In this document: piece by piece, positions 1 to 64,000 of the stretch
Layout: every line of letters starts with the position of its first letter
Numbering within the stretch: position 1 is the first letter of the stretch
Assembly (NCBI GenBank): GCA_029531755.1
Contig: CM055976.1
Coordinates: 6,784,493 to 6,848,492 of the forward strand
From: Holothuria leucospilota
Lineage: Eukaryota
Length of the DNA stretch: 64,000 bases
Direction: 5' to 3'
Program-made: the position numbers and the translations under genes
The notes under the pieces: generated by a model
What the model saw: only the letters and a program-made list of their open reading frames with translations
Told to the model about the DNA's origin: nothing
Databases searched by the model: none

Positions 1-707
1 CAAAGAGAGAGTATGATGTCAACAAGCGATTGCAGTACAATAATGTGTAATTTCAAGCATACCCAGATAGCAGCAGCAGGTTATATTTTTGGTGCATTAA
101 TAAATGTCCATGTTACAGTTACAGGAGAAAAGATAAAAAAAAATACATGCAGAAAACATTTAATTCTGGGTTGTCTACGATAGGTACAGAGAGCCCAAGT
201 AATGCAGATATCATGATAGTGGCTACCTTATCCAGGGCGTTAGGTTTACTTCATCTCTTGATAACTTGATTAAAAGATTTAGAAAAGTACGCCGAAGAGC
301 ATAGTGTTAGACATCAACAAATGAAAGAAACACAAGAAAAAAGATGTTGAGTTCAATCGGTCAGCTTTTTCTTTTCACTGTTTTATTTTAATCAGTACAT
401 AATCATTCTTCCTGTTACAATTGTTTTGAACAGCTACAGTATGTCATATATGATTACTTCAAAATTATAATCATAAAATCAAACTGTAAAGGTATGTTAC
501 AATAAAAATCTATGATGATCGTTACCAGTGAAATTTGAGTTTCTTGTTTTTTTTGTCTGCCGTTTCAGGGCAAGTGAAAATTTATCAGGGCAAGTGAATC
601 CTGGGTGCTACTTGCCCGACTGGGCAAGTTGTTTTAAAAGTTAATGTTCAGCCCTGCTTGTGTATTTTTAGTACATCGCATGAGTTTAGATAATGAACGT
701 ATGTCGG

Positions 708-747
708 TGAGCCTTTCGGCGGACTTCGTGAACGCCGAAAGGCTCAC
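708..747. repeat. Perfect 15-bp inverted repeat (hairpin) gtgagcctttcggcg / cgccgaaaggctcac with an 10-nt loop
   Basis: Direct reading; stem arms 708-722 and 733-747 are exact reverse complements. A related half-site ggtgagccctttggcg recurs at 1004-1019. Confidence 0.8.
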
Positions 748-784
748 TCAGTATGGCATGCGGGGAGGACAATAATAACATGAT

Positions 785-1005
785 GATCGTAAGTTTTTAC
801 ATGTACAACGTGTGTTTTTATATGTACAACGTGTGGTTTTACATATACATCGTAACATTTAACATGATGAACATATATATTTAGTATATGATGGTGTAAA
901 TTTACATCATGATGGTATGAAGTTAGTACATCATCGTATATTTTTGGTACATGAACGTGTAATTTTAGTACATGTACGTGTATTTTTAGTACATCATCAT
1001 ATGTG
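785..1005. repeat. Degenerate minisatellite of about 10 units of 21-22 bp (ttttagtacatgNacgtgt-like)
   Basis: Visible periodicity of tttt(a/g)(c/t)acat...cgtgt units. It is bracketed by gtgagccYtt(c/t)ggcg direct repeats at 706-722 and 1004-1019. Confidence 0.7.
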
Positions 1006-1033
1006 GTGAGCCCTTTGGCGTGCCATAGGTAAT

Positions 1034-1403
1034 TTTCGTAAATAGATGGATCACCCTTCTTATATACAGGTATAACTTTGGCTATTTTCAACTCATCGGG
1101 AACAATGCCTGAAACGAGCGAACAGTTTATGACATGACTTAGGGGTTTTGCTAAAAAGACAATGACTTTCCTAAGGATACTGGGCTTGATATTATCAAAA
1201 CCGGGGGATTTGTTTGGTTTAAGACAGGAAAGGGCAGTTTTAACAAGTGCAGCGTCGTTTGTAGGTGACATAAAAAGCGTGTGAGGATTTGGATTTTTAA
1301 GGTAATCATTAGCATTAGAGTTACATTTTATACGAGATGCCAAAGAAGGACCAATATTGGTGAAAAAAATGATTGAATCCATTCGCAATGACGTTAGGAT
1401 CAC
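1034..1403 (-). CDS. LINE ORF2 reverse transcriptase N-terminal fragment. Downstream of about 1034 the ORF is a reading-through artefact in minisatellite sequence
   Basis: Carries KSPGFDNIKPSILRK...PLSHVINCSLVSGIVPDELKIAKVIPVYKKGDPSIYENY. The RT normally continues with RPISL, but here the sequence switches to a tandem repeat. Confidence 0.7.
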
Positions 1404-1675
1404 TCGTTACTCCATTATTATGTTTGAAAGACGATGGATACGACAACTTATTAGTACCTTTTGTAAGACTTCATTAACAACCGTCCAAGTACGCTTCATA
1501 TGATATTTACATTTGTAGAATTTATCAGAGAAATAACGTTTCTTAGCAATACGAAGAATATGATTCAATTTATTACGGTAAGTACGAAAGTGGCTAAGTT
1601 TGTCAGGAGTAGGGTTCTTCAAGTACTTTTTATACATTTTATTTTTGCATTTGATTGATTGCAAAATACCACTGC

Positions 1676-2384
1676 TTATCCAGGGATGCCTTTTTTACGT
1701 CTCTTCCGCTTAGTGAAATAGAATAGAGGGAAACAAGTGTCATAGATATCACGAAAAGTAGAGTTAAAACGAGAAAACGCCGTAGTTACATCATTATCTG
1801 AGCAAATGAAGTCCCAGTTAAAATTACGACAACAAGTAACAAAATTATCGATATTCCTAGTCGAATAGTTCCTAGAATAATATCCATTATCATTGCTTTG
1901 TTTAGAAATGTCCAAACTTAGGAAAATCGGAAAGTGATCAGTGATATCAGTAATTAATATGCCTGAAACACAATGATTATCAACCCTGTTGGTGAATATG
2001 TTGTCGATTAACGAGGCAGATCTCTCATTTATACGTGTAGGTTTAGTTATAGTGGGTTCAAAGCTATTACTAACAATATTGCTAAGAAATTCATTGGTAC
2101 TATCTTTTAACAAATCAATATTGAAATCACCCATAATGTGACAGGGTTTACTTTCACTTGAAATCAAGTTCAAAATTTTATCAATGCAGTCATTAAAATC
2201 ACGGAGAGGACTCTGTGGTGGCCTATATATAACACCTACTATAACGTTTCTATTTCCTCCACCTTTTTGCGGGATTGTAAGTTCCACAAAAAGACTTTCG
2301 ATGATATCGCTAAAAAGACCAATGTCAGATCGCACAGTAAATTCTAATTCCTCATAAACATATAAACACACCCCTCCACCTTTT
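1676..2384 (-). CDS. LINE ORF2 endonuclease (EEP/APE) domain, middle to C-terminal part
   Basis: The ORF translation carries the KGGGV, ESLFVEL, IYRPP, GDFN and NIFTN motifs of LINE APE-type endonucleases. Confidence 0.75.
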
Positions 2385-2435
2385 TGATTCCTTGCCGAAG
2401 GCAGGCAAGGAATCTATGCGATGGTGATGTCGTGT

Positions 2436-2500
2436 GTGTGCGTATGTGTGTGCGTATGTGTGTATGTGTGTGTATGTGTGTATGTGTGTGTGTATGTGAC
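2436..2500. repeat. (TG)n / (TGTGTATG)n microsatellite inside the element
   Basis: Direct reading. Confidence 0.9.
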
Positions 2501-4130
2501 GCTTAGCTTGTAAACACGATATCTCCAGTTAGCAATGACTGACAGTTTTCATATTTAGTATATAGATTTGTCATGTTGAGAGGAAGAACCCTATTGTTTT
2601 TGGTGGAGGTCAAAGGTCATTTGAGGTCACCAGAGGTCAAAAACCGAAAACCTTGTAAACACGATATCTCAAGATAGCAATGACCGACACTTTTCATATT
2701 TGGTATACAGATTTGTCATGTCAAGAGGAAGAACCCTATTGATTTTGGTAGAGGTCAAAGGTCATCTGAGGTCACTGGAGGTTAAGCTGCAAAAACCTCG
2801 TAAATAGCTTGTAAACACGATATCTCAAGATGGCAGTGACCGACACTTTTCATATTTGGTATATAGATTTATCATGTTAAGAGGAAGAACCCTATTGTTT
2901 TTGGTAAAGGTCAAAGGTCATTTGAGGTCACCAGAGGTAAAAAACCGAAAACCTTGTAAACACGATATCTCAAGGTAGCAATGACTGACACTTTTCATAT
3001 TTGGTTTACAGACTTGTCATGTTGAGAGGAAGAACCCCATTGATTTTGATAGAGGTCAAAGGTCATCTGAGGTCACTGGAGGTTAAGCTGCGAAAACCTC
3101 GTAAATGGCTTGTAAACATGATATCTGAAGATAGCAATGACCAACACTTTTCATATTTGGTATGTAGATTTATCATGTTGAGAGGAAGAACCCTATTGTT
3201 TTTGGTAAAGGTCAAAGGTCATTTGAGGTCACCAGAGGTAAAAAACAGAAAACCTTGTAAACACAATATCTCAAGATAGCAATGACCGACACTTTTCATA
3301 TTTGGTATACAGATTTGTCATGTTGAGAGGGAGAACCCTATTGATTTTGGTAGAGGTCAAAGGTCATCTGAGGTCACTGGCAGTTAAGCTGCGAAAACCT
3401 TATAAACGGCTTGTAAACACAATATCTCAAGATAGCAATGACTGACAGTTTTCATATTCGGGATACAGATTTGTCATGTTGAGAGGAAGAACCCTATTGT
3501 TTTTGGTAAAGGTCAAAGTTCATTTGAGGTCACCAGAAGTAAAAGACTGAAAACCTTGTAATCACGATTTCTCAAAATAGGAGTGAAGGACACTTTTCAT
3601 ATTTGGTATACAGATTTGTCATGTCAAGAGGAAGAATGCTACTGTTTTTGTAGAGGTCAATGGTCATCTGAGGTCACTGGAGTTTAAACTGCAAAAGCCT
3701 CATAAACGGCTTGTAAACTCGATATCTCAAGATGGCAATGACCGACACTTTTCATATGTGGTATATAGATTTGTCATGTTGAGAAGAACCCTATTGTTTG
3801 CGGTAGAGGTCAAAGGTCATCTGAGGTCACCGGAGGTAAAACTGCGAAAAGCTTGTAAATCGCTTGTAATAATGATATCTCAAGATAGCAATGATAGACA
3901 CTTCATATTTAGTGTGTAGATTTGTCATGTGGAGAGGAAGAGCCCTATTGTTTTTGGTGAAGGTCAAAGGTCATTTGAGGTGTCTGGAGGTCAAAGACTG
4001 AAAATCTTGTAATCATGATATCTCAAGGTAGGAATGAAGGACACTTTTCATACATGGTATGTTGATTTGTCATGTTGAGAGAAAGAACCCAATTGTTTCT
4101 GGTAGAGGTCAAAGGTCATCTGAGGTCACT
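2500..4130. repeat. Satellite array. Monomers of about 148 and about 160 bp alternate, giving a higher-order repeat of about 305 bp with roughly 11 monomers
   Basis: The anchor ttgtaaacacgatatctcaagatagcaatgac recurs at 2507, 2655, 2808, 2955, 3107 and onward. A and B variants alternate: ...gaggtcaccagaggtcaaaaaccgaaaacc versus ...gaggtcactggaggttaagctgcaaaaacctcgtaaatagc. Confidence 0.85.
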
Positions 4131-4510
4131 GGAGGTCAAAAACAAAATTTCCTAAGAATTCCCAAGATCGTCATATGTGGTCACCAGAGGTCAAAAAGCA
4201 AAATTTCCCAAGAATTCCCAAGATTGTCATATGGGGTTACCACAAGTCAAAAGGCAAAATTTCCCAACAATTTCCAAGATTGTCATGGGGTCACCAGACA
4301 TAATAAAGCAAGAATTCCCAAGTGTCATTTGGGGTCACTAAAGGTCAGAAAGCAAAATTCCTCGAGAATTCCCAAGATCATCGTCTGGGGTCACTAAAGG
4401 TCAAAAAGCAAAATTTCCCAAGAATTCCCAAGATTGTCATCTGGGGTCACCAGAGGTCAAAAAGCAAATTTCCCAAGAATTTTCAAGATCCAAGATCCAT
4501 TGGAGGTCAG
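4130..4510. repeat. Short-period satellite of about 57-60 bp, derived from the 3' part of the large monomer (ggtcaccagaggtcaaaaagcaaaatttcccaagaattcccaagattgtcat...)
   Basis: Visible 57-60-bp periodicity. It shares ggtcaccagaggtcaaaaa with the 148-bp monomer. The same sub-array sits at the 3' end of copy 2, at 62590-62810. Confidence 0.8.
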
Positions 4511-4676
4511 AGGTCATTTGAAGTCATCAGAAGTTAAATACCAAATGCATTGAAAAACACGATATTTCAAGACAGGTATTAGATACTTGTAATACTTGTG
4601 AATTTGAGGGATAAACCTCAGTGCAACAAAGCATCCCCATTTGGCAAGGAATCACTAAGCCTTTGGGCTTTCTGGT

Positions 4677-5233
4677 TTATTATTCATGTTACATTCAACC
4701 ATTTTATAGTTACTAAGTTGGATAAGTGGGGGCAAACAATCACTGAACCATGTTTCTGTAAAGCCTAAGACGGTAAAAGTGTGGTCTAATATCGTTAAGA
4801 GGTTAGAAATGGAATCAAGGTTCTTTCTCAAGCTCCTGCTGTTTAGATGGAAAAGGGAAAAATCACCATGGGTAAGTTTATTAAAACTATCAATGTTGTA
4901 GTAATTACTGGAATCGATTGTGAATGTCTCATAGAGTGAAGAGAGACTTTGCGAGAGAAAATCACCACCTTGATTCATGGAGCGAGTGTCTTGAATTGCA
5001 TCTCTAAAGGCGTTATCATCAATTAAGTGATTAAATGGTAAATTAACACAACAGTCCCCGCAAGTCCAGGGCGAAATGGTACCGGTATTATTTTGGGTAA
5101 CGCATAAGTTGTGGAAATATTTTTTACAAATACAACATTTACTTACTAAACTTCTACTTGCTTCATAATCAATGGATCTTTTACACTTACTGCAGAAAAC
5201 AAACATAAATGAGAGTGACACACAAACAAACAA
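4677..5233 (-). mobile_element. 5' part of the same CR1/L2-like LINE ORF2. It holds a PHD-like Cys-rich zinc finger and the N-terminus of the APE endonuclease. The Helentron-like insertion separates it from 1034-2384
   Basis: ORF 4655-5233 (-) reads CSKCKRSID...CCICKKYFHNLC...WTCGDCC. Further on it reads FSLFHLNSRSLRKNLDSISNLLTILDHTFTVLGFTETWFSDC, the EN N-terminal signature (ETW motif). The last codons, ...KPESPKA, are read from element sequence. Together with 2384 the EN is complete except for about 8-10 residues. Confidence 0.7.
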
Positions 5234-5338
5234 ACAAAATATAGGCTACTCACAAGATTAAGACAAGTAATACTCGAGTATCGAGACCTTTGGATAATAC
5301 AGGAAATTTACATATTCATTGCAGATGTTTCAAGTCAT

Positions 5339-6876
5339 TTGGACCCCAATATTGGGGCTACAGCAGTTATTGAATGTGACTATGTAAAAGGAGACAGTAT
5401 GGATGAGAATTTAGATAGCTCTTTTAGACAAGACAACGAGGATTTACTGTCACTTCCCCATATGGAACCTACCGAAACTATTGCAGATGTTGAAATTAAT
5501 CCTAACCTCCCATCAGAGCAAATTAGGCAGATTAAAAGAGTATTGGGAAATTTTCATGACATTCTGACTGACGTAACACTCCCTTACTCACCCACCAAAT
5601 TAATTTGACATCAGATGAACCTATTAGGGTGAAACAATACCCCCTCCCCCATGCTACGCAAGATGTGATACAGAAAGAAGTTGCAAAAATGTTGGAAATG
5701 GATGTTATTGAAAGGTCAAATTCACCATACTGTTCACCTGTTGTAATCGTTAAGAAAAAGGATGGAAGTAACAGATTTTGCGTGGATTACAGACGTTTAA
5801 ATAGAGTGACAATTTTCGATGCAGAACCTATGCCTAACCCAGATGAAATATTCGCACGTTTAGCTAACTCCAATTACTTTTCGAAATTAGACTTAAGCAA
5901 AGGTTATTGGCAAATACCCGTTGAAGAACATGCCAAACCATTGACTGCTTTTTCAACACCTTCAGGGTTATTTCAATTCAAGGTTTTACCCTTTGGCCTT
6001 GTTAACTCTTCAGCAACATTTAATCGTATGATGCGTATTTTATTGTTTGACCTAGACCATGTTGACAGTTATATTGATGATATTCTCATTTATACTTCCA
6101 CTTGGGAAAAACATATCGAAATTCTAGGGGAAATTTTGAAAAGGTTACGAAAAGCAAACCTTACAATTCGTCCTAGTAAATGTAGCCTGGGAATGGAAAA
6201 CATTGAATTTCTGGGACACATCATTAGCAGAGGGAAAGTATACCCCCAGGATTGTAATACAAACAAAATTCAGAATTCCCCTCGCCCTCAAACCAAAAAA
6301 CAGCTTCGTTCATTTCTGGGTCTGGCGGGCTATTACCGAAATTTTATCCCAAATTATGCTGCAATAGCCGCCCCACTTACAGACAAAACGAAGAATAAAG
6401 AACCAAACCAAATTGTTTGGGGAGATAGCCAAGAAATTGCTTTCTCCACTTTAAAGGAAAAGCTGACTAGAAAACCAATTCTTCACCTCCCAGATCTGTC
6501 CAAACAATTCACGCTTAGAACAGATGCCTCAGATATCGGTCTTGGTGCAGTCCTCCTTCAAAACTTCCATGACGAATTATTCCCCGTAGCGTTTGCTAGT
6601 CGGAAACTTTTGCCCAGGGAAAGGGCGTATTCAGTAATGGAAAGAGAGTGTCTAGGTGTTGTCTGGGGTGTAATCAAGTTTCAGAGATATTTATATGGTA
6701 AAGAGTTTGTCCTGCAAACGGACCACGAACCACTTGCATTTATGCAGAAATCCCGTATGACAAACAATCGTATTATGCGATGGGCACTAGCTTTACAGCC
6801 TTATAAGATAAGAATAGAAGCTATTAAAGGCTCTGAAAATGTAGGGGCCGATTTTTTGAGCCGTGTTGTAAATTAG
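5339..6876 (+). mobile_element. Ty3/gypsy-like LTR-retrotransposon pol fragment. It contains reverse transcriptase and RNase H only. No protease start, integrase or LTRs are visible
   Basis: ORF 5605-6876 carries the RT motifs SPYCSPVVIVKKKDGSNRFCVDYRRLN, LDLSKGYWQIP, FKVLPFGLVNSSATF, YIDDILIY and FLGHIIS. The RNase H motif TLRTDASDIGLGAVLLQ is also present. ORF 5339-5608 is the upstream pol part, joined with a frameshift near 5600. Confidence 0.8.
5605..6876 (+). CDS. pol polyprotein fragment (RT-RNase H) of the LTR retrotransposon
   Basis: Same motifs as the parent feature. A stop at 6876 is followed by no integrase. Confidence 0.75.
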   Translation: MTSDEPIRVKQYPLPHATQDVIQKEVAKMLEMDVIERSNSPYCSPVVIVKKKDGSNRFCVDYRRLNRVTIFDAEPMPNPDEIFARLANSNYFSKLDLSKGYWQIPVEEHAKPLTAFSTPSGLFQFKVLPFGLVNSSATFNRMMRILLFDLDHVDSYIDDILIYTSTWEKHIEILGEILKRLRKANLTIRPSKCSLGMENIEFLGHIISRGKVYPQDCNTNKIQNSPRPQTKKQLRSFLGLAGYYRNFIPNYAAIAAPLTDKTKNKEPNQIVWGDSQEIAFSTLKEKLTRKPILHLPDLSKQFTLRTDASDIGLGAVLLQNFHDELFPVAFASRKLLPRERAYSVMERECLGVVWGVIKFQRYLYGKEFVLQTDHEPLAFMQKSRMTNNRIMRWALALQPYKIRIEAIKGSENVGADFLSRVVN

Positions 6877-7902
6877 TGTGTTTATCAAGAAAATGTGGCA
6901 TTTTCTCATCAAACCGGGGGTGATGTCACGGCAGTGTTGAATATTATTCATAAGAATGCTTGTTTGTAAATTCCATTGCTAGTTATAAGGTGTGTGAGAT
7001 GCTTTCATATTGCAAATGCCGATCTTAAAGAGTTTTAATTCATTTGGAATTTGCTGAGAAGGTTTAAGCCGACGTGGCACGTAGTACTTTCTTATTAAAG
7101 CCACTGCTGAAGCATACGGTATTGTTTGTGTTTGGACCCCATTATTGTATTATGTAATCAAGAATTTAACAGTATTGTATGTCTAGTGAGAGTTCTCTGC
7201 GTTTCAATTAGGAGGGTCACTGTGCATGTGATTCCCGTCAGGTAAACACGACGGAGCCAGTCCGGCCTCTAAGGCAAAATCAACGAGATACGACCGTAAG
7301 TAGAATATTTTATTCAAAGTTAGGTAAAAAGGAGACTGACCAAATTTATAAGGGCATCCTTGGAAAAAATATCGAATTGAAACTGACAAATTATTGGGTT
7401 TTTCTTGAATTATAGATGGCTACGTATTGAAGGGCCGTTAACCCTTAGCTCAGCCGTGTAGTACGGAAAGGGAGACGCAGGCCATAGAAGTCCACAAAAT
7501 TAAGAGTTATCGAACAAAATTATCAAGGAAAGCTGAACGCTAGTTTTAACAGTTTAAATCCAGAAAAAAGGAAATCCAGAGCTAATTTGTATCCACAACG
7601 AGGAAAGATTGTACGTTAAGTTAAATCAAGCGAGCCAGAGAAAGCGAAAGATAATTTAACTGCTCAAAGAGAAATGCAGAGAACTCGCTAAAGTCTGTTA
7701 CAATTTGAGGTGGAGGAAGAGTCCTGTTATTTATGAATATCGGAATTGTATATATTTGTTCACTTGTTAATGAACCGAAGAGAGCGGGAGAAATAAAGTA
7801 TAATAAAGGAAGAAGGAAAAGAAAAGGAAAGAGCAAAGAAGGGAACGAGAACCCTATGTGAATACATACAAGAAGCATTTTAGAAGAGATTTTTTCTGTC
7901 AG

Positions 7903-8392
7903 TCATTTTTTGTTTAATTAGTCTCACGCAAACCTCATTCCACTTAAATTTTAAAGGGAACCCGGGAGATACCAATGACACTTGGGGGCCTAGTTCAATC
8001 TGGGCTCACCAAAATATAGTTAAAATCACCGCTGCCACCAGAATGTAACGTGGGCCGAGCCTTGGTTTTGCGGACCTTAAAGATTTGGGAAAGACACTCG
8101 AAAAAGAGACCTTTCACATGCAGGAGGTTCCATGCAGAGCAAACATGTATTCGCCTTCCAGGACCGACCAAAGACTGACTCGACTCATTTCATGTATATA
8201 CAAAAGTTCAACTTAAGGCTAGTGACCAATTAACATAACAAACACACATTTAAGTACAAATATTTAACGCACTCACTCACTACAGGTGTAACACAATGAT
8301 ACAAGAATAACAATTCACACAATAATACAAAATAACAATACAAATAAATTCCAAAAATACACTGATGCAAGTAACTTCGCTACATTAGCACA
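7903..8392 (+). repeat. Unclassified interspersed repeat, family R2. The 8044-8392 portion recurs inverted at 14866-15233
   Basis: The reverse complement of 14866-15233 aligns to 8044-8392, for example caagaataacaattcacacaat...aagtaacttcgctac. Both copies end exactly at ...gtaacttcgctac. Confidence 0.6.
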
Positions 8393-9099
8393 AATAAAAC
8401 ATGTATATTAGTACCAATAATATGTAGGGCATTATGTCTTTGCGATAGCCTTTACATGATGTTTCATCTTTCATCTGTATCTCATAGGTGCAACCCATTC
8501 TCCTCACGTACAGTATCACCAAGCAACATGTGATCATGGTTGACGGTGTAGCGGGAAGAATTCCATACCGGCACTCGCAAAGGAGTCTTTCATCGTAAAT
8601 AGGAATAAGCCAAAAAGCCGCCCGTAAAGAAAAAAAAAATAGATCGCTTTTAGGTACTTACAGTTTAGGTACTTACAGATGTCAGTCATTTGTGACATGC
8701 TAATCACTAATTAACCCTAATACGGAATTAAACAGTGGTCACTGGCAATAAACACATCTCTATTGATTACAATAATTGTAATTCTCTACATGTACACATT
8801 GAGATCTTTACATGCATGCAGACGTGTGAATATTATTGATGTCTTTAATTTGTCTGAAGACTTTAATTGGGGTAGCTTTTCAAATACAGTCTTGCACTAT
8901 TAATTACAGTAAGTGATTAAATTGGGTCGTTGTAAATATGCGTAAAATATCCCGAAGACCAATTGCCAATAGGTCAGTGATTTACGTATGTATCAATGGC
9001 TTGAAAATGTCATCGGAATGCCTTCCACTCAGAGATACTTTCAAGTCTTGAGTACTGTACCTAAAATGTTCTTAACTGGAAATAATGCAAGAAGGAAAT

Positions 9100-9660
9100 G
9101 ATACAGAAATAGCTTTTCTTTAGCTCTGAAGTGAGCTCGGATAAAACAAACGGGCCCGGTGTGAGGGCGAACAGGCCCGTAGCCGGACAGTCACGGTGCA
9201 AAATGGCTTGGGGTGGGGGAGGGGACGAAATACTGTGTAGTGGGTGAAACATACCACAATGCATTACGGCTATAGTAATTCTGTATTTCTTTCGGATTGG
9301 GCCTCCCGGGGCTGGGGGTACATATTCCGCCGGTCCTCATAGCCCGGGCTATGACCCGAGAGTGATTCCAGGGAGGATCCATGACTTCACAAAAGGGATG
9401 GGGCAGGCGGGTTAACTTCAAGAGGGCAGAATTTTGCTAGCGTTATATGTGCGAACCCTCAATGGGGGTGGGGGTGGAGAGGGGTCTTGGGGAAATGCGG
9501 TTTTCTGGCATCTAGCAGTAAAAATAAGTATACATATTTGTACGACAGCTTTGGGTTCGTCCAAAAGAAAATGTTGCTGAAGAAGCGGTGAGAGCTGGAG
9601 CAGGGAAATTCCCCTTTGGATCTTCACCTGGGCAAATAATGGGACTCTTTGAGAATTCGG
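9100..9660. repeat. Interspersed repeat(s) punctuated by G/C homopolymers. A ctggcatct(a/g)gca...cagctttggg module recurs at about 35295-35420
   Basis: The shared string ttctggcatctggcaattaaaataagcactacatattgttaagcagctttggg at 35295 matches 9495-9560. G-rich motifs are like those at 21300-22650. Confidence 0.45.
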
Positions 9661-9894
9661 CTATTTATTAAATGTCTATGACATGAATGATAACAATATG
9701 ACAAGATTTAAGACTGCATTAAGAACCAGGTTTCAGTTTCATGCACAAAGGTCATTTATGTAATACCAGAAACAGGTACCTCCATGGGAGGCCTTCCAGA
9801 ACAACGCCAGGTCAAAGTTGTACGGGATAAGCCAGCTAGTGTTAAAAATTTACATCTGTAGGATTTGTTGAACGTCTGGTTAGCAGAGTCCATC

Positions 9895-10390
9895 CCCATG
9901 GGCGTTGAAGCCCAAGTTGATGGGGGGGGGGGGGCTGCAACGACTTGCCCGGAAAATTTGTAACCAAAAATTTCCGTGCACTCCTCGTTCCACAAATTAA
10001 TATACAGCGACATGTATCGGTTATCACACCGCATGCCAATTACATACAATCGTCAATAACAACCAGTGGCGTATAGCCAGAATTTTTCTCTCATGGGGGT
10101 GGTAGCATGCATTATGTTGTGTGATCGCCGACCTGGGGGGTCTAATGGGAGGGGCTGTCCCCTTCCTCTTTCAAAATTTTTGAAATTATTAGGTGTCCTT
10201 ACATGCAATCTGGTGCCACGTATGCTACCTTTGAAGTAAAATTTGTGTTAAAAAATTTACCTACTTTAGGTACTAAAAAAGGCACCAGTGAGGGGGAATG
10301 GCCCAAATGCCCCCAAATACACCATTGATTATCATAATGTAACGGTTTAACCCGATTAAAAAGCACACAGGTGAATTAATACCTTATAGG
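9895..10390 (-). repeat. Interspersed repeat family R1, most complete copy at about 400-500 bp
   Basis: Its reverse complement matches 13850-14110 and 17560-17995 (tttacttcaaaggtagcatatgtggcaccagattgcatgta...; ...gtaattggcatgc(a/g)gtgtgataac). Confidence 0.7.
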
Positions 10391-10959
10391 TGCTAATGCA
10401 TTTCAAATCAGAACTTTATGATAATTACCAAGGAAGCTTTTAAACTATTGATTACCTTAGCTATACATCACTGCATTTATTTTCCGCCCGCCATAGGTTT
10501 CGCACCTTTCCACCATGGCGGAAAGGTGCAAAAGCTATGGCGGCATATACCGATGACGGAATGGCACTATGACTCAGTGGTGGCGCCAGGTGAGGGCAGG
10601 GGGCCAGACCCCCATCGGGGAAGGCTAGACCCCTGTCGGGGAATTTTTACGGTTTCGCCGGGGAGTCTTAGTCGATACGGTAAAGTATGTTGTCCCTGAC
10701 GGTTTACCACCTGTTTTTTCTCTCAAGAGGACAATTTCCCTTTTAAGAACCCAAAATTTTCGGCACGCTACGCGCACTATAGAGTCACTTCAGTTTCTTC
10801 AATAGTCTCATTCCACATTGCTAGATAGCACAAGACCTATACACATTTTATGTAGAGGTCGTTAATTCCATCCCATATCGCAAAGCCAAGTTGTTGTTCT
10901 CTTGTGTGTGTCATACGGTACGGTCTGTTGGTGAGCGACTCACGGAGCAAAGTTTGGCT

Positions 10960-12640
10960 ATTTCCATTAGCGTCGCGCCATAGGGGCACGGGAGCACTTG
11001 CCCCCCCCCCCCAAGAAAAAAAAGTTAGCAAAGCATGGTCTTCAATTTTCTAAAAATAATAAATAAATAAAACATGTAATTCAAGATGGGTTAGGCCCTC
11101 TCATATCCTTGAGGGGGTTTAAAATTAAAGAAGTGAATAACTTTCCAATGCAATGCTAAGGTTAAACAGTAATAAAGTGCTTTCAAAACGACACTTTTTC
11201 GGCGCGCTTAGGGCGTGTTTTCTTAGTTGCTTGTTTGCTACTATATGTACTTCAGACATCACAAGTGGACCTGCCTTTAGTGCGAGCTAAGTTAATCAAA
11301 ACAAATGATCACGCTGTGATATTTGTAATCTGATTAGCTTAGGCATCATAATGTCATTTACAGAGTGTAACGGGAATGCCCATAGTTTTGCAGACACTTC
11401 GGAGCTTTCGGGGTCATTAGATACACAACCCATTAGCCGTGTTGATTATCATCCACGACTAAAAGCAGTTTTGTCCGGGTGTCACCTGGCCAGAAAACCA
11501 TAGGTATCTGTCTACAAAAAGTTGTAACGGACGTGTAGCCTAAACGTATTGTTTCCCATGTAAGGAGAGGTTTCCCTTCCCTTGTCCAAACTGACAGCGC
11601 CGTTGGCCCACGAGCGGTCTTATGTCTGTCAAATGGCCTGTTGTAAGCAAAATGTTATCCACCTCTGTGCTAAAGTATACCGTTTCAATTGATTTAAAAA
11701 AAAACACACCAAACAGTCAATCTAAGCTCAGTGTAATGAGACTTTTGACTATTGGACTAGCTATTTGTATATAGGATGAGACGTCGTTCTGAGTTAGGGG
11801 AATTCCCTTCCCCTTTAAAAAATTTAGTTTCGAAACGGTGCTGAGATCCAAAATAGTGCTATCATTTCATCGTTTTCAAGTTTCTTCATACTCAAAATTT
11901 TCGTTAGTTTAAGAAAACAATCCAGAAAACCAAGATTTTATGGCTTCTTGCAAAGTTGTGACACAATGAAAGTGTAGACACTTTATTTGTGACACAATGA
12001 AAGAAACAACAAAATATTTAAAGGTATGGCTCCTTTTATGCAAGTGGATCAAGCCGCTTTGCCCATTTCACCTGTCTCTTACTCTTGATATGGTTGTATT
12101 TATTTTTAAAGTAGTCAGCTAATGACTGACTGCCTGAAATGGTGTTTGAAGAGCTTTTGAAAACTGCATAGGGCATCACTGCAATAATAACCATACTTCT
12201 ATTGTACTATCCGGAGCTGACCCTTAATATTGCTGGGGGTGTCTTCCGAACCTCCCTGAATACGGACTTGAGTTTGCCCCCCCCCCTCCCCAACAAAATT
12301 TCTTAGCGCCGCCCATGGCTATTTCACAGGGTAGTCCAGGTGTTTTCGATAAAATGTATGTTATCCCCGATCTACAACCCCTTCAGTTTTTCTTTTTCTT
12401 TTTGTTCTTAATGATTACATATATTTGTTGTGTAAGTCTACAAAAAAATTTCGCGCGCTTTGCAATTTCACGTTTAACATTCAAAAAGAACACTATCAGT
12501 GGGCAACTCGGCTCTTGAATTATTAAGTGGTATTACGCAAAATATGGCCTACAATGGTTTGGGATAGTTAGGCTCCTCCATATCCCCCCTAGTCCCCTCG
12601 ACACAGCGGCTGTCGGAACTTCGGGTCACTGGACCATTAG
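10960..12640. repeat. Unit A of a roughly 1.7 kb tandem segmental duplication. It contains an extra segment of about 100 bp at 11222-11320
   Basis: 10960-11220 matches 12645-12900 (gcgccataggggcacggg...cttgaggggg(t/c)ttaaaattaaagaagtgaataactttccaatgcaatgc). 11320-12330 matches 12905-13750. Confidence 0.8.
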
Positions 12641-13750
12641 CGGCTCGCCATGGGGGCACGGGGGGCACTTACCCCTCCCCCCAAAGTTTGCAAAGCATGG
12701 TATTCAATTTTCAAAAATAAAAGTAATAAATAAAAAAAAAACATGTAATTCGAGATGGGTTAGGCCCCCCTTTTTCCTTGAGGGGGCTTAAAATTAAAGA
12801 AGTGAATAACTTTCCAATGCAATGCGAAGGGTAAACATTAATAAAGTGCTTTCAAAACGACATTTTTTCGGCGCGCTTCGCGGGCGTTTTCTCAGTTGGT
12901 TATTTGTAATCTGATTAGCTTAGGCATCATAATGTCAGCATAATGTAATGCTGGAGTTAAACGCCCATAGTTTTGCAGACAGTTCAGAGCTATCGGTGTC
13001 ATTAGATACACAACCCATTAGCCGTGTTGATTATCATCCACGACTAAAAGCAGTTTTGCCAGAGTGTTACCTGGCCAGATTAGCATAGGTATCTGTCTAC
13101 AAAAAGTTGTAACGGGCATGTAGTCTAAAAGTATTGTGTTTCCCATAGAAGAAGAGGTTTCCCTTCCCTTGTCCAAACTGACAGCGCCGTTGGCCCACGA
13201 GCGGTCTTATGACTGTCGAGTGACCTGAGACGTCGTTCTGAGTTAGGGAAATTTCTCTCCCCCTTTAAAAAATTCGTTCGGAACGGTACTGAGATCCAAA
13301 ACACTTAGTGCTATCATTTCATCGTTTTCAAGTTTCTTCATGCTAGAAATTTTGGTTAGTTTAAGAAAACAATCCAGAAAACCAACATTTTATGGCTTCT
13401 TGGCAAAGCTGAAACATATTGTGACACAATGAAAGAAACAATAAAATATTTAAAGGTGTGGCCCATTTTATACAAATGGATCAAGCCGCTTTGCGCATTT
13501 CACCTGCCTCTTACTCCACCCCTATGGAAGTACGGTAGCGATCGGTTGATATGGTTGTTTTTATTTTTAAAGTAGTCAGTTCATGCACTAAGTGCCTGAA
13601 ATGGTTTTTAAAGAGCTTTTGAAAACTACATGGGCATCGCTGTAATACATAATAATAACCATACTCTCATAGGCGTAGGAGGCTGGGGGCTGGGGGCTGC
13701 AGCTCCCCCAACAAAATATTATTGTGAAAATTCGGGCAATATTCTGAGAA
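12640..13750. repeat. Unit B of the tandem segmental duplication. It lacks the 11222-11320 segment and diverges after about 13690
   Basis: As above. It shares cattagccgtgttgattatcatccacgactaaaagcagttttg, gtttaagaaaacaatccagaaaacca and more. Confidence 0.8.
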
Positions 13751-13839
13751 TTTTTCGGGCACCTACTAAATGAAAAATAATGCAATAATGTAGCTTATAA
13801 CGGAAATCCATACTTGAAAAAAACTTCCTTGGTAATTAA

Positions 13840-14115
13840 CATATAGTTCTGATTTGGATTGCACCATCACCTATACATTCGGTATTAATGCACCAGTGTG
13901 TTTTTAATGGTTAAACTTATATATTATGATTATCAGTGGTGTATTTGAGGAGCCATTAGGCCATTCCCCCGTCACTGACGCCGATTATTTTAGTACCTAA
14001 AATAAAACACAAAATTTTACTTCAAAGGTAGCATATGTGGCACCAGATTGCATGTAAGGATACCTTATTTGTCAAAAATTTTCAAAGGGTAGGGGGTGAT
14101 GCCTTTTTTTTTCTT
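13840..14115 (+). repeat. R1 repeat copy, partial, ending in a poly-T immediately before the LINE
   Basis: Matches the reverse complement of 10040-10390 and the plus strand of 17560-17700. Confidence 0.7.
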
Positions 14116-14129
14116 TTAGTACCTAAAAT

Positions 14130-14505
14130 ACGTCGGAGCTTGCCTTGCAATCATAGGCCGGTCAGTTTAACCAGTGTTGTGTGCAAAGTTATGGAATCTG
14201 TAATCAAGGATTGTTTGCTTAAATATCTTTTAGATAATGGGTTACTCAATCTGTCACAGCATGGTTTTTTACCGAGTAGATCTTGTGTTACTAATTTACT
14301 AAGCTTTCTTGAGGATGTTTCCTTATCTCTTGACTGTGGTCACAGTGTTGATGTCATTTACCTTGATTTTTCAAAAGCCTTTGATAAAGTTCCATTAGGT
14401 AGACTTATGGTTAAACTGCATACTAGGTTAGGCATCAGGGGCAGTTGTGCTGACTGGATAAATTCATGGCTCAATGGTAGATCTCAGAGAGTTGTACGTT
14501 GTTAA
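14130..14505 (+). CDS. LINE RT fragment, N-terminal motifs
   Basis: Translation motifs as listed in the parent feature. Confidence 0.7.
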
Positions 14506-14865
14506 TGGTAATTTCTCTTCTTGGAAAGAAGTTACAAGTGGAGTTCCACAGGGTTCTGTTCTTGGCCCGCTTCTTTTCTTAATTTTCATCAATGATATTG
14601 ATAGCTCTCTCACATCTAGTATTAGTAAGTTCGCTGATGATACTAAGCTTTATAGGAAGGTTAGTGATAAGGATGATGCCTCATTACTGCAAAAAGACTT
14701 GGATAGGTTATTTTCATGGTCTCAGACTTGGCAAATGTCTTTTAATGCAGATAAGTGCAAAGTCCTTCACTTAAGTTGGTCCTAAAAATTTCAGCTATGA
14801 TTATAACATGAATGGTAGTATTCTGAGTGATGTGACTTTTGAGAAGGATCTGGGTGTAGTTATTG

Positions 14866-15233
14866 TAGCGAAGTTACTTGCATCAGTGTATTTTTGGAAT
14901 TTATTTGTATTGTTATTTTGTATTGTGTGAATTGTTATTCTTGCATCATCGTGTTACACCTGTAGTGGAGTGAGTGCGTTAAATTTTTGTACCTAAATGT
15001 GTGTTTGTTATGTTAATTAGTCAGTAGCCTTAAGTTGCACTTTTGTATATACATGACAAGAGTCGAGTCAGTCTTTGGTCGGTCCTGGGAGACGAATACA
15101 TGGTTTGCTCTACACGGAACCTCCTGCATGTGAAAGTTCTCTCTTTTTCGAGTTTCTTTCCCAAATCTTTAAGGCCCGCAAAACCAAGGCTCGGCCCACG
15201 TTACATTATTACAGGTGATTTAAAGCCATCTAG
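14866..15233 (-). mobile_element. R2 repeat copy nested inside the CR1 RT, between DLGVVI and TGDLKPS. It is inverted relative to 7903-8392. A possible ATT TSD flanks it
   Basis: The RT frame is interrupted exactly at the R2 ends. Removing 14866-15233 restores ...EKDLGVVI(I)TGDLKPSRQC... Confidence 0.6.
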
Positions 15234-15899
15234 ACAGTGTGCAGCTACTGCTGCTAGGGCTAATAGGGTGCTTGGATTGATCAAGAGGAATTTCAGTAGT
15301 TTTAGTAAAGAAATTGTACTGTATAAGCAGTTGGTAAGACCCCACCTCGACTATGCAGCCCAGGCTTGGAGTCCCTTCTATGAAAAGAACAAGCTTCTTT
15401 TAGAGCAAGTTCAGAGGAGAGCCACTCGCCTTATACCCGAGGTGAGACACCTACCTTATCATGTTTGACTTAAGCATCTTGGGCTTACCACCCTTGAGTT
15501 GAGAAGGATTAGGGGGGGACATGCTTCAGGTGTACAAATTTCTCTCTGAAAGGAATCCTTTGTCCTCTTGCAATTATTTAAAGGTTCAATGTAATTCTCG
15601 GGTTCGAGGCCATTGTAAGAAGCTAGTTATGAATTTTGCAAGGCTCGACATTAGGAAGTTCAGCTTTTTCTCATAGAGTTGTTAACGAGTGGAATAGTCT
15701 GCCTGAGTGGGTAGTTAACTCCACATCTGTGCACTGCTTTAAGGTTAACATTGACAAGTTCTTCCATAAGTGTGGTAGAATCTAATTGTGCTGGGCTCAT
15801 TTGGTGTTGGTTGGTTCTTTGTTTTCAGTTAAGGTTGTATGGACTTCAGGGCATCTTATGGGGCCTTAGCCCTCCTTTGCCCTTTAACCCCTTACTCAA

Positions 15900-16590
15900 A
15901 ATCCATATCTGGCTTTATATCTGGAAATATCTGGTTGATTAAAGACTTTATATGGCCATATAAAGCCATATATAACTTGATTAAAACACAACCCAGATAT
16001 GCATATAAAGTTTGGTATGGCCATATAAAGCCAGATATAACTTGATATAATCGTGATCCAGATATGTATATTAAGTTTGATATGGCCATATAAAGCCAGA
16101 TATAACTTGATAAAACTGTGATCCAGATATGTATATAAAGTTTGATATGGCCATATAAAGCCAGATATAACTTGATAAAATGGTGATCCAGATGTGTATA
16201 TAAAGTTTGATATGGCCATATAAAGCCAGATATAACTTGATTAAAACATAACCCAGATATGCATATTAAGTTTGATATGGCCATATAAAGCCAGATATAA
16301 CTTGATATAATCGTGATCCTGATATGTATGTAAAGTTTGATATGGCCATATAAAGCCAGATATAACTTGATAAAATGGTGATCCAGATATGTATATAAAG
16401 TTTGATATGGCCATATAAAGCCAGATATAACTTGATTAAAACATAACCCAGATATGCATATTAAGTTTGATATGGCCATATAAAGCCAGCTATAACTTGA
16501 TATAACCGTGATCCAGATATGTATATAAAGTTTGATATGGCCATATAAAGCCAGATATAACTTGATATGCTAGATATGCAAATGAGCATT
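15900..16590. repeat. 60-bp satellite of about 11 monomers (tatggccatataaagccagatataacttgatWaaa...gatccagatatgtatataaagtttga). Two monomer variants alternate
   Basis: Exact 60-bp spacing of ccatataaagccagatataacttga at 16021, 16081, 16141 and onward. Confidence 0.9.
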
Positions 16591-17084
16591 TTGTTAGTTT
16601 GTTTTATTATTTATTTGATTTGATTCTTGGATTATGCTTGTTACAAACTAAGACATGTTTTGGATACAGCATCACCTTCCCAGACATTGCAGTTATTTTG
16701 TGGCTACACTTCTGTTAATACCGCAGTGGACTAAGTGAACTTAGGCAAATGATTTGCATATTTGGGCGGAGTTTGTATCTAAACCTACATTTTTCATGAT
16801 TTAGGAAGTTGAAAGTAAAATATGCACCACGCAGTAACCAAAATTTAGAGTCAAATACGTAATTAAGTTTAAAATAAGAAGCCCATATCACTGTGATTAC
16901 ATAAAATAGGAAATTTCAAGGCATTTTTCTGTTCACTGTTATGAAATAAGTTGAATTTATGTACTTAAGTCAATTCAACCTAATACTTACATTAAATTCT
17001 AATTCATGGAGCACTTAAACATTGTTTTCTGGTGTTCAAAGTCTCCATGAGGAGTGTGGACTATAAGTCCTAACTATGATTCAT

Positions 17085-17520
17085 AACTAGAGCAGATCTG
17101 TGCCATATAAAGGCTTGATCCAGATAGAACTTTATCTGGCCATATATGGTTTTTATCCGATCTGATATAAATTCCATATCTGGTGCAGATATGGGCCAGA
17201 TATAAATTTCCATATATGGGCCAGATATGGGCCATATAAAGTTTTATATGGGTCATATATGGCACAGATATGGGCCAGATATAAATCTCTTTATATGTGG
17301 CAAACATGGATTTTCCATATCTGGGCCAGAAATGGAGTAGCCATATATGGGGCATATCTGGGCCATATAAAAGTGAAACTTTACCTGGGCCATATATGGC
17401 CATATATGGCCTTTATATTATATCAAGTTATATCTGCCCAATTCTTGTACAAGCCAGATATGAATTCCATATCTGGCCCAGATATGGGCCAGATATGAAA
17501 TCCCATATCTGGGCCATATA
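17085..17520. repeat. Degenerate satellite related to the 60-bp unit. It is rich in palindromic (g)ccatatatgg(c) and ccagatatgggcc motifs, which are CArG-like CC(A/T)6GG
   Basis: Direct reading. Many ggccatatatgg, ccatataaag and cagatatgggccagatat repeats occur in both orientations. Confidence 0.8.
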
Positions 17521-17559
17521 TGGATTTTGAGTAAGGGACCTGTTATGTTATGTTATGTT

Positions 17560-17995
17560 ACGTACGGTACGTTTTTTAAGACAAATTTTACTTCAAAGGT
17601 AGCATATGTGGCACCAGATTGCATGTATGGACACCTAATTTTTCAAAAAATTTCAAAGGGGAGGGGGACACCCCCTCCCCCAGGCCGGCGATCACACAAC
17701 ATAGTGCCTGCCCCACCCCTATGAGAGAAGTCTTGGCCACACCATTGATTATTATCATCATTATTGTAACGACTTCCCCCAGAATTATAACCAATATGGA
17801 ATACGTAGTAACGTGGCAAATTATTGTATGTAATTGGCATGCAGTGTGATAACGGATGTATGCCTATATGATATGTTCATTCACATTTTGAAATTTTTTT
17901 TTTTTTTTTGAATTTGTTTTTCTGTTTTTCGGGCAGATCGTTACAGCCCCCCCCCCCATCAACTTGGGCCCCTATACGCCTATGCATACTCCTAT
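17560..17995 (+). repeat. R1 repeat copy, followed by a G/C-rich repeat module at 17998-18130 that also occurs at 12200-12320
   Basis: 17575-17640 matches 14015-14080. 17800-17870 matches the reverse complement of 9990-10060. ctattgtactatc(c/t)ggagctgacc(c/a)ttaatattgctggggg...gaacctccctgaatacggacttgagtttgccc is shared with 12200-12320. Confidence 0.7.
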
Positions 17996-19269
17996 TGAGG
18001 CTATTGTACTATCTGGAGCTGACCATTAATATTGCTGGGGGGGGGGGGTCGTCGGAACCTCCCTGAATACGGACTTGAGTTTGCCCACCCCCCGGCCCCC
18101 CCAAATAAAATTTCTTAGAGCCGCCCATGGTCACTGCATGATCCGGCCCCCTGTCGGGAAAATGATGTCACGCTTCCGACCTGGTCGGTTTACTTATTTT
18201 GACTTTCAAAAGCTAGGGTCATTTCTGTGATAAAACCCAAAACTATTTTCGGTACACTTTGCCCACTCTTCCGTTAGTAATAGTTAAATATAGTACAACC
18301 CCTTTCCACCTTTTCAAGTAACTTAATATAAGCTAGAATACATGGATTTATGTAAATGTCGGTCATTTCGTTTCGTTTATTTTTTTTTCTACATCATTGA
18401 ACAGTACAGATACATAATATAATAATTACCTATATCATAATGAAATAGATGGAAGTAAAACTAAAAGCCCTGCGCCTGGGGCTTGTCGAGAGTTTTACTC
18501 CCCACAACTACAAAAGCAAAGGTAGCTGCCGTAGCTGAGTCAGAAACAAAGAAAGCAAAAAGAATAAAGAATTCAAGATAAAAAGGCCAGTAAAAACAAT
18601 TAACTAAAACAACAGTAAAGACTAAGATAATAATAATATATAGGACCAGAACTTTCCCTTACAGACCCCACCCCTTTCAACCCGTGCCCCCCCCCCTAAC
18701 TAAAGTACACGGCTTTTCACAAACAATGCGTAGTGAAAAAAACACACACAGGCATAAGGAATGCATGCAAACAGTATGAAAAGTCAATCAGGAACTTGCA
18801 TCGTTACGATAAACCTGGCATAGTATAAAAAGGTGATGGAGACTGCTTAAATGCTATGTGTATACTGGGTGAAACCTCTCCGAAAAGAACTTATACTTGG
18901 CCTGTTAATTAATATAATGAATTCCACAGTTGTAGAGCTCTGTAGCGTAATGTCAACTGTGAAGATGATTTACGGGTACCAATAGTATGTAGGAGATGAG
19001 ATTGTCGATTAAAATAGTTGTGGACTAAAGCCTGATTTTTAGTGAAGAATTCTGAAAATGATTTTGGTAAAATGCTGCGCATGAAACGATAGGTGAATGA
19101 AGCAATGTTTCATCTCATTTTGCTAAGCCTATAATGCTCGTTCTCTTGTCTCTGTCGTGGTACGGCTAGTGACTCGAAGAGGGAAGTACAATGTAAGCAT
19201 ACCCGATATGGCCCAACTGCCTTGACAATTGACCCATATAAGCTTCAAAAAGTACAGATATTTTTAGGG

Positions 19270-19620
19270 TAAGCTTATCCAAAACAATTTCGCGCGTTTC
19301 GCGCGCTTTGAAATTTCACAGTTTCGCTTCTGAAAAAAAAGTAAATCAGCGCGGAAATATGTTCCTCTAGTATACATACAAATATTTTGAAATATATGCC
19401 CCGCAATGGCCTACAGTCTTGTACACAAGTTTTCTTCAAATCTTTCCTCACCAACTCGACATCATGGCTGTCGGGGCTTCGGGTCGCTGCCCCACTCCCC
19501 CCCCCCCCCGTCGGGGAGTCTGCCCCTCCCCATCGGGCAAATCCTGGCGCCACCCCTGCTAGCGCTACAATATTGTCTGTTACATCAGGTGTCTGTCATC
19601 ATGGCCTTGTGATAGGAGCA
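19270..19620. repeat. Fragments of the repeat family built on G/C homopolymers (tttcgcgcgctttgaaatttcac; gtcggggcttcgggtcgctgcccc...C(n)...gtcgggg)
   Basis: Similar to 12440-12500, to 12560-12690 and, in inverse orientation, to 10540-10660. Confidence 0.5.
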
Positions 19621-19774
19621 TAATCCTTCGCCTTCAAGTTGTATATCTAGGGTAGTAGTGATCACCTCGCGCTTGTCTTTTCTGGCGTTCCAACTTGCCA
19701 AGAAAAGTCCTTTGACCCATATCTCTTACACTTGCAGTTTTTGGTTTCAATGATTAAAGAAACCAACATATACT

Positions 19775-19777
19775 TAA

Positions 19778-19819
<42 letters not shown>

Positions 19820-19860
19820 GTATATATAAAGTGTATATATATATATACTTCTCATGTTTG
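19775..19860. repeat. (TA)n microsatellite with interspersed aagtgtatatat units
   Basis: Direct reading. Confidence 0.9.
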
Positions 19861-19935
19861 GTACCGAATGCCTCTTGTTATGGGTGATTCCAAATGTCAT
19901 CAAAGGTCAGCAGAGGTCAAACTATGCATAGCTGG
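19861..19935. repeat. Solo fragment of the Helentron-associated satellite monomer (...attccaaatgtcatcaaaggtcagcagaggtcaaac)
   Basis: Similarity to ...tttggtggaggtcaaaggtcatttgaggtcaccagaggtcaaaaacc. Confidence 0.45.
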
Positions 19936-20562
19936 GCGGTACAAATCCAGTAGATTGGACTTACAGCAAATAAGTACGAGTACATGCTTATTCATGTTTT
20001 TGCATCTTTGTCACTGGCTTTAATTAATTGCATGATAGTGAGGTGTGTTGTATGGTAGGTGGAGTACATCCATGGTTAGCTTTTTTTTTCATTTGTTGAG
20101 ACATAGCTTTGGTGCTCTAGTTTCTTGTTTATGGTCTGCTGATATTAAGGAAATGTTATTAAAAAAAATAAGTAAAACAAATGACTCAAAGAAGGCGAGG
20201 GAAAGGACTGTGAAAGGAGTGACGTGGTATTGTTGATCACACTAGCAGCAAAGTGTAAGGTACAACAGGGTAACAAACAGCATGGTGACCATTTTATATT
20301 ACGGTGACTAGGAAGGCAGGGTATAGCCATATTATAGCTGAAGCGTAGTGAAGGGAAGTACTTTTATTCTTTTTTTTTCCATGTGTGACAGGCGGGCTGG
20401 CATACTATGTGTTTGTGTTGAGTCTATAAAAGGGAAGAGGAGCTGGGGGTGTAAAAGAAAGATAGGGAAATATGATTACTATTGGGAAGTCACTCAGATT
20501 TTCTTATTTTTGTTGAATAAATGCGGGTATTAATTATGAATAAAAACAGTGTCATTCCTTAC

Positions 20563-20787
20563 CCATTCTGATCTTGTGGCATTTGTCTCCTCTCTCGCGT
20601 ACTGTAGCCAATGTATGCTACTTTCAGTACAAAAGGGCACAGTACAATTCTGTTATATGCTTCATGGCGTGTGAGGCAAGCATCTGGGGTGTCTGTCTCT
20701 TCCATTGTGTCTACAATCTGTTGATACTCTCGACAGCAAATGCTCTCCTCCACTGTTTGCATCAAAGTGCAGTTATCGCATTGACAC
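20563..20787 (-). CDS. Candidate internal coding exon of unknown product, Cys-rich (CQCDNCTLMQTVEESICCREYQQIVDTMEETDTPDACLTRHEAYNRIVLCPFVLKVAYIGYSTRERRQMPQDQN)
   Basis: On the minus strand an acceptor ctttttag| sits at 20788-20789 after a polypyrimidine tract, and a donor |gtaagg sits at 20562-20561. The frame is open across 225 nt. The opposite strand is also open, which weakens the call. Confidence 0.3.
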
Positions 20788-21299
20788 CTAAAAAGACATA
20801 AATCATTTACTCTAAGTGTTTTTTTTTTTTAAAGTGGTACATGATAGCCATGATTACCCACCTGGGATGGAGACTATCCATTTGACCAAAGTTGCTAGAC
20901 GAGAGAATTTGAAATAAAATACACTGCGGGTCAGAACCAGATTCAGGCTTCGGGTCAGTGACAGAATACAATGTGGAACTAGGCTAAGGATTAGCCTTGT
21001 GGATTGTTAACCTACATAAGGGTAGAGGAATTCTGTTATTTAGGCACATTTCTGTCATTCTTTTAGTAGGGGTTTTAGCAGGCAACAGATATGGAGTGAC
21101 ACCCCCCCCCTCCCCGTATCTACACGAGTGCTTATATGGGCATAAATGCCTTTTGAAACAGAAGGAGTTGATGTTTACTGAGGGTAAAATACTGTCAAAT
21201 TTAGCTATGTACTTACTAAAGGAATAAAAGCCCCCAAAATAGCATGAAAGACCCCTTCACTACAAGACAATGAGTAGGAAGAGGTTAAATCTTTTAATT

Positions 21300-22650
21300 T
21301 TAGATATAAATGTCATCACTTAACAAAGGGTTAAACAGGGAGGGCAGGTTTGGAGGGGGGGAGGGTGCTCCTCTGGTGAAAATTTTCCATACCACACTAC
21401 ATCTTAAAACTTGATCAGTGAGAAAGCAATGGAAACAGGGCCAGATTTAAGTATGGGCCAGCGGGACATGTGCCCAGGGCCCCCACAAAATTTCATTACA
21501 GTATTTTTGGGGGGTATGGTATTCCAGGAGTAGCCATCGTACGAAACAGCTGGAATCACACATTGTCGATTGCCTGATTTTTGGCTGTCTTGCATAATTA
21601 GCAGGCTACACTAAAGATCAATCCAGTCTGACCGTGAACTTTTCTTGCCGACGTTCATCTGTGCTAATTTTTGTTTTGTAGGCTTACATGTACAGAAGAT
21701 GGAAATCTATGGAGTTCATTTCGAGTGGGGGGGGAGGGGGGGGGGGTCGAAAGTGACCACAACCTTTGTCCCCTTTCGTGACATGTGCCACTGTAGTCTT
21801 GTGGAGAATTATAGTCGAAGGGGCAGGCCCGTAGTCAAGGGGGGAGCAGGGGTGAAGCCCCCTGAAATTTTTTTGGCCCCCCTAGAGAGTTTTACCATCG
21901 ATTTAATACATTTGTATACATTTGGCCCCATGAAAAAATTCCCCCCCCCGAAAAAAATTTGCCCCCCACCTTGTCTGGCTATGGGCCTGCCAAGGGGGCC
22001 CCACATTAGTTTCTGTCCAGCCCCCCCCCTCCCCCAGGTAAATCTGGCCCTGAATGGAAAGCGTTTTTTTTTTCGGATTGAAGTGGTTCTTTTCTTCTTT
22101 GTAGTCACTACAAGTTTTGCTAACTGAAGACTTTCATACACGAATTTCTGAACCAACAGCCCTTCGCAGAATAATAAATTGATATTTCACTTCATCCATC
22201 ATACAGACCCTTCCGACTACATGGGTGTATTCTGCCTAAAATCAGTGGCGACACCAGGATTTCAAAAGTGGGGTGTGGGGGATGGAGGGCAAAAGAAAAT
22301 TTTAGGTGGGGGAGTTTTCACGCAAAGCAGGAGCTCTCTTGGGTGGGGTCCAGGGGCCTGCCCTAAGATCCCTTGTGGGGTCCTAGGTCAAAGCCCCGTT
22401 GGGGGTCCAGGGGTGCAAAGACCCCGGAATCTCTGAGGTTTTATCATATATCTGGGTAAAAATATTGTCTCAGGATATGTATATTTTGATTCATAATAAT
22501 ACATCATCCAATGCAAATTTTCCAAATAATTTTATTGTATTAGGCTATTCCTTCTGTCAGGCCACTATATTTGAGGAGCTGAGTAGGGGCATCTGGGGGG
22601 GGGAGGTTCTGACTGGGGTCCCATGCCAACCATCCCCCCGTGGTGCCCCC
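21300..22650. repeat. Cluster of interspersed repeats punctuated by poly-G/poly-C runs (ggggtcctaggtcaaagccccgttgggggtccaggggtgcaaagaccccgg and similar)
   Basis: Numerous G(6-14)/C(6-14) runs. Modules resemble those at 9100-9500, 10100-10330 and 44700-44830. Confidence 0.5.
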
Positions 22651-22651
22651 A

Positions 22652-23017
22652 CTACCTAAAAATAAAATAAATAAAAACGAACCAGTCTAAAACTCGGAGA
22701 CGGTCCTGGTTGGCTGGGTTAGCGGCAGCTGGTTCTTCTCGCGGGTGAGCTTCTTCTGCGAGGACAGGTTCAAACATGTAAGGGTTTACTCCCATTCTGG
22801 GCACATGAGCTTCTGCTGCATCCTCTGCTCTGTCGAGATCGAGGTCATCATTTTCTGATTCATCGTTTTCTGAAGAAGATGATGATGAATCACTGAATGG
22901 TGAATCCACACATTCCAGTTCAACATAACCCCCAGCTGGCTCTGCTTCGACCTCGGGGTCTGGTGGGTTGGAGGACATTCTAACGGCGGAATGTTCGATG
23001 GCTGGCAATGAGTTCAC
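22652..23017 (-). CDS. Possible single-exon ORF for a small acidic Ser/Asp/Glu-rich protein of 121 aa. The function is unknown and the C-terminus runs into repeat sequence
   Basis: An ATG-to-stop ORF sits in a GC-richer, CpG-containing island between repeats. It carries DSPFSDSSSSSSENDESENDDLDLD. No homology is recognised. Confidence 0.3.
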   Translation of the reverse strand: MNSLPAIEHSAVRMSSNPPDPEVEAEPAGGYVELECVDSPFSDSSSSSSENDESENDDLDLDRAEDAAEAHVPRMGVNPYMFEPVLAEEAHPREEPAAANPANQDRLRVLDWFVFIYFIFR

Positions 23018-23992
23018 GAATTATTGGACTATCCAACACTTGGGCGTAATCTAGCATATGCACAGGTTTGTTTTGTTTCTTTTCCTTTTCTGGTTCACAT
23101 CTCCATATTGATTCAGTGAAGCACGCGTTATCTTTAGCCCACCAATTGCCACCGCCTTGAAAGTGAATCTGCTCTTAGCCCAAAGTGTCTAGCAGCTGAT
23201 CACAGCTAATAGCTTGAATAAACACAAGGTAATAAATCTCTGGGCTCTTGGAAAGCGGGGCTTAGCACTAAACGGAACTTGAGAACAGCTGAGACTTACT
23301 CTTACATGTCATGGATTAGCGTTTGTTCTCATGTATTCCGTATCTTTCGTAATGTGGACTGAGGAAGTTTATTCACTTTGTTATGGAATGAAAGGGTGTC
23401 TGGTTTGTTTCGTGTGCTTTTATGGATGTTTATTTGGGATTATTCTTTTTCTCGGATAGGCAGGTAAGTGGATTTCCGTTGGTTGTCACGGCATGGTATG
23501 ATTGCTTCTGTATTGAACTAGGACCAGACCAAATGCAGTGTGAACTTGTGATACAATTGCTAAAGCAATTGCGTCGAAATTTTCAAACATTGTGCAAGAA
23601 ATATGCCTATTAAGCCATCGTAGTGACGGCGTAGCCCTAGGGTTATTGATTGTGAAAGACAGGTCTCATCGGTCACTGGTATCGTGATGTACAGTACAGC
23701 CTTGCATTTGGCCTATCAGGACTGCGTACCGCTCCACGTACGTGAACCGTCCCCAGTCTAGGCCAATGGAACTGAACCATGTAATAAATCGTGGTGAAAA
23801 GGGTAATCGTTGCTAAATAAGTATGTTTGCAAAATTCGTATGAACATAAATGACCAGATTTCCTTGCCCCAGCCAGCAAGGCACGGGTTGTCACGATAGC
23901 CCTCGAGCTTACATTCGAACTCGAAGTCACGATCAAGCAAACAGTGACTCATTATTACTGAACAGATGTGTGTACTGACGAACTCTTCACAA

Positions 23993-24000
23993 TGACGTCA
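23993..24000. promoter_or_regulatory. Consensus CRE (TGACGTCA), followed by CGCG in a non-repetitive, CpG-containing stretch of about 1.5 kb (23000-24500)
   Basis: Exact palindromic tgacgtca. It lies between the divergently oriented minus ORF 22652-23017 and the plus candidate first exon at 24446. The setting resembles a bidirectional promoter. Confidence 0.3.
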
Positions 24001-24445
24001 CGCGCTGACCTGTGTGCTGTTCGAGGTCAAAGCAGTGTTTTCAAATTGAGTGAATTCGTGTGTGTTGAGTAGAAGAAAACCCACGTGTTAATTCCCTTCG
24101 TTTGTGACTTTGTGATGAGTGATTTACAAAAATGAAAAAGTATGTTGTTAATTAACAATTAAACTTCAGTCTGTGTAAAAATGAAAGGTTTTCATTTCTG
24201 TCATTGCATTTCTACTTTAAGATATGACCTCAGAGCTAAACAAACTTGAATGTAAAAACTGTACGAACTTCTACTGTATGGTCGTCTGACAGTACGTACC
24301 GCACGCTAGCCGTTTCTCAGTTCCATGATTTTATTCGATCAGAGGCTTCAGAGCCGTTGTCGACACTTGTGCACGAAAAGTTTATAAAGTCTAAGCTACG
24401 CAGACGATTCGCAGTTTCTTCCTGGCTGATCTTTTGGCCTGAAAA

Positions 24446-24474
24446 ATGGAGGTCTTTAAAGGAAGACCATTGCA
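24446..24474 (+). CDS. Candidate first coding exon, ATG GAG GTC TTT AAA GGA AGA CCA TTG CA|gtaagt (MEVFKGRPLQ). It ends in phase 2 and is phase-compatible with the exon at 38618
   Basis: Good Kozak context (gaaaaATGg). A canonical donor gtaagt sits at 24475. The assignment to a gene is speculative. Confidence 0.2.
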
Positions 24475-24539
24475 GTAAGTGTAAACCATTGCATTGATCT
24501 TTAATGTGATTTACGCCTAACGTTTATAGGCCTAGGCCT

Positions 24540-25520
24540 AACCTTACTCGGAAGTTAGAACACTGAACAGTGTGCTGCCCTAGACTAGGCCTAACGAGTT
24601 GGCCTCACCCATAGAGTAGGATATAGGAACTAGAGTGCTCACTCCCCGAAACAGCCGTGATCGAATTGGGACTTGGCCGCCATACAGTTTGTACACACAT
24701 GCTCTCACACATCATAGCTCCTTGCCACCAGTATAATGGTAGGGCCTAGTCCTCAGTAAAGGACTGTGGTCGTTCGCCTACAGCTCTCTATACACAGTCC
24801 TTACACCGACCATTGAAAATAGCGGGGGGATCGGCCGTCTGTGTAATGGTTGAAATTTTCTGTCTTCTCACAGCAAATTCTGAAAGAAAAATCCTAATTT
24901 ACAACCAGGAATTTTCTTCTCCAGATCTTACAAGAGTATTGCAGCTGCTCTGGATCACCGAGAATTTCCGGAAAGTGCCAAAAATATGAAATGAAATCAG
25001 CAACTTTTTCGCTCTGTAAAATTTACTGTGTGACTTTGGAACTTTGTTTACAACAGTATGCTAATAAGCTACGTCGTTACGTCAGTATAGAATACCTCCA
25101 GAGGCAGTTGCCATGTGTGTGCATAGGAACTACAGTAATCAAAATGTTGTGGGTGACGTCACAATATTACGCACACGGCATTCAGATGTCAACAAATATT
25201 TCGAGCGCTACAGTAAATTGTTAAGAAGCGGCCAAGTTGATGATTTTATTTCAAATTTTCGGAACTTTTCCGAGGTTTAAAGTGATAAAAAACAACTGCA
25301 ATATAAGTGTAAGACATGGAAAGGAAAAGTTATGGTAGTTTATTAAGACTTTAGGTCCTAACTTTTCAATAAGAAGAAAATCAATTTCGACCAGCACTGT
25401 GCTGGTCGAAGACCCCGGGTTTTCAATGAGTCGGAGTAAGGACCGTGTATAGGGAGCTTTTGGCGACCGGCTATACACGGGCCTTTACTGAGGACTAGGT
25501 AGGGCCTAGATGCAGGGTTT
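24540..25520. repeat. Block of interspersed repeats with internal inverted repeats. 24730-24790 matches the reverse complement of 25440-25520. 24590-24650 matches the reverse complement of 28580-28650. 24775-25000 matches 31690-31930
   Basis: The shared strings were read directly, for example ggtagggcctagtcctcagtaaagg / cctttactgaggactaggtagggcctag and aaaaatatgaaatgaaatcag(c/a)aactttt. Confidence 0.6.
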
Positions 25521-26043
25521 TTGTTAACCCAAGCTCCCGGGTCTCAGAGGCACGACAAGCTGCCTAGACGCTTGGAAGAAAATCCAGTGCGTCTCATGGA
25601 CGCATGATGTTCAGCCTTATATGCACAAAAATTGTAGCTGTAAATGTTGCAAAATTCCTTGGCAAAAATTACCCCAAACGTGCTACAACATATACCACAC
25701 ACTTGCAGTCAAAGTTTCTTTGAAGCTTCAAGCTTGCATATGTTACAGCCAATTTTTCAGTTTATGCTGACATACTACTGGAAGCAATATAGGCCTCATG
25801 TTGTAGGTCCGTCATGCATGCCAATCATTAACACTCATATGGATGCTGTGCAGTGACGAGCACGGTATACAAACGTACCGCACTGTCAAAATAGGGAAGT
25901 AATGTATGCAAACACCCATATATTAGGCTAGCCACGTGTTACTTGAAGTTCAAGTGAAGAGCACACTGCACCAGCCCTTCCAAATAAGATATTGGCTACG
26001 GCAAAAAAATTGCTGAAGTAAAAATGATTTACTGTACTTCGGC

Positions 26044-26387
26044 AAAATACACTCAGGGTTTCCGCCAAAGGGGGGAAAGGGGGGAATTGTCCCCCCCTTT
26101 CCAGAAGAAGGTGGGTAAAATCACCCCCTTTTCATCTCCATAAAAATTAGAAAAATTGTCCATATCTTGGTTTCTTACTTAAGAAGAGGGCACCTTTGCA
26201 GCAATGTTTGGACTTTCATAAGTAAATGGCCTTTAAAACCCTTCAAAATGCACCTTATAGGGGTCTTGAAGCAAGCTTTTGTCCCTCTGAACCCACTTGT
26301 AACTCTAGCCAGGGACAGCATCAATTTGGACTAGGGGTTTAGGAGCAATTAATCCCCCCCTTTTTTGCATTTCTGGCGGAATCCCTG
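26044..26387 (+). mobile_element. MITE, 344 bp, with 14-bp TIRs (CAGGGTTTCCGCCA / TGGCGGAATCCCTG) and a perfect 5-bp TSD, ACACT
   Basis: Termini read directly. The flanks are ...aaatacact| and |acactttacc. Poly-G/poly-C tracts lie subterminally. A second copy of the same length lies at 30998-31340 in inverse orientation. Confidence 0.7.
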
Positions 26388-27289
26388 ACACTTTACCTCG
26401 GCAGTAAAAGTCATGCAGCCATGTGCATGGCAAGTTAACGAAAGTTTGGCCTATGTACTTGTTTACAAACTTCTTCTACAGTAGGTTAATGTAATTTGTT
26501 TGCTTAAGCTCCGGAATTCCATTGATAAAACCAATACAGCCGCCATTGGAAATTTTTCCCACTTTATTACACATTATACGAGATAAAACGGCTGGTTCTG
26601 AAATCTAAAGGTCGCACTCTGCCGTGTCACATTCATGTGTGTACAGTGATCACTTTCTTCACAGCATGCAGACAGCATAGAGCAGTTCCTATATCCTGCT
26701 TTATGGCAGACAGTGAGTTTCATACGTACAGTAAATACCGATCATAACGAACTTTTTAAAACAAGATTTTCTGTTAAAACTTGAAAAATTGCAACTACAT
26801 TTTGTATATAAAGCAATAATACTGAATATATTTACTCACGTTTCGATCGTGGTGGAAATTTTATCAGAAAACGTTTTCTTTTCAAGTCGCAACTCGAAGC
26901 TTCATTTCGAGCCGTGTAGGCCTAGTGTGCAGCTTTCGTAACCGGCAAGTCCCCGTAAGCATGTCCTGCAATCTATCGCCTCGGCAAAATTTTTGCCGAA
27001 GTCAAGCCAGTTTGTTTCGGCATTTTACCTCGGCATTGCCGAATGCCGAGGCTATTTTCGAGGGCTGCTGCGCATGCACAGTAATGGCTAGAAATTCTAT
27101 GCGCTGGTAGCCCGAGGCTTGCAGCTCGCTATTCAAATGTTAGGGCTTCCAAAATGCATGATTGAAATTGCCTGTCGGGCTAAAGCTGTGAACACTGCAA
27201 AACCTCTGTAGGAAAACTACTTATGGGATGAGAAGTAAGAAGAGTAAAAATAATGCTGCTGTACCCCTACCCTGTTGTATTTCTTTTCA

Positions 27290-27900
27290 ATTTAAACCTT
27301 AACCATAGCCTAATTCTCTAAAAAATGAACGGTAAAACAGAAATCGAAGCACGCAGTATTTCAGTGCAATTACTTAGCTATTCACAACCCTATCCTATCA
27401 TGCATTACATATGGTTGTAGAGAGTAGGTCTAACACGTTATAGTTTCATACAGCAGTACGGAATGCATGATGTGATATATACTGTATCTATACGTAAATG
27501 TATTTGATACTGTGCATAAATCAATGCAGCATGAGTTCCAGTGTATCAAACTTTCTTGCACAGCTAGCTCATGTTTCAGGTATCGTAATTTCTCAAATAA
27601 TGTAAAAAGCAAAATTTATATCATGGTAATAAACATGCATGTTTTGTATAAAAAGCACCCACTGTTATTAATGCAAAATATGACTAATAACAGCAATTTT
27701 AGCAGTACAAGCAGCGATCGAAAGCTTACTCTACTCTCCTGAACCATACCCTACGGTCATACCCACGAACGTAGGTACGTCCGTCAAATTCTCTACAGAC
27801 CCGTGCATAGCCTTATGTATGGGTGTTTGCATTTAATTACGGAACTACACATGCACTCAGGGATGTAGCTACCGTGGGCAGCACTAGGCGGTGACACCCA
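27290..27900 (+). repeat. Interspersed repeat family R3, about 600 bp. A second copy lies at 52085-52760. An inverted fragment lies at 25860-25990
   Basis: Shared strings include aatgaacggtaaaacagaaat, gtttcatacagcagtacg(g/t)aatgcatg, agcagcgatcgaaa and atgtatgggtgtttgcat(t/a)(t/a)aattacgga(a/c)ctacacatgcact. Confidence 0.65.
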
Positions 27901-30900
27901 GCACTTGATATTCCCGCCCAGCACTCCAGGCAAACACACATCTCCCTGCCCACCACAAATTTGCCTACCGAGACCTAAAACTAGCCCTAAATTTAAATTT
28001 ACTCCCTAAAGTAAAACGAGGGAAAAATGCAAAATTAATGGCTGAAAAATGGGGTAGATACCATGGGGGTGGGGTGAGGTGCTTTCCCCAGATCAGACAA
28101 TTACCTGGCACTCAAATTTGGCTAGCTACATCCCTGCATGCACTACAAACTTTGCCGGCTTCGCCGTTCATTTCACTTGAACCTGGCCTAAGGTATCCTG
28201 TACATTACAGTCCTATACCAAACATAGTACGGTATTTGACCGCGAATTCTTTTTGCTCTCTTCGCTTGGAAAAAATGTGGTCAGAGAAAAGGGACGAGCG
28301 TTGATTGATTTTACATCAGTTCAATGAGAAAAAGAATACAATAAAGGAAGAAAATATGTGTTCAAGGTTATACTTTACAAGTACAGGACTCTTGGAAAAT
28401 TTTGGAAACCCTCGAAATTTTGGGGGAAGCTTGAAAAAGAAAGCTGAGAGTTTCTGGACTCTTGAGATTGGAAGCCTAATGAAAACCCTGTAGATGGTTC
28501 CCCATCACTGATCTACTTGTAGCCTTAGAGATCAGTGGTCCCCATGCAATCACAGCGGATTTACGTATGTGGTATTAGGAGTGCGCACTCTAGTTCCTGT
28601 ATCCTACTCTATGGCCTCACCATATCATTAAGTTACCATGGTCGTACGGGCCAGGGGAGGGAGAGGGGGGCAGGTGGGCTGCGAGGAGAGGGAGGCTGGG
28701 GAAAGCCCCCCCCCCCAAATGTCAGAAACCTAAATAAATCGGGCAGATATTTTGTCTCAGTTTGGCGGAAAATTGGAAAAATTGGACAGTTAAATTAGGT
28801 CTGGAGTCGGGCAAAAATCACCGCACTCCCAGAGATAAACAGTCCCGTACGGCCATGTAAGTTACTCTGCACTGTTAGTTCAGGGGACAAAGTGTACAGG
28901 AAGATCTTATATTAGACTACATCCCCACCAAAATCAATTAATAAACTGAATCACCAAAATTGTGATGAGTTTCAGTCTCTCAAGATGAACTCAAAATGCA
29001 TTCAGCCCCTTTCCAGGTCCATTAAATGTTGTGCCCGGTTTCACCCCCAAGTTTTGAGCCAGCATTAAAAAGGCAGCAAGAGTTTGTTTCATTTACTTTT
29101 GTTGGGGAGTGTAGGCCTGGGTACCGAAGGGGCTAGGCTCTAGCTAGGCCTGGCCTAGGCTATGCCAGGTTTTACAATTTCTAATATCGTTGGCGAGTGT
29201 TTTGAGCCAGGGTGAATTCCATGTTAAGCCGAAACTGAAGTTACGCTGAGGTGTCAGCGTTTGTATGCCAACAAAACCAAAGATGTGATTTATACTACAC
29301 AATGAAACATACAACATATTGCCTGTTGTAGGATGATCATCCATTACAGTTGTCATGTGGGATACTCGGGTGAGGACCCCACCGGGATCTTTTCAGAACT
29401 TTTCTGTAGAATTACACATGCAAAAAAAAATCAAACAAAAAAAACTTTTTAATATTTGAACTTAATACTATTTTTCCCACTTTCTGTAGCTCTCTCTCTC
29501 TCTTCTTTCCTCTTTTCAAATTCTACTTTTTACAGGTGAAAACAAAAAAAAAAACATGTAATAATATAATCACTTTCTTGTGCCAGCGGATACAAATGAA
29601 TGAAAATGATTTCTTTTCTTAATCTGCCCTTCTATCTCTGACCTACATTACTTTACCTGGAAGCAATTCTTCTGACCTACATTACTTTACCAAGCAATTC
29701 TTCTGACCTCTCAATACCTATATAAAACAATGTTCCCTTTGAAATTCCCCCTTTATAGGTCACATCCAACAATAAAATCTTTTCTACTCTCCTCAGACTT
29801 ATGGCAAGCGTATACTCCCCCTTCTTTCAAAAGTTCTTTCAGTTCATCATTAATTCAAAGTGTATGAGTGTTTAATTCCAGGAGTACCGGCATTCGATCA
29901 TTCTCCCTCTGTTCCAGTGTGCTCTGACCAGTCTGGTCTACTCATTTAAACTTGTCGATGCATTTTCCTTTTTTCCTCCTTTCCATTCAATTAGAGTCAC
30001 TTGAAAGTTGACTTTCCTTTTCAAAGTCTATGCAGTTTCATTGCTCAATTTCTCTTCAAGAATCATTTAACAGTTTAAGTAATAGCATATTTTTTCTCAA
30101 GCTTTCAAAGCATTAAAATCATACACGCCCTGTACATTATACAATACATGCTGCGGGCAATTTTCAAAGACTTGCCGTAAGACATAATTTAACTATCTTT
30201 AACGATAACATTGTGTCTCGTCTTAACATCTGTTTCAGTAGATGACGTTACATTACAAGTATATATTGACCTCGCTTTTGGTTCTAATATATTTACATTC
30301 CATTTAGGAAATTCTGAAGGAGTACCGCTAACACAAAGACTCGCCCTGCCCCTGTGGGCCATACTAATTTTTAACGATAACTTGCATATATATACGGTAC
30401 AAAAAATTATGCCCTTATATTACACTACCTTTATACACCATACCTTTCTCACAGTAACTTCTTTACAATAAATAACTTACGTTTTGGCAGAATATGAGGT
30501 GACTCGCTCCGCAGTCATATGTAACTCGTGGGCCCAGACATGCCCATCTCTCTCTAGTCGGCAACTCGTGGAAGTTCTTTAAAAAAAATGGTGGCTCACC
30601 ACAGCCTCACGTAAATTTAAGACACTTACTAAGTGCTGCCTCCCGAGGATATTTAGAAAGTCACTCGGACTTCTCGCCCCCAGACTTATCCTCCCACAAC
30701 AACTTTATAATTTCGAGACCTCCTAAGTTTTAGCCGTATATATTTCCTTCACGGTGACTCGGAGCAAAGTGCTTTCCTAATTTCTAGCCAACACCTAGCT
30801 ATCCCTGCCTAGCTACGTTCAGTTGTTAATCCCCATTGTTACCTCCCTGTAACTATTAGGCTTCCGTTTCATAGTCAAAGTAGTTGCGTAATATGGCACG

Positions 30901-30997
30901 CCGGAATGCAAAGCCACCTGTGACAACAGTTACAGTACTTTAAGCAAAAAGTTATGCACAGTTCATCATTCTTTCCTAATTTGCAGGAAATAATCAA

Positions 30998-31340
30998 CAA
31001 GGATTCTGCCAGAAACTCAAAGAGGGGGATTTACAGTATTACTGCAAACCCTAAATCCAAAGTGATGCTGTCCTTGACCAAAGTTACAAGTGGGTTCAGG
31101 GGGACAAAAGCTTGCTTCAAGGTCCCTATATAGGTGCAATTTGAAGGGTTTTAAAGCCATTTAAGTTGAAACATTGCAGCAAAAGTGTCCTCTATTAGAA
31201 ACCAAGAGCCTTGCCAGTATATGAGAAGAAGAAGATATTGACAATTTTTATATTTTTATGGAAACGAAAGGGGAGATTTTACCTTCCTTCTTCTGGAAAG
31301 GGGGGACAAATCCCCTTTCCCCCCTTTGACGGGAACCCTG
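30998..31340 (-). mobile_element. Second copy of the MITE, 343 bp. Its TIRs are caaggattctgccag / ...gggaaccctg and its TSD is ATCA(A/T)
   Basis: The reverse complement aligns end to end with 26044-26387. Flanks atcaa| and |atcat match at 4 of 5 positions. Confidence 0.65.
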
Positions 31341-34300
31341 ATCATATTTTGTGCGTGACTTAATGTGAATTTAGTGGAAACACACTGCAGCTCAGAAAAT
31401 TTTATAGCAGTTTTGACTTTAGATCTAGTTTGCAGTACAAAATATTTACAATTGGTAAGTTGTACAATTGATAAGTTGAACCCCAACTCGAGTGAATTTT
31501 CATGCCGCTTCGGTAAGGTGTACACCAACTCGAGTGAATTTTCATGAAGATACATATGCCAAGTGTTTTCCTTTGTCTATGCTGAAGATATTCGGTGTAT
31601 AGTGCATTAAATGCACTGCTGGGTTTTGGGGGGAGCACATCCAAGTCTTGGCCAGTATTAGTCCTCAGTAAAGTGCTATGTATGGCTGTTCACTGACATC
31701 TCTCCATATGCATTCCTTTGTAATATTCTATGGAAAAAGTGGGATGATCAGCCATCTGTATGATGGTTGCAATTGACTTTCTTCTCATAGCAAATTTTTG
31801 ACCCCAAATCCTAATTTACTACCATAACCAATCTTTTCCAAATCTTACAGGAGCACTGCAGTTCTTTTTTGATCACAGAGATCTTCTGGAATGTCAAAAA
31901 TATGAAATGAAATCAGAAACTTTTTGCACCGGAAGGAAGTGTGTATATAAATATATTAATGAGCCTTATCGTGATGTTATTATGGGACCTTTGCAGAAAC
32001 AGGTGGCCATATGTAGGATATACAGTACAGTGCTCAGATGACTCAGGCCTTGATTTTAGGAAAATTTTATGGTCATCCATTGGACACCCTGTCTGCCACC
32101 CTGTCTGCCATTGACAACCAACCCACCACAAGTGACATGTGCATTTCATGGGTTTACCCACATTTAAACACACAAACCCTCTGACCCACCCAACCCTTCG
32201 AAAAACCCCTGATTAAAATCTCCAAAGTCACGAAAACAAGACCCTGCCTTCGGATCCTTAAACCAGAAAATGTAACTCCAAACAACACACAGATTCACCG
32301 AATTACCAATCTCATTGTACATTCAGCTGTATGAAAGGCAGTAGAGAACATACTGTACCCGCAGTGTGTAGTTTATACAGGGTGCATACTGTACCGGGCC
32401 TGGAAATACTGTACATGGAATTCAAAGTCATTTTCCAGGGCTTAAAAACCTGAAATTTGGGTATTAGAGCCTGAAACTTGTTAGAAACAGTCTGGAAAAT
32501 GTGAACATATCTTTTTAATAAAAAAGTGAAGTGTATGTATCAAGCAATTGCACAAAATCCTCATTATTTTTCTGATAAAAGTAATGGCCAATTCCAATCC
32601 TCTTTGGTCATTCTGTATGATTACCTTCTCAAGGTTTATTGTGTACCCCAACGTGAGAGCGTGAAGCTAATTCCTTTTTCATATTTAATAGCCGACCGCT
32701 ACGGCTAAAATGCATGGACCCTTTCAGTCATATTGTTTGAATGCTCAGATAATCTAATCTCTGTTAATCTAATGTTAGTGTCCAATTTCCATTTTTTCTA
32801 ACACATTTGCCGAATTGTGACTAGCTGCGATGACATTCTGTAACAAAATGACAGTCTTTCTCATTTAAAATTATTAATCAAAGTGGTAAAAAAAGTGAAT
32901 GCTTCCATGAAAATTGATTTCAAGAATGTTAACCTCCACATCGCTCGATGACTGTAACAGACATGCTTAACCAGTATGCACGTGTATAGCATAGGTTCAG
33001 GGAATAATTTTATTATGATATTACATCTTAGGATACAGTAAATTGCAGGGTCCTTTTTGAGGAAAAAAATCTCTGGGGTAAATCATCTCATTAAAACATG
33101 CAAATACAGTGCAGATTGTTTGACAAGGGTCTTTTGCACATGTGATGAAATGACTTTGGGGATTATTGACCAATCGTAGCTTACATGCATGAAATCTTGA
33201 ATGATACCTTTGCATACTGTACATGTAGTCTGCACCCAGTGTATCTTTTACGATAGAAATTAACTGAGGACATGTACACAAATATATAGATCCCAAATAT
33301 AGATCCTATATTGATGTGAGGCCCCTACAAAGGTTGGAGATCGGCCTCCATTTATTCGGAGAAGTGTTATCATCAGAATAGTTGCATACATATTACGTAC
33401 CTTAATAATGGTCATGATGACATGAGATGAAGTGCAAACCGTGACAAATAGGTGCACAGTGCACCAAAATTTTAAGAATAAGATTTCCATGACAAAACCT
33501 GCATGCAGGCTCTGTTTTGAGACACTTTCAGTTCCAATTCCCCAACAAACCTATATGCCAATCACAAAGCCAGTCTTTTACCTGAGAATTCATAAATAGC
33601 TTTCAACTTTTGCTGCTGTGCTTTTCCGGGAGTTGCTACTGGAAGATAGTGATAATAAAAATAATACTGAGATGAGGTTTGAAGTACCGAGGGCACGCAA
33701 AAATCCTTATAGTTTGCGAAGGCTTTGCAAAAATTCTAATAGTTTGAGAACCATTTGTAATATCAAATGATTCCAAAGATCAGTTGCAAACACACCTCAC
33801 CCTAACCCCTGCAGAAATCTATAACTTAAACACCTTTTGGGATCATTTAAAAATTTTCAAATTTTTGTCTCAAATCGATTGAAGGGCATGCACCCCCATG
33901 CCCCCTCCTTACCGGCGCCACTGTTATGAACTAATGGCAGACATGTTTTAATTGTCTTCTGCCACAAATCACCCGCTCTTCCAAATTTCTTCAGCACCAT
34001 ACTGTACACTTCAAACATTTTGACTATTTTCAGTGGTACAGTATATGTCTCACAATTATTGTTTTTTCCATGCAGATGTGATTCTGTAGGGACACAGATT
34101 GCATAAAATGGGATTGAGATTTATTTGCTCTACTCTTTCTTTCAGAAGATTGTCAAGTCAAAATGGCCATGGTAGCAAGTTACAGTACATACAGTATTCT
34201 ATTAGAAAACTGAAAATATGTCATTGCTGACCTGCATGTAACTTAACTATGGTCAATGTCTCTAAGTGCAAACTTTGGTTAGTTTCTCACACAAAATTAT

Positions 34301-37300
34301 TAGCACAATAACACAAATAAACCACTCAGGCCCCTAAACTCCAGTCAAGTTAACAGGAAGGGCATCAAAAGGTTTTCACAATTTAATACTTTGAGTTGCA
34401 TTTGTAGGGCGATGATTTGAAACTTTACTACCTTTAGCTGTACAAACTTGTTCAAACATATTATCAGTCCATGGTGACTGGGCATTTACTTTACACATTG
34501 CAAAGAATGAACATTTTAAATCAGTGCCTATTAGTTCTATCCCCCTTTGATTATACAGTACCCACTTTCTTCCCTCTTATTCTTTGCAAGCTGTATGCAT
34601 GTGCAGACTTTTGTTCTACAGTGTAAGCTGGTAAAAGTCACATGTCTGTGAAAAGCTTCCAGGTGTGCTCTCAGTGTCATTTTGAGCTCCATGCAAGTAT
34701 CCCCATTTTGTTAGTAACTCACCTTCTGGATTCCATCATTTTGGTTACTCTTGGACCATACAGTACCAGGGCCCTAGGTTTACCCATGGACCCCTCGCTG
34801 TTTGCATCAGTACTCCATGCTTCAAGTTAAACTGTGCTTAGGGAGCTGAAGAAGCATTACAGTATTATAGCCAGTTCTTCTGCTCACTTGTGAAAGATGG
34901 ACATTCTACTCCTTTGAATGGCAACAGAGAGAGAAACTTGCCACTAGGGCATGGAAAATGATGGCACACTTGTTGTGCTTAATGACCTTTTGAGGCTATC
35001 TAGCTGCTATGGCTATATGTGTGTATGTGCCTCTGAGGTAGTAACTCCATGTATATACTTTACACCTCCGAGGTTGTAACCTGTCAAATTTTCCAAATTG
35101 CATTGTTAAATATATCTCTTAAAACTAGACCACCAATGGTGCAAACTTCGACTTTGACGGATCCAGGATTTCAAGCCCGAAAGGGAGGTGGCTAATTACA
35201 TATTTCAAATTTTCTCACCTACAAGCACCAACTGTACGAAGCCTTGAAAGAAGGGTGGTCTAGGAAAAACATGAAATTTATGCACTTGAATGGTATTTCT
35301 GGCATCTGGCAATTAAAATAAGCACTACATATTGTTAAGCAGCTTTGGGACCGTCTAAAAAATGTTGTGTCAAAAAGGGAGGAAAGCCCCCTCTGTGTCT
35401 CAGTGCAATTTTGGTACATAGAACTATTTGGAAGGTGATTGGACAACATCTGGACAATTCTAACATGGTGACATTCGAAGACTGGACAATATATTCTCAC
35501 CCCAGAAACTTTCGCTAGGACAATTCACCTCCAGTTGCAGGCCTACATGTGAAAAATGTGAAAACACTTCTTGTCAACAGCTGTTTACTGCCCTTCAATG
35601 GCATCTCATTCAAGCAGATTTCTTAACAATACCAAAGTTGACCTTTGGGTAGTGATTTTTCAGGAGGTACATACGTAGTCCAGGACCCTGGGTTTATTAG
35701 AAATATGAGTATCTTTCATAATTCTTGATTCCATTCCATAAATCACATCCTGAATGATCAATTACATGCAGGTATTGTAAAAATCCTATCACTATTGGGA
35801 ATTGATACAGCATTTTAAAGCAAAGACAATATTTGAAAGGAAATTGAATTGTTTATGAGCCTGGGCAATGGAATACTCTCCCTTCAGACCAGTCTGAAGT
35901 TACTTACGTAGCACAGGATTCACTCTCCACTATCGACTCCCATTGCCTACTTAGCAGGCTGTACAGCATATACAATGTTCAGTCATCATTATGTTTGGGA
36001 AGCCCCAAAGAGGAGATGAGCAAACAGAGTCCATTCTGCGGGGCTTTTTTCATGGTTCAGATTACCCTGTCCAAACACTAGCGAAATTGCGAACAATGCA
36101 TAGCTCTGTGTAGCTTTGCTTTATGTTAACAGATGGATTACTAGTTACAGCCAGCCCTTTGTTTTTATCGTGAGTACTGTACATTGCCCAGGAGATACTT
36201 GTTTGGCCAATTCGTGCATGCACAAAATATACGGCAAAACTGAATGCCAGATGATTTCAGTTGGCGTTGTCCTCACGGTCTTGGCTTCAAAACACCAAAC
36301 AAGTGTTTGTCTAAGGAGAATTGATTCTTTTGGACGAAAAGAAGTTAATTTTATTTCTGTGCATCCTTTTGGGCACAAATATCAAAATCCCCCAGGAAGA
36401 TTCGTTTTACTTCGTAACTCGTTCAAGATAAGATGAGATCCCACCCGCGCATGCGCAAGTCAGTTCACCCGCACAGTTTTGCAGCAAGAGGACCTTCTGT
36501 TTCAGGGCATTTTTATCGATGGATATCTCCATTGTTTTGAGGAAATCCTGTTAATCGCTTAAGCGTAAAACTTGTTAACACCTTTTTTGCCAAACGTGAC
36601 TTTGACTTTGTTAATATGTCCGCATCATGTGGCCAAGCATTGAAAAATAACTCTAGCGACTTCATATAAACAAAATTTTGGTAGTAGAATTTGCATTGAC
36701 ACAATACACATCCTCTCCAAAATTAAGATTCATACAGTAGCTTACAAAACAACCGAGAAAATGCAGTTCAAAGATAAAATCTCTGACCACCTCGCCGAAA
36801 ACTGCTGTTTCGATCTCATTACTTCAACCAGAAGTTTTCTAGTCGAAGTAAAAATCTTTCTAGATCATCTGAAACACTTTATTGCCTTGAGCTTCCAGGG
36901 GCTTCTCCTCAGATTCCCACAAGGGCTTTTTCACCCCTGGAGTCCACCAAGCACCATATGAAGGGACACTGGCCTCACCCATTAGGGGACCTGTGGTTTG
37001 TGCTTGGCCACTTACCACGCATGCAACAGTTGCACATTTTGGCCCCTGCTGAAGAAAAAAAAAGGGATGTTCCACTGCCACTGGGCTTTCAGACCATTTA
37101 GTTGCCCCCATGGATCCCCCATTTCAAAAATCCTGGATCAGGGCTCGATTTTAACAGTTGTATGGCCTCCCGTGATGATCAAAACTTGTGACGGACTGCG
37201 AAAAAGTGGTGGGTTGGTTGTCCATCAGACAATAAAGTTAACAGACTGCTTCTAGAGTTACTGCTAGTTTCTTTGTGGACTAATAAATTTCCTTTTGGAC

Positions 37301-38617
37301 AACCAAAACAGGCAGACAGGTTTTCCAATGGACAACCATAAATTTTTTTTAAAATCGAAGCCTGTGGATATGCTAGTGGCTGTGTTGTGATGTACATGTA
37401 GAAAATTCTATCTCACAATAATGTACTGTAGATTACAACAAACCCGTAACCAAGAGGGGGTGGAGAAAGCCAGGAGGCATACCTGTAGCCTCAGAGAAAA
37501 TTTCGTTTTTTCACATCTTTCCCCCTAGAAAATTTAATTTTTACACATCTCTCTGCCTCTGAAAAAATATTTCCTACCCCTCCTTGCAAAAACTTTGGGT
37601 CAATTTGTTCCATATTCACAGGTTTTCAAGTGTCTGCACCATGGATAATTGTAGCTATTTTGTGTGAAAACCTCTGCTTTCCCCAGACATTGACACAATA
37701 CGGTAGGCCCATTCAATATTACACTTTGCCACAGGTTTTCAAAGATTTTTTCATGCAAAAAGTTTGGCAGTTGAAACAAGTGTTAACAAAGAATTCTTAG
37801 ACAAAACCTGTGGCCTGAAATGGAAGCCAGATATATATGCAGGTTTGCTACAATTTTCACCCAAGAAAACCAGTGATTCCATTGTTTTTCATGTGTGATC
37901 CCTGCAAGGTCACAGTCACAGGTTGACTAAGGTGTTCCCAGTTGCTACGGTATCTCCATCCCTCCTCCCCCTTCAGCATCTCTTCTGGCTATTGGCCTGG
38001 ATCACACATGCCATGACAAGGCCCCTTACAGAAACACACACTCTAAAAACCCGATATGTGGGCCCCTGGTCGGGTTTTCAGCACAATGTTTATTCTGGAG
38101 TTAGCACCTCCAGCACATAATGCAGAGATGCTTATCAGGCTTGTATAAACAAGCTGTGTGGTCATGCACTGTTTTTCTGTGTACATAGAACTTTTCTCGT
38201 GAAAGATAATCAGTTAAGGAGGGATAAGAACTGCAAGCAGGAAATGGAAGTAACTGGACAGAGGCCTCAGGAAATAAGCATTACATGCATGGCTGCACAA
38301 TTTCTGTCAAAATCTCTAAGGGGCAGTGCTTGACATGCAGGAAGGTGTGAAAGGATATACAGGGCACTTTAGCATTACCTCAAAGTGACCTTATTTAGAT
38401 TATATATTGTCCAAGGGAAGAATTGTAAAAATTATCAGATTAGAGTTTCTAATTTTAAGAGGTCCTGTGGCAGTCCATTTTCCATGAGTCATCTCTTTAG
38501 AGGTGACAAACCTACAGTAGTTGCATCCTGAAGTATGTTCTTTTAAGCTCTTGTAAAATATTACATGATTTGACTGTTGACTGTATCTTTAAACTATACT
38601 TTTAACTTTTCTTTCAG

Positions 38618-38747
38618 AAATATGCAATTACATCAGCCATTAAATCTTCAGCCATCTGATAGCCTGATGAAGAGATCTGTTCTAAGTGTATCAAGTGAAT
38701 ACAGTGTAAGATGCGGAAAGTTCAGTTTGCCAACTACATCATCAGAG
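38618..38747 (+). CDS. Coding exon, phase 2 to 0 (..NMQLHQPLNLQPSDSLMKRSVLSVSSEYSVRCGKFSLPTTSSE)
   Basis: Acceptor ttttctttcag| and donor |gtacag. The frame is open and joins in frame to the next two exons. Confidence 0.4.
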
Positions 38748-39655
38748 GTACAGTATCTTATATTTTGTTTTAAAAGGAGCATGCAGAAAAAAAGTTACTG
38801 ACAGTCTTTACCTTACACACTGCATTGTACAGTATTCACATTCACACTTTCACTTTTTTAGTGGCAAACCTAAGGTAGTTGGCACCTGCAGTGGATCTTC
38901 CTTTGTACAGTACCTGTAGGGGGCACACCTGTCTTGGGGAAAGGTCTTACGGAGGGAAATACCCCCTCCCCATTTTGAGATAAGTTTTTGTTTCAGTAAG
39001 GTGGCTCTGATGGAGAGTGTGCCCACATTGATAAAGCTTGTGACTGGTTTTATGGTTAGAAAGTTCTCTTATTTAGTGGATATGTTTTGGAGGGTGGCGT
39101 TGGGGTGTGGTGTGGTGCTCCTCCAAGGCTGAAACCCCATGGTCCACCGGATATGTCACCTGGTTTCATTTAAAGTACATTACCAGATGACATATAGTTT
39201 TCATACAAAGCACCAGGTGGTCATATTCCCCACCTTAATAAGTCATAAACTTTGGGTGGTGTTTTAATTGGTAGTGAGCATTTTCCTTGATTTATGCACA
39301 AACACTGACACAAATTCAAGAGGTCATTTCCTTTGTTTGTATACATGTTATAAAGTAATATCAAGGTATTCCCTTGAGTTATGAGGTATATTGCAAGCTT
39401 TCAAGTGACAGTTCCTTAATAACCTACTTTCTCCTAATTTTTTGACTTCCCTCCTACTTCTAACCCTAGCTCTAATGCAAATAGAATTTAAGTCTTCAGT
39501 GTATAGTGAACCTTTGATATAGTGAGTCTTGGGTCTAGTGGGGTTTTTTGCTGAAACAGTATGGTATAGTTATCACCTCTCACAGTATAGCAACTCTGTC
39601 CAGATAAATGATGTGGCCTACAGTAGTTAATGGATGGCTTATTTTAATTTTTCAG

Positions 39656-39785
39656 GTTCCCTCTTCAATGCAGCATTCTTTAGAAGGCACAGCAGTGAAA
39701 AAAGTCAGATTGATGAATGACAGCTTACGTAAAACTGAGTTAAAGTTATCAAATAAATTCCTGGAGAATTTGAGCATTCTGAAAG
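39656..39785 (+). CDS. Coding exon, phase 0 to 1 (VPSSMQHSLEGTAVKKVRLMNDSLRKTELKLSNKFLENLSILKG)
   Basis: Acceptor ttttaatttttcag| and donor |gtaaag. In frame with its neighbours. Confidence 0.45.
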
Positions 39786-40066
39786 GTAAAGTGCGGACAT
39801 TCATTTTTGACTGAAAGTTAAATAATAAGAATATATATTTGGTACAGTAAATCCATTTAGAAATTAACTGAAACTAATATGACTCAAAATTGGTTTATAT
39901 ACTGTTGTTGTTTTTACACAATACAGTGCATTGCACAGACAGCAGGTTTCGATAGGTATCTTGAAGAAACAGTACCACCCCTATTTTTAATTGAGATTAA
40001 AAACTAGGCCTATAGGTGTTTGTGCATTGTTTTGGCTATGCCTCTTTTTCTTTGGTATCTGTATAG

Positions 40067-40142
40067 GTTTCAAGACAAGTGATGTATTAGACAAGACAAA
40101 TACCCAGAAGTTAGCCAACACAACTGACCAAGGGGCTCTGCG
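40067..40142 (+). CDS. Coding exon, phase 1 to 2 ((G)FKTSDVLDKTNTQKLANTTDQGAL)
   Basis: Acceptor tctgtatag| and donor |gtaagt. It is phase-compatible with the BRCT exon at 47320 (cg + t gives R). Confidence 0.4.
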
Positions 40143-43100
40143 GTAAGTATCCAAGTGGGACTAGCAGCAGTGAATTGCAAATTAGGAATTTTTCAGTGGT
40201 GTGAGTGGGGTTTAGTGTTCGACCCGTTATACCACACACTGTAATTACTGAATACCAATTATTCAGTTACACACTTGGGCCAATGCTGATTACCAATCAC
40301 CCAATTATTAAGATCTAAAGGAAGGTCATGTCTTCTTGCCGTCTATCGCGTATCTCTAGCTTTTACACACACTCAGGGCTTGAAATAACGGGGGCCTATG
40401 GGCCAGATGCTCCTAGAAATTTGTTCGGGGCTGTAGCATCTATAGGGAAGGGGCCCAGTTGGCTCCTAAATATTTCAAGGCTAATTGTACAGTCTGCGCA
40501 TGAACTTCTCCATTCACATTCACGATCTTATATCTCGTACGGCCTGTGTATTTGGTATACTGACAGTCAATTAAACCTGCGAAAAACGCATTATCTTTGA
40601 AATCACTTCACATTGCTCATAAATAGTCTGCTTTGTCACAACAAGGAACATCATTCACGCAGGCACACACCGGTGTCAGTCATGAGTAATGTAGGTGGAG
40701 CCTCACAAGATTAATAGCTGATGACACTCTCCTTTTCAACCTCCGTTCCTACAGTGTGGCATTTGCACCACTTAATTTACACTGTACTGTAATGCAGAGA
40801 CCTACGCTGGAAACAGTACGAGTATGCCATCGCTATAGTGAAAGTGCTAGCAATACATGCAACAGATCATGCAAAGGTGGGAAGTACATTCTTCAATGAT
40901 CGATGTAAAAAGGAAAGGGTAGAATTGAACTCTCGGTACACTTGCATGAATTTTATCACCTGCAGCACACCGTATAGTGCATCCCACGAAATTTCGAAGC
41001 CTTTCAATTTTTGGAAGAATGTGAACTAACTATTTATGGGACGTTAATTATTACAAAACTCGGTGAACGTAGTAAACTATTGATAAGGCAAAAGCCATGC
41101 ACACCACACATAGGTATACAGTGGGAAAACCTATCACACGTAATGTTGTAGCGTACAGTTCTAATATCGCAAGATGGCTTCAGGTCTCTGTTACTGCTAT
41201 GTACACACTCAAACTGTAGGCCTAGTTCATTGACTGCACAATGAATGATGTCGGATATAACCAATCAGATTACAAAAACGATAATATGAGTGGAGGATTA
41301 CAAAACCTGCTGTACTACAGCTAGGCCACCCAGGCAAGTGGTTAGTGTTCATGACTGATTGGGTGACAGGAATTTTAGTGTCTTTCATTTTACTGATCCC
41401 GGGGAATACCAACAAGAAATTTTGAAATACCTTCAGTGTAAACTTTCTCTGTCATGAAAATGTACACTGTATGCAAGATGTGCAGTTGTTAAGTACTTGT
41501 CTCAGAGGGTGTGGACAGATTGGTTTCAGGCTAGTTTCAGCCTCAACTTACATTAATTATACCCATACTACACAAGTTGCCAAGCATGTAAAAAGCACCC
41601 ATACACTTTAACAGCCTTTTTTTATTGTTAGGCTTTGGGCCCCTTGATTTCTCATTTGGCACCTAGATTCCATGAGCTAGGGGCCCGGCTGGCCCCCAAA
41701 GTTTGAGGGCTTATTTCGACCCCTGCCCATAGTAACATAACCTTCATGTTGGAGTTGAATAATATTAGGAACAGTTCACTACGTTCCATGTATAGAATAT
41801 TAATTTTTTGTTGGATTTCCTCTCGAAAAACTGACATAAAAATCAACCTTAAATACATCTTTGCTTACGATGTCATAGGCCTAACATTAGACAAAGAGTC
41901 TGTCGGCCTACATGAGGCTTTGCCTAGTTTCATCCACTGATCATGTCAGAAGATTCCATGTTCTAGGGAAAAATATGCAACTACCTTAGCACTTCAGGGC
42001 CACTAAACATTCCACTCAATTTACTCGATTTATGCATCTCATGGTTCCGTAATGATATGAATATATTTTTTGTAAAGCTTCTTACCCAAAACTCTGTCGG
42101 CCTTATGTAAAACATTCTCCAAATGAACTGTTATACTAATTCCTGGTAAATTTCTGTAATGGAAAAACTGTGTTGCCGTTCCTGCGTGAATTTAAAATGG
42201 GCCCACTTCCCTTCGTTCATCAGTTAGGAGCACAGAGTTTATGACCAACGTGCTACGTAAAACATGGGCAATACACTAGCACTGAATTGTGTATCACACA
42301 CTGTACTCGGTGGCTTTGGAAGGTGAACTTTGCAAGAAACTTTCTGAGATGAAGTGGACAATACCATTAGCAGGGATTTAGAAATACAATACAAATAAAT
42401 ATATTTGTAAATTGTTCTTTTGTATTTTGGGGCATAATTTGCGAAATACACTGAATTTGGGTGTCTACTCTTAAAAAGTTAAACTGTGAACAGTTGCATT
42501 TGTTACTTCTTTTTCTTCGTAAAGGAGGAGTTTTAAGTATCTTGTACTTGTATGCAGTTATTCCCTGTAAGGCAATTACGTGTGTCTATGTGCCTGTCAT
42601 AGATAATTAAAAACTTAATGAAAAGGATGTGGGAAGTGGCATAATATATGCAGGATAATGAGCCTTGAGTATCCATTTTTAGAGTTGCTACGTGCACCAA
42701 GCGTGTACAGATGGTATGGTTAGCACTGAAACTGGAAAAAAAAGAAACATAGCTCGAAGTCATTGTCTTCCAGCAGTACAATTTGTATGCAGATGTGGAG
42801 TCACAGAGCCTGCAATACTTACCTTGTAAGAGACATAAAAGTGATTATGTATGTGTATAAATAAACCTGTAACAAACATGCTACAAAGTTTGGGCTTTAG
42901 ATTCTCATGATTTACCAAGCTTCGTTGATATCACTCACTACGCAGATAATTTGTATGTGGACTTCTGATATTACATCATCTTTTTTGCATGTACCCCAAG
43001 TAAAATGCTTTCAAAAGAAGGGGGATGTAACATAATGAGCTATACTTCTCGCTTAAGTTATTGATAATGTCGTATCTTTATACTCCAATGTAATAGACTG

Positions 43101-44910
43101 CTGCGTCGGCCACCGTCCTCTTCTATATCACGCTTAAGAGCAGAGCACATGAGATCTCTTACAACATGATTTTGTGTCTCTATTTTGTGTCTCATCTCAT
43201 TTTGTCCTATCATCAACCAAATAATGTTACGTACAGTTCCCTACCTGTATGGAGATTTAGGTGGAGGAATGCACACCTCTAATACCAAACAGCCTGGACA
43301 TAACTTTCCATATGCTATATGCAGACTTGGATGTCCAGTCGGTCATATGTAATGTAATGTAAATTTATTCTTTTAAGGCAACTCCCAGGCTAGTACAGTG
43401 TAATGCTATGCCACTTAATTTTGCAGAGGGTTACATGCTGTATAGTACCACAGTATTATTGCAGGGGGTTGTATGCTAAACACAGTGTTATTGAAAAGAG
43501 TTGATGTCAAATAGCCACCCTGTGGTCCAGAACAGTTCACTATACCATTTGTGTTTTAGGGAATAAGGGAATTGGCTGTCACATAGTACCGCTACCTCCC
43601 TGTTTCAGTGCTTTGTAATGCTATACCATTGTGTTATTGCAGGGAGTTACAGTCAAATACTTACCACATCCCCATGGTGATTGTTTGGTCTGTAAAGTCT
43701 TATGCATGCAGTATTTGATTTAGATGTGTTCAAATTTTATAACTGTACAGAGGTGATGTGTACTTGTCAGAAGGTATTTTCCCTCACGTTTTTGATCAGT
43801 GGTGTGTTTGTTGAAGAGACAAATCTTCAAGCCTGCCTACAGTATTTTATTGTCTGAAGTTCAAATGAAAAAACTTCCCTGATAACTAGGAAACAAAAAC
43901 TCAAACATATGTTCCAAACAAGCAAGCTGCATTAGTCATAGTAAAACTTGTGAGTTGTGTGCTTTGGTGGTGAAGTAAGTTAATGGTTGATAGTTGTATA
44001 CACACTGCCACTCTGCAATGTGAGCACAGCAGTGCACTAGTGTCATGTGCATTGGGAGGTCAGTGTGGTTACACAGCGTCATCAAACCTTTTTAGTTAGA
44101 CATGTAAGTTTATGGATACTGTACTGCAAATCCTTGGTAATCAAACCCTTTTCCCACCAGGCTGAGAGCCACTTAGAGGAGGATACTACTGTAAATTTAT
44201 GGCAACCCAAAGTGAATGGATAGTTCAGAATTGCCTGTGTGAACTTTTGTGTCAGCTGTCCCATGTGTTATTACTGGGTGATAACTGTAATGCATTGGTA
44301 TATTCAAGGAGGGAGTATACCATACTGTAGGTGGGCTGGGTGTCCCCCTTCAAATTTTGCTTTGGAAGGTGACTTAGGTGCAAAATGGTGTCATTTTCTT
44401 CCTTTTCTTGTGTGTTTATGTTCTGCATTTTTCCTGGAAAATCAAGATATTTTAAGGCACTTTGGGACCACTTGAATGTTACTATTTCAGTTTGAAGGCC
44501 AACTTTTGAACACTCGTGAAGTTAGCTTCAAAACATATTTTGGACTGTTTGGTCTGAGATGCAACTGAATTATAATACTCACAATGCTTAGCTTTTATTA
44601 GTAGGACTTCTTGGCCCTGCTTGTAATTTGCAACATGTGTGCTTACAGTAACTAAGAAGGTGAATGTCCGTATTGGTCTTTGTGGTTGTTTTGTATGAAA
44701 GTTTTGACCAGGGGCAAGCCTCTAACCAAGGGAGACTGGAGGGATGCAGCCTCCTCTAGAAAATTTTTTGCCTCCCCTAGAAAGTCAAAAATTTCCACTG
44801 CCTTAATGTATTTTAGTATATATCTTGTACAGTGTCACTCCCTTAGGAGGCTGTGTGGCCCCCTTTCAGAACTTTGTGTGGCTACAGGCCTTGAATGGGG
44901 TCATAATTTT

Positions 44911-45641
44911 TGATTCTTTGCGTAAGCAAAAGGAATCTGTGATGATGTTTTTGCGTGTGTGTGAGTGTACGGTATGTGATGCTGGTTGTAAACATGATAT
45001 CTCAAGAATGTTAACCTTGAGTGATATCATACTTGGCATGCAGGTACCCCTTATTGAGTAGATGATCCCTATTGTTTTTGGTGGAGGTCAAAGGTCATTT
45101 GGTCAGGAGAGGTCAAAAGGTCAAAACCTTGTAAGAGCAATATCTCAAGAAGGGTAACTGTGCGGAATGTCATAGTTGGCATGTAGATTGCCCATAATAC
45201 AGTAAGTAGATGATCACTATTGTTTTTGATTGAGGTCAAAGGTCATTTGGGGTCACCAGAGGTCAAATGGTAAAAACCTTGGGAATTGCTTGTAAACATG
45301 ATATCTCAAGACAAATTGGTTTGAGGGATCTCATACTTACCTTGTAGATTGCCCATATTAAGCAGATGACCCCTATTGTTTTTGGTGGAAGTCGAAGGTC
45401 ATTTGGTCACCAGAGTTCAAAAGGTCAAAACTTGTAGACATGATATCTCAAGTAGGATAACTGTGAGGGATCTACCACTTGAAAGGTTTCAAAAGGTCAA
45501 AACCTTATTAACATGATATCTCAAGTAGGATAACTGTGAGGGAGCTTATGCTTGCCATGTGGGTATCATTTCATGTTTGTTACAATATATCCACATGGCA
45601 AGGAATCACTATGCCTTTTGGCTTTCTGGTTTGTAAAAGTA
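44911..45641 (+). mobile_element. Helentron-like element, copy 3, short and diverged. Termini are 5' tgattctttgcgtaagcaaaaggaatc and 3' ggcaaggaatcactatgccttttggctttctggtt. It carries about 4 satellite monomers
   Basis: It has the same terminal architecture as copies 1 and 2. The internal units ...ttgtttttggtggaggtcaaaggtcatttggtcaggagaggtcaaaaggtcaaaacc are related to the 148-bp monomer. Confidence 0.55.
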
Positions 45642-47223
45642 TTAGTTTTCCCCTGGAGTAGAAGAAGCCTACTGTACAGGACTGTTCACTGAACATTACA
45701 CTTTTGTAGCATAGCCTCAGGCCACCCTGAAAAATAGCTTGGAGACCCCCTGTACAGTGTGAGAAGTAGGGTTGTAAATAATTGCCAATGAAATGTCTTT
45801 CATTTGTGATATCACCCTCCATTGAGTTGAAAAATGTAAGCAGTTTTACATTATTCTTCCCTTATTTGCAGAAAGTATGCCGTGATTTCTTGGTGACATT
45901 TTTTACAGTAGTCAGATTTAAAAAGTGAGATATCAGTGCCTTTTTATGTTGGCAGTTTATTGGTTTAATTAATTGGATTTATTTTTATTTCAAGAGGGTA
46001 CTTAGCTCTGTTAGCTCATTGGATCACTGATCGGAGCTCTTTTTCCAGTGTCACTCAAATAAGTAATATCATTAAATGAACAAGAATGTAACATTTTAAA
46101 ATTTTAAAGTATATAGTAGGAACAGTAGTAGAAATGACTTTAGGTAAGTTCAAATGATTGTGATAGAGATGAGATTGTGCATTTAAGGAAATTAAGGTTT
46201 TTCCAGATGATAACATATCCAGTAAGGAGCAAAGTTTGCAAGAATAGCTTATGTCAGCAGCAGGGTTTGCGTTTTACGCCGAAACAGGCGTTTTTTACGC
46301 TGACGGAAATGTAACTTACGACCAAAAATACAATCAGTCGTAATATAAATTTTGACTTCCCCATCTTTACAACAGAAAATTCGACTCACTAAACACTTAC
46401 CTGCTGAAAATTTTGAGTTTCTTAAAACCAAATAATTAACAAAAAAAAAAAAAAAACTCCAAAATAATGGTCTATCCCAATGTCTTGCAACTTTAGACAA
46501 GTGACAACGAACATTCCCAATCGGACGGCACTGTCATAAGCATACGGACTGTATGTACACTGTATGGAAATACACTTGTCATTGTGTTTTATCTAATATT
46601 GCTAATGTTAGGTAAAGCTACCGTACACCTGTTGCTAGTTCATACACGGAATACATTTGATATTTTCAGCCAAATTTCTCTTTGAGGGAAGTGAAAGTAT
46701 TTTTTATTATCCAAGGATCCTTTCTCATCATAAAAACAGGTCCTTATTAAATTATTTCATTCACACTTGAATTTATCCATAAGTTGCGCTAAGGCTGTTG
46801 TAGGCTAGGCTAGGCCTAACATTGCCGTTTATGGATTATCGCAGTAGGCATTGTATATTTAATCATTTACACCAGAATTTTTAAAAATTACGACCCCAAA
46901 ATTTGAATGGTCGTAAAAAAGAAAATACTATCATGAAAAATTACAATGACTTTTTCAGAGAAATGCAAACCTTGGTCAGCAGTTCTTTCATTGTGTTCTC
47001 AGCAGTTGTGGATGCATGCATGGTAATCTTTTATACTATATTCCACTCTTTTGAGCATACTTGGTTTTTTAAGGTCAGCATAACCTACAATCTTCAAAAC
47101 TCTACAGTTCCTAATGCATAATTATCTTTTAAAGTACCTTCCACGGAATTGAACATTAACCACACTTTACTCTAAACATATTGAGTCATCCGTAACCCAT
47201 GCGATAAAATTTTGGAGTTAGTA

Positions 47224-47230
47224 TAAAATT
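47224..47230 (+). promoter_or_regulatory. TATA-like box (tataaaa) 43 bp upstream of the ATG at 47273, which is in frame with the BRCT exon
   Basis: Direct reading. This gives an alternative start for the BRCT-containing gene if 47273-47319 is unspliced. Confidence 0.2.
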
Positions 47231-47319
47231 TCTTCTTGATGTTAAAAAGTAATGATTAGAGGATAAACAAAAATGAAGTGTTCATTAATATTAAACTATT
47301 GGATTGCAATCTTTCACAG

Positions 47320-47452
47320 TACAAAATCATCTATACTGAAAGGATGGCATGTAGTTCTTGACCTTGAAAAGAGCAGCTTTAAAGAGAGACTTGATTTGAA
47401 GAACGAAATACTCAGTCATGGAGGTACTGTTGGTTTTAGTGTCACCAAGAAA
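47320..47452 (+). CDS. PARP4: Exon encoding the N-terminal half of a BRCT domain (KSSILKGWHVVLDLEKSSFKERLDLKNEILSHGGTVGFSVTKK). It resembles the PARP4 N-terminus
   Basis: Acceptor tttcacag| and donor |gtaagt. The pattern hydrophobic-x-L-x-L...I...GG-x-hydrophobic-x-F-S-hydrophobic is followed by THLLV in the next exon. From memory, human PARP4 reads CIFCLKVKYLPQQQKKKLQTDIKENGGKFSFSLNPQCTHIIL. Confidence 0.5.
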
Positions 47453-48343
47453 GTAAGTTGGTTTTTAAGCTATCCTGCAAAAATATGAAATGCAAAATGC
47501 AAACCACTCTACTGGCTGTAATGTCATGTCATGTCAGGGGGGTATAAAACAATTCAGTGTTTTAATTCAAGTTTTCATTTTGAACTGGCAGTGGTAGTGA
47601 CTATATACCTGAGACTGTAACTATGTACTTCTAAAGTGAACTGAGGCGTTATTCATGTAAAGTTCAGTTATTAAAAATAATATGACACAGCTGGGATTTG
47701 TTGAGTATGTGTATTTTACAGAATTGTCCAGTATTCAATAAATGATGGAATTTCCCGAGTGTAAATGTACTGATAAAATTCACTTTTTGCCTATGAGGGG
47801 AAAGTGGAGAGCTTTTCTGTGTTCCTTCCCCCACCCCTGCCTTGGTGATGATACTGGAATCTCCCATTCATTACTGTAGTAGGCTAGCCGCTTTTAGAAC
47901 CAGTGCACTGAGCAAGATGATGTGTAACACTTTTTTCAAGGTGATTGTCCCTTGAGACTTTGAGACCGACTGCCACTGGAACAGCCACAGGGTGTGTTAC
48001 ATGAGCGGTCTAAAAAACCTGTGCCTTGTGGTACAACTGTAACTTTACAATATAAAAGTAGTTGGTGAGTCATTCGCAATTGAAAATGCTGGGGACTTGA
48101 GGGACTTAACATGGCATGCCCACTATAACCTTTTGGTATAGTGACATTTGACCCGGAATCAGTGTAACCATAATGTCTGTAACTGTTGATTGTGAATTTA
48201 TCCTGTTGGTGATTTTACACATGTGAGTGATTAAGCTATAAGGTGAAAATCATTTTGCAGAGTTTGATATTGTCAATGGGTGTTGCACTATGTGTGTTGT
48301 TATCAAATCATAACCACCCATTGCCTCTATTGATATTGTACAG

Positions 48344-48557
48344 ACAACTCATCTCCTGGTGGAAGGAATCTCGAAACGTTCTTTCTCGTTCAAACGACAT
48401 TGTGCTCAGAAATATGGTGTAAAGGTAGTGTCTGTGGATTATGTCCGTGACTGTTTGGAGTCAGGGTCAGTGCTGAGTGTTGAGCCATACATTGCTGCAG
48501 ATAAGGTAGAGGAGACCGAGAACAAAGAAAATAACCTTTTATCTGGTAAAATTAAAG
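48344..48557 (+). CDS. PARP4: Exon encoding the C-terminal half of the BRCT (TTHLLVEGISKRSFSFKRHCAQKYGVKVVSVDYVRDCLESGSVLSVEPY...), phase 0 to 1
   Basis: Acceptor ttgtacag| and donor |gtaaga. The BRCT C-terminal signature, hydrophobic-V-x-x-D/W-hydrophobic-x-x-C/S...Y-x-P-Y, is present. It aligns with PARP4 ...HVHIANPDFIWKSIREKRLLDVKNYDPY. Confidence 0.5.
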
Positions 48558-48859
48558 GTAAGAGATAGAAGGAAAGATTGTTACATAGGCATGTGTTAGA
48601 AAGTGTTAAATATAGTTTGATGTGTAGATATCTATGATATCTACTAGTAGACCTGTGTTGATATGCACAGGGAGAATCCTGGGGGTATGATAAGGATATT
48701 ACCCGCACTTTTTCTCACACTTCTCTGGTCCTGTGTATAGTCACATGTGTTTCTGTGTTCAACAGTTTCATTTATTTATCCTAAGTGTTGTATTGGTGTT
48801 AAAGGTGCTCACATTGTTTGGATTATCATTCAGACATGTCATCAGGGCTCAAAGAAGTT

Positions 48860-48990
48860 TATTCCTGGGAGGGGAGTCAAATTTTCCACAGTAAAGCTAA
48901 TTTTCCTTCCACCTGCTTAAATTTCTCCCCACATACTCAAATTTCCTGGGAAAGAGCCTCCCATCTTCCCAACTTTTTCACACATGTAAG
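48860..48990. repeat. Intronic interspersed repeat. A second copy lies at 50215-50350
   Basis: Shared strings include ggagtcaaatt(t/g)tccaca, aattttcct(t/c)c, caaatttcctgggaa(a/g)gagcctccca(t/g)cttcccaactttttc. Confidence 0.6.
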
Positions 48991-49452
48991 CATATTTTAT
49001 TTCCCATATAAAACAGCCTGTGTCAACTCGTGCCCAGCTATAACCATGCAGGATCATGCATTGAAAAAACATAAGAAATTAAGATTTTCAGAGGAGAGGA
49101 CAGGTGGCAAACTTGTATACTTTGCATACTATGCAAACAGGTTTACACATGTTCTTGTGTCCAATTTTGTACTACAGGTTTTGTCTCAGAATGATATGTG
49201 ACCATTGACTTTAATTGCTACACAATTTTGGATGTAAAACCACTGAAAAACTGAGGCAAACCTGTGGAAAAGTAGGGTAACTACCAACATGTGTCATTGT
49301 CCAGTGAAAGCACCGCTTTTTCAGGCAGAATACCTGTGGTTACCCTTGGCAGACACAAGTGAAAGCCTGTAGATTTCTATAAACAAATTAGCACAGGTTC
49401 TTTGAAAGGGTTGTTATAATTCAAATTTATCTTTTGTTTATAAACTATGCAG

Positions 49453-49510
49453 CTTTGGGGAAGCAGAGAGGAGTTTTACAAGAAAAACCAGAAGAAAGCA
49501 TGAAAGAAGA
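49453..49510 (+). CDS. PARP4: Short exon, phase 1 to 2 ((A)LGKQRGVLQEKPEESMKE), an acidic linker
   Basis: Acceptor aactatgcag| and donor |gtaagt. The phases match both neighbours. Confidence 0.4.
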
Positions 49511-52084
49511 GTAAGTATAGTTACAGTAAGTAATAAACTGGGTTCTAGCTAGGAAAGGCTTATTTAGTATCCTAATGGTCTGTATGCATATGACGTGACA
49601 AACCAGAAAGTGCGCCCTTGGCTAGGGGTAATTGCTTAGCACTACAGCTTAGTCTCACATCAACACAAATGTAGACAGCTCATTTTTGTACCAGTCAGAT
49701 ATGCTCCCAGAGTCTACATGCTCATGCAAAGGCTAGACCTTGCCATACAGAAGTACTAAAGTCATGTACCTTATTTAGCTAGGGTGATTGTTTCTCCTCT
49801 AACTTGACGTTGGCGTGATGTCAACGCACAGGGTCTGTAGACAGTGTTTTTGCTATGCAAGAAACTTTGCTTCCCTGGGACGCAACCTCTCAAAAATATG
49901 TGCTTCCCAACCTTCAGTACTTGTGTTTGCTAGGATCGACTGTATTATTAGCTTTGCCCATCATCTTGCATCATTAACTGTACTAGTCTATTTAGTGGGC
50001 AGTTTTTAAGTTTGAAGGGGTTCTGACAGAATGCCAATTTAGTCACCAGTCAAAGTAAAGTAAATGTCAACTTAGTCAAAAAATTTGGGCAAATTTGAAC
50101 TATTTTGGGGGCAATTCCCCTTGTGTGGGAGAAGCATGAATACAGCATTCCTGCTCAGGCAGTCTGCACAAGGATGTTAGGTTGCAGTTCTGGAAGAAAT
50201 GTTTTGTTTCCTTGGAATGGAGTCAAATTGTCCACAATTCATTCCCATGTCTTCATATACAAAGAAGGCAAATTTTCCTCCAGTTGTCAAAATTTCCCTC
50301 CAAGTACATGAATTTTCTGGGAAGGAGCCTCCCAGCTTCCCAACTTTTTCCATCCATGGTTAGGTTGTTTCAAAAGAGTTGAAAAGTCAGTGCTAGTTTT
50401 GCTCAGGTTTCGGTGTAAAAGTTACATTCGTTTTATGCAGTGCAGTAAGTGTACACTGTTCTGTGCATGGTGCACGTTCATTGTCAGGTAACGTGATTTG
50501 GACTGCAAACAGAAACTTGTGTCTGGCGGTCGCAGCTCAGTAACACTTTCTGCATCCCCTGAAAGTTTCGTGCATCCCGGACGCAAAATCCTGTAAAAAT
50601 GCTGGTAGAGCATAGTAAGGGAATGTCAACTCGAAAGGGTCCAGTGGCCAGGCTGAAGGTCTCCCCTGGAGTCACTTCCTTTATCAGGTTGGCCTCCTAA
50701 AATTGTGTGCTTTGGGAAAAGCCATTCTGTTGTCATTATTTCTCAAATTAACAGTTTTCCATTTCCATGTTAGGGTCTTTTGTTCAATTCTGTGTCGATT
50801 GCTAAAATGCAAATTCACACGGAGAAGCCTTCAGGCAATGCAAGTTCAGTTGCTCCCAACTGGTGCTGAATGATTTGGCTAGGACCCTTGTAATAAGTAA
50901 TAAATTGAACCACATTGAGGCATTTTCCGGTGGCATTTTGTACGGGTCTTATATGAAATAGAAAAATTTTTCATTACATGTCATCCACACCCCATACCAA
51001 AACTCCATTCCTAACTCAAGATATCCCTTCTTGAAGATTGGTTACTTTAATTTGTAATGAAGTACCTTCAGGTTTCCTCAAGGTCGCAGAATGTGATGCC
51101 AAGTAGGCAAATTGCCCCAGATTCCTTTTGTTATTCTTTATAATTAAATACCCTGTTTGTCCTTGAAATTTGATACTGTTGGAATGCTAAACATTTTCCT
51201 GTGTAGATCTCTTGTAGAACTGTCCTTTTAGTGGTATCAATATTATAGAGAAACACAAAAGCCATGTGGAATTATTTTGCCCAGATGACATCACAGATTT
51301 CCCATCATGCACTGTGGAAGCTGAAAATATAGAATTTCTTCAAAAATTAGCACCTTCCAAATGCAAGTTGCTGTCCAGATGGGGTTTTAGTTCACTGCGT
51401 AATGCAGAAAATTTCCATGCACTTTTTGAAAACATCAAATTTGGTCACCAAAACATGTTTTAAAATAGTTGTTGGTAATAAGTGGCAAGTACAGTGGTTG
51501 CTGTGTCCAGGGTCCTCCTTAATGATATTGTTTTGCATAGCAAAACTGCTCTGCATTTTTTATTTCGTATAGTTATTTACAAATTTTGCAAAACAGTTTT
51601 GTTGTTGACAAAAGAGTAATCCATGTCAGTTTAAAAAAAAACGTTGATTTCTGTGAACATATTTTCCTATTGAAACAACTTATTTTGAACATTCAAACCG
51701 TTAAACCAACGATTGACCATTAGCCGGTGCCAAATTCAACAAAACGTTTAAACGAATTACCTTTTAAAAATATGAAAACGGGAGTTTAGCATTTACACTT
51801 TCCAGTGTTTTGCTTTAATATCTTTTCATTAAACGATGTTTATTTGCCAATTTAACAACCAAATGAGGCTTGGAAAGTAAACTGTCATGAAGTTGGTGAC
51901 TCTTCATTCATAGCATAATATCTGCATGAAAGTTTTAATTCCCCTAAACAAACCGCAATGCCTTCATCATCCCGTCTGTAGCAGTAGCCCAAATCTACTT
52001 ATTACTACACAGTAGGGCTTTACAAATTGATTCACACTTTCTCAGCTTACTGTTTGACCATATTCGTAGCCCAAGTCTCTCTCA

Positions 52085-52760
52085 GAATGAACGGTAAAAC
52101 AGAAATACTTAGTTGCCCTCAATTTTCAATGCAGTTACTTGGCTATTTCACACCATCGTACCATGTATTACGTATACAAAAGCAGAAGATGTAGGCTCAC
52201 ATGTGTTTGTTTTAAGTGTTATTAGTTTCATACAGCAGTACGTAATGCATGCATGCACTAACATTCCTACCTAAATATCTGTTCCATACTTTGTGCAAAT
52301 CAACTTGAGGTACAATTGAATACAAAATCCAGTGGTGTGTCAAACTTTCATGCACAACTCATGGGGCCACATTTCAGTCATGAATTGCAATTGTGTAAAT
52401 ACAAGGCACACTTTTATATCACACATTTTAACATGTGTTTTAATACAGACAAATTAGCACCCACCGTCACTAACGCAAACTGTGAGGTAACAAATGGAAA
52501 TTTAGCACTAAAAGCAGCGATCGAAAATATTCTGCACTCCCTGTACCGTGCCAATGTTCTTCGGATGTACGTCAATTTCTCAACGGAGCAGGTACGTAGC
52601 CTAATGTATGGGTGTTTGCATAAAATTACGGACCTACACATGCACTGACTTCACTGTGCCCATATCGTGCGTTTCACGTGAAAGTTTGCACAGAACATGG
52701 ACATGGCCAAAGCTATCAGTGTTTATGTACGGCCCTATACCAAACGTACTATTAATGACT
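52085..52760 (+). repeat. Second copy of repeat family R3. It explains ORF 52316-52648
   Basis: See 27290-27900. Confidence 0.65.
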
Positions 52761-54005
52761 GCAAATTTGACACTTGCATTGATAATTTTGGGTAAATGAA
52801 AAACAGATGGGTGAAATGGTCGCTAGATCTCGACGTACAGGTTAAAAAAAGCTTGTGCATATTGCGAACATCGTTGTGCGTGGTCATGCAATAGTGCCAG
52901 TAATGCATTTAACTGTTCAGTGATACTGAATATGGACATTTTTCAAATTGTAAACCATAGTTTATTCTGGCCGTTTATAACGTTAAGAAGATTAAACGGA
53001 AATTGACAGCCCTACTAATTATTGAATTATTAAAACTCATACAGGGAATTGAATCATTTTAATGATAGTTTTAGGTTGGAATTGAAATGTAAAAATTTGT
53101 GTGAAACGAGAAGCCAAGTCCAGTCTTTGTGTGGATGCTAAAATGCCTGTGCAAATTACTTCTATCGATTTGCAGGTTTATGTCGCAAATCTGCAAGGCA
53201 TTAAAATGTTTGTATCGCTAAAGTCCCTCAATTGCATCGCAAACTGCAATGCGATACCTGCTATTGTGGACCCAGGCTGTGTCACTAAAGCAGGAAGATA
53301 AAAAGTGAAAGCATTGAAATGTGTAGGTAGAAGTACCTCTTTTAAATTACGAATATTCATTAGACAGTTGCTTCATTACTGTCTGTATTCACATATGAAT
53401 GTTTGTAGCTTAAAGGTTTTTTTTTTAAGTTGTACTTATAAGAGCACATGTGTCAAGACCGCCCATTGAGATTTGGTGTACCAGTGGCACTCAGAGTTTG
53501 AGCTAAATGTTATACGAATCATTACACAGATTTGTCTAGCATGTAAAAAAATTGTCAAATCCTTTACATTTGTGGTTATTTATTGTCATTATTTATTGTC
53601 ATTAGTAATATTTCTAGATTATAGAAATAATGGTACTCCATCTTTCATTTACAAGTGAAATACAGATTACAGATTTGTGCCTTAATGTTGTCAGCCCTAA
53701 ATGGTTGCATCACATGGCGCTACACTAACCAGCACAAACATTACGGTGCTACTGTTGAAATTTTTACTTGAACCGAATATAACTTTTGCAATCTCTTATG
53801 CTGGCCACCAAGTAAGAAGGTAGTAGGCCCATGTTTCAAATAACTGGTGTTACCCAACAGGGGTTTGACCCCAAGTCTCCAGGCTGAAAGGCATTCTAAC
53901 CACCAGGCCATCCTGTTGATATTGGTCATACTTGTATCTTAGCATTGCAGATGAATGTACAGCCCTTTAACAATTCTGTTTGATCTCTTTGCCCTGCTGA
54001 TCTAG

Positions 54006-54072
54006 GCCCTTCATTTGGGAAGATTTTGAAAGCAAGGCAGAATATCAAATTGCAAAGTTTTGCTTTATGAAG
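54006..54072 (+). CDS. PARP4: Exon, phase 2 to 0 ((E)PFIWEDFESKAEYQIAKFCFMK)
   Basis: Acceptor ctttgccctgctgatctag| and donor |gtaagt. The non-zero phase matches exon 49453-49510. It may correspond to PARP4 ...PQDFEVAKYNTLEK. Confidence 0.4.
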
Positions 54073-57000
54073 GTAAGTGTGATAATATTCTTAAGCCCAG
54101 ATACATGGTTAGTTTGGAATTGTTGATATTATAATTTATGTATGCAATAACAGAAAATGTGAAGATCAATTTGTCATCCCTTATTATTTAAAGAAAATAC
54201 AACTTGTATGTAAACTATTGCTCAAGAGTATATGTGTGTCATTAATATATATATTTTTTTTTACATTGTGGAATTTATATTGAATTGATTTAATAGACTT
54301 TGGGCATTGTGTAAGTAGTAGATACACCCAGCTGTATGTGCATGTAAATAAGTGCAACAGGGTTCTTAGCCACTAACTGGGGCCAGTGAATTTATCCATG
54401 CATGTTTGTAAAGTGATATAGGAACCTGGTAACAAGTCAATTCCTTCAGCCACTTGTGACACCTTTGTTAATGAAAATTCAACAGAAAGCATATCCATCT
54501 ATGGCTCATTTACAGTTTTTTGCTGTGAATCTGTGAAGACTATGAGGAGAATAACAAGGGTTGCTGTGTGTTCAAGGGCAGAGATAATAAACAACAATGG
54601 CTATCTGATCCAAAAAACATTTTTAGCTCAACCCACGAAGTGGGTAGAGCTTATGTGGTACTGTGGGGTGGAAATGTCTGTCTCTCTCTTCAAAAACTTT
54701 CATCATCTGCAATTGCTGGTCGATTGTTGTGAAATTTGCAGTAAAGGTGCCATATTAGGATGGCAATACATGTATTACGTAGCTACATGATCGGACAAAG
54801 AAAAGTGGTCATTTTTGGCCATTTTGTTCATTTTCATGTTCATTTTCCTGGTTCCTCGTTCCTTTTGAAGTCTCACTCCTTGGATAATGCAGTTATATTT
54901 CATGGTACTGAGCTTAAATTAGCTTTATCTAGAGGGGCATGCTCACCAACTTAAATGAGCAGCCTGAAGGCAAAAGCCTGCATGAGACAAGTGTCCAGTT
55001 ACTTTGTTTTAACTGCTACTCTTAGGTATTGTTTGTATTTCTTAAAGTTGCCAATGTCCAGTGTATGGCAGAGCAATTTTAGTATCTGTTACATAGCTGT
55101 CCTTGCTGTGTGAGGACATTGCATACAAAGGGTTCATTGTTTGTTCGGGAGTTGTTACATTTGGCTCATCACTTGTTTTCCTGGTCTAGCTGAAGGGGTA
55201 GTCTATTAAGGAATGTTTAAGTGAAGAGATTTGAGCTTTGTTCACTTAAGGCCCTTAAGGAATCAGTGTTTAGAAATTTATATTTTTAAAGTACCAAAAT
55301 CAGCACAACTTACAGCAGCAGCATTTAAAGGGATTTGCCAGGGACTACCTTTGACAACTTCTGAAAATGTAGAAAATTTTCCTGTTTAAGGAGGTAAAAA
55401 CCATATCTCTGTTGCATGTAGCATTTGGAAGATACAAAACTGGTCGCGTTTGTGTACTGTGACTCCAGTTTTTGATCCCTACCCTTACTGGCAGCACTGC
55501 TAGGGTATGAACTGGCGGTATAGATTTATCTTGATGACTTCCACCTGCTAGTTGAAGTGTTTGGTTAGTCCAACATAGTTCAGGTACAGTATGTAGAGAA
55601 TATGGACCATGATTGTGTTCAAAATTAATTAAAGACCGAGCAGGTCATAACATTAGAAGGTTGAGCGACTGCAGCGATGCTGCTCTGGTATATTTTGTTA
55701 TATTTGAGTAGTTAAAGGGAAATATTGGGTTTAAAATGCACCAACATGGCATACAAAGAAAATATCCTTAACCATTATTTAACCGTTTAGTCTCGCCAAT
55801 AAACTCTAGCAATAGCTTTATCTCCTCAAAATCTTATGCGTGACAGCAGTTATGGATGTTGCATCATTTGAATTTTTGGAAGTTTGGGTGAACAAAGCAC
55901 TTTTGTGCAACAGATACAGTAGCTGAATTTCTTGCTGTAAGAGCCTTATTTCCTGAAAAGAAAGCTACATTACTGCCGTATTTTGAAGTGTCTATCATTC
56001 TGTATCTGTAAAATTTGGTTTAAAAAATATGAAAATTTTCTCTAAACCAAACGCAATATTTCCCTTTAAAGATAAAGTTTAATCTTACTGTAATCCCATG
56101 TTCTCACAAAGCATACAGAAAATGTGTTCGAAACTTGAACGTTGTTGATCTTGTTTGTTCGTCCCTGATCTTGACTTTGTGAGCTCTATAAGTAGACTTG
56201 TGATGAGGCTTTATGGGCAATGACATCACAAGGTCATAAAAACCATAGTAAGCCTTCTCAGGAGAAATACATGTGCACAGTTTTTTGCAATAAGTAGTGA
56301 AGGCCATCCTCTATTATGGTTGTTATTAAATATGTGATGATGTGATACATGTGTATTGTTTTAATACTATACTTGGTTTTAGCAGTTAGTTGTATGGGAG
56401 AAAGTACATAACAATATGAATGCTATTGTAGCAATTGCTCCTGTATGACACACCCCCCTTCCCTCCCCTCCCCTCCCCCCATGTCCACTGTATAAAGTGC
56501 TACTAATTGTAATGCAGTTTACTTGCATATAAAGACTGGTGGTATGGTTTCTAAATTCCTATATAGTTCCAAAAGAAACCATTTAGTGGGAATTTGTTCA
56601 AAGGGAAACAATATGGCTTTCAAGAAGGCTATTCAAATGTAGTAGAAATACTGTGGTGATCAAATTGCAAGTTGAATGTAACTTGAAAAACATTCAGGAC
56701 TTTTTAAAATAGTGAAAAGGACAAGTTGATTGAACAGAAGTAAAGGTCTCAAAATTGAAGTAGAAAACAGTGTGATGCATTAAAGGACAGTAAGGAAGCA
56801 GAGGGTATTTAATATGTGAATTGCAATGTTGAATTGAAATGAGTGCTAAGGAATTCATGTGATGTAAATATAAAAGCATTTTTCAGTTTCACTCAAATAC
56901 TGCATGAACATGTTGCTACACAATTGCATTTTGTATGGATACTGCAAATGTTACGTACAATAAAGGTTTAGAAACCTTGTTGTAAGTTAACATTACAAAT

Positions 57001-57679
57001 ATTTTATAATGTATTTACACAGGATCTGAAGAATGAAAGTCCAAGTCGATGTCTGCTAGTGGAGCTTCATGTTTTGACAGAACCAACTGCTAGACGGTAT
57101 AGGATATACTGTCAGTTTCTGCTGGGGGTAAACTACCTTCTGTTCATCACTTCATATTCAATATGGGTTCTTTGTGTAAAAATTGGTACATATGTACAAC
57201 TTTATACCCGTGGTAAAAAGATTTGGAAATTGTTTTAATACACATTTTACAGTTTTCTTTGACATAGTTTAGAGTAATAGTTAAAATGGTTCAAGGGATT
57301 GCATTTTGTGTGGGAAGTCTTCATCATCGTATGGAGCAAATCCAGTAATGATGTGAGTGGTCACAAGAGGCAGATGAGGATGGGAGGGGAGTGTACATGG
57401 AAGTCCTATTTTCATAATCAGTGATGGAATTCACTTTTTTATTGTAGGGGACTCTTTCGCATTTACACTGAAAAAAATTGACCCCTTCAGTACAACTTAG
57501 AGGGTTGTGATTGTACTTTTTCAGGTAATTTTGTTGACTGGGGAGGTAAATGGTCTGCCAGCTCTGCTGATTTTCACTGCTAGTAACTATACTATGACAT
57601 GCTTGTTATTTTGACTTCAAAATGAGCATGGATGCATGTGTTAAGTCATTGTTTTCATGTTTGTATTTTGTGTTTACAG

Positions 57680-57826
57680 GACAAATCTGTGGTGGAGAAG
57701 TGCTTCTCATTATCATCGAGTTTACAAGCTGTAGCTGCATATTGTAAGATTACAAAGTCCCTACAGCCTATGTTCTCTATTACAGATGTGAAATCTGAAA
57801 AGTTTGGCTCACCAAAATTTCAAAAG
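57680..57826 (+). CDS. PARP4: Exon, phase 0 to 0 (DKSVVEKCFSLSSSLQAVAAYCKITKSLQPMFSITDVKSEKFGSPKFQK)
   Basis: A strong acceptor (tgtattttgtgtttacag|) and donor |gtaagt. The open frame is 49 codons. Confidence 0.45.
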
Positions 57827-59882
57827 GTAAGTAGCAACAAGTCTAGTATGTGGAGAAGGCAGGGTGTGTATAGTATGAGGTATTGTATGCTTGTAAAGTT
57901 ATATTTGATTCTAAGGTAACACATGGGATGAAAAAAGAACCATACAAACACCAAATGTCCCCTCCCCATCCCCCACCCCCCAGTCAAAAAACAGACCTTT
58001 AATTTTGGTTCTATTGTGAAAGCTGTAGAAGTTACATTGTCATTAGTATGCTTGGTCAAAATGTGGAACTTAAATAAGTGATGTTTTTTTTTTTTTTGTA
58101 TATTTCTTCAAACAAAATGGCAATCTTATGGAGTACTTTGTGCTAACAGTGTAAAGTTGTATTCCTATGCTCTCAATTTAGTGGATAATGTGCCATTACT
58201 GCATTACATGTTAAATTCCATTTGGCCAGGGGTTCTCATGTGTTTTTTGCGGGCCACATTCCGTGAGCTTATCAGTTTTTGTTGTAGTAACCAGGTGGGG
58301 CGAATGAAGGGTTTGGAGAAAGGGGTTCATTCTTGAGGGCAAAGTCCATTCTTTACAGCTCTGAAAGTGAAGGTAGTGATGGAGAGTCTATGGATTCTTA
58401 ATTTGTGTTGTGCTGTACAGGATCAAAGCCTACCTCAGCCCTACCAAGGTTGGGGTGAGGTGAGAAAATTTGATATTCCAAATACACCAGATAGCAGTAA
58501 AAGGCACTACTAGACAACACAAAGTTGCCACCTTGGTTCCTCTTCCCCGATGCATAAGTTGCCTGTCCATATGGTGGAATTATGGCATCTGAACCACCCT
58601 AGATTGGCTAAAATTTCACTCTCAAAACACAAATTTGTCATTAGAGGTCTGTGATTACCATTAGAGGGTCTCCAGTATGAGAGAGAAATTGGCATCTCAC
58701 ACACTCTAGATTGGAGAAAATCCCAATTTTAGCATAACTTTTTTACAGTATGTTTGCATCCACTATGTATACACAACCAAATGGCCTATGGGAGACAAAT
58801 GTGGCATCTTAAGGCAGATTGCACTCAAGACATGGTACATAGAAAAACTTCTGGCTCTTAAAATATTCTGCTGGCCACATTATTGGATGTCACAGTCCAC
58901 AAATGGCCCACAAACCGCTACTTGAGAACCAAGGCATCGGACTTAATTTTTGAGGATTTTTTAGCCAGTCAGGCAATTTATTTGTAAATATGCCCACTCT
59001 GCCATACATTGATTTTCTCTCTTGTGTGTAGGTACCTTGACCATAACTGTCTGTACAGTAGAGACATCAACTGAGCCTGTGTAGCACACAGCCACTATAC
59101 TGTACTTTGTACACAAAAAGTGACTTCATAATCAGCAAGTTCAGCCAAGTGTGTAAGATTTGTGGTTCACACAGTGGTAGCCCTGAACAAACTCTGCTGT
59201 GATCAAAAAGGTAACTGTGACATGATCTGGTCACATGGCACCCATATCAAACTGCAATTGGGAGGAAGCTGAAATGCAGGCTGGGGAGGGGGGGGGGGGT
59301 TGAATGCATAATGGGTTATAGTTATCTGAAAGGAAAAGTAACAGAACTGTAGATGTGAGTTTCTCGGAACAGTGTGGTTACCGTTGCATTTTGTACACAA
59401 GAAAACGTGACTTAAGCAAGTTTCAGCCCTAACTCAAGTTGTACTTTTGCTACAGTTGCTGAATACATGCATGCTAGTGACTAAATACTTGTACATCAGT
59501 TTTAGAAGTTGTGATTTATAAATGGTTTACCACAGAAGATACTGCAATATGTTAAATGTGAAGTTTATTTGCACTTCACACAAATACCAGACAGTACAAT
59601 CAAATATGTAGTAACAAGAAAAAAAATAGAGTGGCAAAGCAAGTACAGGTATAGCACAATGATAGAAAGTGATGACAGAAGTACAGGGATAACACAGAAA
59701 AGACTTGTCAGCAGGCTTAATTCCACTGTGAAGCTTGAAATGAATAAAATGTACAAACACATAGAAGCATAAGGACCTGTAAAACAAAAAATTAGAAGTA
59801 CAGGAAAGTAGAGCCTGCTTCATCTCGCAGTTTGGAAAGAAGTTCTTTTCAGATTGAAGAATATTATAATCTTATTCATTAG

Positions 59883-60017
59883 ATGCAAATGGAAACTCAC
59901 ACCATCAGTGCAGACAAACTGAGTACATCAGTCAAAACCTTGGTGGACATTGTGTGGAAAGAAGCCATTGGAACAGTATCAGCTTCAGTTGACGTTACCT
60001 CTGTGACTACAGAAAAG
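59883..60017 (+). CDS. PARP4: Exon, phase 0 to 0 (MQMETHTISADKLSTSVKTLVDIVWKEAIGTVSASVDVTSVTTEK). It contains a PARP regulatory helical-domain motif
   Basis: Acceptor cttattcattag| and donor |gtaagt. LVDIVWKEAIG resembles human PARP4 SDLVEMIWAEALG (from memory) and the PARP1 HD segment VQDLIKMIFDVESM. Confidence 0.5.
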
Positions 60018-61040
60018 GTAAGTATATCTGGAAGCATACTGGTATGTCAATGCCCCCTCAAATCAGTATTGTAGCTGTAATCCCATGAAAAAGCCATGAA
60101 TTATACCCCCCCCCCCCCTTCATAATTTGTCTGTCTATGTAAGGACTTGATATACCTGGAAAAGGTAAGGCTGAATGCCAGTCAGCTGGCACAAATTTGG
60201 CAAGGTACTGAGGTTTAGCAAGAGAGAAATCAAGTTAGAAACCAAGAAAATGTAGGGCATCAAGTAGAAAAAGTACAGATGGCATCAAGATTATTAAGGC
60301 CTTTGGTGTTGGCCATTTTTAGGGGCATGAAGGCAAGGTAGGGGAACCCCAAAACCATGGCTTGTGGTGCATGTGGTCATTTCAAGCCCTGCCATGGGTA
60401 TAGCTAAGTGAAGATGGAGGTGCTCAAAATGTGTGTTTCATTGTATGGAGGCAATAAAAATAAAAAATTTTTACCCACAGTAGATTGATTTTAGAGCAAC
60501 TGAGCTTGTAAGTTTACCACGTTGGTAAAGCCTGAATGCACTTTAATTTTCTCTTCATAGATCTGTATTTTAGTTGGTCTGTATTTTCAAGCTGTCATTT
60601 ACCAGTATATCTTGATGTGTCACTAGAACACTATTTGTCTGATCATGTGTTGTTTGTAAATCATTGTGAGACTTGAGTTGATATCAATCAAACAACAGAC
60701 AAGGCCATCATAGATGTTGGTTGAATTTCATTTTTCCGATGATATTATGCCTATTTAGTTTTTATTGACTCAGCAAGAGAGTTAACTGTTATTAAGTGTG
60801 ACTCAGTTAGTACAAAAATACTTTTCAAGGCTCAAGCTGTTGATTTTAAAACATATAACTCAAATAGAGTTAACTGTGAAATCTGACTCAGTTTAACAGT
60901 TTTATAATGAGTAACTTCACTTCATGGTCCAGATTAAAGACCATAAGTAGGACTCAGTGTAGTTTTTGATTCCTTGCCGAAGGCAGGCAAGGAATCTATG
61001 CGATGGTGATGTCGTGTGTGTGTGTGTGTGCGTGTGTGTG

Positions 61041-61690
61041 CACTCACAGACACCTCCTTAGCGGGACATGGGCAGCCGGCGAGAACTAAGCTCTCGCATG
61101 TCTTTCCTAGCTCACGCGCGGCTCGAAACTGGCGTAGCTGCCTGAGAATTCCGTCACTGGAATGAGAAGTCTCGCGCGGCTGCACGTGCCTGCCTTGCGA
61201 GCAGCCCGCCCTCCAGACACGTACGTCTACCGGGTGAGTTGGAGGCCAGCCAAGCTCATGGGGAAATCCCGTGAATTCCTTACCGGGTCCTGTGTACGTG
61301 TACCGGTAAGGCAGCGAGGGTGCGTATGTGTGACCCGAAGCTGTGTGTGCATGTCTGAGGCTGCTGTGGGCATGTGTGTGCACTCACAGACACCTCCTTA
61401 GCGGGACATGGGCAGCCGGCGAGAACTAAGCTCTCGCACGTCTTTCCTAGCTCACGCGCGGCTCGAAACTGGCGTAGCTGCCTGAGAATTCCGTCACTGG
61501 AATGAGAAGTCTCGCGCGGCTGCACGTGCCTGCCTTGCGAGCAGCCCGCCCTCCAGACACGTACGTCTACCGGATGAGTTGGAGGTCAGCCAAGCTCATG
61601 GGGAAATCCCGTGAATTCCTTACCGGGTCCTGTGTACGTGTACTGGTAAGGCTGGGTGGGTGCGTATGTGTGTGTGTATGTGACGCCTAG
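61041..61690. repeat. Two near-identical tandem copies (period 340 bp) of a GC-rich, CpG-rich unit (gcactcacagacacctccttagcgggacatgggcagccggcgagaactaagctctcgca...). They are absent from copy 1
   Basis: 61041-61380 matches 61381-61690 with about 6 mismatches. Each unit is bounded by (TG)n. Copy 1 passes directly from (TG)n to ...tgtgacgcttagcttgtaaacacgat. Confidence 0.85.
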
Positions 61691-62590
61691 CTTGTAAACA
61701 CGATATCTCAAGATAGCAATGACCGACACTTTTATTATTTTGTATATAGATTTTTCATGTTAAAAGAAAGAAACCCATTGTTTTTGGTGGAGGTCAAAGG
61801 TCATTTGAGGTCACCAGAGTTCAACAACTGAGAACCTTATAAACACAATATCTCAAGATAGCAACGATGTACACTTTTCATATTTGGTGTACAGATTTGT
61901 CATGTCAAAAGGAAGAACCCTATTCTTTTTAGTAGAGGTCAAAGGTCATCCGAGGTCACCAGAGGTGAAACTGTGAAAACCTCATAAACGGCTTGTAAAC
62001 ACGATATCTCAAGATAGCAATGACTGACACTTTTCATGTTTGGTATATAGATTTGTCATGTTGAGAGAAAGAACCCTATTGTATTTGGTGAAGGTCAAAG
62101 GTCATTTGAGTTCACCGGAGGTAAAAGCTGAAAAGCTTGTAATCACGATATCTCAAGATAGGAATGACCGACACTTTTCATATTTGGTATCTAGAGTTGT
62201 CATGTTGAGAGAAAGAACCCTATTGTATTTGGTGGAGGTCAAATGTCATTTGAGGTCACCAGAGGTCAGAGACTGAAAACCTTGAGATCACGATAAATCA
62301 AGATAGGAATGACTGATATAGATTTGTCATGTTGAGAGGAAGAATGCTATTGTTTTTGGTAGAGGTCAAAGGTCATGTGATGTCACCAGAGGTCAAAAAC
62401 CGAAAACTTTGTAAACACGATATCTCAAGTTAGCAGTGACCAACACTTTCATATTTGGTATACAGATTTGTCATGTCAAGAGAAAGAACCCAATTGTTGT
62501 TGGTGAAGGTCAAAGGTCATTTAGGGTCACAGGAGCTAAAAAACTGAAAAGCTTGTAGTGACAATTTCTCAAGGTAGGAATGATGGACAC
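61690..62590. repeat. Satellite array of about 6 monomers, the same 148/160-bp family as 2500-4130
   Basis: The anchor cttgtaaacacgatatctcaagatagcaatgac recurs. A and B monomer variants alternate. Confidence 0.85.
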
Positions 62591-62810
62591 TTTTGATATT
62601 TAGTAAAATTTCCCAACAGTTCCCAAGATTGTTGTATGGGGTCACCAGAGGTCAAAAAGCAAAATTTCCCAAAGAATTCCCAAGATCGTAATCTGGGGTC
62701 ACCAGAGGTCAAAAGCAAAATTTTCCGAGTATTCCCAAGATCTTAATCTGGGGTAACCAGAGGTCAAAAAGCAAAATTTGCCAAGAATTTTCAAGATCCA
62801 AGATCCATTG
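62590..62810. repeat. 57-60-bp sub-satellite (ggtcaccagaggtcaaaaagcaaaatttcccaa(a)gaattcccaagatcgtaatctgg)
   Basis: Same periodic unit as 4130-4510. Confidence 0.8.
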
Positions 62811-64000
62811 GAGTTGAATCCCTTTCAAGACACTTCTGTTTTCCTTTTTGTTATATTTGGTTGTGTTCAGAGGTCATATGAGGTTAGCAGGGGTCAAATT
62901 GTTAAAACATCATAAAATGATGTATTCAAGAAAGATAAATTTGAGGGATAAAGCTCAGTGCAACAAAGCATCCCCATTCGGCAAGGAATCACTAAGCCTT
63001 CGGGCTTTCTGGTTGTTAAATGTGACTCAGTTAAGGAGGTAAAACACTTTGTGGCCTAGATGCCCTTCATGGCCCAGCTACCCTTCATGGCCCTTCATGG
63101 CCCAGCTTCACAGCCTAGTGGTTTTCGTTGCCTGCATATACTTCATGGCCCAGACTTTTTGCTGTGAGTGACTGAGTTCTGGTGTGAAAATATCTTTCTT
63201 TTTTATGCTCCAGGATTTTAGTTTATTGAATCTGTGCATGTTAGCACTTAATTCTTTGGCTTTATGAAATAAATATTTATTTGAAATAATACAGTATGTT
63301 ACATTGTTTGATTTAGAATACCTATTGTTAGATACAAGTAAATGGAATAAAATGTAGTAAATGAAACTAAAATGAATAATCTGGAAGTGAAAAGAAGGGC
63401 CTAAGCTCAAATCAAGCTTTGATATGTTAGAGGGGTACTTATTCTAAGCAATCTTGTGAAATTTCTATTGAAATCCGATGTGTGGTTCTCAAGATATCAG
63501 CAGATAAAGTTGTCACATTTTCAACAGAAAGTGAACTTGGAGCAAGCACATATTATGTCATAGCCTCACATTAATTAGCAGTCTTTTGTTTTTCTTTAAA
63601 CTTTATCACCAATTTTCTCCTGAACAAGCAAATGTTATTAGAATACGATTGCATGAGAGGCATGAGAAAATTACAAACTTCACATTCCTAACGGGGAGGT
63701 CCTATCCCTATTAATTTCAAGTTCAACACAACAGACTGAAAAAATAAAAGAAACAAAGCACTCCTTATCAATGTGAGGAAGTGATATCAGGGAGCTGCAG
63801 CCTAATGATTTAACTCCTCCTTGCCTCAAGCTCACTTTGCTTTACAAATTTAGTTACTTCTTTTGCTTATATCTCGAGTAATACATGTCCAGTTTGAATG
63901 AAAATTTTACCAAAATGCATAGATTTAGTTCCTCTTTCACAGATGAAAAGAAAATTTTTGCTTAAACCCTTCTTTTAAGAATCATTGTCCAAGGGCTAGT

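Follow-up and report, generated by a model that had tools for sequence, protein, structure and literature searches.

A probable seamless insertion of a satellite-carrying HINE into the endonuclease gene of an older, dead LINE

Introduction

HINEs, the non-autonomous Helentrons, have been described in detail in bivalves and arthropods. The left flank of Cg_HINE, from Crassostrea gigas, is composed of a subTIR of 11-12 bp, an IR located 1-12 bp away and a microsatellite; the interior consists of a segment that varies and then of tandem repeats (satellite-like, about 150-170 bp), which sometimes form two arrays; and the right flank is short, with a palindrome after the 3' subTIR (Vojvoda Zeljko et al., 2020, PMC7492417). 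The target of Cg_HINE is oligo-T or TT, and no target-site duplication (TSD) is produced (PMC7492417). In Drosophila, mite and mosquito, the subTIRs of DINE-1/HINEs measure at least 11 bp and lie 2-4 nt in from the 5' end; an IR adjoins the 5' subTIR, and the elements also have a microsatellite, repeats in the centre and a stem-loop at the 3' side. They insert in T-rich targets without modifying them, and the terminal T's, which belong to the element, vary in number (Thomas et al., 2014, PMC4067079).

Here we study the window, that is, the whole 64-kb stretch of DNA analysed, in which a LINE remnant on the minus strand is interrupted by an element on the plus strand, HINE copy 1 (2384-4675; 2292 bp under the best assignment of T's). 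An earlier note, made from the letters of this DNA, had called this element Helentron-like, a name that holds structurally, given that all the HINE features listed in PMC4067079 and PMC7492417 are present. We conclude that this satellite-carrying HINE very probably inserted seamlessly in an oligo-T of the endonuclease gene of an older, dead LINE.

Results

HINE copy 1 lies in its canonical orientation on the plus strand, antisense to the LINE. Its core extends from 2386 to 4675 (2290 bp), to which two of the eight flanking T's have to be added; which two of those at 2381-2385 and 4676-4678 belong to the element is ambiguous inside the T runs. The ends of the element read (T)nGATTCC... and ...TCTGG(T)n, the right terminus being ...AAGCCTTTGGGCTTTCTGG. 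At the left, the 5' subTIR GATTCCTTGCC (2386-2396, 11 bp) starts 2 nt inside the inferred 5' end; after a 7-nt spacer comes the complementary IR GGCAAGGAATC (2404-2414). Together (2386-2414) they form a perfect 11-bp hairpin (dG -11.8 kcal/mol, z = -4.2). A (TGTGTGTA)n-like microsatellite (2431-2498) belongs to the same flank. Most of the length of the element is tandem repeat: a central satellite-like array (2504-4143) with a monomer of about 145 bp (301-bp dimer x 5.5, 86% matches), and a second array (4115-4490) of a 56-bp unit repeated seven times. The right flank ends (4643-4675) with the 3' subTIR GGCAAGGAATC (4643-4653), an 11/11 inverted match to the 5' one, the palindrome AAGCC-TTTG-GGCTT (4657-4670), whose 5-bp stem is thermodynamically undistinctive (z = -0.4), and the terminal TCTGG (4671-4675).

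The element is not alone in the window. A second copy (60963-63014, plus strand) has the same termini: five T's, the subTIR at 60968-60978 and the IR at 60986-60996 on one side, and the 3' subTIR at 62980-62990, a TCTGG end at 63012 and TT on the other. The subTIR/IR hairpin is identical in both copies (z = -5.3 in copy 2), the tandem arrays of copy 1 are also found in copy 2, and no TSD is seen at copy 2. A third copy, partial or diverged, is represented by its 3' end only (45597-45632, plus strand), with an identical 3' subTIR and a TCTGG end at 45629 followed by TTT; no matching 5' end was found within the window. The 3' palindrome is shared by copies 1 and 2, and by copy 3 with one stem mismatch. 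Similarity between copies 1 and 2 begins exactly at the T at 2381, and that of copy 1 to copies 2 and 3 stops at the T at 4677; it is confined between the T runs, and the flanks of the copies are unrelated to each other. The subTIR pattern occurs seven times in the window versus 0.85 expected, every time at HINE ends. No further HINE copies or termini were found in the viral contigs or homologous loci scanned.

The 5' part of the interrupted LINE (4676-5233, minus strand) carries the N-terminal 62 residues of an AP-type endonuclease, its N-terminal quarter, including the catalytic N (in HLNSRS) and the E in TETW; a C1/PHD-like zinc finger that stays below threshold lies at about 5060-5233. Its translation runs ...HLNSRSLRKN...GFTETWFSDCLPPLIQLSNYKMVECNMNNK, and its terminus is ...NYKMVECNMNNK, with AAA as last codon (4678-4676). 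On the other side of the element (2383-1676, minus strand) come the C-terminal three quarters of the endonuclease and the start of a linker. This part begins with KGGGVCLYVYEE... and contains KGGGVCLYV...GDFN...PTR...LIDNIF...TDHFPI; its translation reads KGGGVCLYVYEELEF...ESLFVEL...VGVIYRPP...GDFN...TDHFPI. The earlier note had let the LINE frame resume with (N)(Q), a reading that we abandon: what these codons (2389-2384) translate, in the frame of the LINE, is the end of the element: two T's and then the first bases of the subTIR (GATT...).

The frame of this C-terminal part is terminated near 1690, where an A run contains a 1-nt frameshift. The remnant that follows (1035-1694, minus strand) comprises the linker PWISSGILQSIKCKNKMYKKY... 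and the start of the reverse transcriptase, ...IAKVIPVYKKGDPSIYENY, with two more compensating frameshifts at about 1462 and about 1368. Only the first 12 or so residues of the RT domain (RVT_1) are left, the last being ...YENY (1035), directly ahead of the expected RPISLL. The RT was not called in a Pfam search of the LINE fragment of the window, and no continuation of it was found within the 64 kb, the 3' part of this copy being absent from the window. Homologous loci with the same endonuclease run on into a full RVT_1 (for instance L006, E = 2.4e-38). Because of the three frameshifts, the replacement of a conserved Arg by Met and the loss of nearly all of the RT, this LINE copy is dead.

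When the two halves, which share strand and frame, are joined as NNK|KGGGV, they give a single uninterrupted endonuclease. The joined protein has one Pfam Exo_endo_phos match over the joint (residues 112-319, profile positions 3-204, E = 1.6e-8; 35 bits for PF03372, with a cut-off of 24.5), whereas the match of the C fragment by itself begins at profile position 71. A search of 5.8 billion proteins retrieved 499 homologues (best E = 7.5e-69), many of them covering 96-100% of the query, and the joint is gap-free against 24 of the 25 closest, whose consensus there is R-k-k-k-GGGV. This agrees with the earlier note, which had anticipated a junction of the form RKDR..KKGGGV, with little or nothing deleted. 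Alignment A1, query row included, has 19 invariant columns; all are retained and divided between both halves, among them the catalytic N7, E36, D148, D189, D211 and H212. In an HMM built from the 25 homologues, leaving the query out, the N fragment occupies positions 58-119 and the C fragment those from 120 onward; together with the single Pfam domain over the joint, this bears out the proposal that the two pieces are adjacent in one endonuclease. The 6-T join obtained the top HMM score (363.4 bits versus 357.5-359.3 for alternative joins). With tblastn, the homologue residues between the matches of the two halves correspond exactly to NNK|K; 80 metagenome loci are similar to the joined protein (21-49% identity), and in 53 metagenomic LINE loci both halves fall within one HSP.

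Structural comparisons agree with this picture. A search of the PDB with the single joined sequence gave no match but a profile search did, and the endonuclease profile aligns to the human L1 endonuclease with no indel at the joint. The AlphaFold model of the rejoined endonuclease has a mean pLDDT of 86.9 (88-91 around the joint) and places the joint in a predicted turn between strands 52-57 and 67-72; its best fold matches are the solved LINE-1 and TRAS1 endonucleases. The proteins P0002 and P0001 are at the top of both lists when homologues are ranked by identity to the N or to the C fragment. The identities of both fragments to the 25 homologues are not significantly correlated (rho = 0.20, p = 0.33), and for this reason we left the correlation out of the evidence. 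The search of 5.8 billion proteins yielded no LINE relative closer than about 43-51% identity, and within the window the joined protein had no tblastn match other than itself. As these searches gave no close relative of the LINE family, the contiguity of the halves rests on relatives at 35-45% identity.

With the LINE ORF standing in for the empty site of HINE copy 1, the chimeric empty site can be written on the minus strand as ...AACTATAAAATGGTTGAATGTAACATGAATAATAAA|AAAGGTGGAGGGGTGTGTTTATATGTTTATGAGGAA..., where AATAATAAAAAAGGTGGA is the 6-T site and AATAATAAAGGTGGA a 3-T variant. The occupied site has five plus three T's and the inferred empty site six, hence the attribution of two T's to the element. 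According to this reconstruction, the flanks share no repeat except T's, a TSD is absent, and the loss amounts to 0 bp (one codon at most). The loss of up to 25-30 bp allowed for in the earlier note was thus an overestimate, as nothing is missing at the joint; its claim that the boundaries were pinned to 2 bp is roughly right, in that they are fixed as far as the T runs (2381-2385 and 4676-4678) and no further.

Discussion

Our results suggest a simple history. An APE-type LINE copy, already fragmentary, would have been present on the minus strand, and a HINE would then have integrated in a plus-strand run of six T's, which in the LINE read AAA-AAA and encode Lys-Lys in a beta-hairpin turn of its endonuclease. 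Integration would have been cut-free, without target duplication or deletion, adding the 2290-bp core and two terminal T's. By analogy with the rest of the family, transposition may have proceeded by a rolling-circle mechanism with a single-strand intermediate, the Rep/helicase(/endonuclease) functions being supplied in trans by an autonomous element; no such partner was found among the five ORFs of at least 180 aa in the window. In nested insertions ("transposition in transposition") the interrupting element is younger than the interrupted copy. Here the LINE halves are adjacent and are split by a mobile element found elsewhere with different flanks, and therefore the LINE copy predates the HINE insertion, as had been proposed. 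This dating orders these two insertion events only, not the whole families.

Other explanations have to be weighed against this one. Canonical Helitrons have 5'-TC and 3'-CTRR ends, insert at A/T and lack inverted repeats, and TIR-type MITEs have terminal inverted repeats flanked by a TSD. The insert does not conform to the former, because its ends are (T)nGATTCC.../...TCTGG(T)n with neither 5'-TC nor 3'-CTRR, its target is a T run rather than A|T, and subTIRs are present. It does not conform to the latter either: no TSD exists at copy 1, as judged from the LINE reconstruction, or at copy 2, and the inverted repeats are subterminal and accompanied by an adjoining IR hairpin. That the bivalve pearl and MgE elements were first described as MITE-like (PMC7492417) might lend some credit to such an identity, and the dominance of tandem repeat in the insert to that of an expanded satellite array. 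Yet expansion of an array does not by itself account for the insert, which has defined non-repeat flanks that are shared with other copies. We hold it very improbable that the insert is anything other than Helentron-derived. Still more improbable, to our mind, is that two different LINE copies contributed the endonuclease fragments and were brought together by a rearrangement or an assembly join. The lack of an intact copy of the same family for direct comparison and the absence of a significant correlation between the similarity profiles of the fragments would fit such an origin. Against it, the break points agree to the residue (HMM 119|120) with strand and frame preserved, and such a coincidence of two break points placed at random along an ORF of ~1000 codons has a chance of order 1e-3 by our own estimate; the proteins most similar to one fragment (P0002 and P0001) are also the most similar to the other; and the interruption boundary is exactly that of a multi-copy element.

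The least improbable alternative keeps the nested insertion and changes the T count: the LINE would have had three T's (...NNK-GGGV) and the HINE would have brought five terminal T's instead of two. The resulting join, with one Lys, is likewise in frame. Exactly five T's precede the 5' subTIR in both full copies, and Helentrons have been reported with 2-5 terminal T's that vary between copies (PMC4067079). The loop at the joint varies by 1-3 residues among more distant relatives, which makes a one-codon difference possible, and it is one residue shorter in 14 of 53 of them. Nevertheless, the shorter loop is found in none (0/25) of the closest homologues, and the HMM score of the 3-T join is about 6 bits below that of the 6-T join. 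We regard this count as unlikely, and retain an insertion in six T's by an element carrying two.

The seamless insertion of a HINE in a LINE is an ordinary nested-transposon event, of small practical value, and it neither opens nor settles an outstanding question. What it offers is a LINE reading frame that acts as a built-in empty site for HINE copy 1, one relative age point, and defined HINE ends that are useful for repeat annotation. Two larger claims would go beyond this: that the LINE represents an undescribed clade of marine invertebrates with a zinc finger-endonuclease fusion and, separately, that the HINE is a new family whose arrays seed host satellite DNA. We judge them improbable. 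The best named relatives of the LINE are from sea cucumber and sea urchin, and its motifs give the impression of a CR1/L2/Jockey-like element.

Compared with known systems, the rejoined protein resembles the APE-type LINE endonucleases (human L1 EN, 1VYB/7N8S; TRAS1 EN, 1WDU) in its complete fold and set of catalytic motifs, with an identity to the solved structures of only about 18%; its clade differs from the L1 and TRAS1 endonucleases by the C1/PHD-like zinc finger in frame upstream. As for the HINE, chance primer matches were all that its terminal sequences gave in the full-text literature. In the portion of the supplementary files of PMC7492417 that was covered, GATTCCTTGCC, GGCAAGGAATC and the end strings do not appear, and shorter sub-strings of both occur in tandem-repeat array sequences. 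The module order of copy 1 is identical to that of Cg_HINE and of the bivalve pearl/MgE/DTC84-type elements, a likeness of architecture rather than evidence of family identity. The distance from the 3' subTIR to the 3' end is about 22-25 nt, versus 38-60 in mite families (PMC4067079). Like DINE-1/HINEs, copy 1 has a subTIR close to the inferred 5' end, at 2 nt, and carries two T's, and its insertion in oligo-T without duplication or deletion, together with these approximately two terminal T's, agrees with the published behaviour of Helentrons.

Results

The endonuclease of a LINE is divided on the minus strand by a 2.3-kb repeat-rich block. Its N fragment (5233..4676) is an open frame ending in ...FSLFHLNSRSLRKN...GFTETWFSDCLPPLIQLSNYKMVECNMNNK, and past 4676 this frame continues for a few codons of unrelated sequence before reaching a stop. 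The C fragment runs from 2383 down to 1676 and reads KGGGVCLYVYEELEF...ESLFVEL...VGVIYRPP...IMGDFNIDLL...KPTRI...LIDNIFTN...ITDHFPIF. An earlier note had described both fragments correctly, minus-strand translation giving the same motifs on either side of the block, except that the "(N)(Q)" it assigned to the LINE at 2389-2384 comes from translating the inserted element's end in the frame of the LINE.

Pfam finds one Exo_endo_phos domain when the fragments are joined as ...NMNNK|KGGGV..., with residues 112-319 matching profile positions 3-204. Taken separately, the C fragment matches from profile position 71 onward, and the N fragment is too short for a score. A search of a large protein collection returned 499 homologues of the joined protein (best E = 7.5e-69), many of them covering 96-100% of the query within a single protein. 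The 25 best of the full-length hits, at 35-45% identity, were aligned with the query; the joint was gap-free against 24 of them (for example NYSLIDHHRTH-RKGGGICLFV), the remaining one being longer by a single residue. All 19 invariant columns, defined with the query row included, are kept and are divided between the fragments, with N7 and E36 on the N fragment and D148, D189, D211 and H212 on the C fragment. In an HMM built from the 25 homologues with the query left out, the N fragment occupies positions 58-119 and the C fragment begins at 120, so that the two are exactly adjacent. The NNK|KGGG join scores 363.4 bits in this HMM without any indel, against 357.5 for NNK|GGG and 358-359 for joins that retain Q or NQ, each of which needs an indel.

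Individual homologues, compared with the window by tblastn, have the same residue count between their two matches, and the strand and frame of the two halves agree. Both halves also fall within one HSP in 53 metagenomic LINE loci, among which the joint loop differs by 1-3 residues only in the more distant ones, and human LINE-1 endonuclease compared with the clade profile shows no indel at the joint. The AlphaFold model of the joined sequence (mean pLDDT 86.9; 88-91 near the joint) places the joint in a turn between strands 52-57 and 67-72, and its closest structural matches are the solved LINE-1 and TRAS1 endonucleases. On all these grounds, the N and C fragments are neighbouring parts of a single endonuclease. 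The rejoining proposed earlier is thereby borne out, and the 25-30 bp of loss it allowed for comes down to none, or at most one codon, given the gap-free joint and the adjacency in the HMM.

Defined ends bound the interrupting block and are found again elsewhere in the window, in copy 2 (60963-63014) and, for the 3' end, in a third copy (45597-45632). Copies 1 and 2 are identical over 60 consecutive columns from exactly T 2381, with unrelated sequence upstream, and the 3' ends of all three copies match through ...TCTGGTT and diverge after it. On the plus strand, copy 1 opens with a T run 5' of the subterminal inverted repeat (subTIR) GATTCCTTGCC (2386-2396). After a 7-nt spacer comes its complementary inverted repeat (IR) GGCAAGGAATC (2404-2414; hairpin -11.8 kcal/mol, z = -4.2), then a (TGTGTGTA)n microsatellite (2431-2498), a tandem array of a 145-bp monomer in 301-bp dimers (2504-4143), a second array with a 56-bp unit (4115-4490) and the 3' subTIR GGCAAGGAATC (4643-4653), which repeats the 5' subTIR perfectly in inverted orientation. 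The palindrome AAGCC-TTTG-GGCTT (4657-4670), which is weak (5-bp stem, z = -0.4), precedes TCTGG and the final T run.

At the occupied site, TCTGG is followed by three T's (4676-4678), and five more (2381-2385) stand 5' of the subTIR. Six T's, read on the LINE strand as AAA AAA (Lys-Lys), are what the reading frame of the LINE and the loop length in its closest homologues require of the empty site; a 2290-bp core and two T's, 2292 bp together, therefore came with the element. Which two of the eight flanking T's it owns is ambiguous within the runs; with both at the 5' end, the subTIR lies 2 nt from the terminus, within the published 2-4 nt range (PMC4067079). An empty site of three T's, encoding one Lys and receiving an element with five, would also be in frame, and is a minority possibility set against the homologues' loop length. 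The flanks of copy 1 have no common repeat apart from the T's, hence no target-site duplication (TSD). A MITE was rejected for this lack of a TSD, and a canonical Helitron for the lack of TC...CTRR ends and of an A|T target.

The other copies differ internally. Copies 1 and 2 share 94-96% identity in their flanks, and copy 2 holds, between microsatellite and tandem array, a GC-rich 340-bp unit (x 1.9, 97% identity, 61025-61672) that is missing from copy 1 and has no Rfam match. Both flanks of copy 2 (60940-60962 and 63015-63045) contain the 8-mer ACTGAGTC, and further out CCATGAAG; these are not a TSD because they do not adjoin the element ends, and copy 2 may lie inside another repeat. Copy 3 (45288-45632) has the 3' subTIR and end of the others, shorter and different internal repeats, and no recognisable 5' subTIR or IR within the window; either the copy is truncated at its 5' end or it comes from a different subfamily.

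The LINE copy is a dead remnant. Its frame is shifted by 1 nt near 1690 and twice more, near 1462 and 1368, by shifts that compensate each other, and Met replaces a near-invariant Arg just before the joint. This LINE is cut at 1035 after ...VYKKGDPSIYENY, about 12 residues inside the RT domain and directly before RPISLL, which comes next in homologous loci. The window contains neither an RT continuation nor further copies of this LINE, and the protein collection and metagenome loci searched yielded no close relative. A LINE-type RT remnant at 14155-14770 (+), with one frameshift and 30-37% identity to the RT of a homologous LINE locus, was rejected as the missing part since it lies on the opposite strand.

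Adjoining the break, 660-1035 consists of 21-bp tandem units with a perfect 15-bp hairpin (GTGAGCCTTTCGGCG/CGCCGAAAGGCTCAC, 707-721/733-747) and, 7 nt from the break, a near-identical third arm (1006-1020). Possibly a second HINE-like element, small and of a different family, inserted here; neither the far end of the block nor the remainder of the LINE was found. Immediately upstream of the endonuclease and in frame, a CxxC...H..C...CxxC zinc finger (C1/PHD-like; 5060-5233, minus strand) matches Pfam below threshold (C1_1 E = 0.002, PHD E = 0.08), and the same order occurs in three homologous proteins (P0008, P0011, P0022). A Ty3/Gypsy-type pol fragment (5339-6876, plus strand; RVT_1 E = 8.7e-37, RT_RNaseH E = 3e-34) adjoins the LINE's 5' end, and its gag/protease part is missing from the expected upstream position, so one element, LINE or Gypsy, truncates or interrupts its neighbour.

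Discussion

A multi-copy element with HINE ends lies inside one endonuclease ORF, with no loss and no duplication. It follows directly from this nesting that the LINE copy came first and the HINE second, as the earlier note had held; the dating is only relative, this LINE having no consensus for comparison. What is known of the family makes it probable that an autonomous Helentron mobilised the HINE in trans, by rolling-circle transposition with a single-stranded intermediate, and that the nick lay within a T run; the latter would account for the variable terminal T's (PMC4067079).

HINEs, non-autonomous Helentron derivatives, are known in Drosophila (DINE-1), mites and mosquitoes (PMC4067079), and the oyster Cg_HINE elements bear satellite-like arrays (PMC7492417). 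They target oligo-T/TT, leave the target site unmodified and own a variable count of terminal T's (PMC4067079, PMC7492417). The subTIR and end sequences of copy 1 were not found in the supplementary data of PMC7492417 or in the searchable literature, so that, by sequence, this HINE may be a family of its own. The modules of copy 1 match the published architecture one for one (DINE-1, mite and mosquito elements, PMC4067079; Cg_HINE, PMC7492417), and the 340-bp unit of copy 2 occupies the place of the 10-500 bp hypervariable segment of Cg_HINEs. The nested insertion is ordinary and useful for annotation; it adds one more example of a well-known relationship between two well-known kinds of element.

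Follow-up and report, generated by a model that had tools for sequence, protein, structure and literature searches.

What kind of mobile element do the three look-alike insertions in this stretch of the Holothuria leucospilota genome represent, and does it carry satellite DNA from place to place? We analysed the whole stretch of 64,000 nucleotides (the window, 64 kb), and conclude, with a probability of about 0.85, that the three insertions belong to a single holothurian family of HINEs (non-autonomous Helentron-associated interspersed elements). This assignment rests on published structural hallmarks that are present here, namely subTIRs, a 5′ inverted repeat (IR), a microsatellite, tandem repeats, a palindrome, an oligo-T/TT target and the lack of coding capacity, with the descriptions of Thomas et al. 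2014 (PMC4067079) and Vojvoda Zeljko et al. 2020 (PMC7492417) as references. A first-pass annotation had already proposed a HINE/DINE-TR1-type element, and this interpretation is retained here, the tests for Helitron1, MITE and SINE identities having failed.

Ends and architecture of the three copies

The three copies lie on the same strand and, as had been claimed, share one architecture (Table 1), with common ends, sharp boundaries and unrelated flanks; the end of copy 2, at 45631, had been misplaced at 45641. In the 5′ to 3′ direction, each element shows a T-run, then a 5′ subTIR of 12 nt and its nested hairpin, a (TG)n microsatellite, found inside the 5′ end where it had been annotated, and the 145/156-nt satellite array. 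These are followed by a second array of 56-nt repeats (copies 1 and 3), a tail, the reverse-complement subTIR, a small palindrome and the terminal ...TCTGGTT. Similarity between the copies begins at the T-run before GATTC and ends after ...CTGGTT, and the flanks are mutually unrelated and without paralogues within the window. The ORFs inside the elements are only frame-shifting read-throughs of repeats and have no coding capacity; those of the GC-rich block of copy 3 gave no Pfam match above the gathering threshold.

Table 1. Features of the three elements and of the interrupted LINE ORF (window positions)
Feature	Position	Strand	Remarks
LINE endonuclease ORF, downstream half (...KGGGVCLYVYEE...)	1679..2384	-	Exo_endo_phos match; interrupted by copy 1
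Copy 1	2385..4677	+	
5′ junction T-run (T5), copy 1	2381..2385	+	same T5 before GATTC in copies 2 and 3, L004 and AJ17 primer
5′ subTIR TGATTCCTTGCC, copy 1	2385..2396	+	inverted repeat with 4643-4654
Internal IR GGCAAGGAATC, copy 1	2404..2414	+	11-bp hairpin with 5′ subTIR, 100% complementary
(TG)n / (TGTGTGTA)n microsatellite, copy 1	2431..2498	+	
Central satellite array, copy 1	2508..4143	+	11 monomers
Second array, copy 1	4115..4490	+	about 7 x 56-nt repeats
Tail, copy 1	4491..4642	+	degenerate version of conserved monomer block, 73-81% identity
3′ subTIR GGCAAGGAATCA, copy 1	4643..4654	+	exact reverse complement of 5′ subTIR; 23 nt from 3′ end
3′ palindrome AAGCC-TTTG-GGCTT, copy 1	4657..4670	+	
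3′ terminus TCTGGTT, copy 1	4671..4677	+	boundary ambiguous among T's 4676-4678
LINE endonuclease ORF, upstream half (...GFTETW...NYKMVECNMNN)	4678..5245	-	interrupted by copy 1
Copy 2	44911..45631	+	diverged short relative
T5, copy 2	44907..44911	+	
Hairpin GATTCTTTGC-GTAA-GCAAAAGGAATC, copy 2	44912..44937	+	followed by short TG-rich tract
Array, copy 2	44986..45565	+	about 3.7 monomers, 65-75% identity to copy 1 monomers
3′ subTIR, copy 2	45597..45608	+	followed by palindrome with one mismatch
Copy 3	60967..63014	+	55-nt head as in copy 1
GC-rich 340-nt x1.9 block, copy 3	61025..61672	+	within microsatellite
Array, copy 3	61692..62605	+	about 6 monomers
56-nt array, copy 3	62605..62798	+	followed by tail
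3′ subTIR, copy 3	62980..62991	+	
Palindrome AAGCC-TTCG-GGCTT, copy 3	62994..63007	+	

Both ends are specific to the family within the window. A scan for TGATTCCTTGCC and its reverse complement with at most one mismatch returned seven matches against 0.33 expected, all of them inside the three copies, and the 35-nt 3′ end, GGCAAGGAATCACTA(A/T)GCCTT(T/C)(G/T)GGCTTTCTGGTT, occurs exactly three times against 0 expected. The pairing of the 12-nt 5′ repeat with a reverse complement 23 nt from the 3′ end, earlier attributed to every copy, is exact in copies 1 and 3 (perfect over 15 nt in the latter), but the 5′ arm of copy 2 carries one or two changes. A (TG)n-type tract was found in all three copies and in five short contigs from ENA (L004, L005, L006, L007 and L008), which are the scope of our DNA-level comparison outside the window.

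The 45-nt head sequence of the element is TTTTTGATTCCTTGCCGAAGGCAGGCAAGGAATCTATGCGATGG. In copies 1 and 3 the 5′ hairpin consists of a perfect 11-bp stem with a 7-nt loop; the DNA fold of copy 1 has an energy of -11.8 kcal/mol (z -4.6), and the three sequence variants, from copies 1/3, copy 2 and L004, fold with z scores of -4.6, -3.75 and -3.3, respectively. Compensatory-looking changes had been reported in the hairpin of copy 3. The variant hairpin is in fact that of copy 2, copy 3 being identical to copy 1 over its first 55 nt. Compensatory evolution of the 5′ hairpin, in the form put forward, is not supported: only three distinct sequences are available and they include no clean double substitution, and the register of the copy 2 hairpin against that of copy 1 is ambiguous, since the two differ by a C-to-T change plus a 2-nt bulge or indel.

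At the other end, copies 1 and 3 and L005 all carry the palindrome AAGCC-NNNN-GGCTT, whose loop reads either TTTG or TTCG. The annotated GC-rich palindrome is present in copy 1. It is thermodynamically weak, with a stem of 5 bp at about -4.1 kcal/mol whose stability (z between about -1.3 and -1.8) does not significantly exceed that of shuffled sequence, and it is broken by one stem mismatch in copy 2.

Target site and class of the element

The insertion site is best resolved for copy 1, which splits the endonuclease ORF of a LINE on the opposite strand. When copy 1 was removed in silico, the two halves of this ORF were rejoined in frame. A Y-to-GGG motif spacing of 11 residues is shared by 81/83 homologues and an ETW-to-GGG spacing of 25 by 70/87, and only a six-T empty site reproduces these spacings. 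The junctions of copy 1 contain eight T's in all (five at 2381-2385, three at 4676-4678), of which at most two can come from the insert; with a six-T empty site, the insert supplied two of the eight and entered at T|T with no non-T duplication. The T|T target postulated earlier is thereby supported for this copy.

Every junction of copies 1, 2 and 3 and of L004 sits in a T-run, and beyond the T's no direct repeats are visible at the junctions of copies 2 and 3. Paralogous empty sites for the flanks of any copy were not found within the window. Both flanks had been described as T, which applies to copy 3 only if its end is set at 63013; with the end at 63014 the right flank is G. In copy 1, no base other than T can have been duplicated, and a T-only duplication of 1-2 nt is indistinguishable from T's borne by the element. 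Exactly five T's are found at 5/5 known 5′ junctions (copies 1-3, L004 and a primer of the sea cucumber marker AJ17, see below), which would suggest that the T's belong to the element, whereas the LINE reconstruction makes those of copy 1 mostly host-derived.

The junction data are also compatible with an element running from GATTCC to CTGG that duplicates a 2-nt TT target, as an inverted-repeat, cut-and-paste DNA transposon resembling MITEs would do. DINE-1-like elements were once classed in this way. An inverted repeat does join the two end regions here, and TT on either side of a GATTCC...CTGG core fits all three copies and the six-T empty site arithmetically. We nevertheless consider a MITE or other TIR transposon improbable. 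The 3′ repeat is not terminal but lies 23 nt inside, followed by an extension (palindrome plus TCTGGTT) that is conserved in 4/4 known 3′ ends, those of the three copies and L005, in a sample comprising only four or five ends of each kind. Moreover, the extreme ends, GATTCC... and ...CTGG, have no inverted-repeat relation to each other, and no non-T duplication was found. Thomas et al. 2014 (PMC4067079) showed that the ends of elements arranged in this asymmetric way are those of Helentrons and not those of TIR transposases.

A still smaller chance is given to a spread of the satellite itself, by segmental duplication, ectopic recombination or reintegration of extrachromosomal circles, with the conserved ends being merely array-adjacent sequences and not termini. 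Array length does differ among the copies, and L005, L006 and L008 show (TG)n and satellite behind a different upstream sequence, with no canonical head. However, identical sharp boundaries recur at three loci whose flanks are unrelated, copy 1 is cleanly inserted in a LINE ORF that can be restored in frame, and the ends bear the hairpin and subTIR structures expected of transposition signals.

A non-autonomous canonical Helitron (Helitron1 type) is very unlikely. Such elements share with ours a presumed rolling-circle copy-and-paste movement, the lack of duplicated non-T bases, a hairpin close to the 3′ end and the existence of non-coding, non-autonomous derivatives, and the GC-rich block of copy 3 could be read as the heterogeneous or captured internal sequence of a Helitron. 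Their 5′-TC, 3′-CTRR and A|T target are all missing here, where T(n)GATTCC... and ...TCTGGTT form the ends within a T-run, and canonical Helitrons have no subTIRs (PMC4067079). Finally, a SINE or other retroposon with tandem repeats is the least likely reading: high copy number, lack of coding capacity and a location among LINEs would suit it, but the element has neither a Pol III-type head (tRNA, 5S, 7SL or other Rfam match) nor a poly(A), A-rich or simple-repeat 3′ tail, nor the usual 7-20-nt target-site duplication, and Rfam returned no match for the whole window at gathering thresholds or for copy 3 at E up to 1.

Satellite arrays and their conserved block

The body of the elements is dominated by the main array, whose monomers alternate between 145 and 156 nt (not 148 and 160 nt, as first measured) and form a 301-nt dimer higher-order repeat. 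Monomer numbers agree with the first-pass annotation (copy 1, 11; copy 2, about 4; copy 3, about 6), and the orientation of the array relative to the ends is constant across all copies. The dimer repeats are 92-94% identical within copy 1, compared with up to 90% between copies. The second array and the GC-rich block of copy 3 had not been annotated before. A 28-nt block of the 56-nt repeats also occurs in the 145-nt monomer, in its 3′ part, and the second array is partly derived from the main one. With their dimer higher-order repeat, derived second array, degenerate edge monomers and copy-specific homogenisation, these arrays exemplify birth and turnover inside a transposon.

The best-conserved part of the monomer contains four direct AGGTCA half-sites, AGGTCA-a-AGGTCA-tttg-AGGTCA-ccag-AGGTCA (DR1 + DR4 + DR4). 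This block is near-identical across subfamilies with monomer centres diverged to about 50%, and the H. leucospilota copies keep it, in translation, as the recurring motif VKGHLRSPEVK. Compared with the rest of the window, the elements are about 50-fold richer in it, the counts inside and outside being 70 and 30 for AGGTCA, 17 and 0 for DR1, and 21 and 1 for DR4. In a reading that we regard as improbable, the HINE family would disperse across the holothurian genome arrays of putative protein-binding boxes, either nuclear-receptor-type response elements or a satellite-maintenance box. Selection on the element would maintain these boxes, or the host would have co-opted them, and the block would not be a neutral by-product of an origin from a 10-nt sub-repeat.

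Dispersal, known relatives and proposed mechanism

Database matches outside the window support a genome-wide dispersal of the satellite in H. leucospilota. The translated satellite matches 24 H. leucospilota "proteins" encoded on at least 14 chromosome-scale scaffolds, as well as 13 ENA contigs, in line with the earlier proposal that the family disperses satellite DNA. One of these proteins, P0254, reproduces the order seen here, with the 145-nt monomer followed by 56-nt repeats. At least 24 "hypothetical proteins" of this species are translated satellite, and are thus likely annotation artefacts. At the DNA level, L004 provides another 5′ end (gTTTTTGATTCCTTGTC...GAAAGGAATC, then (TG)n), and L005 contains (TG)n, a monomer, the tail and the 3′ end GGCAAGGAATCATTAAGCCTTTGGGCTTTCTGGTT. 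The Gypsy RT ORF of the window has no exact counterpart among recorded proteins, and its homologues, at most 65% identical and spread over many phyla, give no clue to the species. No HINE copy was present in contigs L001 and L002, which carry Gypsy RT homologues, and the termini and a satellite k-mer had no matches in viral or metagenome contigs.

The 5′ end is also conserved in a second sea cucumber. In a string search of the literature with element k-mers, in which the other matches were due to chance, the primer CTTTTTGATTCCTTGCCTG of the Apostichopus japonicus microsatellite marker AJ17 was found to contain the 5′ end of the element, adjoining an (AC)n repeat.

The closest structural parallel is Cg_HINE, which has relatives in bivalves in the pearl, DTC84 and MgE elements (PMC7492417). 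Like the elements described here, Cg_HINE has a left flank in which an 11-12-nt subTIR and a complementary IR 1-12 nt away precede a microsatellite, short arrays in the centre with satDNA-like monomers of 140-180 nt in a single orientation (two consecutive arrays in some elements), and a right flank with a subTIR and palindrome inside the last 60 nt. It also targets oligo-T/TT, in its case without target-site duplication, is often inserted in other transposons and has conserved boxes in its monomers. It differs in its mollusc host, the element here being found in an echinoderm, and in its mostly 4-nt microsatellite units such as GTCY, in place of (TG)n. In addition, our main array is built as a dimer higher-order repeat of 145/156 nt, and the 56-nt array is partly derived from it. 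No sequence similarity to Cg_HINE was found: 4/5 element k-mers are absent from the supplements of PMC7492417, and the seven occurrences of TTTCTGGTT in its array-sequence table are taken as chance 9-mer matches. The bivalve context implied by the first-pass annotation does not hold for the host, which is a sea cucumber.

DINE-1 and DINE-TR1 of Drosophila (PMC4067079) likewise combine 13-nt subTIRs, an IR 3-22 nt from the 5′ subTIR, a microsatellite, central tandem repeats and a 3′ stem-loop with a TT target and T-strings at the boundaries, and the central repeats can grow into satellite DNA (Dias et al. 2015, as cited in PMC6947457). These elements belong to a different phylum and share no sequence similarity with ours. 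Moreover, three DINE-1 families have a known autonomous Helentron with ends about 98% identical, whereas none is known for the sea cucumber family. HINE-Mo of the mite Metaseiulus occidentalis (PMC4067079) has a subTIR 2-4 nt from the 5′ end, a palindrome near the 3′ end, a T-rich target and, in some copies, microsatellites or tandem repeats. Its 3′ subTIR is 38-60 nt from the end, compared with 23 nt here, and its subTIRs are themselves palindromic, whereas here the hairpin is formed with a separate downstream IR, as in DINE-1.

The architecture and its conservation between copies and species, the dispersal to unrelated sites, the precise entry into a T-run of the LINE ORF and the local dynamics of the arrays are seen in the data; that the movement relies on rolling-circle chemistry, and which protein mobilises the element, we infer. 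The 5′ cis signal would be the subTIR folded into a hairpin with its nested inverted repeat, and the 3′ signal the reverse-complement subTIR followed by the small palindrome and the conserved 7-nt terminus. Both are presumably recognised by the Rep/helicase(/endonuclease) of an autonomous Helentron. In a copy-and-paste reaction of single-strand, rolling-circle type, this protein would then place the element in oligo-T sites (T|T), leaving the target site unduplicated. No Rep or helicase domain was detected in 20 selected window ORFs of at least 87 aa, nor an autonomous Helentron with matching ends among the large ORFs of the window; Helentron proteins have been reported in Echinodermata, in the sea urchin (Thomas et al. 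2014, PMC4067079). The microsatellite and the two consecutive tandem arrays (145/156 nt and 56 nt) lie in the body, where the arrays change locally by expansion, contraction and homogenisation, so that each transposition would seed a new short satellite array.

A practical consequence concerns sea cucumber genetics: at least one microsatellite marker, AJ17, lies on the end of a multi-copy transposon, which may relate to null alleles or Hardy-Weinberg deviations. Satellite-carrying HINEs are already known in oysters and flies, and what is new here is the sea cucumber host; no paper pairing "Helentron" with "sea cucumber" was found in the searched literature. The link between Helentrons and dispersed satellite DNA, drawn so far from bivalves and Drosophila, is now extended to holothurian echinoderms.

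Termini and anatomy of the three copies

The three copies with shared ends claimed by the first-pass annotation are real. Across the whole window, the 12-nt subterminal inverted repeat (subTIR) TGATTCCTTGCC and its reverse complement match seven times at ≤1 mismatch, against 0.33 expected by chance, and all seven matches are confined to the three claimed loci; the 35-nt 3′ end, GGCAAGGAATCACTA(A/T)GCCTT..GGCTTTCTGGTT, occurs exactly three times in the window (0 expected). When the ends were aligned with their flanks, similarity between copies started at the five-T run before GATTC and stopped after ...CTGGTT, beyond which the three loci are unrelated. The flanks had no other match in the rest of the window. 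The end of copy 2, previously placed at 45641, was corrected to 45631.

Coordinates of the element copies, their parts and neighbouring retroelements.
Feature	Position	Strand	Remarks
Copy 1	2385-4677	+	
T-run (T5) before GATTC, copy 1	2381-2385		
5′ subTIR, copy 1	2385-2396		
Inverted repeat (IR), copy 1	2404-2414		complementary to 5′ subTIR, 7 nt 3′ of it
(TG)n-type microsatellite, copy 1	2431-2498		
Satellite array, copy 1	2508-4143		11 monomers
Second array, copy 1	4115-4490		~7 x 56 nt; missed by the first-pass annotation
Tail, copy 1	4491-4642		~150 nt
3′ subTIR, copy 1	4643-4654		
Palindrome, copy 1	4657-4670		AAGCC-TTTG-GGCTT
Terminus, copy 1	4671-4677		TCTGGTT
Copy 2	44911-45631	+	
T5 before GATTC, copy 2	44907-44911		
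Copy 3	60967-63014	+	
T5 before GATTC, copy 3	60963-60967		
GC-rich, CpG-rich unit, copy 3	61025-61672		340 nt x1.9, 97% identity; inside (TG)n tract
T5 before GATTC, contig L004	1918-1922		also in the AJ17 primer
LINE split by copy 1	744-2384 and 4678-5245	-	endonuclease + start of reverse transcriptase (RT)
Gypsy-type RT/RNase H ORF	5572-6873	+	434 aa; directly downstream of split LINE
Another RT fragment	14032-14782	+	at ~14 kb

In copy 1, the 5′ subTIR and the IR form a hairpin with a perfect 11-bp stem (DNA fold -11.8 kcal/mol, z -4.6). The 3′ palindrome is energetically weak (5-bp stem, z -1.3 to -1.8) and is disrupted by one mismatch in copy 2. The element is non-coding, with conserved, structured and asymmetric ends. 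Copy 3 has the layout of copy 1 plus a GC-rich 340-nt block within the microsatellite, absent from copies 1 and 2; Rfam had no match for this block, nor did Pfam above its gathering threshold; it might be filler or captured DNA, or else a third kind of tandem repeat. Copy 2, a short relative, has diverged: its identity to the other copies is 76% in the head, 80-82% in the last 60 nt and 65-75% between monomers. The variant 5′ hairpin, formerly assigned to copy 3, belongs to copy 2, the first 55 nt of copy 3 being those of copy 1. Its changes had been read as compensatory, a reading that is not supported: the hairpin of copy 2 is kept through a 2-nt bulge/indel instead of paired substitutions, and there are three variants only. 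Copy 2 also bears an extra 16-nt inverted repeat (45551-45566/45587-45602; 94% complementary, 20-nt spacer) that overlaps the start of the 3′ subTIR, a 3′ hairpin missing from copies 1 and 3.

Classification and insertion site

The published non-autonomous Helentrons (HINEs) taken for comparison are DINE-1 and the HINEs of mite and Culex (PMC4067079), and the Cg_HINEs of oyster (PMC7492417). Their subTIRs measure 11-15 nt, with an IR a few nt past the 5′ subTIR. They contain a microsatellite and central tandem repeats, which keep a fixed orientation and in some cases form two arrays in succession; the 3′ subTIR precedes a palindrome located in the final 60 nt, targets are oligo-T or TT, and coding capacity is absent (PMC4067079, PMC7492417). 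Every one of these structural hallmarks is present here. The initial HINE identification was correct. Since at least 11 subTIR bases are identical in all copies, they belong to one family by the criteria of Thomas et al. (PMC4067079); identity over the last 60 nt is 96.7% between copies 1 and 3, and copy 2 sits at the 80% subfamily border. A SINE was rejected, there being no pol III head, tail or target-site duplication, as was a MITE, since the 3′ repeat lies internally, with a conserved extension of 23 nt beyond it. The 5′-TC, 3′-CTRR and A|T target of canonical Helitrons are all absent. A Pfam scan of 20 selected window ORFs of at least 87 aa revealed no autonomous Helentron.

Copy 1 splits a minus-strand LINE endonuclease ORF (ORFs 4658-5245 and 1679-2413), and deleting 2385-4676 (equivalently 2386-4677) restores the frame (...GFTETW...NYKMVECNMNNKKGGGVCLYV...). 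The two junctions carry eight T's, of which the frame permits only three or six in the empty site. In a set of 120 homologous LINE proteins, the Y-to-GGG spacing is 11 residues in 81/83 and never 10, and the ETW-to-GGG spacing is 25 residues in 70/87; only the six-T site reproduces these spacings, with a gap-free alignment there. The target of copy 1 was therefore ccacc-TTTTTT-attatt, so the insert contributed two T's and the GATTCC...CTGG core, sits between T's, and duplicated no non-T base. Insertion into this oligo-T tract was precise. Of the T|T target without duplication proposed earlier, the position between T's stands; the joint could lie at more than one place within the T-run, and a T-only duplication of 1-2 nt is compatible with the data, an ambiguity that historically also attached to DINE-1 (PMC4067079).

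At each of the five 5′ junctions known, in copies 1-3, L004 and the AJ17 primer, a non-T base is followed by exactly TTTTT-GATTC. Such constancy would suggest element-borne T's, in line with the "string of Ts (2 to 5) ... part of the element" of Thomas et al. (PMC4067079), but this conflicts with the LINE reconstruction for copy 1, by which at least three of the five T's of that copy come from the host. Two readings are a target preference extending beyond TT (e.g. TTTT|T), and a T-run whose length was reset after insertion.

The surroundings of the copies are transposon-rich, and no host gene was recognised among the window ORFs scanned. A separate element of ~1.65 kb (~15889-17537) has terminal inverted repeats of 25 nt at its boundaries, CCCTTACTCAAAATCCATATCTGGC (24/25 matching), and contains a tandem array of 65 nt x9.5 (15950-16567) as well as CCATATATGG/CCAGATATGG-rich 36-nt repeats (17164-17523); this second transposon with tandem repeats inside it has true terminal inverted repeats.

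Satellite arrays and the AGGTCA block

The monomers, first reported as 148/160 bp, alternate in copy 1 between 145 nt (A) and 156 nt (B), forming a 301-nt dimer. Identities there are 90-94% for A-A and B-B and 84-89% for A-B, with the most diverged monomers at the array edges. In copy 3, the order is A-B-A-A-A(deleted)-A, and the identity of these monomers to those of copy 1 reaches only 76-90%, indicating that the arrays were amplified or homogenised separately per lineage or locus; internal arrays vary and homogenise independently. The 56-nt unit and the 3′ part of the 145-nt monomer have a 28-nt block in common (89-93% identity), and the copy 1 tail contains a degenerate copy of the conserved monomer block (73-81%). 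The tail relic, the derived 56-nt repeat and the diverged edges fit either arrays grown from the element's own sequence or simple decay of array edges. They are compatible as well with the "filler capture" model discussed for oysters (PMC7492417).

The least ordinary feature of the element is a cluster of four direct half-sites, AGGTCA-a-AGGTCA-tttg-AGGTCA-ccag-AGGTCA (DR1, DR4, DR4), in every monomer (2508-4143, 44986-45565, 61692-62605). The elements (5.1 kb) hold 70 AGGTCA, 17 DR1 and 21 DR4, against 30, 0 and 1 in the other 59 kb of the window, and the cluster is ~50-fold enriched. The block is the best conserved monomer segment (column identity 0.98), nearly identical among diverged subfamilies and conserved across subfamilies and species. 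As delimited, it also covers the 56-nt repeats. It could be the neutral relic of a sub-repeat, or a protein-binding box.

Host, spread and proposed transposition

The host is a sea cucumber rather than a bivalve. Among named relatives of the LINE that copy 1 interrupts, the best come from Holothuria leucospilota and a sea urchin. A translated satellite stretch (2989-3276) matches at least 24 H. leucospilota "hypothetical proteins" at 52-82% identity, on at least 14 chromosome-scale scaffolds, which have 14 different sizes (39-104 Mb). These proteins (at least 24 within P0243-P0275; 56-159 aa), which match the translated satellite or the 56-nt repeat, are likely annotation artefacts. One of them, P0254, joins a translated 145-nt monomer directly to translated 56-nt repeats, the same two-array order as in the window. 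Thirteen further matches are ENA contigs, Tara Oceans marine metagenomes among them. Contigs retrieved through these proteins supply further ends. In L004, a 5′ end (gTTTTTGATTCCTTGTC-ggaggt-GAAAGGAATC) precedes (TG)n and monomers resembling those of copy 2; L005 runs through (TG)n, one monomer and a tail to GGCAAGGAATCATTAAGCCTTTGGGCTTTCTGGTT, where the contig stops. The Apostichopus japonicus microsatellite marker AJ17 (JF289195), with repeat (AC)5GC(AC)4, has a primer, CTTTTTGATTCCTTGCCTG, that corresponds to the 5′ end of the element (PMC3189756); Holothuriidae-like and Stichopodidae genomes therefore both contain the family or, at the least, its head.

In some copies on ENA and Tara Oceans contigs, L005 (3700-3930), L006 (3600-3840) and L008 (60-430), (TG)n and satellite are preceded not by the canonical head but by sequence rich in CCGAGGAC/GTCCTCGG palindromes. 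In L005 and L006, an inverted AACCAGAAAG (reverse complement of terminal CTTTCTGGTT) lies ~200 nt upstream and might mark where an adjacent inverted element ends. Contig L003 carries a lone 59-nt match to the monomer start (4202-4260, ~77% identity), without tandem repetition, and also the closest relative of the split LINE (51% amino-acid identity).

Helentron proteins have been reported in echinoderms and DINE-1-like elements noted in sea urchin (PMC4067079), and our literature search found no paper pairing "Helentron" with "sea cucumber"; the element is of a known kind, in a host group where a description appears to be lacking. It has dispersed to unrelated sites. By established knowledge of Helentrons, a Rep/helicase(/endonuclease) would act on it in trans, recognising the 5′ hairpin/subTIR and the 3′ subTIR/palindrome; a single strand would be transferred by rolling-circle-type copy-and-paste, and each insertion would seed a new short satellite array.

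Follow-up and report, generated by a model that had tools for sequence, protein, structure and literature searches.

Does the chain of putative exons at positions 47320-60017 of this Holothuria leucospilota DNA form the 5' part of a PARP4 (vault PARP) gene, or does it belong to another protein with a BRCT domain? PARP4 is tied to vault particles via its C-terminal MVP-binding region. Vault RNA is among the nucleic acids bound by the BRCT domain of human PARP4, whose BRCT and WGR domains dampen catalytic output. PARP1 has the order BRCT-WGR-HD-ART and carries three N-terminal zinc fingers (Zn1, Zn2 and Zn3). The domain order of human PARP4 is BRCT-WGR-CAT, the 'PARP1-homology region', in which a WGR-like domain has been described (PMC10711553). 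A gene of this family is to be expected here, because PARP4 occurs in nearly all animals (PMC4245714). Here, we examined the exon chain within the 64,000-nucleotide stretch, hereafter the window. The gene very probably belongs to the PARP4 family (vault PARP, clade 5), with its 5' part in the window; the catalytic, VIT and vWA domains are attributed to it from the family.

Exon-intron structure

The original prediction, read from the sequence by eye, joined six exons with GT-AG boundaries and matching phases. On reading the sequence, AG precedes and GTAAG follows each of these intervals (6/6). The concatenated exons comprise 754 nt with a single frame open over 251 codons, and the junction phases are 0, 1, 2, 0 and 0. 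The accompanying claim that such phases would rarely arise by coincidence was overstated, as 115 open AG…GTAAG candidates were counted in the 20 kb between 44 and 64 kb. The six exons themselves stand, exon 3 from its splice signals only; the model is incomplete, since an exon at 57023-57127, between its fourth and fifth exons, was missed. The seven-exon chain is composed as follows.

47320..47452, + strand: exon 1, whose first base completes a split codon; encodes TKSSILKGWHVVLDLEKSSFKERLDLKNEILSHGGTVGFSVTKK, which makes up the N-terminal half of the BRCT
48344..48557, + strand: exon 2, the C-terminal half of the BRCT, followed by the conserved S-G-K-I motif; end phase 1
49453..49510, + strand: probable exon 3, 58 nt, phase 1 to 2, a charged linker (A)LGKQRGVLQEKPEESMKE(E); boundaries tatgcag/gtaagt
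54006..54072, + strand: exon 4, 67 nt, encoding PFIWEDFESKAEYQIAKFCFMK, the first strand region of the WGR-like domain
57023..57127, + strand: exon 5, 105 nt, phase 0/0, encoding DLKNESPSRCLLVELHVLTEPTARRYRIYCQFLLG, two central strands of the WGR-like domain; boundaries ttacacag/GAT…GGG/gtaaac
57680..57826, + strand: exon 6, 147 nt, the final strand and helix of the WGR-like domain plus the conserved G-S-x-K-F-Q-K linker; boundaries gtttacag/gtaagt
59883..60017, + strand: exon 7, 135 nt, encoding MQMETHTISADKLSTSVKTLVDIVWKEAIGTVSASVDVTSVTTEK, the putative start of the PARP helical (regulatory) domain; boundaries attcattag/gtaagt

The coding chain spans 47320-60017 on the + strand, and 286 residues are read from the seven exons. 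The open frame and canonical splice sites are kept in all seven, each of which is single-copy within the 64-kb window. The frame of the six-exon chain had remained unbroken despite the omission because exon 5 has phase 0/0. The introns are up to 4.5 kb long. Tandem repeats and transposon remains abound in the DNA around the exons. Long open intronic segments at 48803-49198 and 52262-52645 gave no Pfam match, and the entire window gave no Rfam match.

Support for the individual exons

A profile HMM made from 13 PARP4-type N-termini, with the query left out, was scanned against the 3454 stop-free six-frame segments of the window. This query-free profile recovers five of the six originally predicted exons, three of them significantly: exon 1 (E 1.2e-9), exon 2 (E 5e-16) and exon 7 (E 9.6e-8, profile positions 263-313). 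Exon 6 is matched at E 0.08 over profile positions 208-265, collinear with its neighbours. The match of exon 4 (E 16) is non-significant taken alone; its EYQIAKF lines up with the conserved Y-E-V-A-K-Y of PARP4 homologues, and phmmer alignments pass through it (query 4-157). By tblastn, exon 1 is matched from 14 PARP4-type proteins and exon 7 from 10, at about residues 215-520 of the latter proteins.

Exon 3 found no homology support in the query-free profile scan of the six frames of the window. It is the sole AG…GTAAG candidate of 50-300 nt in its intron that restores the reading frame by both length and openness, and on these splice signals it is probably coding. Exon 5 was located by the profile scan, exactly at profile positions 155-196 that were absent from the six-exon chain. 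With exon 5 included, the chain scores 161.9 bits against the profile as a single domain, over positions 2-303, where it had scored 146.4 bits split into two, and the alignment becomes continuous over positions 146-265. The match to human PARP4 in the PDB likewise improves, from E 0.018 to E 2.3e-7.

Family assignment

The exon chain was compared by phmmer with 1.84e9 representative proteins, which gave 98 matches. This exhaustive scan was needed, as a word-indexed protein search with the six-exon chain returned zero matches. Proteins with the architecture BRCT-PARP_reg-PARP-VIT-vWA lead the scan, from bivalves, gastropods, echinoderms, Nematostella and a fish; the named source genera are Potamilus, Mytilus, Ylistrum, Saccostrea, Magallana, Solemya, Biomphalaria, Lytechinus, Antedon, Nematostella, Centruroides and Clarias. 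The top one-BRCT matches that were checked (P0002-P0005, P0007, P0009, P0013 and P0014) have an N-terminal BRCT followed by PARP catalytic, VIT and vWA domains, and their source records name PARP4 or PARP4-like. VIT and vWA are present in all full-length best matches, PARP_reg in some of the checked ones. The seven-exon chain and the protein P0002 align without interruption over residues 11-285, at 110 bits. The nominal top match, the chytrid protein P0001, carries five BRCT repeats, none of which is matched at more than 23.6 bits.

In the PDB, human PARP4 comes first for the seven-exon chain (E 2.3e-7) and is collinear with it, 22-273 against 22-278; no PARP1, XRCC1 or LIG3 chain appears up to E 10. 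With the six-exon chain, the best PDB match was the Schizosaccharomyces pombe Rad4/TopBP1 BRCT (E 7.7e-5), with human PARP4 behind it, and a PDB phmmer search with only the C-terminal 117 residues of that chain failed to recover PARP4. In none of the six frames of the window does the PROSITE zf-PARP pattern occur, nor even its W-[FYH]-H-x2-C core. The chain does not have the make-up of a multi-BRCT scaffold (TopBP1/Rad4, XRCC1, MDC1), where the likeness would end with the BRCT repeats, usually at least two; it holds one BRCT, and the sequence after it matches PARP4-type proteins.

The proposal of a PARP4-like 5' part is supported by the library-wide phmmer search, by the query-free profile and by the rank of human PARP4 in the PDB. 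A better match to a different BRCT protein had been named as evidence that would overturn it; human PARP4 is top in the PDB, and the top one-BRCT proteins checked in the library are PARP4-types. The PARP4-like gene is an ordinary, though divergent, member of a well-known family.

Domain organization and predicted structure

The 286 residues comprise an N-terminal BRCT, a disordered basic/acidic linker and a WGR-like β-sheet domain, and they run into the putative opening helices of the helical domain, in the order known for human PARP4. That the first two exons encode a BRCT, as had been predicted, is confirmed by Pfam PF00533, which matches residues 2-82 at E 1.2e-9 and spans the junction of exons 1 and 2. 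This single BRCT lies at the extreme N-terminus, and the initiator methionine of the homologues stands 2-4 residues ahead of the aligned start. A WGR-like domain, in which the W-G-R residues are not conserved, is found between the BRCT and the helical domain. At the position of the H-H-G motif of its core, the sequence reads Q-F-L-L-G, and the loop after it is about 10 residues shorter. The segment LVDIVWKEAIG of exon 7, which the original prediction had likened to PARP4, falls where the helical domain begins in the homologues (L-V-E-h-I-W-x-E-A). Only the first 30 or so residues of the helical domain are inside the window; Pfam PARP_reg was detected neither in the chain nor in 60018-64000.

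The AlphaFold2 model comprises a BRCT, a disordered linker and, at pLDDT 72-86, a domain built of four strands and one helix. Residues 97-130, the region of exon 3, are disordered in the model (pLDDT below 50). Exon 5 corresponds to strands 166-175 and 183-191, which have pLDDT 72-86. A Foldseek search of the PDB with this model retrieved BRCT domains, including that of PARP4, and the WGR domains of PARP1/2/3 at E 0.016-0.2; there was no match at E ≤ 0.001. This lends weak support to the domain reading.

Comparison with known PARP proteins

Human PARP4/vault PARP (PDB 11jf_P and 9bw6; BRCT 9dev) shares with the gene an extreme N-terminal BRCT, then a linker, then a WGR-like domain without W-G-R, and the putative start of a helical domain that opens with L-V-x-h-I-W-x-E-A. 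The two differ in their low sequence identity and in the linker, which here is acidic/basic and of another length; the comparison covers the first 286 residues. The best library matches are invertebrate PARP4-like proteins, namely Potamilus streckersoni KAK3593675.1, Mytilus edulis CAG2205451.1, Ylistrum balloti XP_060065436.1 and Nematostella vectensis XP_032219397.2. These align with the whole chain in one stretch, with 92-110 bits for the three bivalves and 76 bits for Nematostella. Common motifs are S-G-K-I, Y-x-h-A-K-F/Y, h-L-E-L-H, Y-R-h, G-S-x-K-F-Q-K and W-x-E-A. Identity to these proteins is 31-35%, and the gene differs from them in its Q-F-L-L-G, in the shorter loop after it and in a shorter segment before Y-Q-I-A-K. 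Across PARP4 homologues the identity is 23-35%, while bivalve orthologues share 44-72% among themselves.

With PARP1, the gene would share the BRCT-WGR-helical domain order, and Foldseek gives weak matches to the WGR domains of PARP1/2/3. However, the BRCT here is N-terminal and zinc-finger exons or motifs are absent from the window. The PARP1 architecture is also absent from all library matches checked.

Conservation in a related species and the 5' end

A Logan contig from a related species, L001, carries counterparts of exons 1 and 2 whose splice sites match in position and phase. In exon 1, both acceptor and donor agree in position and phase; exon 2 has 52% amino-acid identity (E 9e-20) and the same acceptor position. 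Over 108 codons of the two exons, pN is 0.29 and pS is 0.83. Exons 1 and 2 are shown to be under purifying selection.

Upstream of exon 1 lies an in-frame ATG.

47273..47275, + strand: in-frame ATG, possible start, reading through the exon-1 acceptor (MKCSLILNYWIAIFHS-TKSS…) as read from the sequence

This ATG may be the start codon of the gene. Nucleotide similarity to L001 begins only at 47331 and the phase-2 acceptor of exon 1 is conserved there, which points to a real start on an upstream exon. Such an exon was sought in 36-47 kb, where no single candidate stood out.

Downstream region and proposed product

Pfam found no domain in the three + frames of 60018-64000, and this region gave no signal of PARP_reg, PARP, VIT or vWA. 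No exon past 60017 emerged in the window from the profile scan or from a tblastn search that used 700 residues of 17 homologues. Two segments near 63.4-63.6 kb, VRGVLILSNLVKFLLKSD and KLYHQFSPEQ, resembled pieces of a helical domain by eye and were dropped, as no search supported them. Beyond the 3' edge of the window, the gene would go on to complete the helical domain and to encode the ADP-ribosyltransferase fold, the VIT and vWA domains and a C-terminal tail. By its family, the product would be a mono-ADP-ribosyltransferase, and its association with vaults is likewise suggested by the family only.

Alternative explanations

The chain could be the 5' end of another BRCT gene (PARP1, XRCC1, LIG3 or TopBP1/Rad4), its likeness to PARP4 being that of a generic BRCT fold. 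The nominal top library match is indeed a five-BRCT protein, and with six exons the PDB ranked Rad4/TopBP1 (E 7.7e-5) ahead of human PARP4 (0.018). However, the matches to Rad4/TopBP1 and to P0001 cover the BRCT only, the latter at ≤ 23.6 bits per BRCT, whereas PARP4-types align past it, through the WGR-like domain to the helical domain, up to residue 285. The position of the BRCT at the very N-terminus as in PARP4, the lack of any PARP1, XRCC1 or LIG3 chain up to E 10 and of a zf-PARP motif in the window, and the fit of exon 7 alone to the start of the PARP4 helical domain (E 1e-7) make this origin very unlikely. Equally hard to credit is the view that only the two BRCT exons are genuine and that exons 3-7 are open AG…GT segments joined to them by chance. 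The 115 candidates in 44-64 kb would allow phase-compatible chains to be chosen, and exon 3, as well as exon 4 taken alone, is without significant homology. Against this, exons 5, 6 and 7 occupy successive collinear positions of the query-free profile, with exon 7 at E 1e-7; an alignment gap had already pointed to exon 5 ahead of its discovery; and the joined chain is continuous with both the profile and human PARP4.

A truncated or decaying copy, either a duplicated 5' PARP4 fragment without a catalytic domain or a transcribed pseudogene, is improbable, less so than the two explanations above. The unusual divergence (23-35% identity), the altered core motif of the WGR-like domain, the lack of a further detected exon in the last 4 kb of the window and the transposon remains and tandem repeats around the gene would all fit a copy in decay. 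The open frames and canonical splice sites in 7/7 exons argue against this, as do the conservation of exons 1 and 2 in a distantly related species with identical splice positions and their saturated synonymous but low non-synonymous change (pN 0.29, pS 0.83). Introns in this PARP4-like gene reach 4.5 kb, so 4 kb lacking any exon would be nothing unusual.

Within the PARP4 family, the gene might conceivably be a fast-evolving, lineage-specific paralogue whose WGR-like domain lost the H-H-G core, and not the standard single-copy orthologue; we regard this as somewhat unlikely. If it were so, its regulation or partners may differ from those of canonical vault PARP. For the PARP4-family gene as read here, the main value lies in annotation: the 5' exon-intron structure is given for a gene in a repeat-rich animal genome, with one exon added that reading by eye overlooked. 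The divergence of this copy is mildly interesting and could bear on the evolution of the BRCT-WGR regulatory module of PARP4.

Exon structure of the gene

The six exons that the original prediction joined into the 5' part of a PARP4 (vault PARP)-like gene lie exactly at the proposed intervals, with AG directly before each of them and GTAAG directly after. Their concatenation of 754 nt has one frame, open over 251 codons, with junction phases of 0, 1, 2, 0 and 0. The window is AT-rich (39% G+C), of an animal type, and contains many retroelement remains and tandem repeats. The consistency of the phases, which had been taken as rarely due to coincidence, was overrated, since 115 open AG…GTAAG candidate exons, on 19 donors, are found on the forward strand of 44-64 kb. 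Each exon was therefore tested by homology.

When the six-exon chain was aligned with 13 PARP4-type N-termini, it lacked about 45 residues between the BRCT and helical domains, exactly at the junction of exons 54006-54072 and 57680-57826. A profile HMM of the 13 N-termini, from which the query was left out, was compared with 3454 stop-free six-frame segments of the window. Its matches on the forward strand are collinear and include a new segment.

Exons of the PARP4-like gene, with profile HMM E-values and profile positions
47320-47452 (+), exon 1: E 1.2e-9, positions 2-48
48344-48557 (+), exon 2: E 5e-16, positions 44-112
49453-49510 (+), exon 3
54006-54072 (+), exon 4: E 16, positions 146-159
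57023-57127 (+), added exon, segment within 56972-57235: E 22, positions 155-196
57680-57826 (+), exon: E 0.08, positions 208-265
59883-60017 (+), exon: E 9.6e-8, positions 263-313

The new segment reads …CLLVELHVLTEPTARRYRIYCQ…, compared with F-x-V-L-E-L-H…Y-R-V-F in the family. Its exon boundaries are ttacacag/GAT CTG…CTG GGG/gtaaac, and because the exon is 105 nt long in phase 0/0, its omission had left the frame intact. With this exon, the profile alignment, which had been in two pieces (146.4 bits), becomes one domain that covers positions 2-303 (161.9 bits). Human PARP4 becomes the top match among solved structures (E 2.3e-7, a single stretch of 22-273 against 22-278), and a Potamilus protein is the top library match (110 bits, a single stretch of 11-285). 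The chain first proposed lacked this seventh exon. The support for exon 3, which codes for part of a disordered linker, consists of good splice signals and of the fact that no other AG…GTAAG candidate in the intron brings the chain back into frame. None of the seven exons has a second copy in the window.

In the phmmer scan, exon 1 was matched with 60-64% identity by two short Logan-assembly proteins, each a read-through ORF on a genomic contig. The Logan contig L001, from a related species, carries exon 1 (amino-acid identity about 60%) and exon 2 (52%), with an intron of about 415 nt between them. Three of its splice sites match the window in codon position and phase: the exon 1 acceptor (cttttcag/G GAG…, phase 2), the exon 1 donor (AAA AAG/gtgtgt) and the exon 2 acceptor (cgtatag/ACT ACC CAT). 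Over 108 aligned codons, pS is 0.83, with synonymous sites saturated, and pN is 0.29; the reading frame has therefore been under purifying selection. Nucleotide similarity to the related contig begins only at 47331, so the in-frame ATG at 47273, which reads through the exon 1 acceptor, is without conservation support. The conserved phase-2 acceptor points to an upstream exon with the start codon, which was looked for and not located.

Assignment to the PARP4 family

In the six-exon chain, Pfam found a BRCT domain (PF00533, E 1.2e-9) spanning the exon 1/2 junction and no other domain. The top solved structure for this chain was the BRCT of S. pombe Rad4/TopBP1 (E 7.7e-5); human PARP4 had an E-value of only 0.018, yet the aligned positions agreed (22-119 against 22-118). 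Searched on their own, the C-terminal 117 residues had no PARP match among solved structures, and a word-indexed protein search with the six-exon chain gave zero matches. An exhaustive phmmer search, run against 1.84 billion cluster representatives, yielded 98 matches at E <= 0.001. The nominal top match, P0001, and P0011 are five-BRCT proteins from a chytrid and a raphidophyte, respectively; the score of each is the sum of five weak stretches of at most 23.6 bits. The best one-BRCT matches are proteins of 1100-2500 residues, whose alignment to the six-exon chain starts at the N-terminus of the protein and falls into two stretches. In P0002, P0003, P0004, P0005, P0007, P0009, P0013 and P0014, Pfam places a BRCT at or near the N-terminus, followed by PARP catalytic, VIT and vWA domains, and in several also PARP_reg. 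This is the PARP4 architecture, and the source names are PARP4, PARP4-like or poly(ADP-ribose) polymerase. The matches come from bivalves (Potamilus, Mytilus, Ylistrum, Saccostrea, Magallana, Solemya), gastropods (Biomphalaria, Candidula, Plakobranchus), echinoderms (Lytechinus, Diadema, Antedon), Nematostella, a scorpion and a catfish. The PARP1-type zinc-finger motif is absent from every reading frame of the window. With the seven-exon chain, the best match is a PARP4-type protein and not another BRCT protein, which supports the PARP4-like reading.

The C-termini of the invertebrate PARP4-like proteins P0003, P0007, P0009 and P0013 have Pfam matches to Actin, HSP70 or ubiquitin, which may be genuine fusions or products of merged gene models; appended domains of this kind have been reported for PARP4-like proteins (PMC4245714).

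The gene, which is expected given what is known, belongs to a known family, of which it is a new and divergent member. Its identity to other PARP4-type N-termini is 23-35%; bivalve orthologues are 44-72% identical among themselves. It may represent a lineage not present in the library, or a diverged paralogue; Solemya has two such genes. Segment 60018-64000, which is mostly composite repeat, contains no exon detectable by Pfam, tblastn or the profile HMM, so that the remainder of the helical domain, as well as the catalytic, VIT and vWA domains, is only predicted for this gene. By analogy with the family, the protein would have mono-ADP-ribosyltransferase activity and associate with vaults. 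Its BRCT domain is predicted to bind nucleic acids, and BRCT and WGR together may dampen catalysis (PMC10711553, PMC12212138).

Predicted structure

The AlphaFold2 model, made from the 13-row alignment, has a mean pLDDT of 65.5. Residues 1-95 form a BRCT fold, residues 97-130 a disordered linker, and residues 148-226 four long strands and a helix (pLDDT 72-86), of which strands 166-175 and 183-191 come from exon 57023-57127. Foldseek matched the model to BRCT domains in the PDB, including that of PARP4 (TM 0.67-0.71), and to the WGR domains of PARP1, PARP2 and PARP3, all with E >0.001, so that these matches lend weak support. Between the BRCT and helical domains, the chain forms a WGR-like domain, which corrects the earlier account. 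Its core has Q-F-L-L-G in place of the conserved H-H-G. The W-G-R residues themselves are missing, as they are from the WGR of human PARP4 (PMC10711553). Human PARP4 also has BRCT, WGR and helical domain in this order, in its 'PARP1-homology region' (PMC10711553).

Repeats and retroelements

Repeated elements in the window
60963-62813 (+), 2381-4505 (+) and 44907-45565 (+): composite repeat
5572-6873 (+): 434-codon open segment with RVT_1 (E 9e-37) and RT_RNaseH (E 3e-34), a pol fragment of an LTR-type retrotransposon
1679-2413 (-) and 14032-14782 (+): LINE-like remains
15895-16569 (-): open segment of 195-225 codons
52067-52646 (+), within the exon 3/4 intron, and 27306-27857: dispersed repeat of about 600 bp, 66% identity
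48893-48979 and 50265-50350: 86-bp repeat pair

The composite repeat, in which no Rep/helicase ORF was found, may be the element originally labelled Helentron. It has a head of about 80 bp (94% identity from copy to copy), a tandem duplication of 340 bp at 61025-61664 (97%) that is itself flanked by (TG)n, and arrays of tandem units of about 145 bp (76-87% identical between copies). Its families adjoin the orthologous exon 1 in three related-species contigs (L002-L004). The open segment on the reverse strand has a periodic sequence, …ISGFIWPYQTLYTYLDHHFIKLYLALYGHIKLYIHI… repeated, and the most likely explanation is tandem repeat DNA that is open by chance, not a gene. The LINE-like remains comprise an Exo_endo_phos endonuclease domain (E 3e-6) and a pair of neighbouring reverse-transcriptase pieces (E 1.5e-12 and 5e-15) in different frames, which suggests a frameshifted, dead copy.

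Follow-up and report, generated by a model that had tools for sequence, protein, structure and literature searches.

Capture of host DNA by Helitrons and Helentrons is well established, and the Helitrons of maize and bats take up gene fragments. Histone fragments in the Helentrons of Culex are mentioned in PMC4067079. The closest described systems to the element analyzed here are the non-autonomous Helentrons (HINEs). The Cg_HINE elements of Crassostrea gigas (PMC7492417) share several characteristic features with our element: (i) the left flank contains a subTIR, an inverted repeat and a microsatellite, (ii) the right flank contains a subTIR and a palindrome, (iii) the target is T-rich and is not duplicated upon insertion, and (iv) the central repeats are satellite-like and have a fixed orientation. 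In the C. gigas HINEs, a segment of 10-500 bp that is highly variable in sequence and length separates the microsatellite from the first repeat, and two of them, Cg_HINE_10_13 and Cg_HINE_11_12, contain two consecutive, even unrelated, repeat arrays (PMC7492417). The DINE-1/HINEs (Thomas et al. 2014, PMC4067079) also agree with our element in the presence of subTIRs, an inverted repeat near the 5' subTIR, a 3' stem-loop, a microsatellite and central repeats, as well as in the TT/T-run target, the variable terminal Ts and the lack of coding capacity.

By comparison with the literature, pearl of Crassostrea virginica, DTC84 of Donax trunculus, MgE of Mytilus and Tsp of sea urchins belong to the same HINE type. 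As they are cited in PMC7492417 and PMC4067079, these elements have a microsatellite followed by short arrays of ~160-bp repeats, and the Tsp elements place HINE-type elements in echinoderms. No mention of Helentrons in sea cucumbers was found in the literature searched; thus, the HINE family reported here may be undescribed.

The sequence analyzed is a stretch of 64 kb from the sea cucumber Holothuria leucospilota (contig CM055976.1), hereafter called the window. It contains three HINE copies, of which copy 2 carries a GC-rich tandem array with a period of 340 bp (Table 1). According to the criteria of Thomas et al. 2014 (PMC4067079) and Vojvoda Zeljko et al. 2020 (PMC7492417), the element carrying this array is a HINE in every structural respect. 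Copy 2 starts with a T-run, the 5' subTIR GATTCCTTGCC, a 7-nt loop, the inverted repeat GGCAAGGAATC, a 17-nt spacer, (TG)n and two 340-bp units, which are followed by a TG tract, 145-bp repeats, 56-bp repeats, the 3' subTIR GGCAAGGAATC, a palindrome and the terminus TCTGGTT. The 5' and 3' subTIRs are exact complements of each other, and the same pair is present in copy 1. The left-flank motif was matched exactly at two sites of the window and in none of 100 shuffles, and the right-flank motif has three matches in the window and, again, none in shuffles. The microsatellite behind the left flank is a standard HINE feature (PMC7492417, PMC4067079). The 3' palindrome is located 7 nt before the terminus at 63014 and has equivalents in copies 1 and 3 and in the Tara Oceans plankton contig L002. 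T-runs border copy 2 on both sides. None of the ORFs of the element has a Pfam match above threshold, and the element thus has no coding capacity; a Rep/helicase ORF was found nowhere in the window. The host element had been called Helentron-like in an initial annotation of this DNA, and the terminal motifs and the structure now make it a HINE. Copy 2 is itself nested in another repeat, as recurring TGACTCAGTT(A)A motifs are seen on both sides of it (60700-60960 and 63015-63040).

Table 1. HINE copies of the window and component features of copy 2
Feature	Position	Strand	Basis or remark
HINE copy 1, of the same subfamily as copy 2, without the 340-bp unit	2381-4677	+	Located within the endonuclease ORF of a non-LTR retrotransposon
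HINE copy 3, of a different subfamily, without the 340-bp unit	44907-45631	+	Variant left flank GATTCTTTGC gtaa GCAAAAGGAATC; right flank with 2 mismatches
HINE copy 2, complete, with the 340-bp array	60963-63014	+	Exact 5' and 3' terminal motifs; both ends and the repeat arrays align to copy 1; T-run at each border
Left flank: 5' subTIR GATTCCTTGCC (60968-60978), 7-nt loop, complementary inverted repeat GGCAAGGAATC (60986-60996)	60968-60996	+	Motif search
Upstream (TG)n microsatellite of the left flank	61014-61040	+	Read from sequence
Unit 1 of the GC-rich 340-bp tandem repeat	61041-61380	+	TRF, composition, homology to H. leucospilota P0001, P0004-P0006, P0008-P0010
Best-conserved unit core: two CGCGCGGCT direct repeats, CACGTG E-box, inverted partner GCAGCCGGCGAG	61066-61232	+	All 7 H. 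leucospilota models align here
Degenerate TG-rich inter-unit junction, counted within unit 1	61333-61380		Read from sequence
Unit 2 of the 340-bp tandem repeat, ending inside the downstream TG tract	61381-61672	+	TRF
Downstream TG-rich microsatellite, linking the unit array to the 145-bp repeats	61660-61683	+	Read from sequence; order matches H. leucospilota P0008
~6.3 monomers of the 145-bp central tandem repeat	61689-62605	+	TRF; 81-83% identical to the copy 1 array
3.5 units of the 56-bp tandem repeat	62605-62798	+	TRF; counterpart in copy 1 at 4115-4490
Right flank: 3' subTIR GGCAAGGAATC (62980-62990), palindrome AAGCC-TTCG-GGCTT (62994-63007), terminus TCTGGTT	62980-63014	+	Motif search

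Tandem Repeats Finder (TRF) described the two units as a single array at 61025-61672 with a period of 340, 1.9 copies, 97% matches and no indels. The same pair was recovered by self-BLAST of the last 6 kb of the window. The cores of unit 1 and unit 2 differ at 7 of 280 positions (2.5% divergence), and several of these differences are of the CpG-to-TpG type. The GC content of the units is 60% and their CpG o/e is 0.85-0.93, whereas copy 2 outside the units has 38% GC and a CpG o/e of 0.35; the respective values for the whole window are 39% and 0.47. TG tracts are found on both sides of the array, and the units are separated by a TG-rich stretch of degenerate sequence. A sensitive search revealed no further copy of the unit in the window, and the unit is absent from HINE copies 1 and 3. 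The single-strand fold predicted for the unit is not unusual (z-score, -1.18). The initial annotation had reported a near-identical, GC-rich and CpG-rich tandem pair of 340-bp units in this region, bounded by TG tracts and restricted to copy 2. TRF, self-BLAST and composition bear out the pair and the coordinates given for it; the TG tracts are seen before, between (in degenerate form) and after the units; and the restriction to copy 2 within the window holds also when copy 3, which had not been listed, is taken into account. The very recent duplication that had been proposed likewise agrees with the 2.5% divergence, by which the units are young or recently homogenized.

Some features of the array distinguish it from the repeats of the described HINEs. 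The unit is 330-340 bp long, contains 60% GC and is not depleted of CpG, whereas the Cg_HINE repeats are 140-180 bp long and contain 31-45% GC. In further contrast to Cg_HINE, the unit array is bracketed by TG tracts and has only two copies, the element combines three repeat types (340, 145 and 56 bp), and its microsatellite consists of (TG)n instead of a GTCY-like motif. The relatives that we found belong to a sea cucumber, whereas Cg_HINE belongs to a bivalve, and the likeness between the two is one of architecture, by the published description. The DINE-1 consensus (PMC4067079) likewise contains no GC-rich repeat of long period upstream of the main central repeats. The architecture of the family is that of a standard HINE plus an extra satellite-like array.

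The 340-bp unit is non-coding. Its period is not a multiple of 3; thus, the two units are read in different frames. The homologous H. leucospilota copies described below also align to the window in different frames, and no reading frame is conserved. A Pfam search in all six frames across the unit revealed no family above threshold. A match to Methuselah_N at 21.2 bits (cut-off, 21.5) was dropped; its Cys-rich frame is produced by the TG repeats. No Rfam family was found either for the region at E-values up to 10 or for the whole window at gathering thresholds, matches to miRNA models being chance hits on the TG tract. The ORFs listed in that annotation do exist and do mirror each other, and its view that they are not genes is upheld by the lack of Pfam matches and of a conserved frame: the ORFs called across the units are a by-product of GC richness. 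The absence of a conserved frame and of Pfam and Rfam matches suggests that the unit is a satellite-like internal repeat of a HINE subfamily.

ORFs that span repeats are sometimes annotated as proteins. We used translations of the unit (the minus-strand frame, and the other five frames concatenated) as queries against protein collections, and a profile search was run against 1.84 billion representatives. The protein searches gave seven true matches, all of them hypothetical or chimeric gene models of H. leucospilota, located on seven scaffolds. The proteins KAJ8021775, KAJ8035386, KAJ8032584 and KAJ8029035, among others, come from the H. leucospilota chromosome assembly. Their similarity to the unit, measured on protein models only, is 53-84% amino-acid identity in arbitrary frames, and in the best models the unit core reaches 74-84%. 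Two high-scoring profile matches, P0007 and P0011, were rejected as long, perfectly periodic database artefacts, one of which contains a translated sequencing-adapter motif, VSYTHLDVYKRQ. When metagenomes were scanned with a conserved 21-mer, 17 matches were obtained, all of which were dismissed as chance matches of 21-25 nt in bacterial contigs with 63-71% GC. Exact look-ups of four ORFs of the window gave no match.

Four of the seven models are informative on the context of the unit. The model P0005 contains RNLCDGDVVCVC, an exact translation of the HINE left flank and TG, followed by the unit at 82-84% identity. The model P0008, read on the other strand, contains the start of the 145-bp repeat ('LLEISCLQ'), the TG tract ('HTHTHTH') and the unit, in the same order as in copy 2. 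The model P0004 reads through ~2.8 units in tandem, spaced 110 aa (330 bp) apart, of which the last two are nearly identical, and then into a TG/TA microsatellite. Since the inter-unit junction of P0004 aligns to the inter-unit junction of the window, the tandem state is older than the split between these copies. In P0001, the unit is followed by a TG-type microsatellite. Thus, HINE flanks are directly visible in two of the seven models (P0005 and P0008), and a microsatellite only in two more (P0001 and P0004). The orientation of the unit relative to the HINE parts is identical in all informative models. Older H. leucospilota copies have undergone CpG decay at conserved motifs (e.g., CACGCGCGG to CACGTGTGG in P0005), a pattern more in line with a young window copy near the master sequence of the family than with selection.

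The same position and orientation of the unit at several H. leucospilota loci argue for a family module and against a one-off host capture. We consider it highly probable, from comparisons in which the other loci are represented indirectly, by protein models of one annotated genome, that the 340-bp unit belongs to a HINE subfamily as a tandem-repeat module of satellite-like, non-coding character. The subfamily would have the order left flank, (TG)n, [330-340-bp unit]n, (TG)n, [145-bp]n, [56-bp]n, right flank. By analogy with the family, the module would be carried passively when an autonomous Helentron mobilizes the HINE by rolling-circle transposition. The number of units may rise and fall by unequal exchange or replication slippage, both between the units and between the flanking TG tracts, and such events could generate elements with 0, 2 or ~3 units, which are the copy numbers observed across the elements. 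The 2.5% divergence between the units of copy 2 would then reflect a recent duplication or homogenization inside an older, already tandem module. Copy 1 may have lost the module by recombination between TG tracts, or its lineage may never have had it; either polarity is compatible with this scheme. Loss or gain by recombination between TG tracts, of which the initial annotation had put forward the loss, fits the data, and of the two origins named there, the family-specific module is favored by the recurring HINE-linked units in the H. leucospilota models. A feature that the module model does not account for is the strong GC and CpG richness of the unit in a CpG-depleted genome.

The unit occupies the position that is known to vary in HINEs, behind the microsatellite of the left flank. 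In the present family, this variability is illustrated by related elements in the Tara Oceans contigs L001 and L002, which contain the left-flank motif with 93-97% identity. No insert is present behind the microsatellite in L002, where TG leads straight into 145-bp repeats as in copies 1 and 3. The minus-oriented contig L001 (1.4 kb) contains two HINE left flanks (~1283-1100 and 805-520), and a different insert follows the TG tract of each; neither insert is related to the 340-bp unit. The motif GTGCAC directly follows (TG)n both in the L001 inserts and in the unit of the window, and copies without insert have GTGAC at this position. The GTGCAC at the start of the inserts may represent either a junction motif common to them or a foldback of TG/CA.

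An origin of the module itself by capture is conceivable and compatible with the module model: the ancestor of the subfamily may have taken up a CpG-island-like or regulatory host sequence that has since been propagated and tandemized. We regard this as a tentative possibility, clearly less probable than not. The CpG richness, the CACGTG E-box and the repeated CGCGCGGCT motifs of the unit point in this direction, as do the use of the site as a hot spot for unrelated inserts and the filler-DNA model discussed for the central regions of HINEs (PMC7492417). However, no source locus was found in the window outside the array, no context other than a HINE is evident among the H. leucospilota models, and the 5' region of an autonomous Helentron partner is an equally possible origin of the unit.

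We assign a low probability to a functional role of the unit as a cis-module spread by HINEs, either as an unmethylated, CpG-island-like promoter or enhancer or as a source of extra rolling-circle origins resembling the 5' end. The promoter variant is consistent with the E-box, the repeated CGCGCGGCT motifs and a CpG o/e of ~0.9, compared to 0.47 for the genome, and the origin variant is consistent with the subTIR-like motif, the hairpin and the TG tract at each unit end. Transcription of HINE repeats is relevant in this context. Three unannotated unigenes from H. leucospilota coelomocytes (Unigene1518, 1366 and 6841) are differentially expressed, and qPCR primers for them have been published (PMC7161275). 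These primers match the 145-bp HINE monomers of all three copies (2507-4143, 45080-45400 and 61689-62605) with 0-2 mismatches, and control primers from the same table of PMC7161275 have no match to the HINE repeats. The primer matches to differentially expressed unigenes suggest that HINE repeats are transcribed in H. leucospilota. The retention of the unit in the H. leucospilota models and the differential expression of these transcripts in coelomocytes are compatible with the cis-module reading, but they are no proof of it.

Far less can be said for a one-off capture, in which copy 2 alone took up a host fragment (promoter, CpG island or rDNA spacer) that was then duplicated; we consider it very improbable. 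In composition, the unit differs from the remainder of the element (60% GC and a CpG o/e of ~0.9 vs 38% and 0.35), the unit is found in only one of the three HINE copies of the window, unrelated filler sequences occupy the same site in related elements, and capture of host DNA is known for Helitrons and Helentrons. All this would suit such an event, and captures of host genes by these transposons have in common with our locus a foreign-looking DNA within a rolling-circle element. However, no host gene or RNA gene is detectable here, the unit having no similarity to protein or RNA families in Pfam and Rfam, and the segment is a recurrent tandem module of many copies. It occurs at no fewer than seven H. 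leucospilota loci, constant in position and orientation relative to the left flank, the TG tract and the 145-bp repeats, and already in tandem. The suggestion of the initial annotation that this copy had captured a host fragment or promoter is thus largely refuted by the recurrence of the unit as a HINE-internal module in the H. leucospilota models.

Equally improbable is that the unit is an independent small mobile element (either a short transposon or a 5' end derived from another HINE) that inserts into TG microsatellites. One might propose this from the subTIR-like 11-mer ATTCCTTACCG at 61275-61285, from the hairpin CCTTACCGG...CCGGTAAGG (a 9-bp inverted repeat) at 61278-61311, followed by GTGCGTATGTGTG and the TG tract, and from the 'NSLP' codons over the subTIR-like motif, which are kept in P0004. 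However, 70 of 500 shuffles reach an equally good score, so that the likeness of the unit to the HINE left flank is not significant; the units are arranged head-to-tail with a junction conserved in P0004; within the HINE, they never change position or orientation; neither a T-rich target nor a solo copy was observed; and P0001 does not evidently retain the hairpin. Two other similarities were discarded: the likeness of the unit to the HINE right flank is also not significant against shuffles, and that of the inter-unit junction to the leader of the 145-bp repeat reflects shared TG richness only.

The preferred reading of the unit as a HINE module has direct consequences for annotation: repeat masking should cover the block as HINE sequence, and its interpretation as a gene, as a captured promoter or as a CpG island of the host should be avoided. 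In H. leucospilota, no fewer than seven gene models have already been contaminated by the module, and two of them are fusions with real genes. To the picture obtained from the oyster and Drosophila, our result adds a case of echinoderm type; in this picture, non-autonomous Helentrons build up, transport and spread several unrelated tandem-repeat modules, and new modules enter and leave at the microsatellite directly behind the 5' end. In the model P0005 (KAJ8032584), sequence of the HINE left flank and the unit is fused into a nucleoplasmin-like gene model, and in P0006 (KAJ8035..., POMGNT2-like), HINE/unit sequence is fused into a glycosyltransferase gene model. These fusions may represent exonization, but they are more likely an annotation artefact of unmasked repeats.

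Between copies 1 and 2, which belong to the same subfamily, identity is 94-96% at the termini and ~83% in the 145-bp arrays. Copy 1 contains 11 monomers of the 145-bp repeat, compared to ~6.3 in copy 2, and 7 units of the 56-bp repeat, compared to 3.5. The collinearity of the two copies except for the 340-bp units, as initially annotated, is therefore correct in outline, but not in detail, given the identity of the arrays and the different monomer numbers. The TG tract of copy 3 is short, and its 145-bp repeats, present as ~3.5 monomers, belong to another subtype, with 72-76% identity to the repeats of copies 1 and 2. Copy 3 and the contig L002 have identical right flanks.

The insertion site of copy 1 could be compared to its empty state. 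Two parts of the disrupted AP-endonuclease ORF of a non-LTR retrotransposon flank copy 1, at 1676-2371 (-) and 4655-5233 (-). An intact relative of this retrotransposon, P0012 (86% amino-acid identity), is present in the ENA contigs L020 and L021 (90-92% nucleotide identity), and the best H. leucospilota protein is only 38% identical to the LINE around copy 1. At the empty site, the uninterrupted LINE in L020/L021 reads AATAAAAAGGGTGG, with a T5 run on the element strand and no duplication. Thus, copy 1 entered a T5 run without target-site duplication, as Helentrons do.

Most of the window is a patchwork of transposable elements; host genes were not recognized in it. ORFs for reverse transcriptase and RNase H, from retrotransposons of the LTR type, are located at 5605-6876 (+) and 14035-14505 (+). 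An unrelated tandem repeat at 15950-16567, with a 65-bp unit in 9.5 copies and 89% identity, overlaps a minus-strand ORF of 195 aa without a Pfam match.
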